NCBI GenBank assembly: GCA_965240325.2
Contig: OZ251224.1
Location: forward strand, 186,001-250,000
Source: Rebecca billardiae RCC1528
Lineage: Eukaryota > Protista > Haptophyta
DNA length: 64,000 nucleotides
Direction of reading: 5' to 3'
Part shown: piece after piece, positions 1 to 64,000 of the stretch
Numbering within the stretch: the stretch's first letter is position 1
Layout of the letters: the number at the start of each line of letters is the position of its first letter
Translations under genes and position numbers: made by a program
Notes under the pieces: model-generated
The model's input: only the letters and a program-made list of their open reading frames with translations
The model's database searches: none
Told to the model about the DNA's origin: nothing

Positions 1-627
1 CATATGATATGCTGACTGCTATACTTACCGCAGAGTGTCCGCGCGGACAGCATCGCGCCATCGATCGATCATCGCATGTACTAGTGCGGGCGGCGTCACA
101 GTAGGACTCGCGCGGACGCGACTACTCAGTGTCAGTACTGATCGGTGCAGTCCGTCGTGGACGTGCCAGTCATCCGTGACGGTGGTTCCCGTCATCCCGC
201 AGTGGCCGTGACTCGCCACCGCCGACCGCGCCGGCTCGGTCCTAGTTATATATTGACTAGTCGCTCGGACGAGGAGTGATCCGCATCGGCGGCGGCACAT
301 CTGACTGCTGCTATACCGGGCTCGCTCCGGCTTCGGTCCACCCCCCCCCCCAGTCCGGTCACCATTGGAGCGTTACATCTTGACACTGCAATCGGCGGGA
401 TCGCCGCCTCTGATGATCTACGATAGCTCCTAGACCCATTCTATGATTTAACGACACAGGTAGGACGGCGCAGGTCTCCTGATTCGTCGTCGGCAGTGCC
501 CGATCGTCGACACGAAGTCGGCGCTGGTGGCAGAGCATAGCCTGAACCGCGATCGAATGGCTTGAGCGCGGCCTTGAGCTGCTGGAGACCACCCCAGGCG
601 GTCCCTTGGACGACATTACGGCCAGAT

Positions 628-840
628 GAATCAGATATGGATCATCAGCCACACCTGCTCCAATAGGTTCAGACTCTATTTTCTATAACTAAATACCCAT
701 TCCGGGCACAATTTTCGCATATGTATACAGGTGTCCGGAACGCTCCCGGATCGTGCTGAAATCTGAGTAAGGGGTGGGTAATTACATAGTAAAAATAGAG
801 TCTTCGAACCTATTGAGAGGTGGTCGGATGCGACTGATTA
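628..840. repeat. Imperfect inverted repeat (foldback/MITE-like)
   Basis: caataggttcagactctattttctataactaaatacccat (661-700) is approximately the reverse complement of gtgggtaattacatagtaaaaatagagtcttcgaacctattg (774-814); weaker similarity continues outward. Confidence 0.5.
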
Positions 841-1174
841 TTAGTCTCGCCAGTTGATGAAGTATCATCATCAATTGGGGGTCGGAAGGGACTCTGCTGC
901 ATGGTCCGTGCGGTTGACTTCGGCTCGGGGCCAAGACGTAACGGAGCTGGGGGGGGTGGACCGGAGCCGGAGCCACCGTATATACGTGTAACATCCGTCC
1001 GGACCGATATCCCGCCATCTCGCGGAATATTATATTCACGCGCGCATATATATATATGCTTAATTATATTATTATTTGCGCGCGCGTCAGCGTGCCCGCA
1101 TCATCAATAATGTCAATGCTGCTGACGAGCTGATGATATTCGATCTGCCCAGCCGGCCCGCCAGCCGCCAGTCA

Positions 1175-4100
1175 TCAGCCGCAGCCGATCGAGTGCAGGC
1201 CGTGCACGACCACGCCCACGCCCTGCGCGAGCAGCTCGTTGATCGCCTCGCCCGTCGAGCCGCCGCGCGCGATCGCGCGGTCGAAGAGGATGGGCACGAG
1301 CACGGTGACGGCGATGATGATCGGCTCCTCCACGCCGAGCGACTGCACCTCCGCCAGGCTCCAGCTGAGCAGCAGGTAGCGCGTCTGCCCCTCGCCAAAG
1401 CTGAGCGCGTACGAGAGCACGAGTGTGCACAGGGCGGCGTACACCGCCCACACGGCGAGCCACGCGGCGCAGAGGCGGAGGCGCGGGGGCAGCGCGAGCG
1501 CGCGCGCGGCGCGGCCGAGCGCGCCGCGCAGCCCGCGCCGCGCCCTCGCCTCGCGCTCCGCCTCCGCGCCCACCATCTCCTCGAACCAGCCGAGCAGCTC
1601 GGCGTAGGACACGGCGCCGCTGCCGTCTGTGTCGAGCTCGGAGAGCAGCCTGCGCACGCGCCGCGCGCGCAGGCGGAAGCCGAGCGCGTGCAGGAGCGCG
1701 CCAAACTCGGAGGTGTCGATGGCGCCGTTGCCGTCCGCGTCGAACGCGTCGAACTTGTGCCGCAGCATCTCGAGCGTCAGCGCGTCGAGGAGGTGCGTGC
1801 CGCCCGCACCCGGCGGCGGCGGCGCGGCCGGCGGCGGCGGCGCGGCCGGCGGCGGCGGCGCGGTCGGCGGCGTGGGCCGCGCGGGCGAGGGCGGCGTCAG
1901 CGGCTCCGCGCGCGCGCGCCAGCCCTCGGCGGCGGCCGCCGCCTCGGCCGCCGCCGCCTCGCCCTCGCCGCCATCCGTGCCGCCGCCTCCCGTGGGCACG
2001 ACCCTGCTGCCGCGGGCGGCGGCCGCGCGGGGCGAGGCGCGCGCCGGGCGGCGCGCGGGCGGCGACGCGGGCGGCCGTAGCGCGGCGCACTCGGCGCCGC
2101 CGAGCGGCGCGACGGCCGCGGCCGGGCTGCGCGCGCCGCCCGCGCGGCGCGGCGACCAGCGCGGCGGCGAGGGCGCGCCGGCCGAGGGCGGCGGCGACGC
2201 GACGGCGCCCGCGCCCGGCGCCGCGCCGCCCGCCGCTGCGCCGAGCGCGCCGGCTGGCGAGGCCACGGGCGAGGTGCGCGCGCGCGCCCACGCGCGCTCG
2301 CTGCCGCCGTCGGGCGGCGCGGCCGCGCGCGGCGAGCGCGGGCTGGCGGCGGCGCTGCCGCCGCCCGCCGCGCGCGCCGCGGCGGGCGGGTGCTGCTGAA
2401 CGCTCGCCGCCCCGGCGCCCGCGCCCTCGCCCGCGGCCGCCGCCCCGTCCGGCGGCGACGGCGGCATGCCGAGGCTGAATGGAGAGGCGCCGTCGGCGCG
2501 CGCGGACGGCTCTGGGCTCTCGGCGCGCGCGCGGGGCGGCAGCGTCGGCGGCAGCGTCGGCGGCGCGCGCGGCGAGCCGGCGGCCGAGCCCGCCGGCTGC
2601 AGCGGCCGCACCGCGTCCGCGCACTCGGCCGCGCCGCCGCGCGCCGCCCCGCCGGCCGGCGGCGCCCCGGCCGGCGGCGGCTCCGCCGCGCGCGCCTCGT
2701 CCGCCGTGTGTGCGTCGAGCTCGTCGTCGACGGGTCGGGCGCGCAGCTCGGCGTCGAGGACGTCGAGCAGCGCGCCGCGCGACGCGCGCCGCCCCGAGCC
2801 GACGCTGCGCCACGGGCCGGGCGCGGAGGCGCTTCTGAACGAGCCCGCTGCGCTGGCCTGGGCGCTGCCCGCGGCGGCGGCCGCGGCGCGCGCCGCGGCC
2901 GCGTCGCCGTCGCCGCCCAGGCTGGTGCGTCGCGCCACCTCCATGCGCAGCCACGAGCCGCCCTTGCGCCGGTCGGAGACCGTGCGGTGCAGTGCAAACG
3001 ACGAGCCGTTCGAGCCGCCCGCGCTGCCGCCGTCCAGCTCGGCGAGCGACACCGCGATGTTCACGCGCACGGCGGAGCGGAAGGGCGCGCGCTGCCGCCG
3101 CCGCTCGTCCAGCTCCGCCTTGAGGAAGGCGGCGAACACGCGCTGCGAGAGCGGCGCCGCGCGCCGCCCGTACCCCCAGCGGAAGATGGCGCGGAAGAGG
3201 CCGAGCGCGGGCGCGACGAGCGCGGCGGTGAGCACCGCGGTGAGCACCGCGTGCACCAGCACGACGCGCTCGCCGCCCAACTGCGCACCGCCCGCGCCGT
3301 CCGGCCGCGGCGCCTCTCTGGAGTCGTACAGCATGCACGACACGAGCAGCGACAGCAGCGCCATCGACCAGAAAGTCTGGCACAGCTCGGCGCGGCGCGC
3401 GTCCTCCGCGTCGGCGAGCAGCACGCCGAGCAGCGAGTGGTCCGTGCTCACCTTGTCCAGCACGCGCCGCAGCAGCGTGTCCGATGCGCGCGCCCTCCGC
3501 CGCTGCCGCGCGGGCGCGAGCGCGGCGAGCGCGCGCCGCGCCGCGCGGCCGCGCGCCGCCGCCTGCAGCGCGCGCGCCGCCGCCTCGGCGCGCGCGCCCG
3601 CGGCCGCGCCCGCGGCCGATCCCGCGCCCGCAGCGGACGGCGGCGGCGAAGGCGTCCTCGGCGGGCTCGCCCTCGGCGGCTTGGGCTTGGGCGCGCGCGC
3701 GCGCGGCTCGGCGGACGCGCCACGCTCCGCCGCCGCCGCCGCCGCCGCCGCCGTCGGCACGGGCGAGGCGCGCCCGCCGCCCGCCGCGCGTGCGCGCGCG
3801 GAGAAGGAGGCGGCGCGCTGCGCCTCGAGCTCGCGCGACGCGGCGCGCGCGAGCGCGCGCTCGGTCGACGCCATCGCTGCCGCCGCCTGCGCCTCGCGCC
3901 GCCTGCGCTCTGCGCGCTCCGCCTCGCGCCGCGCCGCGCGCTCGGCCGCGTGCCGCCCGCCGCCGAGCGCGGCCGAGAGCGACGACGCCGAGCGCGCGCG
4001 GCTGAGCCGGCCGGTCGAGCCGGTGGGCGAGTCGTCGCACCCCGCGCTGGAGAGCCCGCTGCTCTCGCTCAGCCCGCCCGCCCCCTTCCCGCACCCCTCG

Positions 4101-6323
4101 GCGCCGCGCTCCGCGCGCCGCGCCGCGCCGCCCGGCTCGAGCCTCGCCGAGAGCAGCGCCAGCCGCTGCCGCCGCCTGCGCGCGTCGCGCCAGTCCTGCG
4201 CGCCGAGCAGCGCGACCGTCACGAGGCACGCGGCGGCCATGCTGAGGACGAGGCCGTAGATCAGCGGGCTCGCCTCCACCTGCGCGCGCGAGCTCAGCGG
4301 CGCGCCCGCCTCCTCCGCGCCCAGCGTGTTCACGTTGAAGCTGCGCGCGTCCGCCGCCGCCTCGCCCGCGCTGCCCGGCACGGACACGCCCGCAAAGTCG
4401 GTCAGGTGGTTGCACGCGCAGTAGTGCAGCGACGGGTCGGGGCCCGGCACGGGCGCGCAGCCGTCGTCCGCCCACTGCCGCGCCGCCTCGTCCCAGAAGA
4501 CGCACGCCAGCGCCTCGCCCTCCGCCGCCGGCTGCGCCACCGGTATGTGCAGCACCACCGCCTCCTCCAGCCCGGCCACGCGCAGCGCGCCGCCCCCCGC
4601 CGCCGCGTACAAGCTGGCGGAGAAGACGGGCGTGGACAACCCGCGCGCCACGGACGCGGTGGCGGCGCCGCTCGAGTTGGCGCCGTGCACGTTGCGCGCG
4701 ATCGCCCAGAGCACGACGTCCACGCCGCCGCCGAGCTCCGCCGCCGAGAGCGCGTCGAACACGCCCGCGGGCACGCCGACGCCGCCCTGCCCGCCCGGGC
4801 CGCCGAGCGTCGAGTTGCGCAGCCGCGCCGCGCTCTCACGCCGCGCGCTCACGTTGAGCGCGGCGCCGAGCAGCTGCGCGGCGCCCTCGCCCGACACGGC
4901 GCCCGCGAGCAGCGCGCTCGCGAGCGAGGTGGCGGCGAACGCCGCCGCCGCGCCCACCGCCGCGTCCACGCCCGGCACGCCCGTCTCGCCCGCGCCGAGC
5001 GCCCCGTCCACCGCCGCCATCAGCATGGCCGCCGTGCCGCCGTCCACGCCGTCCGAGCGCGCGCCGTGCGCGAGCGCGCCCGCGTGCTCGAGCGCGGACT
5101 GCTGCGCACCGCCGCTGAGCGCGCCCAGGGGCACGGCGTCGGTGACCACCGCGGCGAGCGCGCCCGCCGAGTGCGCGCGCGCCTCCGCAGTCGACACGCC
5201 CGCCGCCTCCGCGCGCGCCGTCAGCTGCAGCAGCTGCTCCACCGCCCAGGACGCGGCCGCGGCGCTCGCGTTGGGCTGCGCGGCGCCGCCGCCGCCGCCG
5301 AGCGTCGCGGTGGGGAGGAGCCCGGCGAGCGCGCTCACGAGCTGCGTGGCCGCGGCGCCCTGCCCGGCGCCCACGGCCGCGCGCGCACGCGCCAGCAGCT
5401 CGGCCAGCTCCGCGTCGTCGATGGGCGGCGGCGCGCCCACGTCGACGGGCGCGGCCGCGCTCGCCTCCGCGCCCCACGCGTCCCGCACGCGCACGGCGCA
5501 GCTGCGGTTGCCCGCGGGCAGCAGCGCGTCCGCGAAGGGCGCGCTGCCCGCCGCGCCGAGCGAGGCGGCCGCGCTCGCCGCGCCGCCGCCGCCGCCCGCC
5601 ACCTCCGCAGCGTGCGCGAACGCGTAGCTGAGCGGCAGGTCCTCCGCGTCGTCCGCCCAGCCGGACGCCTGCAGTCGGAAGCGCGTCTGCAGCGCCACGC
5701 CCGACGGCGGCGAGACGCTCAGCGCGCCGCCCCACGGCGGGCGGTTGATCGTGACGAGCACCTGGCCGTACACGCTGGCACCCGGCGCGTACGCCGGGCC
5801 CGACGGCGTGACCGTCAGCCGGAACGCGTACGTCGCGCCCGGCGTGAGCACGCCCGGCCGCAGCGCGAGGTTGGGACTTGCCGCGCCCGTGCTGCTGACC
5901 GCACCCGTGTCGTGCAGCGCGAGGCCGGCGGGCCGCGCGGCGCCGTCGGCGTCGAGCAGCGAGGCGGACCACGCGTACGCGAACGAGGCGGCGCCCGCGT
6001 CGGCGAGCGCCTCGGATGCCGCGTCCAGCCGCGCCCGCAGCGCCAGCCGCGCCGAGGGCAGCGCCCAGCTCGGGTTGTACTTGGGCCTGCTCAGAGGCTC
6101 GAACAGCAGCCGCGGCAGAGGGCCGCCCACCACCTCGACGGAGGCGGTGGCGGTGGCGGGGGCGAAGGTGGGCTTGGAGACGGTGAGCGTGAGCGCGTAC
6201 GTGCCGATGCCGAGCACGCCCGCGGGCAGCGCGAGCACCGCCGCCGACGCGTTCGCGCCCAGCTCGACGGGCGCGCCGTCGTCCGCGCGCACCATCGCCC
6301 ACGCGTACGCCAGCCCGGTCGAC

Positions 6324-6354
<31 letters not shown>

Positions 6355-9300
6355 CCGGCTGGTTGGGGTCGAGCGAGGCGCTGCCGTCGACGAGCAGCGC
6401 GGCGCCGGCCGAGACGCGCCGGTCGCCGCCCGCGATCACCGCGCGCAGCGCCTCGCGCAGCACCACCACGCGCACGCTCGCCGCCGCCGCCTGCGAGGGC
6501 GCGGCGGCCATGCTGGCGCGCAGCTCAAAGGTGAACGTGTGCCGAGCGCTCAGTGAGTGCGGCGGCAGCAGCAGCGAGGCGAGGCGCTCGCCGCTGAGGT
6601 CGGGGAGCGCCGCGGCGGAGGCGTCGGCGCTCGGGTCTTCGCTGCGCGCCACGCCCGCCACGCGCCACTCGAAGCCCATCGCCGGCTCGAACGCCGCCGG
6701 CCAGCACGGCGCCAGCCCCGCGTCGCCGCGCAGCAGCAGCGCTTGAGACGCGCGCACGCGCACCTCCGAGGGGCCGGCGATCGCGAGGCTCGGGGCCGCG
6801 CCGCCCGCGCGCGAGATTGCGATCTCGACGGGCGCGGCGGCGACGCCGAGGAACGAGGTGACGCGCAGCACGAACACAAAGCCGCCGCTCACGCCCAGCT
6901 CGTCGGCGCCCAGCGTGAGCACCGCCGTGTCGGCCGGCAGCGCGCGCAGGTGCGCGTTGAGCGCCGCCGCGCGCGCCGAGCGGCTCGGGTCGACGCGCCA
7001 CTCAAAGGCGGCGGGGCCGATGCCGCCGGGCGACGAGGCGGAGGCGTCGAGCTGCAGCGACGCGCCCGGGCAGCTCGAGACGCTCGACGGCCCCGACACC
7101 GCCGCCTCGGGCGCCGGGCACGGCACGCCCTTGCCGCACGGCGCGTCCGCGTCAACCGCCGCGCCGCCGGCCGCGTACAGCTGCTCGCGCTCGGCGCAGC
7201 CGTCCGCGCACGCGCCGGGCAGCAGCGCGCGCGCGCGCAGCGCGAGCGCGCTGCCCGGCCGCACGGCGGTGCGCGCGTCGAGCTGCGCCACCAGCGCGCT
7301 GCCGTCCGCCCAGTAGCACAGCGGCGCCGCGCCGCCGCGCCCGCGCAGCAGGTCGACGCTGCTGTCGCTGAGCACGACGCTGCACGGCTGCGCGCCCGAC
7401 ATGCCCGCGCGGTCGGTCGGCTGACCGTCGAAGCGCAGCAGCAGCGACGTCGCCTCGGCGTTGAAGGTCACCGAGAGCAGCTGCGGCGGGTGCAGCCCGA
7501 CGAACTCGAAGAACACGCCGCCCTCCGCCTCCGCCTCGTCGGGCGTGAACTGCTGCCCGTTGAGCGCCACGCGCACGGCCGCGCGCCCCGCTGCGCCGTA
7601 CCGCGTGACCACGCCCACGTGCGAGCCGTTGCCGCGCGTCGGCGCGGAGGCGAGCGCGGCGCCAAAGGCCACGCGCAGCAGGGACAGCTCGCCGAGCGCG
7701 TCGAGCCCCTCGCCGAGCACCTCCACGCTCGTGCCGCCCTTCGCGTCGCCCGCCGCCGGGTGCACGCGCAGCAGCGTCGGCTCGTCGTAGTAGGCGTAGC
7801 GCGCGCCGCCGCCAGCCGTGGTCGAGTGCGCGCTGCCGTTGCCCAGCGAGATCTCGAGGGCGTACGACGCGGGCGCGGCGGAGGGCGCGGGCGGGAGCGT
7901 GCAGCGCGCGCGGCTCGAGCCGTCCGCCGCGGGCGCCAGCAGCGCCGCGGGCGCCGCGCAGCCGCCGCCGCCGCCGCCGAGCACGCAGCACAGCAGCCCG
8001 GGCCCGTGCTCGGCAAAGCCCGCGCCCACCACCGTCACCACCGTGCCGCCGCGCACGGGGCCGCCGGGCGGGTGGACGGACGCGACCGAGACGGCGCTCA
8101 GCTCGTACAGCTCGAAGGTGATCGGCTCGAACAGCGGCTGCACGCCCGCGTCCGAGCCGTCCAGCGCCAGGCTCAGCCGGTACGCGCCCGCAGCGGCGGC
8201 AGCGGGTGCGGCACACACAACACGCGCGTCGTCCAGCACTGCCGCGGCCGAGGGCAGCGCCGCCGCGCCCGTTGGCTCGGAGGCGGCGTCGACGGGCGTG
8301 AACGCGCAGCGCGCGCCGCTCAGCGAGGCGAAGCCGCCGCCGTGCAGCGTGATCGCGCCCGCTGCGCCGAGCGGCGCGCCCGCCGGCGTGCCCGAGAGGA
8401 CGAATGCCCGGACAGCTCGGGGCGGCGGGGGCGGCGCGCTCGGCGGCGGGCGCGCGGGGCGCGGCGGTGGCGGCCGCGGCGGCGACGCCGGTGGAGGGAG
8501 AGGCAGGCCGGTGGGGGGCGGCGGCGGTGCGGGCGGCATGCGCGGCGGCGGTGCGCTCGGCGGCGCGAGGCGCGGCGGCGGCCGTGGGGCGATGGCCGAC
8601 GGTGGCTGCGGCGGCGACGAGGGCGGAGGCGGCGCCTGCGGAGGCGCGGGCAGCTGCGGCGATGCAGGGCGCGGCGGCGGGGTCGGCGGCGGAGGGCGTG
8701 GCGGCTGGCTCGGTGGCGGCTGAGGCGGAGGTGCTGGTGGGCGCGACGGTGGCAGCGCTGGCGGTGGGCGTGGCAGTGGCGACGGTGGCGGCGAGCGGGG
8801 AGGCGGGCGCGGCGGTGCGCTCGGAGGCGGCACAGGCGTCGGGCTCCGTGGCGGCGGGCTGACTGGCGGGCCTGGCGGCGGGCTTGGCTGATGTGCTGGC
8901 AGCGGCGATGGTGGCGGTGGGATGGGCAGTGGATGCGGTGGCGGCGGCGACGACGGCGGAGACGAGGGCGAAGTGGGCGGTGGCGGGGCAGGGGATCTCG
9001 ACGGGGGTGGGCTGGGTGGCGGGCTCGGTGGCAGCGGCACAGGCGGTGATGAGGGCGGTGGCGAGGGCGGTGGGCTCGGTGTTGGGCGCAGCGGCGGCGT
9101 TGACGGCGGCGGCACCGGTGGAGGGCTCTGCGGCGAGCTCGGCGGTGGCGGCGCGGGCAGCGGTGGTGGTGGCGGCGACGGCGGTGGGCTCGGCGGTGGG
9201 CTCGGCGGTGGCGGCAACGGCGGTGGCGACGGTGGAGGCAAAGGTGGCGGCACCGGTGGCGGGCGTGGCGGTTGCGGTGCAGGCGGTGGTGATGGTGGCG

Positions 9301-12300
9301 GCAACGGTGGTGGGCTCGGTGGTGGGCTGGGCGGTGGCGGCAACGGCGGCTGTGATGGTGGCGGCAACGGTGGTGGGCTCGGTGGCGGGCTCGGCGGTGG
9401 CGGCAGCGGCGGCTGTGATGGTGGCGGTGACGGCGGTGGGCTCGGCGGTGGGCTCGGCGGTGGCGGCAACGGCGGTGGCGACGGTGGAGGCAAAGGTGGC
9501 GGCACCGGTGGCGGGCGTGGCGGTTGCGGTGCAGGCGGTGGTGATGGTGGCGGCAACGGTGGTGGGCTCGGTGGTGGGCTGGGCGGTGGCGGCAACGGCG
9601 GCTGTGATGGTGGCGGCAACGGTGGTGGGCTCGGTGGCGGGCTCGGCGGTGGCGGCAGCGGCGGCGGTGATGGTGGCGGTGACGGTGGTGGGCTCGGCGG
9701 TGGGCTCGGTGGTGGCGGCAACGGTGGTGGCGACGGTGGAGGCAAAGGTGGCGGCACCGGTGGCGGGCGTGGCGGTGGCGGTGCAGGCGGTGGTGATGGT
9801 GGCGGCAACGGTGGTGGGCTCGGTGGTGGGCTGGGCGGTGGCGGCAGCGGCGGCTGTGATGGTGGCGGCAACGGTGGTGGGCTCGGTGGCGGGCTCGGCG
9901 GTGGCGGCAGCGGCGGCTGCGATGGTGGCGGTGACGGTGGTGGGCTCGGTGGTGGGCTCGGTGGTGGCGGCAACGGTGGTGGCGACGGTGGAGGCAAAGG
10001 TGGCGGCACCGGTGGCGGGCGTGGCGGTTGCGGTGCAGGCGGTGGTGATGGTGGCGGCAACGGTGGTGGGCTCGGTGGCGGGCTCGGCGGTGGCGGCAGC
10101 GGCGGTGGCGACGGTGGAGGCAAAGGTGGCGGCACCGGTGGCGGGCGTGGCGGTGGCGGTGCAGGCGGTGGTGATGGTGGCGGCAACGGTGGTGGGCTCG
10201 GTGGTGGGCTGGGCGGTGGCGGCAGCGGCGGCTGCGATGGTGGCGGTGACGGTGGTGGGCTCGGTGGCGGGTTCGGCGGTGGGGGCAGCGGCGGCGGTGA
10301 TGGTGGCGGTGACGGTGGTGGGCTCGGTGGTGGGCTCGGCAGTGGCGGCAACGGCGGCGGCGACGGTGGAGGCAAAGGTGGCGGCACCGGTGGCGGGCGT
10401 GGCGGTTGCAGTGCAGGCGGTGGTGATGGTGGCGGCAACGGTGGTGGGCTCGGTGGTGGGCTGGGCGGTGGCGGCAGCGGCGGCTGCGATGGTGGCGGTG
10501 ACGGTGGTGGGCTCGGTGGCGGGCTCGGCGGTGGCGGCAACGGCGGCTGTGATGGTGGCGGTGACGGTGGTGGGCTCGGTGGCGGGCTCGGCGGTGGGGG
10601 CAGCGGCGGCGGTGATGGTGGCGGTGACGGTGGTGGGCTCGGTGGTGGGCTCGGCAGTGGCGGCAACGGTGGTGGCGACGGTGGAGGCAAAGGTGGCGGC
10701 ACCGGTGGCGGGCTTGGGGGTGGCAGTGCAGGCGGTGGCGACGGTGGCGGCAATGGCGGCGGGCTCGGCGGCGGGCTCGGCGGTGGCGGCAACGGTGGCG
10801 GCGACGGTGGCGGCGATGGTGGCTGGCTTGGTGGCGGGCTTGGCGGTGGCGGTGCAGGCGGTGGTGAAGGTGGCGGCAACGGTGGTGGGCTCGGTGGCGG
10901 GCTCGGCGGTGGCGGCAACGGCGGCGGTGATGGTGGCGGTGACGGCGGCGGCCTCGGTGGCGGGCTCGGCGGTGGCGGCAACGGTGGCGGCGACGGTGGC
11001 GGCGATGGTGGCTGGCTTGGTGGCGGGCTTGGCGGTGGCGGTGCAGGCGGTGGTGAAGGTGGCGGCACCGGTGGCGGGCTCGGCGGCGGGCTTGGGGGTG
11101 GCAGTGCAGGCGGTGGCGACGGTGGCGGCAATGGCGGCGGGCTCGGCGGCGGGCTCGGCGGTGGCGGCAACGGTGGTGGCGACGGTCGCGGCGATGGTGG
11201 CTGGCTTGGTGGCGGGCTTGGCGGTGGCGGTGCAGGCGGTGGTGTGGGTGGCGGCAACGGTGGTGGGCTCGGCGGCGGGCTCGGCGGTGGCGGCAGCGGC
11301 GGCTGCGATGGTGGCGGCAACGGTGGTGGGCTCGGTGGGGGGCTCGGCGGTGGCGCCAACGGCGGCGGTGATGGCGGCGGCAACGGTGGTGGGCTCGGTG
11401 GCGGGTTCGGCGGTGGGGGCAGCGGCGGCGGTGATGGTGGCGGTGACGGTGGTGGGCTCGGTGGCGGGTTCGGCGGTGGGGGCAGCGGCGGCGGTGATGG
11501 TGGCGGTGACGGTGGTGGGCTCGGTGGTGGGCTCGGCAGTGGCGGCAACGGTGGCGGCGACGGTGGAGGCAAAGGTGGCGGCACCGGTGGCGGGCGTGGC
11601 GGTTGCAGTGCAGGCGGTGGTGATGGTGGCGGCAACGGTGGTGGGCTCGGTGGTGGGCTGGGCGGTGGCGGCAGCGGCGGCTGCGATGGTGGCGGTGACG
11701 GTGGTGGGCTCGGTGGCGGGCTCGGCGGTGGCGGCAACGGCGGCTGTGATGGTGGCGGTGACGGTGGTGGGCTCGGTGGCGGGCTCGGCGGTGGGGGCAG
11801 CGGCGGCGGTGATGGTGGCGGTGACGGTGGTGGGCTCGGTGGTGGGCTCGGCAGTGGCGGCAACGGTGGTGGCGACGGTGGAGGCAAAGGTGGCGGCACC
11901 GGTGGCGGGCTTGGGGGTGGCAGTGCAGGCGGTGGCGACGGTGGCGGCAATGGCGGCGGGCTCGGCGGCGGGCTCGGCGGTGGCGGCAACGGTGGCGGCG
12001 ACGGTGGCGGCGATGGTGGCTGGCTTGGTGGCGGGCTTGGCGGTGGCGGTGCAGGCGGTGGTGAAGGTGGCGGCAACGGTGGTGGGCTCGGTGGCGGGCT
12101 CGGCGGTGGCGGCAACGGCGGCGGTGATGGTGGCGGTGACGGCGGCGGCCTCGGTGGCGGGCTCGGCGGTGGCGGCAACGGTGGCGGCGACGGTGGCGGC
12201 GATGGTGGCTGGCTTGGTGGCGGGCTTGGCGGTGGCGGTGCAGGCGGTGGTGAAGGTGGCGGCACCGGTGGCGGGCTCGGCGGCGGGCTTGGGGGTGGCA

Positions 12301-15300
12301 GTGCAGGCGGTGGCGACGGTGGCGGCAATGGCGGCGGGCTCGGCGGCGGGCTCGGCGGTGGCGGCAACGGTGGTGGCGACGGTCGCGGCGATGGTGGCTG
12401 GCTTGGTGGCGGGCTTGGCGGTGGCGGTGCAGGCGGTGGTGTGGGTGGCGGCAACGGTGGTGGGCTCGGCGGCGGGCTCGGCGGTGGCGGCAGCGGCGGC
12501 TGCGATGGTGGCGGCAACGGTGGTGGGCTCGGTGGGGGGCTCGGCGGTGGCGCCAACGGCGGCGGTGATGGCGGCGGCAACGGTGGTGGGCTCGGTGGCG
12601 GGTTCGGCGGTGGGGGCAGCGGCGGCGGTGATGGTGGCGGTGACGGTGGTGGGCTCGGTGGTGGGCTCGGCGGTGGCGGCAACGGTGGTGGCGACGGTGG
12701 AGGCAAAGGTGGCGGCACCGGTGGCGGGCGTGGCGGTGGCGGTGCAGGCGGTGGTGTGGGTGGCGGCAACGGTGGTGGGCTCGGCGGCGGGCTCGGCGGT
12801 GGCGGCAGCGGCGGCTGCGATGGTGGCGGCAACGGTGGTGGGCTCGGTGGGGGGCTCGGCGGTGGCGCCAACGGCGGCGGTGATGGCGGCGGCAACGGTG
12901 GTGGGCTCGGTGGCGGGTTCGGCGGTGGGGGCAGCGGCGGCGGTGATGGTGGCGGTGACGGTGGTGGGCTCGGTGGTGGGCTCGGCGGTGGCGGCAACGG
13001 TGGTGGCGACGGTGGAGGCAAAGGTGGCGGCACCGGTGGCGGGCGTGGCGGTGGCGGTGCAGGCGGCGGTGAAGGTGGCGGCAATGGCGGCGGGCTCGGC
13101 GGCGGGCTCGGCGGTGGCGGCAACGGTGGCGGCGACGGTGGAGGCAAAGGTGGCGGCACCGGTGGCGGGCTTGGGGGTGGCAGTGCAGGCGGTGGCGACG
13201 GTGGCGGCAATGGCGGCGGGCTCGGCGGCGGGCTCGGCGGTGGCGGCAACGGTGGCGGCGACGGTGGCGGCGATGGTGGCTGGCTTGGTGGCGGGCTTGG
13301 CGGTGGCGGTGCAGGCGGTGGTGAAGGTGGCGGCACCGGTGGTGGGCTCGGTGGCGGGCTCGGCGGTGGCGGCAGCGGCGGCGGTGATGGTGGCGGCAAC
13401 GGTGGTGGGCTCGGCTGCGGGCTCGGCGGTGGCGGCAGCTGCGGCGGTGATGGTGGCGGTGACGGTGGTGGGCTCGGTGGTGGGCTCGGCGGTGGCGCCA
13501 ACGGCGGCGGTGATGGCGGCGGCAACGGTGGTGGGCTCGGTGGCGGGTTCGGCGGTGGGGGCAGCGGCGGCGGTGATGGTGGCGGTGACGGTGGTGGGCT
13601 CGGTGGTGGGCTCGGCGGTGGCGGCAACGGTGGTGGCGACGGTGGAGGCAAAGGTGGCGGCACCGGTGGCGGGCGTGGCGGTGGCGGTGCAGGCGGCGGT
13701 GAAGGTGGCGGTGACGGTGGTGGGCTCGGTGGCGGGCTCGGCGGTGGCGGCAACGGTGGTGGCGACGGTGGAGGCAAAGGTGGCGGCACCGGTGGCGGGC
13801 TTGGCGGTGGCGGTGCAGGCGGCGGTGAAGGTGGCGGCAATGGCGGCGGGCTCGGCGGCGGGCTCGGCGGTGGCGGCAACGGTGGCGGCGACGGTGGAGG
13901 CAAAGGTGGCGGCACCGGTGGCGGGCTTGGGGGTGGCAGTGCAGGCGGTGGCGACGGTGGCGGCAATGGCGGCGGGCTCGGCGGCGGGCTCGGCGGTGGC
14001 GGCAACGGTGGCGGCGACGGTGGCGGCGATGGTGGCTGGCTTGGTGGCGGGCTTGGCGGTGGCGGTGCAGGCGGTGGCGACGGTGGCGGCAATGGCGGCG
14101 GGCTTGGCGGCGGGCTCGGCGGTGGCGGCAACGGTGGCGGCGACGGTGGCGGCGATGGTGGCTGGCTTGGTGGCGGGCTTGGCGGTGGCGGTGCAGGCGG
14201 TGGTGAAGGTGGCGGCAACGGTGGTGGGCTCGGTGGCGGGCTCGGCGGTGGCGGCAACGGCGGCGGTGATGGTGGCGGTGACGGCGGCGGCCTCGGTGGC
14301 GGGCTCGGCGGTGGCGGCAACGGTGGCGGCGACGGTGGCGGCGATGGTGGCTGGCTTGGTGGCGGGCTTGGCGGTGGCGGTGCAGGCGGTGGTGAAGGTG
14401 GCGGCACCGGTGGCGGGCTCGGCGGCGGGCTGCGGGGTGGCGGCACCGGTGGCGGCGATGGTGGCGGTGACGGTGGCGGCCTCGGTGGCGGGCTCGGCGG
14501 TGGCGGCAACGGTGGCGGCGACGGTGGAGGCAAAGGTGGCGGCACCGGTGGCGGGCTTGGCGGTGGCGGTGGTGAAGGTGGCGGTGACGGTGGTGGGCTC
14601 GGCGGCGGGCTCGGCGGTGGTGGCAACGGTGGCGGCGACGGTGGCGGGCTTGGAGGTGGCGGTGACGGTGGTGGGCTCGGTGGCGGGCTTGGCGGTGGCG
14701 GGAACGGTGGCGGCGACGGTGGCGCTGACGGTGGCGGTGACGGTGGTGGGCTCGGCGGCGGGTTCGGCGGTGGCGGCACGGGCGGCGGTGACGGTGGCGG
14801 CAACGGTGGCGGGCTCGGCGGCGGGCTTGGGGGTGGTGGCAACGGTGGCGCCGATGGTGGCGGTGACGGTGGCGGGCTCGGTGGCGGGCTTGGCGGTGGC
14901 GGCAACGGTGGCGGCGACGGTGGCGGCGCTGGTGGCTGGCTCGGTGGCGGGCTTGGCGGTGGCGGTGCGGGCGGTGGCGACGGTGGCGGCACCGGTGGCG
15001 GGCTCGGTGGCGGGCTCGGCGGTGGCGGCAACGGTGGCGGCGATGGTGGCGGGGACGGTGGCGGGCGCGGAGGCGGGCTCGGAGGTGGCGGTGCTGGCGG
15101 CGGCGAAGGGGGGGGCACCGGTGGTGGTGGGCTCGGCGGCGGGCTCGGCGGTGGCGGAGCAGACGGGGGCGATGGTGGCGGGCTCGGTGGAGGGCTCGGC
15201 GGCAACACTGGTGGCGGGCTCGGTGGTGGGCCAGGCGGGGGGCGTGGAGGCGGTGAGGGCGGTGGCGATGGTGGTGAGCTCGGCGGTGGCGGTGACGGTG

Positions 15301-16657
15301 GCGGCGATGGCGGCGGGCGCGGCGGCGATGGCGGTGACGGCGGGCTCGGCGGCGGCGACGGCGACGTGATCCCGCCCCGCTGCAAGTACCACAGCGCGCC
15401 CGCATTCGACCCGCCGTCGTCGTCGCCCGGCGCGCCGACGAGCAGGTCGAGCGCGCCGTCGCCGTCCACGTCGGCCGCGCCGAGTGCCGAGCCGAAGGCG
15501 TCGAAGTCGCCGAGCTCGAGGCTCAGGTTGGCGGAGAGCTGCGAGAGCTTCTGCTCGGCGTGCACGGTGCCGTTCGGCGTGAGGAGGAGCACGTACACCG
15601 CGCCCGCGTCGTTGGCCCCGTCCAGGTCCGCCGACGCGCCGACCGCGCAGTCCGCCACCCCGTCCCCGTCCACGTCCCCGAGTGCGGCCGCGCTGTACCC
15701 GAAGAAGAGGTTGTTGATCAGAGGGTCGGACAGCCCGCCCACCGCGGAGCCGATCATCTGCTCGGCGGAGACCGTGCCGCCGGCGGTGAGCATCAGCACG
15801 TACACCGCGCCGCGCCGGTTCCCGCCCTGGTCCGAGTCCTGCGCGCCCACCACCACGTCGGGCACGCCGTCGCCGTTCAGATCGCCCAGCGCGGCGAGCG
15901 CGCACCCAAACTTGTCGGTCGGGCCGAGCGAGGCGCCGAGCCCGCCGCCGCCCTCCTCGATCTTGGCGTGGGAGCGGACGGCGGTCGCGTTCGCGGCGAG
16001 GAAGAGCACCCACACGGCGCCACCCCCGTCGCCGGGCGAGCCGACCAGCAGCTCGAGCTGCCCGTCGCCGTCCAGGTCGCCCGGGCTGGCGAGCGCGGTG
16101 CCAAAGTCGTCAAACGCGGCGAGGCTGCCGGCAAAGCCGGCCGTGCCCTGGGTGATCTCCACGTGGGACTTGACGGCGCCGCTGACCTGAAGGAAGCAGA
16201 TGTACACGGCCCCCCGGCCCGTCGCGCCGCCCTCCCTCGCGCCGATCGCCGCGTCGGGCACGCCGTCGTGGTCTGCGTCTCCGAGCGCGCCCACCGCCGA
16301 CCCAAACTTGCCGTCCGCGTCGAAGGTGGGGAGGCCGCCCTCGCCGGAGGCGAGGCGATGGGCGTCGCGGACGGTGCCGTTTCGTCGCATGAAGAGCACC
16401 AGCGCCGCGCCGTCCGTGCTCGCCGCCCCTTCCAGGCCGGCGATCGCGTCGGTCACGCCGTCCCCGTCCAGGTCGCCCACAAACGCAAGCCCGCGCTCGC
16501 CCAGGAGCTCGCCGGCCGTGACGGCGGACGGGCCGAGGCCACCCTGCTGAGGAGCGAGCTTTTGCTCGAGGCTCACGCTCCATAAATGCGCGCTCGCTGC
16601 GGGCGCAAGCGCAAGCAGCAGCGCGAGCAGGCGCCAGGGACGCCGCTGGCGCCGCAT
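1175..16657 (-). CDS. Giant polycystin-1/REJ-like cell-surface receptor: signal peptide, FG-GAP beta-propeller, extensin-like Pro/Ser stalk, IPT/TIG repeats, PKD/REJ module, GAIN/GPS, 5 TM helices, EF-hand pair
   Basis: 5160-aa ORF. Signal peptide LLALLLALAPAASA; six DxD/NGDG FG-GAP repeats; IPT motifs (SVHPPGGPVRGGTVVTVVGAGF); REJ motifs (NRPPWGGALSVSPPSGVALQTRFRL, DLPLSYAF); GPS CVFWD...W...GC...CACNHLTDF; PKD1-like TM motifs (YALSFG...EEPII); EF loops DADGNGAIDTSE and DTDGSGAVSYAE. Confidence 0.88.
8420..15365 (-). repeat. Coding minisatellite (SPPP/LPPP/VPPP units) with higher-order duplications, including a 1197-bp tandem duplication
   Basis: Continuous GGY-rich repeat on the + strand; rare variants recur at exactly 1197-bp offset (ggttgcagtg 10404/11601; gacggtcgcg 11181/12378). 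Confidence 0.95.
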
Positions 16658-16958
16658 GGCCCTCTTTGATCAGCCGCGTGCGGATACCAACCGTGCGAGA
16701 AACTGCGATGGCGTCGCTCCAGCCTCCACCAATCCACCAGCAATCAACTTTCGAATACTACTATAATATGGTGGACGTCAACGGCTTTGAAAGGTGGCTA
16801 ACGATATCGTTGCGACTGCCGTAGTGCATGGGAGCGGAGAAGATCAGAGTTGGATCGCCCTCGCCTCGGGTTGCCGGCCACCCACCCAGTCCCAGGCCGT
16901 CGCGTCATGACGAGTCACACCCTTTGAACAGCACCCGCGCAGGCTACTGAACCGCATT

Positions 16959-18917
16959 TCACAGGACGGTGAGGCGGCTACCCGTCAACGCCGCCGACGC
17001 CTGACGAGTCTCCGTCGTCGCCCGCCTGACGCGTGGCAGCGGCGCCGATGGCTCCTGCGTCACCGCGATCGCGGGCGAGTCGCTGTCGACGTCGATCGCT
17101 GAGCGGCGCGCCGATGCCGAGCCAAAAGCGCTCCGCGCCGTGCCCAGCGCCACGAGCTCAAGCGAGGAGCGCCCGGTGAGCGAGGCGGGGAAGTGGTCGT
17201 GTGGCAAAGCGGCCGGCTCCTCGGCGGCCGCGCTGGCACGGCGCCGAGGGTTGTACCGCAGCACGTCGAGCGGCTGCTTGGCGTTGGCCTTGGCCTGCGC
17301 GAGGCCAAGCAGGCTGCCCAGCTGCGCCGCCACCGCCTCCACCGCCAACACGTCCGCCGCCTCGAACGGCAGGGCGCGGCGCGCGGCGGGGCCATCCGCG
17401 AGATTCATCGATTGCACGCGGTCTAGCAGCAGCAGCACGCCGATCACCTCCTCGCCCCCGCGCGTCAACGGCACCGCAAGCGCCGACTTGCCCGCGAGCA
17501 CGTGCGAGCGCGCGCTCGCATGCCCGCCCGCTGCTGCGCTTCGCGCTTCGCACTTTGGGTCCACGACCACGGTGTCGGCGTGCTCGAGGGCGGCGGCGGA
17601 GAGCTGCGGGATGGCTGCCAGCACGGCAGCGCCCGTGCCGCCCTTGCCTCCCTCGGCGCGCGCCGCCGTGTGCACGACGCGCAGCCTGCTGTGACGCCTC
17701 CACGGCTTTGGATCGGGCAGCAGCACACTCGCGCAGCGGACGGCCATGCTCTCCGCGAGCAGCGCGGCGATGCGCTCGATGTACTCGCGCAGCGCGCTCG
17801 CGGCGAGGGCGTGCGCGTCGCCCTCGCCCGCGAGCGCGGTCTGCGCATCCTCCAGAGCCCCGCTCGCTGCGCGCAGCAGCCGCTTGCGTCGGTACGCCGG
17901 TGGCGGGCCCGCAGGCTGGGCAAGCCGATCGCGCGCCGGCTCGCCCTCGGACGCAGCGCGGTGCAGGGGCGGCATGGCCGGCGCATCGACTGGCTCGTGG
18001 GCCGGGGAGGCATCCTCGTCGGGAGGAGCGAGCGAGAGCGGGCGGTTGCGGCGCGGCGGGTCCGTGAAGGGCCCCCTCGCTTGCAGCACGCTCGCCATGG
18101 GCGAGCGGCCATGCGTCGCGAGCGAGGATGAGATCGGCGGGGTGCGCGCCGAGGGGAGCGGCGAAGCAGCGCCGTCCGACGAGGGAGTCGGGGCGGAGGA
18201 CGGAGGCGTGGCAGTGGTCGTGGGGCTGGGTGCGGCCGAGGAGAGGGACACGGACACCGACAGGCCCTGTACCCACCCAGGCGTGCGCGGCCGAGAGCTG
18301 GGCATCGGCGGCGGGAGAGCGTGCAGAGGCGAGGCTGTGCGCGGCCGATGCATGCGCGAGGCCAAAGGGCCCACGCGGCGCGGAAGCGCATCGACCTCCG
18401 CCTCGGCCGAGGGCGCGTCCTCCAGCTGCTGCGCCGGCACCATCAGGCCCGGGAAGCCAGCGCTGAGGCCCGCATGCGTCCACGGCTGCGACCGCGGCTG
18501 CGCGTGCGCGTTTCCGTGCCTCGGCCACACGGGCTCGTCGTCTGCGCGCTCGCGCTTGAAGGATGATGTTGTGGCCTCCGCGTCGGCGCACGGGGATGAA
18601 GTGGCACTCTTCGCGCTCACCACGTCAGCAGGCGGGCTGATGAGGGGCACAAGTGTTGTTTTGGCGTCGCTATCCCCTGACTCAAATGCCGCGTGCGAGA
18701 GAGGCGTGCGCGGTACGCTCAGCGTCGCGGTCGCTGCGGGCATTGCAGCTGCTGCCGCCGGCTTTGGCGAGGAGACCTCGACATCGCCCCACGCGACCAC
18801 GCTCGAAGGGCGAGTGCTCTGTGGAGCCGGTGTGGCGAGTGGGCGGGCTGGAGGAAGGGAGATCCGCCACTGTTGCGCCTGCGAGGGCACGTCCGCGACG
18901 CGCACGTCGCGGAGCAT
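16959..18917 (-). CDS. GAF domain-containing protein with long disordered N-terminus (start uncertain)
   Basis: 652-aa ORF; C-terminal GAF-like motifs KSALAVPLTRGGEEVIGVLLLLDR and PFEAADVLAVEAVAAQLGSLL. Confidence 0.65.
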   Translation of the reverse strand: MLRDVRVADVPSQAQQWRISLPPARPLATPAPQSTRPSSVVAWGDVEVSSPKPAAAAAMPAATATLSVPRTPLSHAAFESGDSDAKTTLVPLISPPADVVSAKSATSSPCADAEATTSSFKRERADDEPVWPRHGNAHAQPRSQPWTHAGLSAGFPGLMVPAQQLEDAPSAEAEVDALPRRVGPLASRMHRPRTASPLHALPPPMPSSRPRTPGWVQGLSVSVSLSSAAPSPTTTATPPSSAPTPSSDGAASPLPSARTPPISSSLATHGRSPMASVLQARGPFTDPPRRNRPLSLAPPDEDASPAHEPVDAPAMPPLHRAASEGEPARDRLAQPAGPPPAYRRKRLLRAASGALEDAQTALAGEGDAHALAASALREYIERIAALLAESMAVRCASVLLPDPKPWRRHSRLRVVHTAARAEGGKGGTGAAVLAAIPQLSAAALEHADTVVVDPKCEARSAAAGGHASARSHVLAGKSALAVPLTRGGEEVIGVLLLLDRVQSMNLADGPAARRALPFEAADVLAVEAVAAQLGSLLGLAQAKANAKQPLDVLRYNPRRRASAAAEEPAALPHDHFPASLTGRSSLELVALGTARSAFGSASARRSAIDVDSDSPAIAVTQEPSAPLPRVRRATTETRQASAALTGSRLTVL

Positions 18918-19043
18918 CGCACCACACGCCGGTGCGCAGAGGACCCAGCCAGGTCTGCCAGGAGGCGCGAATCTTCTGCTTGCGCCCAGCTACGACTACT
19001 GTTCAAAACTAGTTTCCAGGTCTCTCTTCGGAGAGCGTGCGAT

Positions 19044-19104
19044 GAAGGATGGCGCGGCAACCTGCCACCGTGAGCCTTACGCACGTTAAAACAAATAAAC
19101 TGTA
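19044..19104 (+). repeat. 61-bp dispersed repeat, copy 1 (possible retroposon 3' end)
   Basis: Identical to the reverse complement of 31866-31926; contains AATAAA near its end. Confidence 0.85.
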
Positions 19105-21381
19105 ACTTTTACCACTTTGCCTTTGGCGGTAGACTGGTACAGGCGGGTAGGGTTCCGTTGATGCGGTAATAAACTTATATGGGTTGGCGCTGCGCGTCAA
19201 CTTGGGCTGGAAACCTGTTTCTGAAACGCATGATGGCACGCCGGGCCGGTAGCCCGAGCTCGGAATTCCGACGCTGCCAACGGCGCCACAGGGGCGCAGC
19301 GGCGGGGCTGACGACGCGCGCGCGTGTGCACGTCTGACCACGGAGTGCGCGCTGCAATGACTGGCCCGTCCGCAGCACCACGCCCCGCGCTGTGAGTGAG
19401 AGTGTGGCCCGCGCCCAAGCGAGAACGCGGGCCGGGCGGCACTCCGCCGACCTCGCCGGCCGCCGACCAGCCCGCGGCCGCCTGCTGCAGCTCGTGGAAC
19501 ACGCAGTCGCGCGCTCGCGCGTGGAGGGCGGACCTGCGCGTATGCGCCCGCCGGGCTTGCCGCTTCATCCGCTGGCACCGCAGTGCAGGTCGAGCCGTCC
19601 GCCGCCCACCGAGCCGGCGCCACGCCTCGCGCTCGTGCTCGAGCTGAGGCGGCGGCGTGTCGCCCGAGCCGGCGGGGTCGCGCGCGTGCGCGTGGTGGGC
19701 AGCCTCGCGCGTGCGCCCGCCGCGCGCCCCGCGTCTCTCGCTTGGCGCCGCACGCGAGCCGCTCGTCGCGCGACCGAACGAGACGTCAATCGCAAGGGCG
19801 ACCCTTGGAATGGCGTGGGCTCTCCGCCTTGTCGTCCTTCACGGCCCTTGGTCGATGCGAGGCGCGGTTGCTCCGATGCTCGTAGTCCAATGCAAGATGA
19901 TACCCGCGTGCCAATATCAGCGCGCCCCTCTGCTCGTGAAATGTCTAGCGAGAAAGTGACGGATCGTGTGAATGTGAAGTGTGAACTCGCGACACGACGA
20001 ATGGGCCGATGCGATTCGCGCGAATGTGAGTACGCAAAACGCCGAACGACGAGCGGCTTTTGTCCTATCGAGCGCGTAAGTGGGTACGCGAATTCCGCTT
20101 ATGTGACCCGGCGACAAACTGGGCCGGTGGTGAGCCGGGGCGTCAAATAAAGGGGTGCGACGGGCTGGTCCCCAGCGTGAAGTCGTGCCTTTGTTCTCGT
20201 GGGTTTCCAGAACGTGGCGCTCATATACTTTTGCAACGGCCCTTGTTCCTTGGTTCATTGTTCAAGCGGTGGATTCGTTCGGCAGGGACCAAGGAAGGAA
20301 TCCACAATGATGGATTCCAATTCACGAGCACGCGATACTGTGCATCCGCTGGTAACCCCCCGCCCCACCGGCCGGGCGCGCGTGACTCACGCTGGGCGGG
20401 TCGGGCTCCTCTCCTGCGGCACGCCGCACGCCGCACGCCGCACGGCCGCAGGCGCGCGCGGCGTGTACGCCGAATGCAAGTCAGGCAGGCGCTTGGCGCG
20501 AGTGGTGGTATCGCTTCTTCGTCTGTCTTCCGTAGCGTCGATCGCATGCGCAACGCACGTGCCCTGCGCAAGTACACCCTCCTCGTGCTCCGTGTCACTC
20601 GGAGAAGCCCCGCGTGAGGGATCTTGAGCTCGAGATACAACGTCGAGCACCACTGGCGCTGGGGAGCAGCCCACCCGGACGGGTAGCGACCGTCGTCGAA
20701 TCGGAATACGACGTGACACCCCTCCTGCAGCACCACGCCGGCAGCCAGACGATCGCCTGTGCACTTGCAGATGTTTGAGCACCATTCCAAATCTGCTTCG
20801 CGGCAAGTGTTCAAACACTCGTTTGGCTCCGCCTGGGCGCCGTAGCACGGGAGAAGGAGAAGAGCGGCGGCGGTGATAATGTTCGGGTCGTCGATGGGTA
20901 TGGTCCCAAAGCTGCCCCCCAGCGTGCGCGCGCCCGCTGGCGCCGACTACCTCAGTGACTTGAGCACCCCACCGTGGCCGCCCACCCAAATATGCTTCGC
21001 ATTCAGAAGCATACTGCGGAAAGGGGACGATACTCTAGATGATTACCCAGCACGGCACGCTACCGTTGCTGCTGGTTATTGATCGCCCGTCGGCTGCTGG
21101 GTGCTGGGACCGCGACAGACTGCGACCGAGGTCTACTACTGTCAATAACTGAACAACGACGATTACGAGCCAGAGGAGTCTCAACGGTCCTGCTGGCTGA
21201 TATGATATTCGCTCATATGCCGTCGCCACCGCGTGCCTCGCGCAGGGCTGCGGACGGCGCTGATGAACTGCGAATCGGCTTCGTGAGTTCGTCCGACCGT
21301 ACGGGGCTACGGCGCTAGGCCATCGGCGACGACTTCACTATCGGGGCGGTGGCAGTTGGCAGCGGGCGCCGTCAATCTCGA

Positions 21382-21410
21382 TCGCCTGCCTGAGCTGTGT
21401 GCGTCGTCTC
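21382..21410 (+). repeat. Short dispersed repeat TCGCCTGCCTGAGCTGTGTGCGTCTC
   Basis: Same motif at 22897-22928, partially at ~22864, and reverse-complemented at ~52510-52551. Confidence 0.7.
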
Positions 21411-21436
21411 ATATTATTATTCGATTAGTCGTATAT

Positions 21437-21580
<144 letters not shown>

Positions 21581-21591
21581 AACTGTATTAG

Positions 21592-22773
21592 CTAGTGCCT
21601 GTCCCTGTGCCTGCGAGTCGCTGACGTTCGGCCAGCACCGAGCACGGTGTGCGGCCCAAGAGCCGCACCACCAGATGCCAGGCGCACATATGCTTTGGCG
21701 ATGAGCTTCATGGTGCTCTGCTGCACTGAGCCCGCCGGGTCCTGCAGCCCCCGCTGGCGCACTAGCTGCGCCTCTGTGATGATGGCGCACCGCTTGACGC
21801 AGTCATCGGCGGGCGTTCCGCTTGTGCAGTTCGCGGCGCCCGGTTTCGCCACAGCGCGAGCGATGGTGGAGAACGAGAAGGCGAGCTCGAAGTCGGCCTC
21901 GCTCCGCAGCAGGGGTGCGCGTCTGTGCGCAACGATCGCCCTCGTGATCTCCGGCCGCTTCTTGCGCAGCCGCCCAGCGAGGTGCCAGATGCACGTGCGC
22001 TTGTACTGGCGTGCCATCACGCCGATGCCGCGCACGGCCTGCACGTGGGTGCGGATCCGTGGGAACAGCGCCTTGAGCGCAGCCTGCTCCCAGTCGTGGC
22101 GGAGCTGAAACTTGCGCGAGTAGCTGTCGGGCGCATCCCACCACTGGCAGAGGATGCGCGCGAGGTGCGCATCGTTCACCAGGTGCATGACGCCCGAGTT
22201 GAACGGCCTGCCGTAGTACGGGTAGCCGTCATACGCGCTGATCGTGACGTCTGCGCGCGAGCCGATGGTGCACGCGTGGATCGGCCGCCCTGGCGCCATG
22301 AAGAGGGCGTCGGTGTCCATCCACATCAGTGCCTCGGGCTTGACGCGCTCGGAGACGTGCCAGAGCGCGAGAAGCTTGCACCACGCAGCCGATCGGAAGC
22401 CACTCGAGTTGTCTGCGAGGAAGTGCCCGGCATGGACAGCGCTCACGTGAGCGCGTGCCGCCTCGCCAACATCGATCGAGGCCGAGGGGAGAATCGCAAA
22501 CGCAAAGTTGTAGCCGTGGCGCTTGGCGAAGGCGTAGTTGAGCGCGGTGCCATATGGCACATACGAGGTATTGCTCATGCTCGCAGTCGCGAAGGGCGAG
22601 TTGGTGTCCGCGCTCACCAGAACCATCTGCGAGGGGTGCGAAACAACGGGCCGCGTGCCAGGTGGGCTTATCTCGCGGGGCGCCAGCACTTCGCCCTGGC
22701 CACGGCCAACGAGACTCACGAGCACACGCAGGAGAGCGGCCCATGTGCGCAGCTGTAGTGCTCGTGCGCGCAT
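21592..22773 (-). CDS. Glycosyltransferase family 34 (GMA12/MNN10-like)
   Basis: N-terminal hydrophobic anchor; NYAFAKRHGY, AAWCKLLAL, DxD motif WMDTDA, FNSGV, WEQAAL. Confidence 0.82.
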   Translation of the reverse strand: MRARALQLRTWAALLRVLVSLVGRGQGEVLAPREISPPGTRPVVSHPSQMVLVSADTNSPFATASMSNTSYVPYGTALNYAFAKRHGYNFAFAILPSASIDVGEAARAHVSAVHAGHFLADNSSGFRSAAWCKLLALWHVSERVKPEALMWMDTDALFMAPGRPIHACTIGSRADVTISAYDGYPYYGRPFNSGVMHLVNDAHLARILCQWWDAPDSYSRKFQLRHDWEQAALKALFPRIRTHVQAVRGIGVMARQYKRTCIWHLAGRLRKKRPEITRAIVAHRRAPLLRSEADFELAFSFSTIARAVAKPGAANCTSGTPADDCVKRCAIITEAQLVRQRGLQDPAGSVQQSTMKLIAKAYVRLASGGAALGPHTVLGAGRTSATRRHRDRH

Positions 22774-22863
22774 GCTGCTGTTCGGTCATGCATCCGGCGG
22801 TCCGTACCCCCAATCCCCCATACTGTACAATACTGGTACTTGTACGGTGGTGGTTGGTTATTA

Positions 22864-22928
22864 CTGTGTGCGTCTCTTATTCTTAGTAAACTGTAATCTC
22901 GCCTGCCTGAGCTGTGTGCGTCTCTTAT
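22864..22928 (+). repeat. Short dispersed repeat (partial plus full copy of the 21382 motif)
   Basis: ctgtgtgcgtctcttat occurs twice; the second copy is preceded by tcgcctgcctgag. Confidence 0.7.
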
Positions 22929-23401
22929 AATTCTTAGTACAGTTTGTACCGTGTACAATACGTACGGTACGCGGATTCAAGGAAATGACGAAGGATGAAT
23001 GATCCGCTCCGCCGACTGTCGTGGCGAGTCCTAGTGCCCAATGGCGGAGTGGCGGCGAGGTGCGGCGGACGTCGCGGGGGTTGCGGGCGCGCGACTTGCG
23101 TCGCGCCATCGTCCACACTCCCGCACACGGCACGCGGCGGCGGCGGGCGGACAAGCCGCCAGGCGACCGACCGGGACGCCGGAGCGCGCACAGGATTGAC
23201 TTCAGGTGCCGGTGGCCGGCGCGACGAGAGTCACGCGGAGCGCAGGCTGCAGCATCTGGGCGACGAACCGGTGGCTGTCACCGCCTGCCACGCCTGCCCC
23301 CGACCACGCCCCGCTGGCCACGGCACGCGCGCGCCTGCCGGGCGCGCGCGCACGCGCCAAGGCGCCCGAGCTGTGCGGAGCCGTGCGGAGCTGTTGCGGC
23401 C

Positions 23402-24367
23402 TCACGAGAAGAAGGGCGCGCCGCACGTGCACGTGCGCTTGTTGCCCTGGCAGCAGCCTTCGAAGAGCGGGTGCCGCACCGCGAACGACGGCGCCCGCGG
23501 CGCCGCCAGCGTCGCCTCCTGCATGCGCAGCAGGTGCGCCGGGTCCCGGCTCGCCGCGCAGTACGCGTGGAAGAGCGCCATCGAGATGGCCGCGTCCGCG
23601 AGCGCGTCGTGCGCGCTGCCGGGCGCGCGCTCGAACGGCGTGCCGCGCAGCCAGACGGAGGCGACGTGGTCCTGCGAGAAGTACGCGTAGCGCCCCTCGG
23701 CCGTGAACACGCGGAACAGCGCCGCGAGGTCGATCGAGCCGCCAAAGTCCTTCCCCTCCGCCAGGCCGAGCCAGTGAATGTCCTTGAGCACGTCCTGCCC
23801 GACCAGCTGCGCGGACGGGGGCAGGCACGCGCGCACGCGCTCGAGGGCGAGCTCGAGCGGCACGCCGTGCTGCTCGATCAGCTCGGCGGACAGCCCGGTC
23901 AGCGGCCCGAGGTACGACGCCACCGGCTTGTCCGGCTTCACGTACACGTTGAGCACCGGGCTGCCGAGCGCGTCCACGATCCCGATGTGCGCGATCGCGC
24001 GGTCGTGGTGCTGCACGCCCGTGGCGACGCACTCGACGTCGACGGAGAAGAGCGGCCCGGTGATCTCGGGCAGCACGGGTGGCCGCGGGTCCGGCGCGAC
24101 GCCGCCCCTCTCGCCGCCCGCCTCGGCGCCGCCGGGCGGCAGCTCGTGCGAGAACCGGCACTCCGGGTTGCGGCACTTGCCCTGCGCAAAGAAGCGGCAC
24201 GGCGGCGCCTTGCGCGCCGGCGCGGCGTGCGCGCCGTCCGGGCCGTCCGCGGCGCCGCCCAGCGGCGGCGGGGCCTCGTGCGAGAAGCGGCACTCGGCGC
24301 CCGCACGGCAGTGCCCCTGCGCGTAGAAGCGGCACGGCGGCGGCCGCGCTGGGTTCGGCTCCGCCAT
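23402..24367 (-). CDS. Tandem CCCH zinc finger plus DEDDh 3'-5' exonuclease (REX4/ISG20-like)
   Basis: CRFYAQGHCRAGAECRFSH and CRFFAQGKCRNPECRFSH; ExoI SVDVEC, ExoII VGQDVLKD, ExoIII HDALADA. Confidence 0.88.
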   Translation of the reverse strand: MAEPNPARPPPCRFYAQGHCRAGAECRFSHEAPPPLGGAADGPDGAHAAPARKAPPCRFFAQGKCRNPECRFSHELPPGGAEAGGERGGVAPDPRPPVLPEITGPLFSVDVECVATGVQHHDRAIAHIGIVDALGSPVLNVYVKPDKPVASYLGPLTGLSAELIEQHGVPLELALERVRACLPPSAQLVGQDVLKDIHWLGLAEGKDFGGSIDLAALFRVFTAEGRYAYFSQDHVASVWLRGTPFERAPGSAHDALADAAISMALFHAYCAASRDPAHLLRMQEATLAAPRAPSFAVRHPLFEGCCQGNKRTCTCGAPFFS

Positions 24368-25067
24368 CGCCTGATGACGACGACGTCAGACGCGTGCCCA
24401 CTGCCCACGACGCGCAGTGCCGGGCCGTGGAATTGGCGGGCGCGAATGACTGATCCCAACCGAAGAGGCTCGTCGCCTTCACCGCCGACGAACTGTACGA
24501 CGAGCTTGCAACCCCCATTTAATACTGCATGCGTCGCGGTTCAGTAAGAACGTTTCGCACAACACCTTCACCTTCTGATGATCGTGTTCCGACACTCGAC
24601 AGTAGTAGTTACGACTGTACTTACTGTACGACTGTACATGAAGTATGCCCGCCTGTGTCAGCTCTGCATCAGACTACATCATTGGACATAGCAGTGCTGA
24701 CATATATATGTATATATATATATTCGATATTGATATTGTCGTACTGCTTAGCCTAATTACGACGACGGTTATTAGCCGCTCAGTAGTACGCTTAGTACGG
24801 CTACTAACAGTAGTACTAGTACTAGTACTTGACCTGGAACAAGCCGACATGGTCACATGGCGACAAGTGCTGCGCCACGATGACGGTAGAAATGTGGCGG
24901 CTGCGCTGATGAGCAGGCGAACAGTCTGATCAGCACCGTGTGTCTGATGAACTATCGGCCTCAGCACCATTGGGCACTGCGGCCTGCTCGCCGGCGGAGG
25001 CCCGAGGCCAGGCATATGCGTCGCGTGGCGCCGACAGCGCCGACCCGCGCAACTCGTCAGCACTCAC

Positions 25068-27612
25068 TCATGGCACGTAGTCGGGGTCGTCGTCGTCGCC
25101 CTTCCGCTTCTTGGGCTTCTTCTTGGGTGGGGCCGCCGCGTCGCGCGCTGCGGCGGCGGGCTGCTTGCTCTTGGCCGTGCGCGCCTGCGCCGACGCTCGC
25201 GCTGGCGCGGGCGCGGCAGGGTGCGCAGCCTGCGGCGGCGGCGGCGCCAGCGAGTCCGCGGGCTGCGCGGGTCCGTCGGCTGCGCCCAGCTCTGCGTCCA
25301 GGTCGATCGGAGTGGCGCTGTCGCCCGCCGAGGGTGCGGGCGCGCCGCCCGCCGCGCGCCGCTTGGCCGGGCCGGCCGCCGTGCCCGCCGTGCCGGCCGC
25401 GCCTGCGCTGCCGCCGGCGCCGCCGCCCTCCGGCTGCTCGGCCGCGGCGGCGGTGGGCGCGCCGCCGCTGCCGCGCGAGACCGCGCCGCCGCCGCTCGGC
25501 GCCGCGCTCGCGTCCGCCGGCGCGGTGGTGCGCGCGGCGCTCGCCGGCGCCTTGCGCTTGGCGGCGGTGCTGCCCGCGGCGCGCGCGCCGCCGCCGCGCC
25601 CGGGCGCGCCCGCCGCCGCCGCCGCCGCCGCCGCCGGCGGCGTCGGCGGCTTGGGCTGCGGGCGCGTCGGCGGCTGCGGCTGCGGCTGTGCGCGCGGCTG
25701 CGCCGGCTGCTCGGCCGGCGCGCCGCCGCCGCCGGGCGCGCACTGCGCCGGGCGCACGCCCGCGCTGTCGAGCGCGCGCGCCAGCCCCGCGAGCGCGCGC
25801 GGCAGGTCGACGAGCCAGGAGGCGCGCCAGATGCGGTGGAACGCCCAGCCCGAGCGCTCGAGCGCGCGCTGCTCGCGCACGCACGCGCGCCACTCGGCGA
25901 GCGTGCCGCCGCTGCCGCCGTCCAGGCAGACGCACAGCCGCCGGTCGCCCGCCGCGTCCTCGACGACGGCGGCCGAGCCGGCCACGCTCACGTCGCACGA
26001 GTGGCGGAAGCCGTGCACGCGGAGCCAGCGCGCGAGCTGCGCCTCGGGCGTGTGCGCCGCGGCCGGGACGAGCGCGCACGCGGGCCCGCCGCCGCCGCCC
26101 TCCGCCGCCGCGCGCGCCGCCCCCTGCCCCGGCTGCGCCGCCGCGCTCCCGAAGAAGCCCACCGCCCACGCGCGGCAGTCGTTTGGGTTGGGCAGCTCGC
26201 GCGGCCCGACCGAGCGGAACAGCACCATCCGGTCCCGCGCGCGCGAGAGCGCGACGTTGTACTTCTGCTCGTACAGCCGGCCCACATGCGGCGCGCTCGC
26301 GGCCGAGCCGGGCGCGGCCACGAGCGAGAGAAGCACCACGTCGCGCTCGTCGCCCTGGAAGGAGGTCGGGTCGCCCACGACGACGCGGTGCCGCGCGAGC
26401 TGCGCGCCGCTGAGCGCGTCGAGCAGCAGCGAGCGCAGCAGCCGCGCCTGCTCGAGGCCGCCGAGCGAGATCACGCCGACCGACGCGGCGCGCAGCTCGC
26501 CGCCCGGCGCCTGGAGCTGCTCCGCCAGGTACGCCACCAGCGCGCGCGCCTCCGCCGGGTTGGTCTTGTTCTTGGCGCGCGCGCCGCCGCCCACGTGCAC
26601 GTCGAGCAGCGGCGGCTGCAGCCGCTGCGAGCGCGGCGGCAGCCGGCGCGGCTGCAGCCGGCCGTGGTAGAAGCGCTCGTTGGAGAAGGCGATGCACGCG
26701 GGCACGCAGCGGAAGTGCTGCGTGAGCGAGACGCGCGCGTCCGCGTAGCACGTCTGCGCCAGGTCGAAGACGCTGCGGCCGGGGAGCAGCACCTCCGCGT
26801 ACGGGTGGCGGCACGAGAGCAGGCTCGACTTGAGGTCGGCGATCGTCGCCTCCGACACAAACGCGGCGGAGGGCGAGACCTGCTTGCCGTCGCCGACGAC
26901 GAGGAGCTGCGCGCCGCGCAGCAGCGCGGGCAGCGCGCTCACGTCCGACTGCGACGCCTCGTCCAGCACCACCAGGTCGAACGAGCACAGCGCGGGCGGC
27001 AGGCACTGGCACACGCGCCAAGTCGGCATCACCCAGCACGGCACGGAGAGCGCGCAGTCGGTGAGCGCGGACGCGAGGTCGCCGCGGTAGCGCGCGGCGC
27101 GCGCGCCGTCGCCGTGCGCGGTGCCGGCGTGGCCCACGGCGGAGACGAGCCGCATCAGCCCCGCGCACGCCTCGGGCGAGAGCGCCGCGCGCAGCGCCTC
27201 CTTGGCGCACGCCGCGACGAGCGCGCACACCGCGCTCTCGAGCTCGGCGGCGAGCCGCTGCGCGGCCGCGCTCGAGCGTGCCGCGCCCGCGTCGCGCTCC
27301 TCGGACGCGCGCAGCGCGGCCATCGCGGCGGCGGCGGCGTACAGCTTGCGCGCGTCGGGCGGGCACGCGCCGCCGTCGCCGCGCGCCGCCGTCGGCGCCG
27401 GGTCCGCCCGGAGCAGCTGCGCCGCCCACTCTGGCGCGCGCAGCTCGCGCGCCACACTCTGCAGCGCGCCCAGCCGGTCGAGCGAGGCGCGCGCCTCGCG
27501 CAGGCGCGCCTGCGCGCCGCTGAAGCGCGAGACGGCCACCTCGGCGGGCACCGCGCGCTCGCCCAGCCGCTCAACCTCGCGCAGCAGGCTGCCCACCGGC
27601 GAGAGCGACTCG

Positions 27613-27654
<42 letters not shown>

Positions 27655-29716
27655 AGCAGCGTGCGCTCGAGGTCGCGCAGCTCGCGGCGCATCGCGCCTT
27701 GCTTCTCTCTCGCGCGCGCGAGCTCGTTGTCGTGCGCGCGCAGCGCGCGGCGCAGCGACTCGACCGCCTCCCCGCACTCGTCCGCCGAGCCGAGCGCGGC
27801 GACCGCAAGCGCGTGCTCCCAGTCGCGCCGCGGCGCGGCGCGCGCGGGCGAGGGCGGGCCCGCGCGCGCGCCGCTGTCGACGGCGCGGCCGACGAGCGCG
27901 GGGAGGCCGTCGGCGCAGCGCATCGCGTCGCGCGCGGCGAGCAGCCGCGGCCGGTGCACACGGCCGAGCCACTGCGCCAGCGCCGCCGCGGGCCCGTGCG
28001 CGTGCGCGCCCAGCTCGGCGGGTGCGGGCAGCTCGGGCGCGCCCACAAACGCGCCCAGCGCCGCCCAGTGCGCGCGCAGCGCGCTGCTGGCGGCGTGCAG
28101 CTCGAGGCTCGCCTCGACCATGCGCCAGCGCGCCTCTGTCGAGGGCGGGCGGGCGGAGACGCGAACCTCGCGCAGCTCCGCGCTCAGCGTCTGCGACGGC
28201 CCGCCCCCCGGCGTGCTCCGCCGCACCAGGCTGAACAGCGAGCGCCGCCCCGGGTGCGCGTGCCAGCGCACCTCGTCCGACACCTCGGAGCGCCCGAGCA
28301 GCTCGGGCAGCTCGGCGCCGGCGTCGAGGGCGGCGCGCAGGCGCTTGATGTTCGACTCGTCGTCGGCGAGCGAGCGCAGCACCGGCGGCAGCTCGACCGC
28401 CTCCCCCGCCTCCACCTGCGCCCCCAGCTCGCACGCCCGGCACAGCAGCGCGCACACGCCCTCGACCGCGCGCCGCGCGGCCGCGGAGTCAGCGTGCCGC
28501 ACGAGGCCGAAGAGCCACGCGCCGTCGTCCGCGTCCGCGCAGCCGGCCGCGCCAGGCTTGGGCTTGGAGCCGCGCCGCGCGCCGCCGCCGCCGCCGCCGC
28601 CCGCCGCCGCCGGCGCGATCGCGGCGCACGCGGCGCCGAGCCGCGCGAGCGCCGCCCTCACCGCCTCAAGCCTGGCGAGCAGCGCCGCCCCCTGCTGCGC
28701 CGAGCGGAGCCGCGGGAGCTGGCCCGCGTCGATGGCGGCGTCGATGGCGGCGGCCTCGTGCAGCGCGGAGGCGAGCTCGGCCAGCGCGTCCGCGCCGATC
28801 CCCTCCGCCTCCGGCGCCACGCAGCGCAGCCCCTCGCCCCAGCGCAGCGCCTCCCTCGCGCGCTCGCGCGCCGCGCGCACACGGTCGATCAGCTCCTCGG
28901 CGGGGGGCGGCTTGAGGGGGTCGATGCGCGCGCCCGCGAGGAACCACGCGCGCGAGGCGCCGAGCCGGTCGGTGGCGGAGGTGGGGAGGAGGAGCGCCGA
29001 CGCGTCCGAGGGCCCCGCGCCGCCCGCCGCCCCCGCGCCGAGCACGCCCGTCACCGCGTCCGCCAGCTGCGTCAGGCTGCCCCCGCCCGCGCCGCGCGCC
29101 ACCACGCCCAGGCAGCGCAGGTGCTCGGGGTGGAGGCCGACAGAGGGCGCGCCCACCTCCGCGGGCGCGGCGTCGGGCGGCGCGGCGGCGTCGAGCGCGG
29201 CGCCGCGGGCGCGCCGGGCGCCCGCGCCGCGCCCGGCCGGCGGGAAGTGCGGCGCCGCCCAGCCGTCGTCCGCCGCCTCGAGCGCGCGCAGCTCGGCCGA
29301 GAGCGCGCGCACGTGCCGACGCAGCCGGTCGGCCGCGGCCGAGAGCTGCGGCAGCGGCGCAGACGCGATGCAGTCGGCGAGGTACTCGACAGAGGCCTCG
29401 AGCGTGCGGAAGGAGGAGGCGTCGCCCGAGCCGAGCGAGACGCACAGCTCGCGCACGCCCGCGGGCAGCTTGCTCCGCAGCACCTCGAGCGCCGGCTCCC
29501 CCTTCGAGGTGACCAGCACCCGCCGGCCGGTCGCGAGATAGTGGCAGATCACGTTGGCGATTGTCTGCGACTTGCCCGTGCCAGGCGGGCCGACGAGCAC
29601 GGCGCAGCCCTGCCGCTCGAGCACGCCGACCACCTGCTCCTGCGCCGCGTTCGACGGGAGCCCAAAGTACAGGAAGTCCTCGTCGTCCTCCTCGTCGTCG
29701 TCCGTCGCCATGCCGC

Positions 29717-29761
<45 letters not shown>

Positions 29762-30893
29762 GCGGCGCGCGGCCGGGCGGCGGCGCGCTCGCGCCGCCCG
29801 CGCCGGCGCTGCCGCCGAGCATGCGGCGGAGCAGCCCGCGGATCACGCCGCCGCCGCCCGCAGCCACGCCACCCGCCCCGCCCCGCCCGTGCGCCGCGCC
29901 GCCGCCGCCGCCGCCGCCGCCGCCCGCCGCCGCGACCGCGGGCCACGCGGCGGCCGCGCCGTCCGGCGGCCGCCGGCCGCGCGGCGGCGGGACCGGAATG
30001 TCGTAGATGCCGACGAGGCGGCCGAGGCCGGCGGTGAGGCGGCCGTGCGGCAGCGCGCGCAGCGCGTCGGCGAGCGCGTCGCAGTCCGCCGAGAGCCCGC
30101 GCTCGCCCGCCTCCTCGCGCGTCCACAGCGCGAAGCCGTTGTGCACGCGCGGCGCGCGCTCGAGCGCGCCCGCGAGCGCGCCGCCCTTGGGCACGCTCTT
30201 CGGCGCGCCGTCCACGTACACGCCGTCGGCGGAGAGGCAGTGCGCGGCGCGGCGGAGGAGCGGCTCCCACCGCGCCTTGTCCGTCGGCGGCGGCGCCGCC
30301 CCGCCGAGCAGCCGGTAGTCGCGCGCGCACGCCTCGAGCTGCGCGCGCGCGGGCGCGAGTCGCGCGAGCCCCGGGAAGGCGAACAGCGAGGCCTGCGCCG
30401 CGTCCGCGAGGCGGACGACGAAGGCGCCGTCGTCGTCGAGCACGAGCTCGGCGGGGATGAGCACGAGCGGGTGCTCGATCGCCGTGTCCGCCTCCATCTG
30501 CCAGCGCACGATGCCCACGCCCGCGGTGAGCTGCGCGCCGCGCCCCTCGCGCAGCGCCTCCTGGTGCGCGCCAAACAGCTGCGCGTACACGGCGCACACC
30601 TGGGCGCCGAGCACGCTCTTCCGGTCGTCGCCCTCGGGGCGGCGCACGCGCACCCACACGGCCTCGTCCCCCGTCGCGTGCTCGCTCGACTCCACGAGCG
30701 TGACGAACGGCTGCCCGGCCGCGTCCTCGAGCTGCGTGAGCCGGCGCAGCGTGTCCTCGTGCAGCACGAGCGAGCCGTCGTCCTTGGAGGGCGGGGCGAG
30801 GCGGAGGCGGTCGGCGTCGCCCTTGCCGTGGAGCTTCGCCACCTCCTTGCAGTACGCCAGCAGCCCGATCAGCCGGTCCTCCGCCTCGGGCAT
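25068..30893 (-). CDS. UPF1/DNA2-like SF1 helicase (AAA_11/AAA_12) with C-terminal Vsr/MTES_1575-like restriction-endonuclease-fold domain
   Basis: GPPGTGKSQTIANVICHYLATGRRVLVTS, FDLVVLDEASQ, VVGDGKQ, LTQHFRC, FQGDERD, NVALSRARD; C-terminal ALERSGWAFHRIW; basic NLS-like tail PPKKKPKKRK. Start placed at MPEAEDRL (30893) because the longer ORF overlaps the YPI1 start. Confidence 0.85.
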
Positions 30894-31151
30894 CGTGCGC
30901 GGGCAGGCAGAGGCGCGCGGTTGATGTGTCCGCCGGGGCCGCTTGACCGCTAGTCGTGAGCAGCGCACGCCGCGCGGGCGCTCTATCGCGCTTTTTCGCG
31001 TGGCCAGCTTCCAAGGAAAATTCAAAAATCGAGCCGACGAACCAGACCGGGGCCAACCCGGAGCGCACGGGCGCCCGCCTTGTGCTGACCAACCGTGCGG
31101 GTGGGGGCGCCTTGGCAACTCGCGGGGGGCGGCGCGGCGCGCTGCTAACGT

Positions 31152-31490
31152 ATGAGTGACGCCGCCGCCGGCGGCGCTGGAGCAGCGCATGCCGCGCAGC
31201 TGACGGGCACGGCGACGATCGCGCTGCAGCAGACCTCCGAGCCCGGGGCCTCCTCCGCGCCGCCTGCGGTGACGCTACGCCTGCGCGCGCCGCGGCGGGT
31301 GCGGTTTGACGAGAGCGCGGTGGACAACGAGCACCTGGGGCGCAAGAAGTCGAAGAGCTGCTGCGTGTATCACCGGCGCAGGGCCTTTGATGAGAGCTCC
31401 GACGAGAGCGACTTTGAATGCGGCGACTGCGCACCAGAGGGCGGCTCAGCCGGGGGCAGCGGCCCGGCGCCGAGTGCGCCCGCACAATGA
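31152..31490 (+). CDS. YPI1: Protein phosphatase 1 inhibitor-3 (Ypi1/PPP1R11)
   Basis: RVxF motif (RRVRF) followed by VDNEHLGRKKSKSCCVYH and FDESSDES, the family signature. Confidence 0.93.
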   Translation: MSDAAAGGAGAAHAAQLTGTATIALQQTSEPGASSAPPAVTLRLRAPRRVRFDESAVDNEHLGRKKSKSCCVYHRRRAFDESSDESDFECGDCAPEGGSAGGSGPAPSAPAQ

Positions 31491-31865
31491 CGGCATGGAC
31501 AGCCGAGCGCGGCGGGCCGCGATGTCAAGTTGCGGGGTGATCATCGTGGCGTACCTCGCCGCCCGAGCATTCTCCGGAGATGCGCCGCCGCGCCGCCGTG
31601 GCCGCCCACCGGGCTGGGCGCGCCAGGCCGATGGGCACAGCATGGCGCGGGCGCGCGGCCCGGGCACTGCCCGAGGCATGCTGTGCCCGTGGGCCTTGGC
31701 GCAGCAGCAACCCGTGCGTGTACAACCGAAGCCATTCGAAGTGATGGCTGTGGCCTCTGGCACAGCATGCCAGATGGCATATTGTAGGCGTGGCGAGGTA
31801 GTAGCTCCTAAGAAGCCTCAGCGAGCGAGATTCGGATCGACGATCTGAACCTGAACCACTGATTC

Positions 31866-31926
31866 TACAGTTTATTTGTTTTAACGTGCGTAAGGCTCAC
31901 GGTGGCAGGTTGCCGCGCCATCCTTC
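31866..31926 (-). repeat. 61-bp dispersed repeat, copy 2
   Basis: Reverse complement identical to 19044-19104. Confidence 0.85.
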
Positions 31927-31953
31927 CCACCCGTTCCAGAAAGGCTCGGACAC

Positions 31954-32000
31954 GGTCCGGAGGGGTTTAGGTCGTGGACGACCTAAACCCCTCCCGGACC
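31954..32000. repeat. Near-perfect 22-bp hairpin
   Basis: ggtccggaggggtttaggtcgt-gg-acgacctaaacccctcccggacc, with one bulged base. Confidence 0.85.
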
Positions 32001-32077
32001 ACAGTGGGCGCACGCGGGGCCGCGGCCCGTCGACGTCGAGGCGGTTTACGCGCTCTGCTGTCGAGGAGTTGCTGTTT

Positions 32078-33067
32078 GCGCCGCGCGCCGCGCTGGCGGG
32101 GTGGCCTGGACCCATGCGCGCCTTCGAACCCCCGGCGACCGCGCGCGCATCGGCTTCCTCCGCCTGCGAGTCGCCCGCGACCGCGCCCGCCGCCCGCTTG
32201 GAGTGGGTTGACCGCGCCCGAGCCTGCTCGCCGCCGAGCGCAGGGATGAGTTGAGCGCGGCGCGAGGCGGCGATCGTGGTCGGGCGATCGCATGCGCCCA
32301 TATGGGCCCCATCTGCCACGGCGCGACCGCTTCAGCATGCGTATGTGACGCCACTTGTCATGATTGTCTCATGTCGGGTAGCAGGTGAGCACTGTCGGCC
32401 AGCGTGTCCGCGCGCGCGCGCGCGCGCAGGGCTCTGCGGGTCGGATGCCGCTCTGTGGCGTCTCGTGATGTCTGCACTGCGCAAACTGGGTGGCACGAGT
32501 GGTCCGCATCCGTAGTCATGTGGCGTCTGCTGATGCCGTGTTCGCGACGAGAACTCAAGCAAGTTCTTCTCGACCGGAGTTGCCGTCAGCATTGACGCAC
32601 GTTGCGAGCTGGCAGTGCAGTGAAGGGCATGCCCTTGGTGACCCACGCTGGGCAATACACGGCAATCAGCATGCCCTGGTGCCAACTGTGACGTGTTTCA
32701 GACCCGTCTGGCCCTGCTCAGGCGCGTGCGCGCGCGGACACGCTGGCCGACAGTGCTCACCTGCTACGCGACATGAGACAATCATGACAAGCGGCGTCAC
32801 GTACGCATGCTGAAGCGGTCGCGCCGTGGCAGATGGGGCCCATATGGGCGCATGCGATCGCCCGACCACGATCGCCGCCTCGCGCCGCGCTCAACTCATC
32901 CCTGCGCTCGGCGGCGAGCAGGCTCGGGCGCGGTCAACCCACTCCAAGCGGGCGGCGGGCGCGGTCGCGGGCGACTCGCAGGCGGAGGAAGCCGATGCGC
33001 GCGCGGTCGCCGGGGCTTCGAAGGCGCGCATGGGTCCAGGCCACCCCGCCAGCGCGGCGCGCGGCGC
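32078..33067. repeat. Long inverted repeat, ~340-bp arms (32078-~32417 and ~32728-33067), ~310-bp spacer
   Basis: Arms are reverse complements with about four mismatches by eye; mirrored ORFs appear on both strands of the ORF track. Confidence 0.95.
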
Positions 33068-33263
33068 CCAAGTCATGTTTCTCTCGGGCCGCACGTCGGC
33101 CACGCGCCACTTGATCGCCATCCTGCCGCCACGAGCCGGGTGCGGGGCGCCTGGAGGCGGAACAACACCTCGTGGAACGGGTGGTCGCAATGGCGGCGCG
33201 AGCGCCAGTTTGCCGGCAATCAATCAGAAAGCGAGCGCATCAGGCGAAGTAGTGCGCGCGTTG

Positions 33264-35503
33264 ATGGGGGGCGCGTGCGCGTCGAGGGAGCGGCCCGCCG
33301 GCGAGCACGCCGAGGAGGATGGCGCGCTGCCGGAGGCGACCTCGCCGGCGGACCCGCCCGACGCTCGGCTGGGCGCCCACGCCCCCGCCCGCCCGGCGGA
33401 CGATCGCGGCGCGAGCGAGGCGGCGCCGTCGCGGCCGCCAGCCGAGCGCGCGGCCGGCTCGCGCGAGGCGGCGGCGGCGGCGGCGATCTCGGCGAGCGAG
33501 CTGTCGGTGGAGCTCGCGGACGACGAGCCCGCCGCCGCCGCGCCCGCGGCCTCGCCCGAGCCCGAGCCCGAGCCCGAGCCGCTCGTGCCCGGGCTGGCGG
33601 CGCGCGCGGCCGCGTTCTGCGCGGCCGCGCGCGCGCACGCGCTCGGCGCGGACGCGGACGCGTCGGCGCTGCTCGAGGCGGAGTCGACGATCTCGCACGG
33701 GCTGGGCGAGCTGGCCGAGCTCGTGCCCCCCGCGCTCGCCGACGCCGTCGCCCAGCTCGGCGTCGCGTGCAGCATCGCGCTCGCGCGCGCGCGCGGCGCG
33801 CGCGCCAACGGGCGCGACGCGCGCGAGCTCGGCGCGTGCGTGCGCGACGCGGCGGCGGAGGTGGGCGAGGCGCTCGGCGTGGTGGGCGGGTGGGCGCGCG
33901 ACGCGCCCGCGCGCGCGCTCGAGCCGCTCGAGCGCGCGCTGCGCGAGCTCGCCGACGCGGCGGAGGAGGGCGCCGACAGCATCGCCGCGCTGTGCGCGCC
34001 CGGCTGGCTCGAGCTCGTGTGGCGTGCCGAGCGCGAGCCGACCGAGCTGCGCGAGGTGGCGCGGGGCGTGGAGGGCGCGGCGCGCGGGGCGAGCGCGGCG
34101 GTGGGCCGCGCGCCGCCCCGCGCGCCCCCGCGCGCGCTCGACCAGCTCCCGCGCCTCGCCGCCGCCATCGGCGCGCAGCGCGCCGAGCTGGAAAGTGCCC
34201 GCGCGGAGGGCGTGAGCGCGGGCGCGCTCGAGGGGCTGCTCGCGCGCCACGCGGCCGGGCTGGCGTACGGCGCGGGCGCGGAGGAGGCGCCGCCGGCGCT
34301 GCAGCTGGAGCCGCTGCTCGACGAGGCGCGCGCGCGCCGCGAGCCGCCGCCGCCGCCGCCGCCGCTCGACTTTGGCCGCTGGCTCGGCGCGGCGCGCGCG
34401 CGCTTTGCCGGCCGGCGCGGCGCGCTCGCCTCCATCGACGCGTGGGCGGCGGCGCGCGGCGCGCCGCAGCTGCTGCTCGTGCTCGGGGCGGCGGGGAGCG
34501 GCAAGTCGGCGCTGCTCGCGCAGCTCGTGCAGCACGAGGACCCCTCGCTCGGCGCGCACCGCCGCGTGCTCGCGCACCACGTCCTCCGCCCCTGCCCCGC
34601 GCGCTGGGCCTCGGCCGCGACGTTTGTGTCTCAGCTCTCGCTCAGCCTGCGGCGCGCGCTGCCCGCGTACGGCCGTCAGCTGGCGGCGGAGCGCAGGGAG
34701 CGGGCGGAGCTGACGCGGCTGGACGAGGACGAGGACCCGGCCAGCTCGCTCGAGCGCGTCGTCCTCGCCCCGCTCCGCGCGCTGCCGCGCGTGGACACGC
34801 CGGGCTCCGCTCGGCTGCTCGTGCTGCTGGGAGCGGACGAGGAGGAGGAGGCGGCCGCGGACGCGGCGGAGGCGGAGGCGGAGGAGGCGGCGGCGGCGGC
34901 GGAGGCGGATGGGGGCGTGCCGCCGGCGCTGCTGCCACGCCGCGCCGCGTCGTCCGCCTCGCGCCCATCGCTCGTCCGCGCGAACGCGCGCGCCGCCCGC
35001 TCCGACGACTCCGACGACGGTGCCGCCGACGCCGACGCGGAGGCCGCGCGCGCGCCGCACGCGCGCGCGCCGCGCGTGGCGCAGCTGCTGGCGGAAGCGC
35101 TGGCGGCGGGGCGCGTGCCCGGCTGGCTGCGCGTGGTGGCGTCGGCGCGCGCGGAGCCCGAGTCGGCGCTCGCGGCGCTGCGCGCGCTGCCCCACGCCAC
35201 CGTCGAGCTCGGCGGCGGCGCCAGCAGCGCCGGCGGCGGCACCGAGCGCGACGCCGCGCGTCCGGCAGCCGAGGCGGGCGCGGACGCGGACGCGGACGCG
35301 GACGCGGCCGCGGACGCGGACGCGCGCGCCATCGCGCGCTCGCAGCTCGAGGCGCTGGTCGAGGCGGGCGAGCTGCGCGCCAGCTCGCACGCCGCGCTGG
35401 ACGACGCGGCGGCGGTGCTCGCCACGGCGGGCGGGCGCAGCACGCCGCTCCACGCCGCGCTCGCGCTGCAGTGCGCCCGCGCATCCGCCCGGCACGCCGC
35501 CCC

Positions 35504-35535
<32 letters not shown>

Positions 35536-38456
35536 CCGCCGCGCCGCCGCTGCGGCTGGCGGCCGTGCACGCGCACGCGCACGCGCGCAGCCTCGAGTGG
35601 ATGCTCGGCCGCGCGCTCGCGCTCAGCGTGCCGGCGGCGGCGGAGCGGGCGGCGCTGCGCGCGCCGCTCGCGCTGCTGCTCTGCGCGCGCGCGGCGCCGC
35701 TCAGCCGCGCGCAGCTGCTCGAGGCGCTCCGCTCGGCGCACGCGCAGTACGAAGGCGCGCGCGGCGAGGCGGCGCTCGGGCGGCAGCTGCGGCCGCTGGT
35801 GCCTTGGCTCGTGGCGGAGGACGGCGCGTGCCCGAGCGAGGCGGAGGTGCGGGCGCTGCGCGCGGGCGCGACGCACGCGCTGGCCGACGTGGCGACCGCC
35901 GCCGCCGCAGCCGCAGCTGCCACGAGCGCGGGCGAGGCGGCGGCGGGCGCGGCGGCGGAGGCGCCGCGCGCGCGGCTGCGGCTGCGGCACCGCGCGGCCG
36001 CGCGCTGGCTGCGCGCGGCCGCGCGCGCCGACGGCGGCGGCGGCGGCGGCGGTGTGGGCGCGGAGGAGGGCGTCGAGCCGCCCGGGCTGGTGCGCGCGCA
36101 CGACCTCGCCCACGCCACGCTCGCGCTCGGGCTGTGGCAGCTGCGCACGCTCGCCGCGCGCGCGGGCGACGGCGCGGCCGACGCGCTCCGCGCCGCGGTC
36201 GACGACTGCCTGGGGGGCGGCGCGCGCGGCGCGGCCGGCGCGCCGCTCCTGCCCGAGGGCGCGGCGGGCGCGGAGGGCGAGGACGCGCGGCTCGCGCCGG
36301 CGGCGGAGGCGGAGGGCGACGCGGACGCGCTGCTCGTCGGCGGCTGCGCGCAGCTGCTCCGCGCGATGCGCGCGCTCGGCCGCGCGGACGGCCCCGCGGT
36401 GTGCGCGCGCTTGCTCGACGCCGCGGCCGTGCGCGCCGCGCCGCCCGCGCCGCCCGCTCCCGCCGCCGCCGCGCGCGCGCCGCCCACGCCGAGGGCGGCC
36501 GCGCCGAAGCGGCGGCGCGGCGGCGCGGCGGAGGGCGGCGCGCCCGGCGCGAAGGCGCGGCCGCGCACGCCGGGCATGCTCGGCTGGCTCTTCAAGGCCG
36601 TCGGCGCCGCCGCCAGCCTGGGCGACGGCGCGCAGGACGGCCGCGCGCGTGCAGACGGCACGCGCGCGCTGCACCTCGCGTGCGCGCGCGGCGAGGCGGC
36701 GTGCGCCGCGCTGCTGCTGTCGCTCGGCGCGGGGCCGAACGTGGCGGACGGGCGTGGCTGGCCCGCGCTCGTGCTCGCCAGCTTCCGCGGCCACGGCGCG
36801 TGCGTCGCCGCCCTCCTCCGCGCGCGCGCCGAGCCCGCCGCCCCTGAGCGCACCCTCGGCTACAGCGCGCTCATGGCTGCCGCGCAGGAGGGGCATGCGC
36901 GCGTGTGCGCGCAGCTGCTGGCCGCGGGCGCGAGCCACGCGCAGCTGAAGAGGGACGGCGGCACGGCGCTGCTCGTGGGCGCGAGGCACGGGCGCACGCC
37001 CTGCGTGCGCGCGCTCCTCGCCGCGCGCGCCGACCCCGCGCGCGCCGACCGCCACGGCGTGTGCGCGCTGCTCGCCGCGTGCGCGCGCGGCCACCTCGAG
37101 TGCGCGCGCGCGCTGCTCGGCGCGCGCGCCGACGCGACGCAGGCGCGGCGCGACGGCGGCACGGCGCTGATGCTCGCGAGCCGGCACGGGCACGCGCACT
37201 GCCTCGCCGCGCTGCTCGAGGCGGGCGCCGACACCGCGCGCGTAGACAAGAACGGCGCGACCGCGCTGCTGCACGCCGCCGAGCACGGCCAGGCCGCGTG
37301 CGCGCGCGCGCTGCTCGGCGCGCGCGCCGACGTGTCGCACGCGCGCACGGACGGCAGCACGGCGCTGCAGAGCGCGGCGGCCAGGGGGCACGTCGAGGTG
37401 GTGGAGCAGCTGCTCGGCGCGGGCGCGAGCACGGCGGACGCGGACGTCGACGGCTGGACGGCGCTGATGAGCGCGTGCCACCAGGGCCACCCCGCCGTCG
37501 CGCGCGCGCTGCTCGGCGCGGCCGCCGACACGGCGCACGCAGACGACGAGGGCTGGACGGCGCTGATGGCGGCGGCGCACCGCGGCAACGTGCTGTGCGC
37601 GCGCGCGCTGCTGCACGCGCGCGCGGACACCGCGGCCGTCGCCGCCGACGGCTTCAGCGCGCTGATGCTCGCCTCGCAGGAGGGCCACGCGCCGTGCGTG
37701 CGCGCGCTGCTCGGCGCGCGCGCGGACACGCGGTACGCGGACGGCGACGGCTTCAGCGCGCTGATGCTCGCCGCTCAGGAGGGCCACGCGCCGTGCGTGC
37801 GCGCGCTGCTCGGCGCGGGCGCGGACGCGGACGCCGTCAAGAAGGACGGCGGCACCGCGCTCATGGTCGCGTGCCTGCAGGGCGCGGCCGAGTGCGTCGC
37901 CGAGCTGCTCGGCGCGCGCGCGGACGTGGCGCAGCAGCTCGAGAGCGGCGACACCGCGCTCACCATCGCGAGCCACCGCGGGCACGCGGACTGCGTGCGC
38001 GCGCTGCTCGGCGCGCGCGCAGACGTGACGCACGCGCTGCCCAACGGCTGGGGCGCGCTCACGTTTGCGTGCTACGCCGGCCACGCGGGCGTGGCCGAGC
38101 TGCTGCTCGAGGCGGGCGCGCCGCTCGAGGCGGAGTGCGAGGACGACGACGGCGACCACGACCACACCGCGCTGATGGCCGCGTGCGGCGCCGGGCACGC
38201 GCGCGTCGTGCAGCTGCTGCTGCGCTGGGGCGCGCAGCCGGACCACGCCGTGCGCGGCTGGACCGCGTACGACCGCGCGCGCGACGCGGGCAACCGCGAG
38301 TGCCTCGAGCTCGTCACTGAGGCGCTCGCCGCGCACTCGGCCGCCGATGCGTCGCCACTGACGGCCCTCGCCGAGGAGAGCGGCCCGAGCGACGAGGAGG
38401 AGGTGGCGCTGCCCGCGGCAGCAGCCATCGTGACGGCGGGCGACGACACGCCGTGA
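33264..38456 (+). CDS. STAND/NACHT-like P-loop NTPase with ~17 C-terminal ankyrin repeats (NLR/TANC-like architecture)
   Basis: Walker A LLLVLGAAGSGKS, degenerate Walker B LLVLLGADE, PGWLRVVASAR sensor motif; GxTALxxAxxxG repeats at ~36650-38310. Start at MGGACAS preferred over the ATG inside the inverted repeat (32826). Confidence 0.85.
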
Positions 38457-38514
38457 GGCCATGGGCGTATACTAACGACGTGGTATGCAACGGGCAGGCG
38501 TCAGAGTCAGCATA

Positions 38515-39369
38515 CAGGGGTCTCAACAATTAAACGTCACATCATTCTGATGACTGAGCTGCACACCACTGCTCACCCTCGGCCCCCCTGAGGCGGCTCG
38601 GATCCAGGCGGCGGCCTCACGGCCCGTGCATCACGACTACGGTTCGGCGACCCAGTGGCCACCCAGCGCGTCGTCAGCCCCAGCTGGCGCGCGTGGGCTG
38701 GAGTTGGGCACACCAGCAGGTCACACGGCTGCAGGCGTACAGCCTGTCGCAGCTGGCCAGATCCTGCCGCAGGCTTGTCGTCACTGGTGTCTGGTCGCGG
38801 GTCGTGTGCCCACACAGACCAGGCGCGGCCTACTGAATTGTGCTGCTTGGCAGTGGATCTGGTACTCCCCCTAGGGAGGGCTGCATGCCACATGGGGGGG
38901 AGCTCATGGCGGATGCAGCTGCTGTGGCACAACGGTGCCCAATCCCGCGGCCGCGCCCCCACCTGCGCAAGGACCTGCCGGGTCAGCTCCCCTGCACTGG
39001 GAGGCCAGCAGCAGCACCCGCTGACACACTCCCCGAGGGCGGCCAGCCACCCGACTTGAGGGGGCTGGAGTGGGGCTGGTGCAGCCAAGAGCTCTGCAGC
39101 CTAGCTGCTGGTCGGGCTGGCCTGCATGGATTTTCAAGCTGACCACCCACTGCTGCCTGCCGCACCCCTCGCTGCACCCACCTGGGCTGCTGCACATGCG
39201 CACTCTGGATGGCACCACAGCCCAGCATGGAGAGCTGGCCAAGCAGCCACCCACTCGTCAGAATGGCCAGGGAGTGGGCTGTGCTAGACCACATCTAGCC
39301 AGGCAATCAAGTGCTCACATGCCTGTCCAGCTGCACAAACAGAGATACAGCTAATTGTTGAGACCCCTG
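38515..39369. mobile_element. Non-autonomous DNA transposon, 855 bp, perfect 18-bp TIRs (Tc1/mariner-like ends)
   Basis: CAGGGGTCTCAACAATTA at 38515-38532 and its exact reverse complement at 39352-39369; flanks are TA and TG; CpG-poor interior; no transposase motif seen. Confidence 0.8.
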
Positions 39370-39542
39370 TGCGGGGTCGGATGCACTTGCACATCATCAC
39401 CCAGGCCAAGGGTGTCACCCTTGCCCAGGCTCAGCAGGAGCCCAACAATGGCTCTTATGAGCAAGAGCAGCTGCGCATGTCACGCCAGACCTGTGAAAGA
39501 TGCCACTAGGGACCAGCCCAGCTCGATCTGACCGGCAACCTC

Positions 39543-40104
39543 GCTGGTCTGGCACCGCTCATAGCGGCTGCACAGCCAGCCGTGGGCCACCCGCACTGGC
39601 GCCCACTGGCAGCAGGGCAGACGTAGCATCTGGGCTCGGGCTAGGCGGCGATGAAACCGGGGCTGCCGTTCGGCCCAGGCGGTCCGTACGGGTCGCGTAC
39701 GACACGCCAGGCCCGATCCTGCCCATCATCTAGCTGGTCTGGCACCGCTCATAGCGGCTGCACAGCCAGTCGTGGGCCACCCGCACCGTGGCTCCCACCG
39801 TTGGCCGCAGGGCAGACGTAGCACCTGGGCTCGGGCTAGGCGATGAAACCGGGGCTGCAGTTCGGCCTGGGCGGCCCGTATGGGTCGAGTACGACACGCC
39901 AGGCGCGACCTTGCCCGTCACCTATAGCTGCCAGCTGGGCTGGCACCGCTCATAGCTGCTGCACATCCAGCAGTGGGCCACCCCACTGGCTCCCACTGGC
40001 CGCAGGGCAGACGTAGGTAGCATCTGGGCTCGGGCTAGGCGATGGAACAGGGGCTGCCGTTCGGCCTGGGCGGCCCGCACGGGTCGCGTACGACACGTCA
40101 GGCC
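39543..40104. repeat. Three diverged tandem copies of a ~190-200 bp unit
   Basis: ctggcaccgctcatagc...cagggcagacgtag...gggctcgggctaggc...tacgacacg repeated from ~39543, ~39733 and ~39934. Confidence 0.9.
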
Positions 40105-40634
40105 TGCTTCTTGTGCCACGCCCTGCATTGCAGGGCAGTGAAGCCGAACTTGGTGCCAACATCTTTGGGGTGGGCATCACCTGTATCTGCATGAGGTAGG
40201 TGATGATGGCCTTGGCCGCCCTCATTATTAATGGCCATGGGGTGTACTGGCCAGGGCCAGCTGGTGCTTGATGTGTGAGCACCAAGTCACAGGCTGATGA
40301 CCAAGGTGCCTCGAGTCGTAGTCCAAGTACAGCAGTCTGAAGTACCGTATGCAGGACTACCACAGCAGGTTACCAGCACTGTACCTGTGCGAGGCTACGG
40401 TGGCCTCATAAGTCAGAGACATGGTGCGGGCCGACCGTGGACTCGTGAGAGGCGCCTGACCCGTGCATGGCGCGCGGCAGCGTGACTGATGCTCGACGGC
40501 GTCTGCTCGACGACGCGACGGTGATGATTGATATGATGCGCGATCGCCGATATGATATATCATCGCGGATGCCGACGGATGACCAAGGCCCTTGGTGTAA
40601 GCAGGGCGTAGTAGTAGTAATAAGGCTGCGCTGC

Positions 40635-41417
40635 TCAGTAGGTGTCTGCAAGCTTGGAGTCAAGCGGCTGCTTCGAGAGGACGCCCTCTGCGCTGTAGCC
40701 GCTGTGCTTCCGGAAGATGAACTCGTGCACTTCAGCAAGGCGCTTCATGCGCACCAGTGGGCCCTGCTCGAACTTGCGCAGCGACTCGATCTCCTTTGCG
40801 CGCCGCATCTCGAGCACGCGCGCGTCCAGGCAGCTGTCATCCACCGCTTCAAATGTGAGTGCGTATGCCCCGCCCTCAGACGGCGCTGGCTCGAGGCCAA
40901 AGATCCAGCGGTAGATCGCGCGCGTGCGCGCCATCTGAAAGTGCGATGTGATCACGAGCAGCCGCCGCCACTCAGGGCGCAGCTCCGTGTGCATCGTGCG
41001 CGCGAAGAAGGCGTTCCCAATCGTGTCGTCGGAGAAGGACTCTGGGTACAGCCGTGCGTACGGGACGCGCGCCTTGTCGGCGAGCTCGCGGGCCATGAGA
41101 GCCGCCTCGGGGATGGCATAGCCGTTGGGGTCCACATACCTCGGCTTCCATGTCGTGCCGCCTCCGTTCAGCACGATGGGTATGCCCCCGTTCGCTGCGC
41201 TGGCCTGCGCGGCGGCACGTAATCGCTCCGTCACCGTGCAGTGCGGGACGCCGTTCCGATCCACGCCGCCAGCCAGGACGAGGATCGCTTCGGGTGGTCC
41301 TGAGCCCAAGCTACGGGTCGTGTGCGCCAGGCGCCCGCCGAGAATGACCGCCGCGCTCGCCAGGGCAAGCACTCCCACGAGAATCCAGACCCGACGCGAC
41401 GACCGTCCTGGCGCCAT
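40635..41417 (-). CDS. YdcF/SanA/ElyC-like DUF218 protein with N-terminal membrane anchor
   Basis: AILVLAGG, IVLNGGGT, PEAALMA, ESFSDDTIGNAFF, LLVITSHFQMAR motifs. Confidence 0.85.
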   Translation of the reverse strand: MAPGRSSRRVWILVGVLALASAAVILGGRLAHTTRSLGSGPPEAILVLAGGVDRNGVPHCTVTERLRAAAQASAANGGIPIVLNGGGTTWKPRYVDPNGYAIPEAALMARELADKARVPYARLYPESFSDDTIGNAFFARTMHTELRPEWRRLLVITSHFQMARTRAIYRWIFGLEPAPSEGGAYALTFEAVDDSCLDARVLEMRRAKEIESLRKFEQGPLVRMKRLAEVHEFIFRKHSGYSAEGVLSKQPLDSKLADTY

Positions 41418-41789
41418 CGTGAGCCTGCACTTTATTCATCCGCATTTTTTTCTGTATTTTTCAGCAGCAGAAGTGCAGAACGAATTACCTCGTAGCCTGG
41501 CGCCTCCGTCGTCATCGGCACGTCATCGTCAGACAGCCCGGAGCGCTGAGCCGCGAGGAGTGCACCCTTGACTTGTGCACGGTGTGCCTTCGGCCGCGTG
41601 ACTGCTGCCTAAACTTGTGCAGAGATGCTGATAGTCCGGGGGCGACGAGCTCGAGGTGCACCGTGCACGCGCTCAGGACCCGTGAGGGCCGGTGACCGGC
41701 AACGATTGCGGTCGGCATCGTCACGGGCTGATGCCAGCGTGCCACGCGAGCGGAACCACAGCCGTCGCAGAATGCCTGTCACGAATAGC

Positions 41790-42077
41790 CTACTCGCTCG
41801 CGGGTGGAGCTGTCGCAGCGGGCAGCGTGATTACCACCGCATCGTGTGCGCCCTGCAGCAGCATTTGCCCCTCAAAGTGCAGGAGGCCGCGCTTCTTGGC
41901 TGCCTTGAGCGAGCCAACAAGCGACTCCAGCTGCTGCTCTAGCTCCTCGTCTTTGAAAACCTCGCCAAACGTGACAGATACGGAGCCATCTGCCTCGGCG
42001 CGGCCAAGCCGTCGAAGGCCTTCAAGCAGTGTCGCAATGTCCGACTCCACGCCATGCGCGGCCGATGCTGCCGCCAT
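41790..42077 (-). CDS. Costars-family protein (ABRACL-like)
   Basis: DGSVSVTFGEVFKDE...ESLVGSLKAAKKRGLLHFEGQMLLQGAHDAVVITL matches the Costars consensus. Confidence 0.9.
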   Translation of the reverse strand: MAAASAAHGVESDIATLLEGLRRLGRAEADGSVSVTFGEVFKDEELEQQLESLVGSLKAAKKRGLLHFEGQMLLQGAHDAVVITLPAATAPPASE

Positions 42078-42206
42078 CGCACGCAAGAATTACTTGCTGC
42101 GTCGCTTGTGAGTTGTGACTGGCCCAAGTGCCCAACTGGGCTGGCCAGGCCGAGGGGAGGGAGGCAAGGACTGGCGTGCGTCCGGCAGCGCCGATCACGG
42201 TTCAGG

Positions 42207-43250
42207 ATGGCGGCCGTCGCGATCATCCTTGCCTGCTGCATCCAAGCTGCCTCGCTGGACTCACGTGGCGGTGCCGGCGCCGAGCGCGCGGCGCGGATTG
42301 GCGGCCTCCTCGCCAACGTCGAGCCCGCGTATCGGCCCGTCTGCTCGGCCATGCTGCGCGGCGGCAGCGCGACGATGGCGCAGGTGTGGCAGGACTGGTA
42401 CGTGTTCCACAACGTGTTTCCGGATCGGCTCACGTGGGGCAACGGCACGTACGTCGACTTCGGCACGAACGAGCCCACCGTCATCAGCAACACGCTCTTC
42501 TTCGACAAGTGCCTGGGCTGGCGCGGCGTGTGCGTGGAAGCCAACCCGCAGCTGCACGCGAAGATCAGAGCGACGCGCGGGTGCACGCTCGTGCCGACGT
42601 GCGTGCACAGCCGCGCGACGCGCGGCATCGTGCGCGGCCAGGGTGGGCACGCGCGAGTGGACATCGTTGGCCGGCGCGCCATCGAGTGCATCCAGCCCGC
42701 GGAGGCGCTCGAGCGGGGCGGCATGGGCGCGGGCGCGCAGATCGACTTCATCTCGATCGACGTGGAGGGCGCGGAGGCCGAGGTGCTGCGCTGCCTCCCG
42801 CTCGCGGCACGCGGCGTGCGCGCTGTGCTCATCGAGGCGGACAAGCAGCCGGCCGAGCTCATGCAGCTCTGGTTCCATCGCCAAGGCTACGTGCTCGACA
42901 ATGCGTTCGTGCTGCCCGTACCGGCCGGCACCAAAGTGCTCGACCACCTCTACACGCGCAGGCCGCAGCGCGCGATCTACCCGCGCGCGAGGAACGGCCG
43001 GCTCGTCGACGCGCTGGACCACGTCGACGGCGACCCGCCGCCTGGCGGCAGCGCGCCCGGCGTGGCGTCCGCGGAGCAGCCCGCGTGCGCGCTCACGCGC
43101 AATTTCACGAGCTGGTACTGCCAGCCGTGGGAGCACTGGATGCGGTCGGCACGGCTCAAGAGTAAGGCGGGCGCGCGTGGACGTGGGTGGGACCTGTGCC
43201 ACACAGCACCCTCACGTCTCAGCCAGCTCCCGCGTGAGGGCGCGTTGTGA
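42207..43250 (+). CDS. FkbM-family (Methyltransf_21) SAM-dependent methyltransferase with signal peptide/anchor
   Basis: GTYVDFGTN...SNTLFFDKCLGWRGVCVEANP and IDFISIDVEGAE; divergent from Costars across 129 bp. Confidence 0.85.
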   Translation: MAAVAIILACCIQAASLDSRGGAGAERAARIGGLLANVEPAYRPVCSAMLRGGSATMAQVWQDWYVFHNVFPDRLTWGNGTYVDFGTNEPTVISNTLFFDKCLGWRGVCVEANPQLHAKIRATRGCTLVPTCVHSRATRGIVRGQGGHARVDIVGRRAIECIQPAEALERGGMGAGAQIDFISIDVEGAEAEVLRCLPLAARGVRAVLIEADKQPAELMQLWFHRQGYVLDNAFVLPVPAGTKVLDHLYTRRPQRAIYPRARNGRLVDALDHVDGDPPPGGSAPGVASAEQPACALTRNFTSWYCQPWEHWMRSARLKSKAGARGRGWDLCHTAPSRLSQLPREGAL

Positions 43251-43660
43251 CGCCGAGGCGGCAACCAGACCGCCCCTTTCGTCGTGCGTGTTTCGCTTCG
43301 GTTGCTCAGGTTTGACGAAAGCTTGGTTAACCAAATGGCGGGCCATTATGAATTTACGAATGATTATATTGGCCCAGCAAGGGGGTTCAGAGCCCCAGAC
43401 GCTTTTCGTCAAAAGGTCCGTCAATTGCTGTCAAGTTGCTGATATGCAAATGAGTGACCGAACGGTCGTCAGATCGATATGATACCTATGCGTTTCTCAT
43501 CAGGGCAAGGGCCGTGTCCAATCAGGGTCTATTAATTAGGCGCCAACTCCCTGATCAATAGGAGTAGCCGTACCCACACGGAGCTCGCCCAAGCTAAAAA
43601 GCTACCTAACCCGAACGCGTCCCGTCATTCCGCGGCGACTGCTGGTGGAGCCCCCAAAAC

Positions 43661-45259
43661 ATGCCCAGCATGCTGTGGTTCCGCCCCAAGACGGCGCGCG
43701 GCCCGGGCGCGTCCGCGGCGCACGGACAGGCCGTGCATGACCCGCAGCACGACATCTCGCTCCTCACCGGCCGGCTGCGCTCGGCCGAGCTCAACCGCGC
43801 GTGCGAGCGCATGCTCGCCGGCTTTGACGGCCGGCTCTTCTTCGGCGCGCAGCTCGCGGCGGTGCTCCCGTCGCTCGCGCTCAGCGTGCTCGCCGCGCGC
43901 GCGTGGGTGGGTTCGTACGGTTTGCGCGCGGACGAGCTCACGCTGCCGCAGATCGTCGCCACCGCCGCCGTGATCGCGTGCGCGTGCGCGCGGCTGCTCG
44001 CGCTCGCGCTGTACGGCCGCGGCCACGCGCCGCGCGCCGCGCTCGAGGCGGCGGTCGTGATCGACGTGCTCGCGCGCGCGGCGCAACGGCAGGCGGTGCT
44101 GATCCCGCTCGCGCGCCTCGCGGGCGACGTGCACGCCGAGACCGCCGCGTGCCTCGAGCTCGCGCTCGCGCCGCTCGAGGCGGGCCTGTGCGCGCGGTAC
44201 AGCCTCGCGCACGCGCCGCTCGGCGCCGTGCTGCTCGGGCAGGCGCTCTCGCTGGGCGCGCTGGCGACGGAGGGCGAGGCGCACGGCGCGGCGGGGCCGG
44301 GGTACCTCCTCGCCCCGGGCGTGCGCGCCGAGCCCGCCGTCGCGTGCGTCGCGCTCCTCGGCGTGTGCGCGCTGCTGCAGCAGGAGATTGTCCGCCGCTC
44401 GGGCTTCTTGCACGCGCTCTCGCTGCAGACGCTGCGCGCCGAGGTGAGCCACTTCGGGCTGAACCACCTGTACCACGCGAGCTCGGCGCTGGAGGAGAGC
44501 GCGGAGCACGCGCGCGCCTCCGACAACGCGCGCTGGCTCGTGCCCCCGCTCGAGTCCGTCCTCGAGCAGGTCGAGCAGGTGGCGGAGCTGCTGCAGCTCG
44601 TCGTGCGAGACGACGCGGACACGGCCGCAGAGACGGGCCGGCTCGTCTCCGAGGTCGGGCTGGCGCAGTTCGCCGCGCTGATCTTCCGCGGGACGGAGTT
44701 CACGCTGGACGAGGCGGCCGCGAGCGCCCGCGCGCGCTTCGCCACGTGGGCCGTGCGCAGCATCGTCGCCGACGGGCTCGCGCACGCGCGCCGCCACTCG
44801 CGCGGCCGGATCGTGGGCGAGCTCGCGCTCGAGCAGCACGCCGCACACGCGCTGCCTGACCCCAGCGCGCACGCCGCCGACGGGCGAGGCGGCGGGCGGG
44901 TGAGCCGCGGCGAGGCCGAGCGCGTGGGCCGGCCGACGCTCTTCCTCGTCGTGCGCGTGCGCAGCTGCGCCGGCGGCGTCGACCTCGGCCTCGACCCGCG
45001 CCCGCCCACAGACGAGCTGCCGAGCTCGCCGGAGCACGGCTCGGCGAGCGGCTCGGCGCACGGCTCGGTGCGCGCCTCGCCGCGCCCAGGCGGGTCGCCG
45101 CGGCCCGGGGCGTCGTGGCGGGCGCGAGCGTCGCTGCGGCAGGAGGTGGCGCCGCGGCAGCTGCCGTCGTGCGAGGTGGCGGAGGACGGCAGCGTGCTGC
45201 CGCCGTCGCCGCCGCCCTCGGCGCCGCACACCTCGCGAGAGCTCGCAGAGGAAGGGCCA

Positions 45260-45298
<39 letters not shown>

Positions 45299-47446
45299 GC
45301 GGCGCCGCCGCCGGCCGCCGCGGCCGCGGCCGAGGCCGAGACCGGCCGCTCGTGGTGCGGCTCGCTCAAGATGGATGCGGATCCGCCCGGCCGCTCGCGG
45401 CACGTGAGCATCCGGGACGGCGAGGTGGGCGCATACCTGGGCAGCACCTCCACCGGCGGCCGCTTCGGCGCGTGGGGCTCTCGGCGGCAGAGCCACAACT
45501 CGCGCCGGCCGAGCGCCGGATCGCGCCGGCCGAGCGCAAGCTCGCGCCGCGTCTCGATCGAGTCGATCTCGCGGCAGTTCTCGCTGGGCAGCAGCGTGCG
45601 CAGCCTCCGGCGCGGGAGCGACGGCTTCTCCCTGCGCGGCTCGAGCATCCGGCTGCCGAGCGAGTACAGCCTGCGCTCGGCGCTGGGCGAGGGCGGGCGG
45701 CGCATGCTGCTCGGCCGCAGCCTGCGATGGCTGGACGCGCCCACCAAGCGCGCGGCCGAGCTGGGCGGCACGCTGCGCCTCTCGCAGGACGCGGCGCGGG
45801 AGTGGACGACGTTCGAGCTGCGCGTGCCGATCGAGCAGGTGTCCACGCCCCAGCCGCCGCTCGCCGCGAGCGCGAGCGCCTCCTACCACGCCGACTCCTC
45901 CCGCTCCGTGCCCTCGCAGTCGCCCGGCGGGCTGCTGCGCAACGTGCCGCTGGCCGTGCGCACCTCCATGGCGCGCGCGTCCAGGGTGCGCTCCGGGGCG
46001 AACGTGCTCGCGGCGGGGTGCGCGGAGCCGGGCGCGGCGGCGGCGGTGCCGGTGGGTCCGGCGCACGACGGCGTGTGCCCCTCGCGCCTGGCGAGCACCC
46101 GCTCCCTGCGCGGCCGCGCGCGCGTGAGCGCGCTCGACCTCGTGCCCCGAACGCTGAGCGCGCGCGGCCGCACGCGCGTGTCGCCCTCGCGCTCGGAGGA
46201 GCTGCCGCGGCCGCCGCGCTCCGTGTCGCTGGGCGCGCGGCGCGCGAGCGTGGCGAGCAGCTACGCGAGCACCTCGGCGGCGAGCAGCCGCGAGGGCAGC
46301 TGCTTCCACCCCCGCGGGCAGGGCCTCGCGCAGGTGCAGGGCGCGGCCAGCTGCGGCTCGATCGTCGGCGCCACGGCCGTCGCCGAGCCTGTCGCGACGG
46401 TCCCGGAGTCGCCGTGGCGGCAGCAGCGGCTGTTGGGGGGCGCGGACGCGCGGGACGGTGCGGCGGGCGCGGGGCAGGGCGCGGCGGGCGCCGACGGCCA
46501 AGCTGCAGCCGGCGCAGCGGCCGCCGCCACAGCCAGCGCCTCCGCCGCCCGCGACGAGGCCTCGCCGGACGTCAATGGCCCGGTGATGGTGGCTGCTGCG
46601 CCCCGGCCCAAGGTGGCGCTGGGCGCACCGGCACTCGAGCCGGCGTCGACGGTGACGAGCGGCGCGCTCACGCGGCGCGGCAGCGGCGGCGCCAAGCCCG
46701 ACAGCGCCGACCGCGCGCCCGAGCTCGCCAGCTCGCAGCTGCTCGCGTCGCGCGCGCGCTCGTCCGCGCGCTCGCTCGCCGCGCTCCCGCAGCCGATGCC
46801 GCCGTGCGTGCGCGGGCGCGGCGGGCCGTCGCCCTTCCGGCCGGTCCGGGAGGAGGAGCGGCAGCAGCGGATCCTCGTCGTGCTCGACTCGAACCTCGAC
46901 CCGCCCGCGTTCGACGGCTCCGTCTGCGGCGCCGACATCGCGCGCGCCCTCCGCGCCATGCGCCTCACGGACGTGAGCGTCGTGATGCACACGGGCGCCT
47001 CCGCCGCGGAGCTGCACGCGCTGCTCGAGAGCGGCGACGCGGACGACGTGACGGTGAAGGACCGCGCGGGGCGCGAGCACGTGGCGAACCTGTGCGCGCA
47101 GCACGACCGCGTCATCTTCCTCGACGACATGCAGGTGATCCTCGCCTCGCTGCACGCGGCACTCGGCCGGCTGCTGTACAGCCGCGTGCGCACGCCCGAG
47201 CCGGACGGCGGCTGGCTGGGCACGGCCAACCTGCACGTGCGCTACTGCATGCTCTCGGAGCAGAGCGACGTCGAGCTGCTGTACGCCATCTGCCGGCGCG
47301 AGGTCACGTTCGAGGACAACGTGCTCTACTACAGGGACGCGGCGCCGAAGCCGCCTAGCGCGCCGGCGGCGGGGCTTGCCGGCCTCGGCGGGCCCACCGC
47401 CGGCTCGCGCGCCGACCGCGCGCGCAATCGGCAGTACACGACCTAG
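43661..47446 (+). CDS. Multi-TM protein resembling a divergent hybrid histidine kinase with a receiver-like C-terminus
   Basis: 1261-aa ORF with several N-terminal hydrophobic helices; H-box-like EVSHFGLNHL; HATPase-end-like ELGGTLRLS...TTFELRVP; receiver-like motifs at ~46865-47300. Confidence 0.55.
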
Positions 47447-47627
47447 CCTTGGTCTGAAGCCTTGGAGGAGGCTAGCCAGTGTCCGTCACGCGCCGCTATT
47501 GGCGTCAACTGTAACTATGCGCGCGGCGGTGTATGCTTAGTTGTTAGTATATATGCCCAGCGCGCACTTATATTCGGAGTGGCGGCGGGCTCGCCCAATA
47601 ATACTATTATCCCGCGCCTATATATTA

Positions 47628-49575
47628 GGTGGGTCCCTGGCGATTTTCCAGCGGTCTTTTAAACATTTACCGGGTTCTCTGGCCGGATTTCTTTTCGCGC
47701 GGGGCGCGGCTCGGGAAAATCGCCGGGCCGCCGGCCGAGGTCCGATCTGAACGCTCCCGACGATGTCGGAGTGCCTCTCCAGCGCGACCGAGCCGCCGTG
47801 TGTCGGGTAGACTACTGCCAACACCTATCGCGCGCTCCAGCGCTTTGCGCGTGCTCACGGATGGGATCCGTGGTCACACATCCCCCGCCTGGCACGTGCC
47901 CGCATGTTTGACTCTCGCCCGGCTAGACGCGTACAGACAACTTGAATCGATCGGCAGGTGTTCGACCCGTGCCTTCGAGCAGGGTCACTTTTCGCTACAG
48001 GCGGGTCAGGCGACGGGAGGCATGGGTCACCATCAGGCATGTGCATACTCTTGACGCTCCCGCCATCTTGAGCAGCTCTACGCACCGTGAAGGTGACAAT
48101 TGGGCTGCGCGCAAGCTGCTCGTGAGAACGCACGACAGCCAGCCCCGGGCTCTCGGGGAGCCATGTGAGCGATTGGCGACTTCCGAGAGGGCGTGTTTGG
48201 TGGGGCTTGGTACCAATCATCGACCAGCAGGCCTGGGATGGGTGCACTGAGGACTTGGGATGCTGAGAAGCCGCCGCGATGTGCATCGAGCACGCTGACT
48301 TGCCATCCGTGTGCACGATCAAGCGCCAGGAAGATCAGCAGGGCCTTTGACAGCGGCAGCAGGCGCTCAGCGATCCTTCCCTATGCCGAGTGTGGGCATA
48401 ATATGCGGTGCTCGAGCGTGGTCGCAGGATATGGGTCCATTCTTGACAGAACGCGGTCGCGTTGACAGGCGCGGGTGCCACCCCACGCTGTTGCTCCTGC
48501 CATCGGGTGGTCCCACTCGTTCCGCTTGTTATCTGCGAAGACTCGTACTCAGCAAATCTACGGCTAGGCGTGGTAGACCCCTCAGACGCATGTCTGATGA
48601 TTGCCCGGCACGTTCTCGTCGTCACGTTGGGTGTACTTGAGCGAGCGGAAGCCGCAACGTGATGGCTAGGCCAGCAGCTCAACCATCTGACGTCTCGCCG
48701 GCCAACTGGCTGAGTGCTCTCAGCCTAGCAGCAGCGTCGGTGAACCTATCGTATTGCTGCCTGGCAAGAAGATTGTAGGAGGTATCGTCGACGGCATGGG
48801 CTGCAGCTGCGGTAGTCGTGGACTGGTGGCGGCCTCACGCGGGTGGGCATACGACGACCGGTGACACGCGGAGTACGAGCACGAAAGCCGCCGAGCGCGG
48901 CAAGCTCCGGCGGTGGCGTTGGCTGATAGTCCAGCCTCGACGGCGGAGGGCTCCCGTGTGACGACGGTGGCATGCTCGGTGGCGGGCGATGATGCGTGCC
49001 TCGGCACGCAGCCCGCCACAAACACTGCCACTCGCAGGCAGTCCGGTTGCGGCCCGGTTTGCCTGTGTCCGCGTCGCTCGGCGCCTATTCGATGACCCAA
49101 CAAACGTACCCACATATCGGAACGAATTTGAATATATAGTGAGCCAGATCCACGGTCAATATAAAGTGGGTAACCGTCGTTCTATATACGGGTAATTGTC
49201 TATATACAAAGTGGGTAATCTGCTCGATCTTGCTGTAGTTTGTTGGAGGTATCCGCGCACAGCATAGAGCCCCACTCTTTGCTTCATAAAATGGTTCGGT
49301 CGGGTGTCAACGGTTGCCAATAAGTCATTCCGATCGCATGTCGCCATCTAGCCACCATAACCATCAAGTAACGCTTCGCAAAATCTCTATGTGACACTAG
49401 TGGCGCGGCGCGCGCGCGCTCGGCCGCGCGACGGCACGCGGAGTAGGTTTTGAGGTCGAAACTTTTGCTCCGCCCCGATGGGACGCATTTATAGCGTCGA
49501 TTCTGGGTGAGAGACGAAATCTAGGACGCCATTCTGAGTGCGCCAGAACATCGCCCCAGTTGGGAGGGACCCACC
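47628..49575. mobile_element. Putative 1.95-kb TIR element in TA-rich context
   Basis: TA|GGTGGGTCCCT at the left end and AGGGACCCACC|TA at the right end, with further gapped inverted similarity (ggcgattttccagcg vs ggcgatgttctggcg); lower-GC interior without a long ORF. Confidence 0.5.
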
Positions 49576-49590
49576 TATATATATATATAA

Positions 49591-51969
49591 TGGCCCGCGG
49601 TGCAGGGCGGAGCGCGCAGCGTGGAGCCCGCACCAGCGGGCCCGAACCACGTTTCAAAAAGATCTTTGATCAAGAAAAAAGGGACGGGGGGCGATTTTTA
49701 GGGCTGGCGGAGACCGAGTTTCGAGTTTTTGAGATCGCATAGAGAGGTCCATTAGGCCGAAAATAAGCGCGCCCAGCTGATTCCCCTAAGTAAAGTGCGA
49801 TCTGGACGTCAGCTGGACGTGACATTAGTGTAACGGTTCGTTACGAGCGCGATTTTAAGTATGAGAATGCCGCCAACCGCCAACCGATAAAAACGGCAAG
49901 GCAAGGGATAGGCTTCGCGAAGGCAGAGGAGCCGCGAACATCTCAATATTATCTCGGTACGAGCGATCTTTCCGTCTCGGCGGGTCGAATAATAATTGGC
50001 GGGAAGGCCATATTCAATAGCAGTGCTCCGTTAAGGAGGAATCGAGCCGCGGGTCGTAAGTACGTCATTATTGAGTGATTGAATCGCATCTTATCAATGC
50101 TATCATACTGTAGTATGATCATGAGCCGCTAGAAGATAGAAATACCGCGCTTCAGGTAGTACCTGCTCATTCAGATTCGCGCCGCCAACCGCCAACCGAT
50201 AAAAACGGCAAGGCAAGGGCTCGGGAAACTTGATCACTTGTAAATGTGAATAGTAAAATGCTCTCCCCGAGCGCGCCTGTCGCCTCGCAGGCGCACGGGA
50301 AACTTGATCACTTGTAAATGTGAATGGTAAAATGCTCTCCCCGAGCGCGCCTGTCGCCTCGCAGGCCGCGCGTCTCGCCCTCTCCTCGCTCCGCTCTCCC
50401 CGAGGCTGAGCTCGCGGCCCGCCTGTCACCTCGCAGGCGCGCGCCACGGACACATGCGCGACGAGATCGCGGCGGGGGCGGCGAGATCGCGGCGGGGGCG
50501 ACGGGCAACAACCTGCCCGCGGGCGCGTTCGTCACTCGAGGAGCAGCGCGCAAGGGCGAGCCGAGTCCGGAGCACGCGAGCTCGTCGCTCGCCGACCGGA
50601 GCAGAGCGCGCCGCCCGCCGCCGCCGAGCGAGCGGCGCGGCAGAGCTGATGAGCCGGATGCGCCCGGAGCTCGCGCGGCTGAAGGGCGAGCTCGAGCACG
50701 CGAGCTCGCGCCTCGACGCCGAGCCCGAGCTCCTCCTCAACTCAGTCGACGGCGGCCCGGAGCAGAGCGCGCCGCTGCGAGCGAGCGGGCAGCGCGGCAG
50801 AGCTGATGAGCCGGATGCGCCCGGAGCTCGCGCGGCTGAAGGGCGAGCTCGAGCTCGCGAGCTCGCGCCTCGACGCCGAGCGCGAGCTCCTCCTCAACTC
50901 GGTCGACGGCGGCGCGGAGGTGCAGCAGCGTGAGGACGAGCAGGAGCATCAGTGAAACGCGCGCCGGTTCCGGGTCGCGCAGCGGCGCCCAGCTGCCTGC
51001 CACGCGAGCGGCGGCCACGTGGCGCGAGGAGGCTGCGTGGGGAAATCGCCGCGCGCGTCGACGCGGCGATCACCGGGCTGCAGGCCTCGGCAATCGACGC
51101 GGTGCGCACCCTCGCCGCCAGCCGCGACGACTCCGCCGTCGAGCTGCAGCAGCTGCGCGCGCAGATGCCAGAAGTGCCGATGGGCGGCGGCGTATCAGCA
51201 GGCTGACGTGCACGAGCACGTGACACGCGGAGGCGCTAGGCGCCAAGCTGGCGAAGTGCGGCGCCGAGCTCGACGAGCTGAGCGACGCGGCAACGGACGC
51301 GCTGGGCGCCCGCGCCGCCATCGTCGCGGCGCCCTCCAGCAGCTCGAGCAGCTGTGGATAGTTGGCCGTCGAGGCGACCGCGGGTGTGACTCACAGTGTG
51401 AGTGAGCCGGCGCGCGGCTCAGCCTGCCGCTGGCAGCCGCCGTCTTCGAGGCCGACGCGGCGGAGGATGCGGCGGGCGAGCACGGCGGCGCGGTGGAGCA
51501 GGCGCGCACGCGCGGCGGCAGGCGCGACGCGCCGCTCGCCTCGTTCCACCGCCCCGAGCTCCGCTCGGTCGGTCTCGGTGCGAGGCTGCGCAGCCGGCAG
51601 GCCGGGGCCAGCAGTGGCGCGCGCTCTCGCTCTGCCGGCACGAGCGACCAGCGGCCCGTCGTCGAGCGCATGGCGCAGGGCGAGTACCTCAAGCAGGTGC
51701 GCCCGCTCGCGCGCACGCGCCGGCTCGCGCCGCGCCAGCGCCTCTCGCCCTGCCTGCGCGCGCGCGCCGGCCGCTAGTCCCCGCGGCGGCCCGCGGACCC
51801 GCGGCGACAGTCCTCGGCCCGCCGGCCCGGTGGGCGGCAGTGACTGAGTTGGCGGTGGCAGCTCAGGCGAACTGTTACACATGTCAGACTGAGACAGCAG
51901 CCGACGGAGGGTGCGCCGCGGGCCCCGAACTACGTTCGTTCTACGGAAAAAGACCGCGGAACGCGGTCA
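49591..51969 (+). mobile_element. Non-autonomous Helentron/Helitron2-like element A
   Basis: The ~200-bp 5' end and ~70-bp 3' end are shared with 54435-56861; 5' GGCCCGCGGTGCA is inverted at 51912-51924 (one mismatch); terminal hairpin GACCGCG-GAA-CGCGGTC; (TA)n on both sides. Confidence 0.7.
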
Positions 51970-52959
51970 TATATATATATACTACGACTCTCCGAGAGTC
52001 CGAGACCGTCCGCGCTTTGCCTTTAGTCTTTAGGCTACCGGACCGTGCGGACAGCCGCGCCCGTACGGCCGTACTCACTCACCCCCGACCTCGACGGTCC
52101 GTGAGTCTGCAGCCGCCCATGAATCCATGATGCCGATGATGCGCGGGCCATGGGCATGGCCCGGCGGCGGCCCGCTCGGCCCACGGCGTTACTCTGTCAC
52201 TTACTTAGTCAGGGCCGTCTGAGGCTGCGGGCCAGGCTGCCCCCGGCCGGCGGGGCCCGCCGCGCCCGCGCCCGCGCCGGTCGGGCCGAGCAGCGGCGCG
52301 GCCGCTTCGGACACCGCGCGCCGTGCACTCCGTTACCGCGGACCGCTTGACATGGCACTCACATGGCTCACATCCGGCTGCTCGTCCCACTCCCAGCCGC
52401 CCAGGGGCAGCCCGTAGCCAACGCTGTTCTTCACTACTGACTCAGGCAGGCGAAAAAGCCGTCGCCGGTCGCAGCTGCTGGTAGTGGTACCTACAGTTTA
52501 CTAAGCCATAATTAGAGACGCACACCGAGCTCAGGCACTACGCAGGCGAGATTGACGCCCGCCAACTGTCACCGCCCATGAAGCCGTCGTCGCCGATGGT
52601 AGCGCCGTCGGAAGATTCGTTCAGCCGTCCGCCTGCGAGGCCTGGATGAGGGCTGCGGCCGCCTCGCGGCGCACCAGCGCCCGTCGTCCTCGCCCCACCG
52701 TCGTCCACAAACCGGCGCAGGCAGGTGAGGGGCGCGTTGCCGCACCTCATCGAGGACAGTAGTCGAATCGAAACTCATCGCGAGGAATCATTCCTTTGGA
52801 GTTTGGTTATTCAGTTTACTCAGATCGAATAAAAGAGACGACCGGTAGCTTACATGGAACATCCGAACATGCATCATCATTAGTATTGTCAGCGCCGTGC
52901 GAGAGCGCACCGCCGCCACGCGTCCCTCGGCTACGACGTCCGCGACTGGCAACCCCTTC

Positions 52960-54402
52960 ATGCGCGGGCGGGCGGTGTCCTGGCCACGAGCTCCAACGTC
53001 GCAACCGGGGGCCGCTCCACGCTTCATCAGACCTCCACCGTCATTGCCCAGTTGGTGCACGGTTGCGGGTTTCGGCGAGGTCGTTTGCCCGTGGCGGTGG
53101 GTTCTCGTTTGCGCTCTCCTTGTGACCTGTCGCGTGCCTGGCGTCTATTGCGCCTCGAAGCTGGTGGGGTTGCCAGCGTGCCTTCCTTCCGGCGTCTCGC
53201 CGTGCCCTCCCGCGGTGACGCTGCACGAGCTCGTCGGAGCGCGCTCCGTCCGCTTCAAGCGCGAGCAGGCGCGCCCGCTGCAGCGGCACATGAGCTGGAC
53301 GATGTTCCTCGCAACCGTCAAGCAGAAGCTGCCCACGATGCACTTCGCGCGCGCTCTCGGCATCCACACGCCGTACTTGTACATGTGCACACGCAACGTG
53401 CTGGAGCTGCTCGACATCCACAACGCCACCCTTCGAGTGCCGACGCACGAGTATATTTTGAAGCGCAACCCGGGCAGCGACGTCACCCAGGTGTACCACG
53501 TGCTTGACGGGGCCGACACGATCCACCCGGGGGCGCTCACACTCAAGCAGATCGTGCACGCGCGCCGCCGGATCGACACGCCCAAGCTCGCGCGAGGGTA
53601 CAGGCTGCACGGCGGATTCACCTACTCTGTGCAGGAGGTGGCGCACTCGCCGGGCATGCCCGACGTGCTGCCGCGCGAGATGAAGGTGTACACGTTCGGC
53701 GGCAAGCCCGTTGCACTCTTTCTCAACGACGGCCGAGAGAACCGCTCGCGCCACTCAGCCAACCTGCACTACGCGATGCGGTGCGCTGACGTGCCTGGCG
53801 GGTGCGCGGACAGCGGCGGCGAGCTCGAGCCGGCTGGATGGTACGTCGTGCACCCCGAGAACATGACGCACGATGCGCAGTACATGGATCCGCGCACGGG
53901 CAAGCCCGCGCCTTGCCCGCTGCCGCTGCACGCGGACGTGATGCTGGCGCTCTCCGCAGCCATCGGCGCCGCGCTACGCGCTTATGCACGGGTGGACTGG
54001 TACGACACGGCGCGCGGACCGCTGCTCAGCGAAATCACGCTCGTGCCGTGCTCGACCTCTACCTTGACGCCGAAGGAGCGCAGCAGGTGCTGGGAGTACA
54101 ACTATGGCAGCATGCCCGTGATGGGGGCACACTGGCGAGGTGTGGAGGGCGCCGGCGGTCTGCTGCCTGCCCACGCGCCGTGCTGGCTACCGGCCAGCTG
54201 GCCAAAGATCTTGCTTACGTGCGAGGGCCTCCGTGGGCGCTCGCTCGAGGAGCTCGTCGATGCGCATTGCGGCCCGCCAGCCCTCCGGTCGGCGGGCGTA
54301 CAGGCGGATGTCTCGCACTGGCGCGCAGCAGCAAAAGCCGTGGCGCACGCGTACGAGGGGGCCGGCCTGGCTCAGCAGCAGACGACACATCGCTCCGAGT
54401 GA
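52960..54402 (+). CDS. TupA-like ATP-grasp fold protein (start uncertain)
   Basis: EYILKRNPGS, PREMKVYTFGGKP and YARVDWYD...GPLLSEITLVP match ATPgrasp_TupA motifs; N-terminal hydrophobic stretch. Confidence 0.75.
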   Translation: MRGRAVSWPRAPTSQPGAAPRFIRPPPSLPSWCTVAGFGEVVCPWRWVLVCALLVTCRVPGVYCASKLVGLPACLPSGVSPCPPAVTLHELVGARSVRFKREQARPLQRHMSWTMFLATVKQKLPTMHFARALGIHTPYLYMCTRNVLELLDIHNATLRVPTHEYILKRNPGSDVTQVYHVLDGADTIHPGALTLKQIVHARRRIDTPKLARGYRLHGGFTYSVQEVAHSPGMPDVLPREMKVYTFGGKPVALFLNDGRENRSRHSANLHYAMRCADVPGGCADSGGELEPAGWYVVHPENMTHDAQYMDPRTGKPAPCPLPLHADVMLALSAAIGAALRAYARVDWYDTARGPLLSEITLVPCSTSTLTPKERSRCWEYNYGSMPVMGAHWRGVEGAGGLLPAHAPCWLPASWPKILLTCEGLRGRSLEELVDAHCGPPALRSAGVQADVSHWRAAAKAVAHAYEGAGLAQQQTTHRSE

Positions 54403-54434
54403 ACCAACGGACTGGCGCGGGCGGCTTATTATTA

Positions 54435-56861
54435 TGGCCCGCGGTGCAGGGCGGAGCGCGTAGCGTGGAGCCCCGCCGGGGGCCCTCACTACGTTGTCAA
54501 AAAGATCTTTTGATCAAAGAAAAGGGGATGGGGGACGATTTTGAGGGCTGTTGGAGGGTGAGTTTTCGATTTTTCGAGGGGTACGTTGGCCCATAGTGCT
54601 CTGCATTAGCAACTACGCGCTTGACGAAATAAGCGCGCCCACGCCATTCCGCATAAGTCGATGGACGGACGTGGGATCAGATACCCCGGGGGTGAAACAA
54701 GTGAGTATTTTTGTCCTTCTTGTATGCTGGAGTACGAGTTTGCCGAGCGACGTTTGATTGTTTTGGGTCGAAAACAGCTATGAGGCCAGATTCTTTTGAA
54801 TAGCGCTTGCGAAAAGAAGTTACCCGCCTGTCTCGATGGATGAACCGCCTCATGGTATTGAAAGAGATTCTTTTGAATAGCGCTTTTAAACCAAGTTACC
54901 CACCTGTCTCGTTGGATGAACCTCCTCATCATATTGAAGAGATTCTTTTGAATAGCGCTATTTAAAGCCAGTTACCCGCTTGCCTCGATGGATGAACCGC
55001 CTTGATAATATTGAAAGATATTCTTTTGAATAGCGCTTGTCACAACCAAGTTACCCGCCTGTCAGCTGTCTCGTGCTCCGGTGCTCGCGAGCGGCGCGAC
55101 GACATCGGCCCGAGCGAGGATGCCGCCTTCAAAGGCGCGCACCGAGTGCGTGCGCGACGGGTGCCGGCCGGCCGCTGGTCTCGACCTATCGCCCTCGGCC
55201 CTCCCCGAGCGCGCCTGCAGGTACCTCCGGACGCGCATTCGGCTTGCTCACTCGATCAGCTCACTCACAGCTGCCGGTCACGCAGCCGCGCGGCGGCCCC
55301 GCGACCAGGTCCGCGGCCCAAAGTGTGTGTGCGCGCCGCGCCGGTGCCCTCGCGCCGGTGGCGTGGGCTGGCTGGCCGCTGGTCTCGCCCACGCGCCCCA
55401 CTCGCCCCAAGCGCGCAACGCCTGCGGGAAGCGCCGGCACCATACCTACCTAACCTGCGCGTCGACGCCCGTCCCGCCGCGGCCCGCGCCTCGATCGATC
55501 GTCGATCGGACTCGGGCCGCCGGGATCGGACCGCGTGCGTGCGACTCCGTCCGCGCCCGCGCGCAGGGTGGGAGGGGCTGATGCAGGAGCAGATGCAGGA
55601 CTACCTCGAAATTGCACGCGACGAGGAGGTGCCCAGCGCGCACTTTACGCTGCGCGCATCATCGAGTGGTCGCCCAGCGAGCGCGGCAGCTGGCCACCGG
55701 GCCGGCTGACGGCGGGCGCAGCTGCCAGCTGCGGACGCGCAGCGGGCGCGGAGTGGAAGCCGGCGCAGCGGCCGGGCAGCGGCGGCCGGCGCGGCAGCAC
55801 GCTCGTATACATCGCGGCAGCTACCGCCGTCGTGCGGGGAAAGCACACGCTCTCGGCGGCTTCCAAGATGCCGACGGGCCACGGCGTGCACTCCGTGCAG
55901 GCTGCGTGCGCGCTGCAGTGGCTGTCTGTGTCGAGCTGCTGCGGCGTGTGCTCGAGGCGCGGCGCTCGCACGGGCTACGCGGGCGCAGCGGGTGCGCGCA
56001 GCTGGCGCACGCAGTGCCACGTCCTGCGGCGCCAGTTTGGCGGCCGTCCGCCCCCCCGAGCTCGAGTTCTGCGCGCTTTGCGACGGCGCGGCCGGCAGCG
56101 CCCATCTGCCTGCTTGCTTCGGGGCACGCCAGCATGTCCGCCGCCGGGCCTGCTGCGCGCGCCGAAGCTGGAGGGCGGAGGAGGGCGCTGGGCTGCTCCT
56201 ACGGCGTGCTGCAGCCCGGGCAGGCTCTACCGCGGCGCGGCGAGGCCGTCGCGCCTGCTCGCCGCCGTCGAGTCGCCCGTGCTGCGTGACCCTCGGCCGC
56301 ACGTGCTCGCTCGGCGGCACCGCAGCAGGCGTCCCATACCAGTATACTCGAGCCGCTGTGCGCACCCAAGGCGCGAGCTGCTCGAGCGGGCCAGGTGGGC
56401 CCAGGGGGTGCGTGCAGCTGGCACACGCAGCCCCGGCCCGTGTCATGGGGTGTCGGTTTGACGGTCGCCAGCCCCTGTGGGCTCGAGCGCTGTGCGCTTC
56501 ACCACGGAGGTGCTGGCAGCGCCCCGCGGCGCGCAACGGCGGGGCAGCATGGCCGCCGCCGGCGCCGCCGCACATGCCGCCGCTTACGGGCAGTCGAGAG
56601 CTTGGGGCAGCACCTACGGCGCATGCTGCAGCTCGGGGCGGGCTCTGCCAGCCTGCTGTGGCGTGATCGCGCATTTTCCAGACCGTCGACTCGCCCGCGC
56701 TGCATAATATTCCATTATTCGTTTGCCGCGCGTGCTCGACGGCGCTCCGCGCTGCTGCTGCCGCTACGGCCGCGCGTTGGACGGACAGCATATGCCGACG
56801 GAGGGTGCACCGCGGGCCCCTAACTACGTTGGTTCTACGGAAGGACCGCGGAACGCGGTCA
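54435..56861 (+). mobile_element. Non-autonomous Helentron/Helitron2-like element B
   Basis: 5' GGCCCGCGGTGCA (54436-54448) with perfect inverted copy at 56806-56818; terminal hairpin at 56844-56860; internal tandem repeats; ends homologous to element A. Confidence 0.7.
54789..55063. repeat. ~77-bp tandem repeat, about 3.5 copies, inside element B
   Basis: attcttttgaatagcgct...agttacccg...ggatgaacc units start at 54789, 54866, 54941 and ~55019. Confidence 0.92.
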
Positions 56862-56884
56862 TTATGCAGTCCGGTCGTCGTTAC

Positions 56885-56886
<2 letters not shown>

Positions 56887-56925
<39 letters not shown>

Positions 56926-56926
56926 T
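56887..56926. repeat. (TA)n microsatellite
   Basis: Read directly from the sequence. Confidence 0.95.
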
Positions 56927-57287
56927 GCCGGCCGTGATGTGCACTGATATGACGATATGATGATGGCGGATTGATGATGATGCCTCATCATCAGATCGAG
57001 CGCGCGTAACTGTCACAGGCCTCGCTACTGCTGCTCACGCGCGCGCCCTGTCGCTGCTCACAGCGCTGCGCTCGCCGCGCAACTCAGCAGTCTGACGAGT
57101 ACGTACGACTTATTTAGTACTAGTGGCGCGGCCCTCGCGGGACAGTCAGGCCTCACTCAGTCCGCAGGCTCCTGAGCCAAATTCGGTCGTCCGAACGGCA
57201 ATAACTGCGGACCATTCATGCAGCAGCGAGTCGGCCTTCATAGTTCATCCGTTCCAGACCGCCCCGCAGCAATTTCAGTAGTATAGT

Positions 57288-57437
<150 letters not shown>

Positions 57438-57600
57438 GTGATGAGCGACTACGACTTCACTGACGAAATATAGCGGATGGCCCATGATGATGTCCATGAC
57501 CCGCCAGTCTCCGTCTAGCGCGCGCCGCGGCGGCGCCTGCTGTTCACGTGCTGGCGGGCAGTCTGCTGTCACTCGGCGCGGATCGATCAGTAGTTCTCCG

Positions 57601-58574
57601 TCATCGCGTGCTCGCCGGCTGGCCCGCCGCGTCCGCGCGCCGGTCCCGGTGCTGACGATGCTCGTCGTCGTCGCCAAAGCTCCAGCCCTTGTGCCGGAAG
57701 AAGGCGGCCGTGTCGGTGCCGCTCGGCAGGCAGCGCAGGTACACGCGCTTGATCAGCTCGACCTCGTCCGCGCGGTCGAGCTGCACGATGTGCTTCTCGA
57801 TGGCGAGCACGCCGAGGATCGTGCCCAGCCGGCCGAGCGCGCGCACCAGCCTGCCGTCCGCGTACCGCCTGCGCGCCATCAGCAGGTTGGCCGCCGCGTT
57901 CTCCACGACCGCCGTGTTGAAGTCGAGCTGCGCGGCGGCGCCCGGCGCGCGGCGCGCGCGCTCGTACGCGCCGTACACCTCGAGCGCCTCGTCGTCCGCG
58001 CCGCGCGCCTCGAGCAGCCGGCCCAGCTCCACGTACCCGTCCACCTCCGCCGGCGCCTGCCGGATCGCCGCGCGGTACGTGCCCTCGACCACGCCGTGCT
58101 CGGAGCCCGCCTCCACGTGCGCGCGCGCGAGCGTGAGCCAGTACTCCTGTGGGGGGCGCTCAAGGGGCGGGGCGCGCGGGGCGCGGCGTGCGGCGGCGGG
58201 CGCGGCGGCGGCCTCGCTCGGCGCGCCGGCCGGCGCGCACCCCTCGCACAGCGCCGCCCCCTCCGCCTCCGCCAGCCGCACCGCCGTCTGCAGCGCACTC
58301 AGCGCGTGCCCCACGCTCTGCCCCGGCAGAGGCATGTCCAGCGCGAGCTCGCCCGCCATGAAGTGTGCGCGCGCGTCGTGCGGGCCGAGGCGGAGGGCGA
58401 GGGCGGCGATGCGGTGGGCGAGCGCGCGGTGCTGCTGCCGCCCGAGCAGCAGCGTGTGCAGGTGCGCGCACCCCTGCATGGCGAGCGCTCGGCGCAGCTC
58501 CTCCGCCGCGGAGCGCGACGGGCGCGGCGGACTGTCGGCGGCCGGCGCGGCGGCGGGCGCGCGGGCGCGCGGGC

Positions 58575-58605
<31 letters not shown>

Positions 58606-61278
58606 CTCGCCCTCCTCGTCCTCGCCCTCGCCCTCGTCCTCCGCCGCCGCTTCGTGCTCGCCCGCGTAGCAGTGCAGCAGCCCGGCGTAGCTCTCAAAGT
58701 AGAGCGCCTCGAGCAGCACGTAGCACGGCGAGTAGCCGTGCGCGCGCAGGGCGGCGTGCAGCACCGCGGGCAGCGCGCGCGTGAGGGAGCGGTGCAGCGC
58801 CTCCGCCTCGAGCGGCTCGGCGGCGGCGTGGTGCAGCTGCGCGAGGACGGCGACGCCCTCGAGCACGTGCGCGGGGCTGAGCTCCTCCGCCGCCAGCTCG
58901 AGCGCCGCGCCGTGCGGGCCGTGCCAGTACGCCACGTGCGCGCCCTCCGCCGGCGGCGCGGGCGCGCCCGGCGCCGCGCCCGGCCGCGCGCGCGGCACGT
59001 TGGCCGCTCCGTCGAGCCATCCCTCGCAGCCGCGCAGGCAGGACCTGGCCTCGGCCCACTTGCCCAGCCGGCCGAGCGCGACGCCGAGCAGGGTGCGCGC
59101 GCACCGGTCGCGCGGCCGCGCCGCCACGCACGCGCGCAGCAGCGCGGCGGCGCGCTCGAGCACGCGCTGCGTCGCGGGCGCGAGCGCGGCCGCGCCGCCT
59201 GCGCCGCCGGCGCGAGCGCCGCGCCTCGCGCCGCCGCCGCCGCCGGTGCCGCCGCCGGCCAGCGCGTCCGCAGGCCGCCCCGCGCGCTCGAGCAGCACGC
59301 GCGCCAGCGCGCACCGCGGCTCGGGCCGATCCGGGCAGCGCACGTGCGCCGCCTCGAACGCCCGCTCCGCCCTGCCCAGCTCGCGCGCACCCTCGTCGCG
59401 CGCGCCGCGCTGCAGCGCCAACTCGTGCCGGGCGAGGCCGGCGGCAAAGTGAGTGGCGCCGAGGGCGGGCGCGGCGGCGGCCGCGGCCTCGAAGCACTCG
59501 GCGGCGTCGGAGAGGCGCTCGAGCGCCGCGCCGCTCACGGGGGCGCACGGGAGGGTCGGCGGCGCCGCGGGCTCGAGCGCGCGCCCGCGCGCGCCCACGT
59601 CGTCCGCGGGCGCGCCGGCGGGCGCGCCGGCGGCGGGCGCGCCGGCGGCGGGCGGCGCCGCGCCGGCCGCGCTGTCGTCATGCGGCGCGGCCTCGGGTGG
59701 CACGCCGAGCGCCGCGGGCGCGAGCGCCGGCGGCTGCGCCCCGCGCGCCGCCGCCCCGCGCGCCGCCGCCTCGCCGCCCTCCCCCTCCTCGAGCAGCGCC
59801 TCCGCCCGCTCCGCCGCGTACGCGCTCAGCTGCACGCGGCCGAGGGCGTGAAGCAGCCTTGCGCGCTGCAGCCGCGCCGGGCAGTCGTCGGGCTCCGAGG
59901 CGGCGGCGGCGGGCGGCGGGGTGAGCTCGTCGAGGGCGTCGCGTAGCGCGTCCTCCGCGCCGCTGAAGTCGCCCTCCGCGAGCACCAGCGCCTCGGCGGC
60001 GGCCACGAGCACCTCGATCGGCGGCAGCGCCACGGCGGCCGAGCCCAGCGCGTGCGCCGCGCCGCCGCGTGCGCCGCGGCGGCGCGTCGCGCGCGGCAGC
60101 GCGCACGCGCGCGCCTCGCACGCGGCGCGCGCGGCGGCCTCGGCGGCGGCCTCGCGCGCGCCGAGCGCGTGCAGCGCGGCCGCGTGGCGCACGAGCGCGG
60201 GGAGGCAGCGCGGCTCGAGCGCGAGGGCCGCCTCCGCGTGCCTCGCCGCCGTCGCCGCGCGGCCGAGCGCCGCGGCAGACTCGGCGGCCAGCAGGTGGGC
60301 GCGCGCGCGCGCGGCCGCGCTCGCGAGCGGCATCGGCGGCGGCGAGGGCGGCGGCGTGGAGGGCGAGGCGGGCTCGGTGGGCGCGCACGCCTCCGCCACG
60401 CCCGGCTCCAGCGCGTGCTCCGCGTGCGCCAGCGCGAGCTGCGGCCGCCAGCCCGCGTGCAGCAGCTGCGCAGCCGCATCGCACAGCGCGCACACCCAGG
60501 CGTCAGCCTCCGCGGCCGCGGGCCCGGCCGAGCCGGCGCGCGCGGCGACGGAGATGCGCGCGCTCGCGTCGGCGAGCGCGTCGCGCACCGCCGCCCACGA
60601 GACGCAGCCGTCCACGTGCGCCACGCGCCAGCGCAGCGCGCCCGCCCCGTCCTCGGCGACGGCGGCCGCGCACTCGGCGCGCGCGGCGCGGAAGGAGGCC
60701 GCGTCTGCCTCTGGCCGCCACGAGCCGTGCGCGCGCGCGAGGCACCAGAGCAGCCTGTGTGTGCCGGCGTCGCGCCGGGGGGTCGAGACGCCGCACGCCT
60801 CGCACACCGCGTGGCACCGCCGCGCGTGCGCCGCCAGCGCCGCGTGCGCGAGCGCGAGGCCGCAGTAGCCGCACTCGGCGCGCCGGTACGCGCACGCAGT
60901 CGCGACGTGGCTCGCGACTGCGCCCGCGGCGACGCGCGCGGGGCAGCCCAGCGTGGCGTTTGGACACGCGACGATGACGCTGGCCAGTCGGGTCTCCGAA
61001 GCCACGCACTGCGCCGGCCGCTCGTCCGAGCCGAGCGCGCGGCGGCACATCGGGCACGCGCGCTTGTGGCCGCGCCGCTCGAGGGTCGCCAGCCACAGGC
61101 CGATGCACGCGGCGCAGAAGCGGTGGGGCGCGGCGCATTCGGGGAGGAGGACTGGGTGCTGCATGAGCTGCATGCAGATCGGGCAGACCAGGTCGGGCGG
61201 TGGCGGTTGGTCCTCCTCGAGCAAGGGCCGAGCCTCGAGCTCGCCCTCCGCGAGACGCGCCGGGAGCGAAGACGCCAT
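57601..61278 (-). CDS. RING finger plus TRAF-type zinc fingers plus TPR-like repeats (putative E3 ubiquitin ligase)
   Basis: CPIC...PECAAPHRFCAAC...CPMCR RING; CPNATLGC...HVATAC...CGYC...HARRC TRAF-type fingers; TPR-like helices (YRAAIRQAPAEVDGYVELGRLL). Confidence 0.78.
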
Positions 61279-61633
61279 TTCCGCTAGCGTCCGGGGAAGG
61301 TCGTCGCTCGCCAGCCGCGCGCGCGCACCGTCGTTACTGGCAAAGATACTGAAGTACCCGGACTACCCGCCCTGAGTAAGTTCAATCATGTAACCGTGTC
61401 GTAACGTACACTGCGGGTATACCTAAAGGCTTAATGTCAATTATGATAGGTATCTACTGGAGGTGCGCATCAAGATGAATCTCCGAATCAGCAGCGCCAG
61501 CGGTGAGCAGCGGGTTCGAAGCGTCGTTGCAAGACCTCCTCGCCACAGCCCTTGCCGGACGGTGCACAAGTACTGCACACTGTCACTGCGCAGCAAGCTC
61601 CCTGTTATCAAGTGTGGCGGGCCTCGCTGCAAC

Positions 61634-62200
61634 ATGCTCTCGCGCCGCTCATCGCTGACCACCGCCCCGAGGCGGCCCCCCTCGCGCAAGAAGCGCATGA
61701 ATCAGCTCGACGAGGCGGATGTAGCCCGTGCGCGCGAGATGTTCGCCCAGCTCGACTCCAACGGCGACGGCTTCCTTGACACGCAGGAGATTGTCGAGGC
61801 GCTCAAGGGGCTGGGCCACGACGCCATCACGCTCATCGAGGTGAAGGAGCTGATGGCGCCGCACGATAAGGACATGAACGGCGGGCTCGATCTGCGCGAG
61901 TTCATGCGCATGATCGAGCTCAACTCCGCCCGGCTGAACACGCGCAAGAACAGGGACGTCCTCGACACCGAGTTCCTGTGCGCTTCGCTGGTCGGCATTG
62001 GCAAGGACGCATCTGCCGTGCGGATGATGAACCCTGCGGACCTGCGCGTCGAGTCCCAGAAGCTCGAAAGTGTATTGCACGGCATGTTCGGCCTCGAGCA
62101 CATCCGCGTCGAGGAGTACATCCAGCCGCCGATCACGTATGAGAAGCTGGTACGCTTCCTGACGAGTGACCGAGGGCCGGCAGCGCTTGTGCAAGGATGA
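61634..62200 (+). CDS. EF-hand calcium-binding protein (calmodulin/centrin-like N-lobe)
   Basis: EF loops DSNGDGFLDTQE and DKDMNGGLDLRE; start at MLSRR (61634) or MNQLD (61698). Confidence 0.82.
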   Translation: MLSRRSSLTTAPRRPPSRKKRMNQLDEADVARAREMFAQLDSNGDGFLDTQEIVEALKGLGHDAITLIEVKELMAPHDKDMNGGLDLREFMRMIELNSARLNTRKNRDVLDTEFLCASLVGIGKDASAVRMMNPADLRVESQKLESVLHGMFGLEHIRVEEYIQPPITYEKLVRFLTSDRGPAALVQG

Positions 62201-62614
62201 GGCCTGCCGCCCTGCACACAGCGTGCGCCAACGAGGCTGCGGCAAGCAGCCGGGAGGCGATGATCAGCGATCTCCTATTGGCCCCATGCACTGCCATCCT
62301 CCGCCGGCAGCCCGCAGGCGGCAGCGGATGACCGCCCGTGAAGCCGGCGGCGCGGCGCCAGCCTCCGCGCGCGCGGCCGGCCGACGCAGCGACGCCGCCG
62401 TCACGATTGTTTTAATGTTCTAAGCCGGCCCGCGGGCGAGAAGTCCAAATCAATACGATTCCCATTGCTAGGGCAGTAGGGCACCCCGCCGTCGCGTGAC
62501 GGCTAGAGCTTAGCTGTACGACGGTTCTACCGCGGCGCCCCGCGGTCCGCCGCGGTCCGGCCCGCGCGGCCCGGGACCGGGTCACCGAATTGATTATTGA
62601 ATATTGATCACCGA

Positions 62615-62638
62615 TCTCTCTCTCTCTCTCTCTCTCAA

Positions 62639-62715
<77 letters not shown>

Positions 62716-62734
62716 CTCTCTCTCTCTCTCTCTC
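62615..62734. repeat. (CT)n microsatellite
   Basis: Read directly from the sequence. Confidence 0.97.
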
Positions 62735-62958
62735 TATGGGATTCAAAGGCACCGCGGACTCTCAATTCCCGAGAGAGCGGGACGGCGCACCTGATGGTCC
62801 CGCTGTGCTTTCTCCCCCCTTGATTGAACCCCCTTGGTGCCTGTGACACGCCAAAGTGGCGGTGTGTGCCGTGCCGCCGACGGCAGAGCCCGTGGCCGTG
62901 CCCGTCGGTCTGGCGCGGTCTCGGCCGCGGGCAGAGCCACGCTGCCCGCTCCGAGGCC

Positions 62959-64000
62959 TCAGGGGATGGACGAGCCACCCGCGTCCGTCTCGTACTCGTA
63001 GTCGTCGCGGCTGCGCGCCCAGCGCGGCACGTCCTCCGCGGCCGGCGCGGCGCTGCCGCCCGGCCTCGCCTCGGCCAGCCGGCCGATCTCGAGCTGCGCG
63101 TCCTCGGCCGTCGTGCGCCAGTAGCAGCTGAACGCGCGCTGGCCGCGCTCGTCCGCGGCGCCGAGCGGCCGCACGATGCGCAGCTGCTCGCTCACGTACG
63201 TGCACGCGCGGTCGACGCTCACGGTGTTGGTGCTCACCACCGAGCCGCCCAGCTCGAGCCGGCCGTACCGCTCCGCGACGCAGCCGACAGCGGGCGGCGC
63301 ATCCGAGCCGGGCTGGTACTCGGCCGACCCCTTGAGCACGGCGACGGCGTGGCGGCCGAGGTCCTGGTCGGCGATCACTTCGACGACCTGCGCGTTTGGA
63401 TCGCCCTCGCCGAGGTTCTGCCAGTGCGCGATGAGCGTGCACGGCGCCGGCTCGCCCGCCCCCGAGAGGCCCGCGTGCGCCTCAGGCCCGGTGGAGAGCA
63501 TCAGCTTCCACATGCCCAGCTGTGCGGCGCGCGCGTCGGCGGGCGCCACGGAGGGCGAGAGGCGCTCGAGGGCGGCGACGACGTCCGCCACGCGCGCCTG
63601 CGCCTCGGCGTCCATCTCGCCCACCGACGGCGTCTCCAGGTCGGTGCCGAGGAAGAGCAGGGCGCCCTCGAGCGCGCGCGCGCACGTGCCGGGCGTGCGG
63701 TCAACCGTGAACGTGTACTCGGACGCCTCGGGGTCGATCGCGCGCGCGAGGTACCGGCCGGAGAGCGGCTCGCCATTCACCGCGGTGATCACGTCGCCTA
63801 CGCTCAGGTCGGGCTGCCCGCTGCTCCCGAGCACGACGTTGTCGCTGTCGACCTCGATGCCCAGCCCGTCTGCGCCGCGCCGCACCGTGACTTCGACGGC
63901 ACCACCGGCCTGCATGACGGCGGCAGCGACGGGGCGAGGATGAGGCGCCACGCGCCAGGCATGGACGATTGGCCTCGCCGGCGGTGGCGCGAACGCCGTC
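62959..64000 (-). CDS. PDZ plus PAP/fibrillin domain protein, probably plastid-targeted, 5'-truncated by the window edge
   Basis: Frame is open to the window end and reads TAFAPPPARP...; PDZ GLGI...LSVGDVITAVNG; fibrillin motifs VAALERLSP, LGMWKLMLST, TYVSEQLRIVR. Confidence 0.72.
   Translation of the reverse strand, partial: TAFAPPPARPIVHAWRVAPHPRPVAAAVMQAGGAVEVTVRRGADGLGIEVDSDNVVLGSSGQPDLSVGDVITAVNGEPLSGRYLARAIDPEASEYTFTVDRTPGTCARALEGALLFLGTDLETPSVGEMDAEAQARVADVVAALERLSPSVAPADARAAQLGMWKLMLSTGPEAHAGLSGAGEPAPCTLIAHWQNLGEGDPNAQVVEVIADQDLGRHAVAVLKGSAEYQPGSDAPPAVGCVAERYGRLELGGSVVSTNTVSVDRACTYVSEQLRIVRPLGAADERGQRAFSCYWRTTAEDAQLEIGRLAEARPGGSAAPAAEDVPRWARSRDDYEYETDAGGSSIP

What the first reader, a model, noticed from the sequence alone, without database searches (positions are those of the whole stretch)
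1175..16657. Giant integrin-propeller / extensin-stalk / polycystin-1 chimeric receptor
Seen: one uninterrupted ORF joins six FG-GAP repeats, ~2300 aa of Pro/Ser repeats, IPT and REJ modules, an intact GPS autoproteolysis motif (CNHL/TDF, ~4390-4510) and PKD1-like TM helices. Known: GPS/REJ proteins are adhesion and mechanosensing receptors, and polyproline II rises ~0.31 nm per residue. Inference: the stalk could hold the Ca2+-binding propeller up to ~0.7 micrometre from the membrane, acting as a long-range contact, prey or mate sensor with a sheddable ectodomain. I do not know of this combination being characterised.
Basis: partly seen in the sequence, partly recalled or inferred. Interest (0 to 1): 0.75.

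Follow-up and report, generated by a model that had tools for sequence, protein, structure and literature searches.

The report
Giant stalked REJ-GAIN algal surface receptor
A very GC-rich alga, probably a pavlovophyte haptophyte, has an intact intronless gene for a 5,160-residue surface protein: a calcium-binding propeller head on a proline rod of up to about 0.7 micrometre, anchored by a self-cleaving polycystin-type module and a five-helix membrane base; it is one shuffled member of a family of about 100 such genes, and I found no paper describing the family.

Summary
Window 1175-16657 (minus strand) is one open frame of 5,160 codons. It is bounded by AT-richer non-coding DNA, and GC3 is 0.9-1.0 throughout the non-repeat parts.

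Pfam finds six FG-GAP repeats, IPT/TIG, REJ, GPS and an EF-hand pair. The Pro/Ser stalk is 2,318 residues. A predicted structure of the region before TM1 matches only GAIN domains of adhesion GPCRs, and the HL|T cleavage triad is invariant in 18 paralogs.

The "polycystin-1" label is only half right. There are five predicted helices rather than eleven, no PLAT domain and no channel half. Instead there is a conserved IQ motif and an EF-hand pair in the cytosolic loops.

The gene is not a one-off chimera. The genome holds at least 90 REJ loci in giant open frames, and about 20 of them have FG-GAP heads. All ten sampled paralogs show the same layout. Heads, bases and tails are exchanged between paralogs.

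Relatives in Diacronema lutheri and Pavlovales sp. CCMP2436 carry the base without head or stalk.

The scan had already reported this family several times on other DNA of this genome. Function (adhesion or mechanosensing with a sheddable ectodomain) is inferred, not shown.

The parts
1175..16657 (-). Whole coding sequence: 5,160 codons plus TGA, single exon
16589..16657 (-). Signal peptide, aa 1-23 (basic n-region, Leu-rich core, ASA|H site)
   Evidence: read from the sequence; hydrophobic peak
15371..16588 (-). FG-GAP head, aa 24-429: six repeats of about 67 aa, each with an integrin-type Ca2+ loop
   Evidence: Pfam PF01839 E 1.3e-37; loops listed
8417..15370 (-). Pro/Ser stalk, aa 430-2747: 72% Pro, SPPP/LPPP units, no Cys/Tyr/Lys. 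The base DNA period is 63 nt. It holds a 1,197-nt tandem duplication with 1,109 nt exact (10356 vs 11553)
7358..8416 (-). IPT/TIG region, aa about 2748-3100. At least one TIG by Pfam; it aligns to plexin IPT domains
   Evidence: Pfam TIG E 5.8e-8; plexin-A1 E 1.8e-4
5393..6583 (-). REJ domain, aa 3359-3755
   Evidence: Pfam PF02010 E 2.4e-37
4376..5416 (-). GAIN domain, aa about 3748-4094: helical subdomain plus beta sandwich
   Evidence: AF2 model with pLDDT 75 and pTM 0.69; the top 11 Foldseek PDB hits are all GAIN domains
4391..4507 (-). GPS motif, aa 4051-4089, with four Cys and two Trp
   Evidence: Pfam PF01825 E 1.9e-8; invariant columns
4400..4408 (-). Predicted autoproteolysis triad H4084-L4085|T4086
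   Evidence: invariant in 11 and 18 aligned sequences; lies between the last two strands of the model
4196..4264 (-). TM1, aa 4132-4154
   Evidence: Kyte-Doolittle 2.34; helix
3536..3568 (-). IQ-type motif [ILVM]Q-x3-RG-x3-R, aa 4364-4374, in cytosolic loop 1
   Evidence: present in 9 of 10 window-genome genes (absent in H_C3) and in P0001; near-invariant Q, R, G, R; weak profile hits to myosin-V/VIIa IQ peptides and Sp17
3317..3385 (-). TM2, aa 4425-4447
   Evidence: conserved AEL-Q-FW motif
3188..3271 (-). TM3, aa 4463-4490
1583..1768 (-). EF-hand pair with two canonical 12-residue loops, aa 4964-5025, in cytosolic loop 2
   Evidence: Pfam EF-hand_7 E 3.6e-10; calmodulin lobes E about 1e-16; pLDDT about 90
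1403..1480 (-). TM4, aa 5060-5085
1268..1342 (-). TM5, aa 5106-5130, followed by the conserved tail motif GEAINELLA

Best explanation
This is a real, intact, intronless gene for a giant surface receptor of a lineage-specific family.

Layout shown by sequence and model, from the outside in:
- signal peptide
- six-repeat FG-GAP propeller with six Ca2+-type loops
- 2,318-residue SPPP/LPPP rod
- IPT/TIG
- REJ
- GAIN domain with an intact GPS (HL|T)
- TM1
- cytosolic loop with an IQ motif
- TM2-TM3
- long disordered loop with a canonical EF-hand pair
- TM4-TM5
- short conserved tail

How it probably works (inferred):
1. The GAIN domain cuts itself between L4085 and T4086. The roughly 4,060-residue outer fragment then stays bound only non-covalently.
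2. The rod, probably hydroxylated and glycosylated, holds the head up to several hundred nanometres from the membrane.
3. Binding or pulling on the head loads the GAIN domain, or tears the outer fragment off. This exposes the invariant T-x-F-x-G-V-x-V-P peptide to the five-helix base.
4. The signal is read out through Ca2+/calmodulin-type elements (IQ motif and EF-hands), possibly together with one of the separately encoded PKD2-type channels.

The family diversifies by swapping heads, bases and tails between paralogs.
For: Gene reality:
- Clean start and stop, with AT-richer flanks.
- GC3 of 0.9-1.0 in this frame all along, including the low-complexity loops.
- Stalk codon usage avoids CCC (3% against 34-46% elsewhere), as it does in the paralogs.

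Domains and fold:
- Pfam hits for FG-GAP, TIG, REJ, GPS and EF-hand.
- GAIN fold: model pLDDT 75; the top PDB matches are 8oek, 4dlq, 4dlo and others, E 3e-9 to 5e-5.
- C, W, H, L, T and F of the GPS are invariant in 18 sequences.
- Five TM peaks place the IQ motif and the EF-hands on the same cytosolic side.
- The IQ motif and EF-hands are conserved in paralogs.

Family context:
- 103 REJ matches in the genome, most in open frames of 2,000-21,000 aa.
- About 19-21 of them lie in one frame with FG-GAP.
- 21 loci carry the EF/TM4-5 module.
- Ten of ten sampled paralogs, on nine contigs, are single frames with the same order.
- dN/dS is 0.25-0.62 between recently exchanged modules.

Other support:
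- About 30 PKD_channel loci are encoded separately.
- At least 29 P4H-type oxygenase loci.
- The GPS/GAIN tethered-peptide mechanism in PC1 and adhesion GPCRs is described in PMC9672506.
Against: - No expression, protein, cleavage, glycosylation or localisation data exist for this gene.
- The five-helix base has no detectable relative of known function, and its model is poor (pLDDT 49). Any coupling mechanism is therefore conjecture.
- Not every GAIN domain with an HL|T triad cleaves.
- The IQ assignment rests on a short motif and on weak profile hits (E 0.02-1).
- Stalk length may be polymorphic or mis-assembled, because it contains a 1.1-kb exact internal repeat.
- dN/dS of about 0.4-0.6 indicates only moderate constraint.
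Confidence: 0.55

Rival explanations
1. The protein is mainly structural. It would be a membrane-anchored, mucin-like or HRGP-like coat protein forming a thick glycocalyx on a naked flagellate. The GAIN cut would serve as a mechanical breakaway link rather than a signalling switch.
For: - 45% of the protein is a Pro/Ser rod without Cys, Tyr or Lys.
- The genome holds dozens of paralogs with long rods.
- Constraint is only moderate.
- The membrane base has no recognisable signalling fold.
Against: - A plain anchor needs one helix. Here five helices, an IQ motif, a canonical EF-hand pair and a conserved tail are kept across paralogs and in other Pavlovales.
- The peptide just after the cleavage site is invariant.
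Confidence: 0.25
2. It is a gamete or self/non-self recognition molecule. It would combine an agglutinin-type fibril, as in Chlamydomonas SAG1/SAD1, with a REJ-type fertilisation receptor, as in sea-urchin REJ, PKDREJ and Ectocarpus Esi0130_0068. The large shuffled family would supply recognition specificity.
For: - REJ/GPS proteins act in fertilisation in animals. One is a candidate in brown algae, with male-gamete-limited expression and positive selection (PMC4700764).
- Heads are variable (FG-GAP, LRR, unknown) on near-identical bases.
Against: - No stage-specific expression data exist.
- I know of no documented sexual cycle in Pavlovales (own knowledge, not checked).
- No excess of non-synonymous change was seen in the one head pair tested (dN/dS 0.52).
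Confidence: 0.15
3. It is an artefact: a chance open frame in 80% GC DNA, a mis-join across the repeat, or a dead gene.
For: - Frames of more than 2,000 aa also stay open on other frames of the same DNA.
- The stalk holds a 1,109-nt exact repeat that could mislead an assembler.
Against: - HMM E-values of 1e-37 fall on both sides of the stalk, in the same frame.
- GC3 periodicity runs throughout.
- The same head-stalk-base order occurs in ten independent loci on nine contigs.
- Stalk-specific codon choice is shared by paralogs.
- dN/dS is below 1.
Confidence: 0.03

Closest known systems
Polycystin-1 family (PKD1, PKD1L1-3, PKDREJ, sea-urchin suREJ1-3)
   Same: A REJ domain is followed by a GAIN domain with an HL|T GPS just before the first membrane helix. 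The ectodomain is large and modular. Partner PKD2-type channel genes are present in the genome.
   Different: Five helices rather than eleven. No PLAT domain in loop 1, no channel-like TM6-11, and no PKD/Ig repeats, WSC or C-lectin. There is no sequence similarity in the membrane part. An IQ motif and an EF-hand pair sit in the loops instead.
Adhesion GPCRs (latrophilin, BAI, GPR126, CD97 and others)
   Same: They are the best structural matches to the GAIN domain. Both have variable adhesion heads on a self-cleaving juxtamembrane module, and a T-x-F-type peptide after the cut (PMC9672506).
   Different: No 7TM secretin-like bundle and no HormR domain. The REJ domain is a polycystin-family feature.
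Pavlovales REJ proteins: Diacronema lutheri KAG8462819.1 and KAG8461221.1; Pavlovales sp. CCMP2436 KAJ1633484.1, KAJ1635852.1 and KAJ1636386.1
   Same: The same base, from TIG-REJ-GAIN/GPS through the TM segments to EF-hand and TM4-5. It is 36% identical to KAG8462819.1 over 1,559 aa.
   Different: These proteins are only about 1,300-2,150 aa. At the two D. lutheri loci checked, neither the gene nor the 10 kb upstream holds a proline stalk or an FG-GAP head. They are annotated only as hypothetical, EF-hand or REJ domain-containing proteins.
Hydroxyproline-rich glycoprotein fibrils: Chlamydomonas sexual agglutinins SAG1/SAD1, volvocine HRGPs, plant extensins (own knowledge)
   Same: Ser-(Pro)3-4 repeats are expected to form a rigid polyproline-II shaft that carries a globular head.
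   Different: The stalk is about ten times longer than extensin modules and lacks Tyr cross-link motifs. It is anchored by a multi-pass membrane base. Hydroxylation and glycosylation are untested; the genome does hold at least 29 P4H-type loci.
FG-GAP propellers: integrin alpha, and bacterial giant FG-GAP/VCBS surface proteins
   Same: FG-GAP repeats with D-x-D-x-D-G-x-x-D calcium loops.
   Different: Six repeats are detected, not seven. There is no thigh/calf or integrin tail. The nearest matches in the word search are bacterial giant proteins at 43-50% identity.
P0213, an unnamed 4,643-aa product in NCBI assembly GCA_024449685.1
   Same: FG-GAP arrays, REJ, GPS (C-x-C-x-HLT-x-F type) and several helices lie in one intronless frame.
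   Different: It has no proline stalk and no EF/IQ module, it carries many propellers, and its GC content is 57%. It belongs to a different lineage and is uncharacterised.

Membership tests
Polycystin-1 (PKD1) family | REJ domain in the ectodomain | tested here: met
   PF02010 E 2.4e-37, 129 bits against a cut-off of 25
Polycystin-1 (PKD1) family | GAIN domain with a GPS next to TM1 | tested here: met
   PF01825 E 1.9e-8; GAIN fold matches; the motif lies 46 aa before TM1
Polycystin-1 (PKD1) family | PLAT/LH2 domain in the first cytosolic loop | tested here: not met
   No PF01477 hit in the protein. The whole genome has only two PLAT loci, neither near a REJ locus.
Polycystin-1 (PKD1) family | Eleven membrane helices, the last six channel-like (PKD_channel) | tested here: not met
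   Five hydrophobic segments. No PF08016 hit. No PKD1 or PKD1L chain matched in PDB sequence searches.
GAIN/GPS autoproteolytic receptors | HL|T/S triad with conserved Cys and Trp of the GPS | tested here: met
   C, W, W, C, C, C, H, L, T and F are invariant in 11 and 18 aligned sequences. The definition is taken from PMC9672506.
GAIN/GPS autoproteolytic receptors | Two-subdomain GAIN fold (helical A, beta-sandwich B) with the cut before the last strand | tested here: met
   The AF2 model has seven helices plus a beta sandwich, with HLT between strands 378-383 and 388-395. Foldseek hits to 8oek, 4dlq, 4dlo, 8vti, 6v55 and others. This is a predicted model, not a solved structure.
GAIN/GPS autoproteolytic receptors | Actual self-cleavage into non-covalently bound fragments | not testable with these tools
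   Needs protein biochemistry
Adhesion GPCR | Seven-helix class B2 bundle after the GAIN domain | tested here: not met
   Five helices with long loops. No 7tm_2 Pfam hit. Only the GAIN/GPS region matches adhesion GPCR chains.
Integrin alpha | Seven-bladed FG-GAP propeller followed by thigh/calf domains and a single TM | tested here: not met
   Six repeats were found, followed directly by the proline stalk. The blade number of the fold was not modelled.
Extensin / HRGP | Ser-Pro3-5 repeats | tested here: met
   270 SPPP motifs in 2,318 aa
Extensin / HRGP | Tyr-containing cross-link motifs (extensins); Hyp and O-glycans | tested here: not met
   The stalk has no Tyr, so it is not an extensin in the strict sense. 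Hydroxylation and glycosylation cannot be tested here.
Stalked REJ-GAIN-5TM family of this genome | Order: head, Pro stalk, TIG-REJ-GAIN/GPS, TM1, IQ, TM2-3, EF pair, TM4-5, GEAINELLA tail | tested here: met
   All elements are present in the window gene. Most of the nine fully recovered paralogs show the same layout; IQ motif, EF-hands and the GEAINELLA tail are missing in H_C3, and EF-hands and that tail in I_C7.

The most novel reading that the evidence does not exclude
The gene belongs to a repertoire of about 100 micrometre-scale 'receptors on poles'. In this reading the repetitive stalk DNA and the low-complexity loop DNA act as recombination hinges. Different binding heads (FG-GAP, LRR and others) are repeatedly re-mounted on near-identical self-cleaving REJ-GAIN bases and on different cytosolic tails. 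That would be a combinatorial surface-recognition system in a unicellular alga. It could serve for prey, bacteria, viruses or mates, with force-triggered shedding coupled to Ca2+/calmodulin-type signalling through a new five-helix transducer.
Probability: 0.3. Interest if true: 0.85.

Novelty: new variant of a known kind. Interest (0 to 1): 0.62.

Why it matters
According to the review read here (PMC9672506), GAIN/GPS autoproteolysis is found only in the polycystin-1 and adhesion GPCR families, which are studied mostly in animals. This gene adds three things.

- **A different membrane core.** The same self-cleaving switch sits on a five-helix base with built-in IQ and EF-hand elements. This offers a natural experiment on what the tethered peptide acts upon.
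- **An extreme spacer.** The stalk could reach about 0.7 micrometre on a cell only a few micrometres wide (cell size from own knowledge). That raises testable questions about long-range contact sensing, about force transmission along polyproline rods, and about how such DNA is kept stable. The stalk avoids CCC codons.
- **Module exchange.** Swapping of heads, bases and tails between about 100 paralogs would be a new example of combinatorial diversification of surface receptors in protists.

For haptophyte biology, the family gives candidate genes for cell-surface recognition, about which I know of little published work.

Tried and rejected
- **The repeat finder on the stalk.** It gave only redundant 12-nt-shifted families. 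I replaced it with an exact-repeat script.
- **First own-genome search with the 1,061-aa tail.** It failed. I repeated it with the last 274 aa. The 'stops inside' reported there for paralogs did not hold up, because the fetched paralogs are uninterrupted frames.
- **AF2 of the GPS-to-C-terminus part.** It was too poor (pLDDT 49, pTM 0.32) for a fold search, so I ran none on it.
- **PDB searches of the TM1-TM3 region.** Profile and sequence searches gave only weak IQ-motif hits and calmodulin hits for the EF pair. No PKD1-type match appeared.
- **ESM Atlas look-up of the tail.** It returned nothing usable.
- **Literature searches.** The word 'REJ' was swamped by 'reject...'. No paper combined REJ and FG-GAP, or REJ and Pavlovales.
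- **Second fetch of paralog DNA.** I wanted the 16,357- and 21,132-aa frames and two other subfamilies. A family-wide census of heads, stalks and breakpoints was therefore not done.
- **Intron read-through in the A/R/P-rich loops.** I considered and rejected this because GC3 stays at 0.90 or above in every window.
- **Bacterial origin of the contig.** I considered and rejected this. The nearest named relatives of the base are haptophyte nuclear genes, and the surroundings hold eukaryotic-type genes.


Full report

The minus strand of window 1175-16657 is one open frame of 5,160 codons. The DNA is 77-84% GC, and frames of more than 2,000 codons stay open in other phases too. Length alone is therefore no evidence. 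Four things show that this frame is the coding one.

- Pfam hits lie on both sides of the repeat, in the same frame: FG-GAP at E 1.3e-37 and REJ at E 2.4e-37.
- GC at third codon positions is 0.94-1.00 outside the stalk. It never drops below 0.90 in any 30-codon window of the low-complexity tail, so I see no sign of a read-through intron.
- The first ATG after an upstream stop opens a classical signal peptide, and the TGA is followed by AT-rich DNA. The 5' flank is also AT-richer.
- The stalk repeats have periods of 63, 126, 189 and 315 nt, and every long internal repeat offset is a multiple of 63.

**2. Anatomy**

Residue numbers are followed by window coordinates in the 'parts' section of this report.

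- **Signal peptide:** aa 1-23.
- **Head:** aa 24-429. Six FG-GAP repeats of about 67 aa, each with a D-x-[DN]-x-D-G-x-x-[DE] loop.
- **Stalk:** aa 430-2747. It is 2,318 residues, 72% Pro and 14% Ser, with 270 SPPP and 110 LPPP motifs and no Cys, Tyr or Lys.
- **IPT/TIG region:** found by Pfam and aligned to plexin IPT domains.
- **REJ:** aa 3359-3755.
- **Region up to TM1:** modelled with an 18-sequence alignment (pLDDT 75, pTM 0.69). It folds as seven helices plus a beta sandwich, and H4084-L4085-T4086 lies between the last two strands.
  - Its 11 best PDB matches are all GAIN domains of adhesion GPCRs: BAI2, latrophilin-1 and -3, BAI3, GPR126, GPR110, CELSR1, CD97 and GPR56, at E 3e-9 to 5e-5.
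  - The four Cys, two Trp and H-L-T-x-F of the GPS are invariant in all aligned paralogs.
- **Membrane part:** five hydrophobic segments follow the GPS, at aa 4132-4154, 4425-4447, 4463-4490, 5060-5085 and 5106-5130.
  - With the N-terminus outside, loops 1 and 2 and the C-terminus are cytosolic.
  - Loop 1 carries a long charged helix and an IQ-type motif (L-Q-x3-R-G-x3-R, aa 4364-4374). This motif is present in nine of the ten genes of this genome that I examined (all but H_C3). It is also present in an environmental homolog.
  - A profile of this region hits only IQ peptides of myosin V and VIIa and Sp17 in the PDB, and only weakly (E 0.02-1).
  - Loop 2 is about 570 residues, mostly disordered, and ends in two canonical EF-hands.
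  - The tail after TM5 (GEAINELLA...) is conserved.
- **What is missing:** no PLAT, PKD_channel or 7TM hit anywhere in the protein.

**3. Context: a family, not a one-off chimera**

The window is contig 5 (186001-250000) of a 72-Mb, 41-contig assembly.

- The genome gives 103 REJ matches, that is at least 90 loci. Nearly all lie in open frames of 2,000-21,000 codons.
- About 19-21 of those frames also hold FG-GAP repeats.
- 21 loci hold the EF-hand/TM4-5 module, 46-56% identical.
- PKD2-type channel domains occur at about 30 other loci, nearly all in open frames under 2,300 aa and none at a REJ locus. PLAT occurs only twice.

I fetched ten paralogs from nine contigs. Each is a single frame with a 1,000-2,700-residue proline stalk. 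Nine were recovered in full, 4,100-5,700 codons each; the tenth (J_C13) was fetched only in part. The nine share the order head, stalk, GPS motif, IQ motif, EF-hand and conserved tail; H_C3 and I_C7 lack some of the tail elements. The heads differ. They are FG-GAP in most, LRR in one, unrecognised in one and truncated in one. A mis-join in this window is therefore very unlikely.

**4. Module exchange**

Pairwise comparison of the parts gives a mosaic.

- The TIG-REJ-GAIN base is 94-97% identical among five genes on five contigs (A_C19, D_C34, E_C18, F_C1, G_C14).
- The heads of those five genes are unrelated or only 42% identical.
- The heads of B_C5 and I_C7 are 93% identical, although their bases are only 46% identical.
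- The tail of F_C1 is 91-97% identical to that of B_C5, although their bases are 56% identical.

At the DNA level, the shared block between A_C19 and three partners starts inside the stalk, about 520 codons before its end. It stops just after TM1, in the low-complexity loop. Between these recently exchanged modules dS is 0.03-0.18 and dN/dS is 0.25-0.62. That points to recent transfer and moderate purifying selection.

The window gene itself has no near-identical partner among the ten sampled. Its head is 42-58% identical to the other FG-GAP heads, its base 39-65% and its tail 26-65% to the other nine genes.

**5. Relatives elsewhere**

A profile of the GPS-to-C-terminus part was searched against 1.84 billion representative proteins. 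It found 44 proteins at E <= 1e-30 and 969 at E <= 1e-10, although many hits are EF-hand-only proteins. Local domain mapping of the best 150 shows about 50 true relatives carrying GAIN/GPS, TM or EF/TM4-5 parts.

The named relatives are nuclear proteins of two haptophytes:
- Diacronema lutheri: KAG8462819.1 and KAG8461221.1.
- Pavlovales sp. CCMP2436: KAJ1636386.1, KAJ1633484.1 and KAJ1635852.1. One cluster also holds an MMETSP transcript, so the base module is transcribed there or in a close relative.

I could not name the species.

None of the 150 best hits has a proline stretch above 110 residues or an FG-GAP head. The two D. lutheri loci have neither in the gene nor in the 10 kb upstream. 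KAG8462819.1 aligns from its residue 22 to our residue 2761, at 36% identity over 1,559 aa. So the base is shared within Pavlovales. Head plus stalk looks like an addition in this lineage. One caveat applies: short-read assemblies and gene callers would lose such repeats.

A word search with the head, restricted to giant proteins, found mostly bacterial FG-GAP proteins at 43-50% identity. It also found one unnamed 4,643-aa product (P0213, assembly GCA_024449685.1, 57% GC). That protein combines many FG-GAP repeats, REJ, a GPS and several helices, without a proline stalk. FG-GAP+REJ+GPS is therefore rare but not unique.

The word search with the TIG-REJ-GPS part among giant proteins found a single partial homolog from an environmental assembly.

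**6. How it probably works**

Shown:
- the domain order and the membrane topology logic;
- an intact and conserved GPS inside a GAIN-like fold;
- conserved IQ and EF-hand elements on the cytosolic side;
- family-wide conservation.

Inferred from established knowledge of GAIN receptors (PMC9672506):
1. Self-cleavage occurs at L4085|T4086.
2. The roughly 4,060-residue outer fragment stays attached non-covalently through the last beta strand.
3. Load on the head, passed down the rod, distorts the GAIN domain or removes the outer fragment.
4. This exposes the invariant T-x-F-x-G-V-x-V-P peptide to the membrane core.

More speculative: the IQ motif and the EF pair form a Ca2+-dependent switch, either within the molecule or through calmodulin. 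One of the separate PKD2-type channels might be the partner, as in PC1/PC2.

The 0.72-micrometre figure is a contour length for a perfect polyproline-II helix, so it is an upper bound. The genome has at least 29 prolyl-hydroxylase-type loci, which is compatible with an HRGP-like modified rod but proves nothing.

**7. Rivals**

- A mainly structural coat protein remains possible.
- A role specifically in gamete or self recognition also remains possible. Ectocarpus has a REJ/GPS protein with male-gamete-limited expression and positively selected sites (PMC4700764).
- An artefact is very unlikely, for the reasons in sections 1 and 3.

**8. Comparison and novelty**

The protein works like a GAIN/GPS adhesion receptor and contains the polycystin-family REJ module. 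It fails two defining features of polycystin-1 (PLAT, and 11 TM with a channel-like half). It also fails the 7TM feature of adhesion GPCRs. It should therefore not be filed as a member of either family.

I found no paper describing REJ proteins with FG-GAP heads or proline stalks, or REJ proteins in Pavlovales. The public relatives are annotated only as hypothetical, EF-hand or REJ domain-containing proteins.

I rate it a new variant of a known kind: known modules, a new architecture and a new membrane core.

The scan has already reported this family on other DNA of the same genome (notes s1-332035, s1-343730, s1-338727, s1-343728, s1-350546, s1-363204). My results were obtained before I read those notes, and they agree with them.

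**9. Limits**

- No expression or protein data exist for this gene.
- The structure evidence is predicted, not solved.
- The five-helix core could not be modelled with confidence.
- The family census is a lower bound, and the largest paralogs could not be fetched.

Noticed in passing
L014-L033 (paralogs on G000 contigs C19, C5, C17, C34, C18, C1, C14, C3, C7, C13): Paralogs are mosaics. The TIG-REJ-GAIN base is 94-97% identical in five genes on five contigs whose heads are unrelated (FG-GAP, LRR, unknown). Two genes share a 93% identical head on bases only 46% identical. One gene combines the base of one group with the tail of another. The shared DNA block starts inside the stalk repeats and ends in the low-complexity loop after TM1.
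   Followed up: partly
window 8417-15370 (-): Codon choice switches inside the stalk. Pro is CCG/CCA with only 3% CCC, against 34-46% CCC elsewhere in the gene. Leu is 67% TTG (1-2% elsewhere) and Ala is 65% GCA (3-6% elsewhere). GC3 falls from about 0.97 to about 0.6, and the longest C run is 8. Three paralogs show the same CCC avoidance. This looks like selection against long C/G homopolymer tracts.
   Followed up: partly
window 10356-12661: A 1,197-nt tandem duplication lies inside the stalk, with 1,109 nt identical (10356-11464 against 11553-12661). It is either a very recent in-frame expansion or an assembly risk. Stalk length may vary between strains.
   Followed up: no
G000:C37:39235-40575 and G000:C32:532088-533242: REJ domains lie in open frames of 21,132 and 16,357 codons, and several more frames exceed 10,000 codons (contigs C10, C13, C11, C18, C16). 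If these are single genes, they are among the longest protein-coding frames I know of.
   Followed up: no
G000:C19:1563000-1632000: Four head-stalk-REJ genes lie in tandem, about 17.5 kb apart, with REJ at 1573818, 1591482, 1608927 and 1626821 and frames of 5,350-5,921 codons.
   Followed up: partly
L036 (NCBI GCA_024449685.1, contig JAANST011488362.1), 2001-15932: An unrelated public assembly (57% GC) holds an intronless 4,643-codon gene with many FG-GAP repeats, REJ, a GPS and several helices, but no proline stalk. I did not identify the organism.
   Followed up: partly
L034 and L035 (Diacronema lutheri GCA_019448385.1): The D. lutheri homologs of the base (about 2,090 aa) start directly at the TIG region. 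They have no stalk or FG-GAP head in the gene or in the 10 kb upstream.
   Followed up: yes
window 16959-18917 (-): The upstream neighbour on the same strand is a 652-aa frame with a weak GAF domain hit (E 1.2e-4).
   Followed up: no
window 57601-61278 (-): A 1,225-aa frame has an N-terminal RING finger and a C-terminal TPR hit. Other long frames at 32807-38462 and 43625-47446 gave no Pfam hit.
   Followed up: no
L013 (ENA ERZ4290864, NODE_3211): The only giant homolog found by the word search sits on a 9.7-kb contig that still carries Nextera adaptor sequence at both ends. It is an untrimmed assembly product, and the protein is truncated.
   Followed up: no
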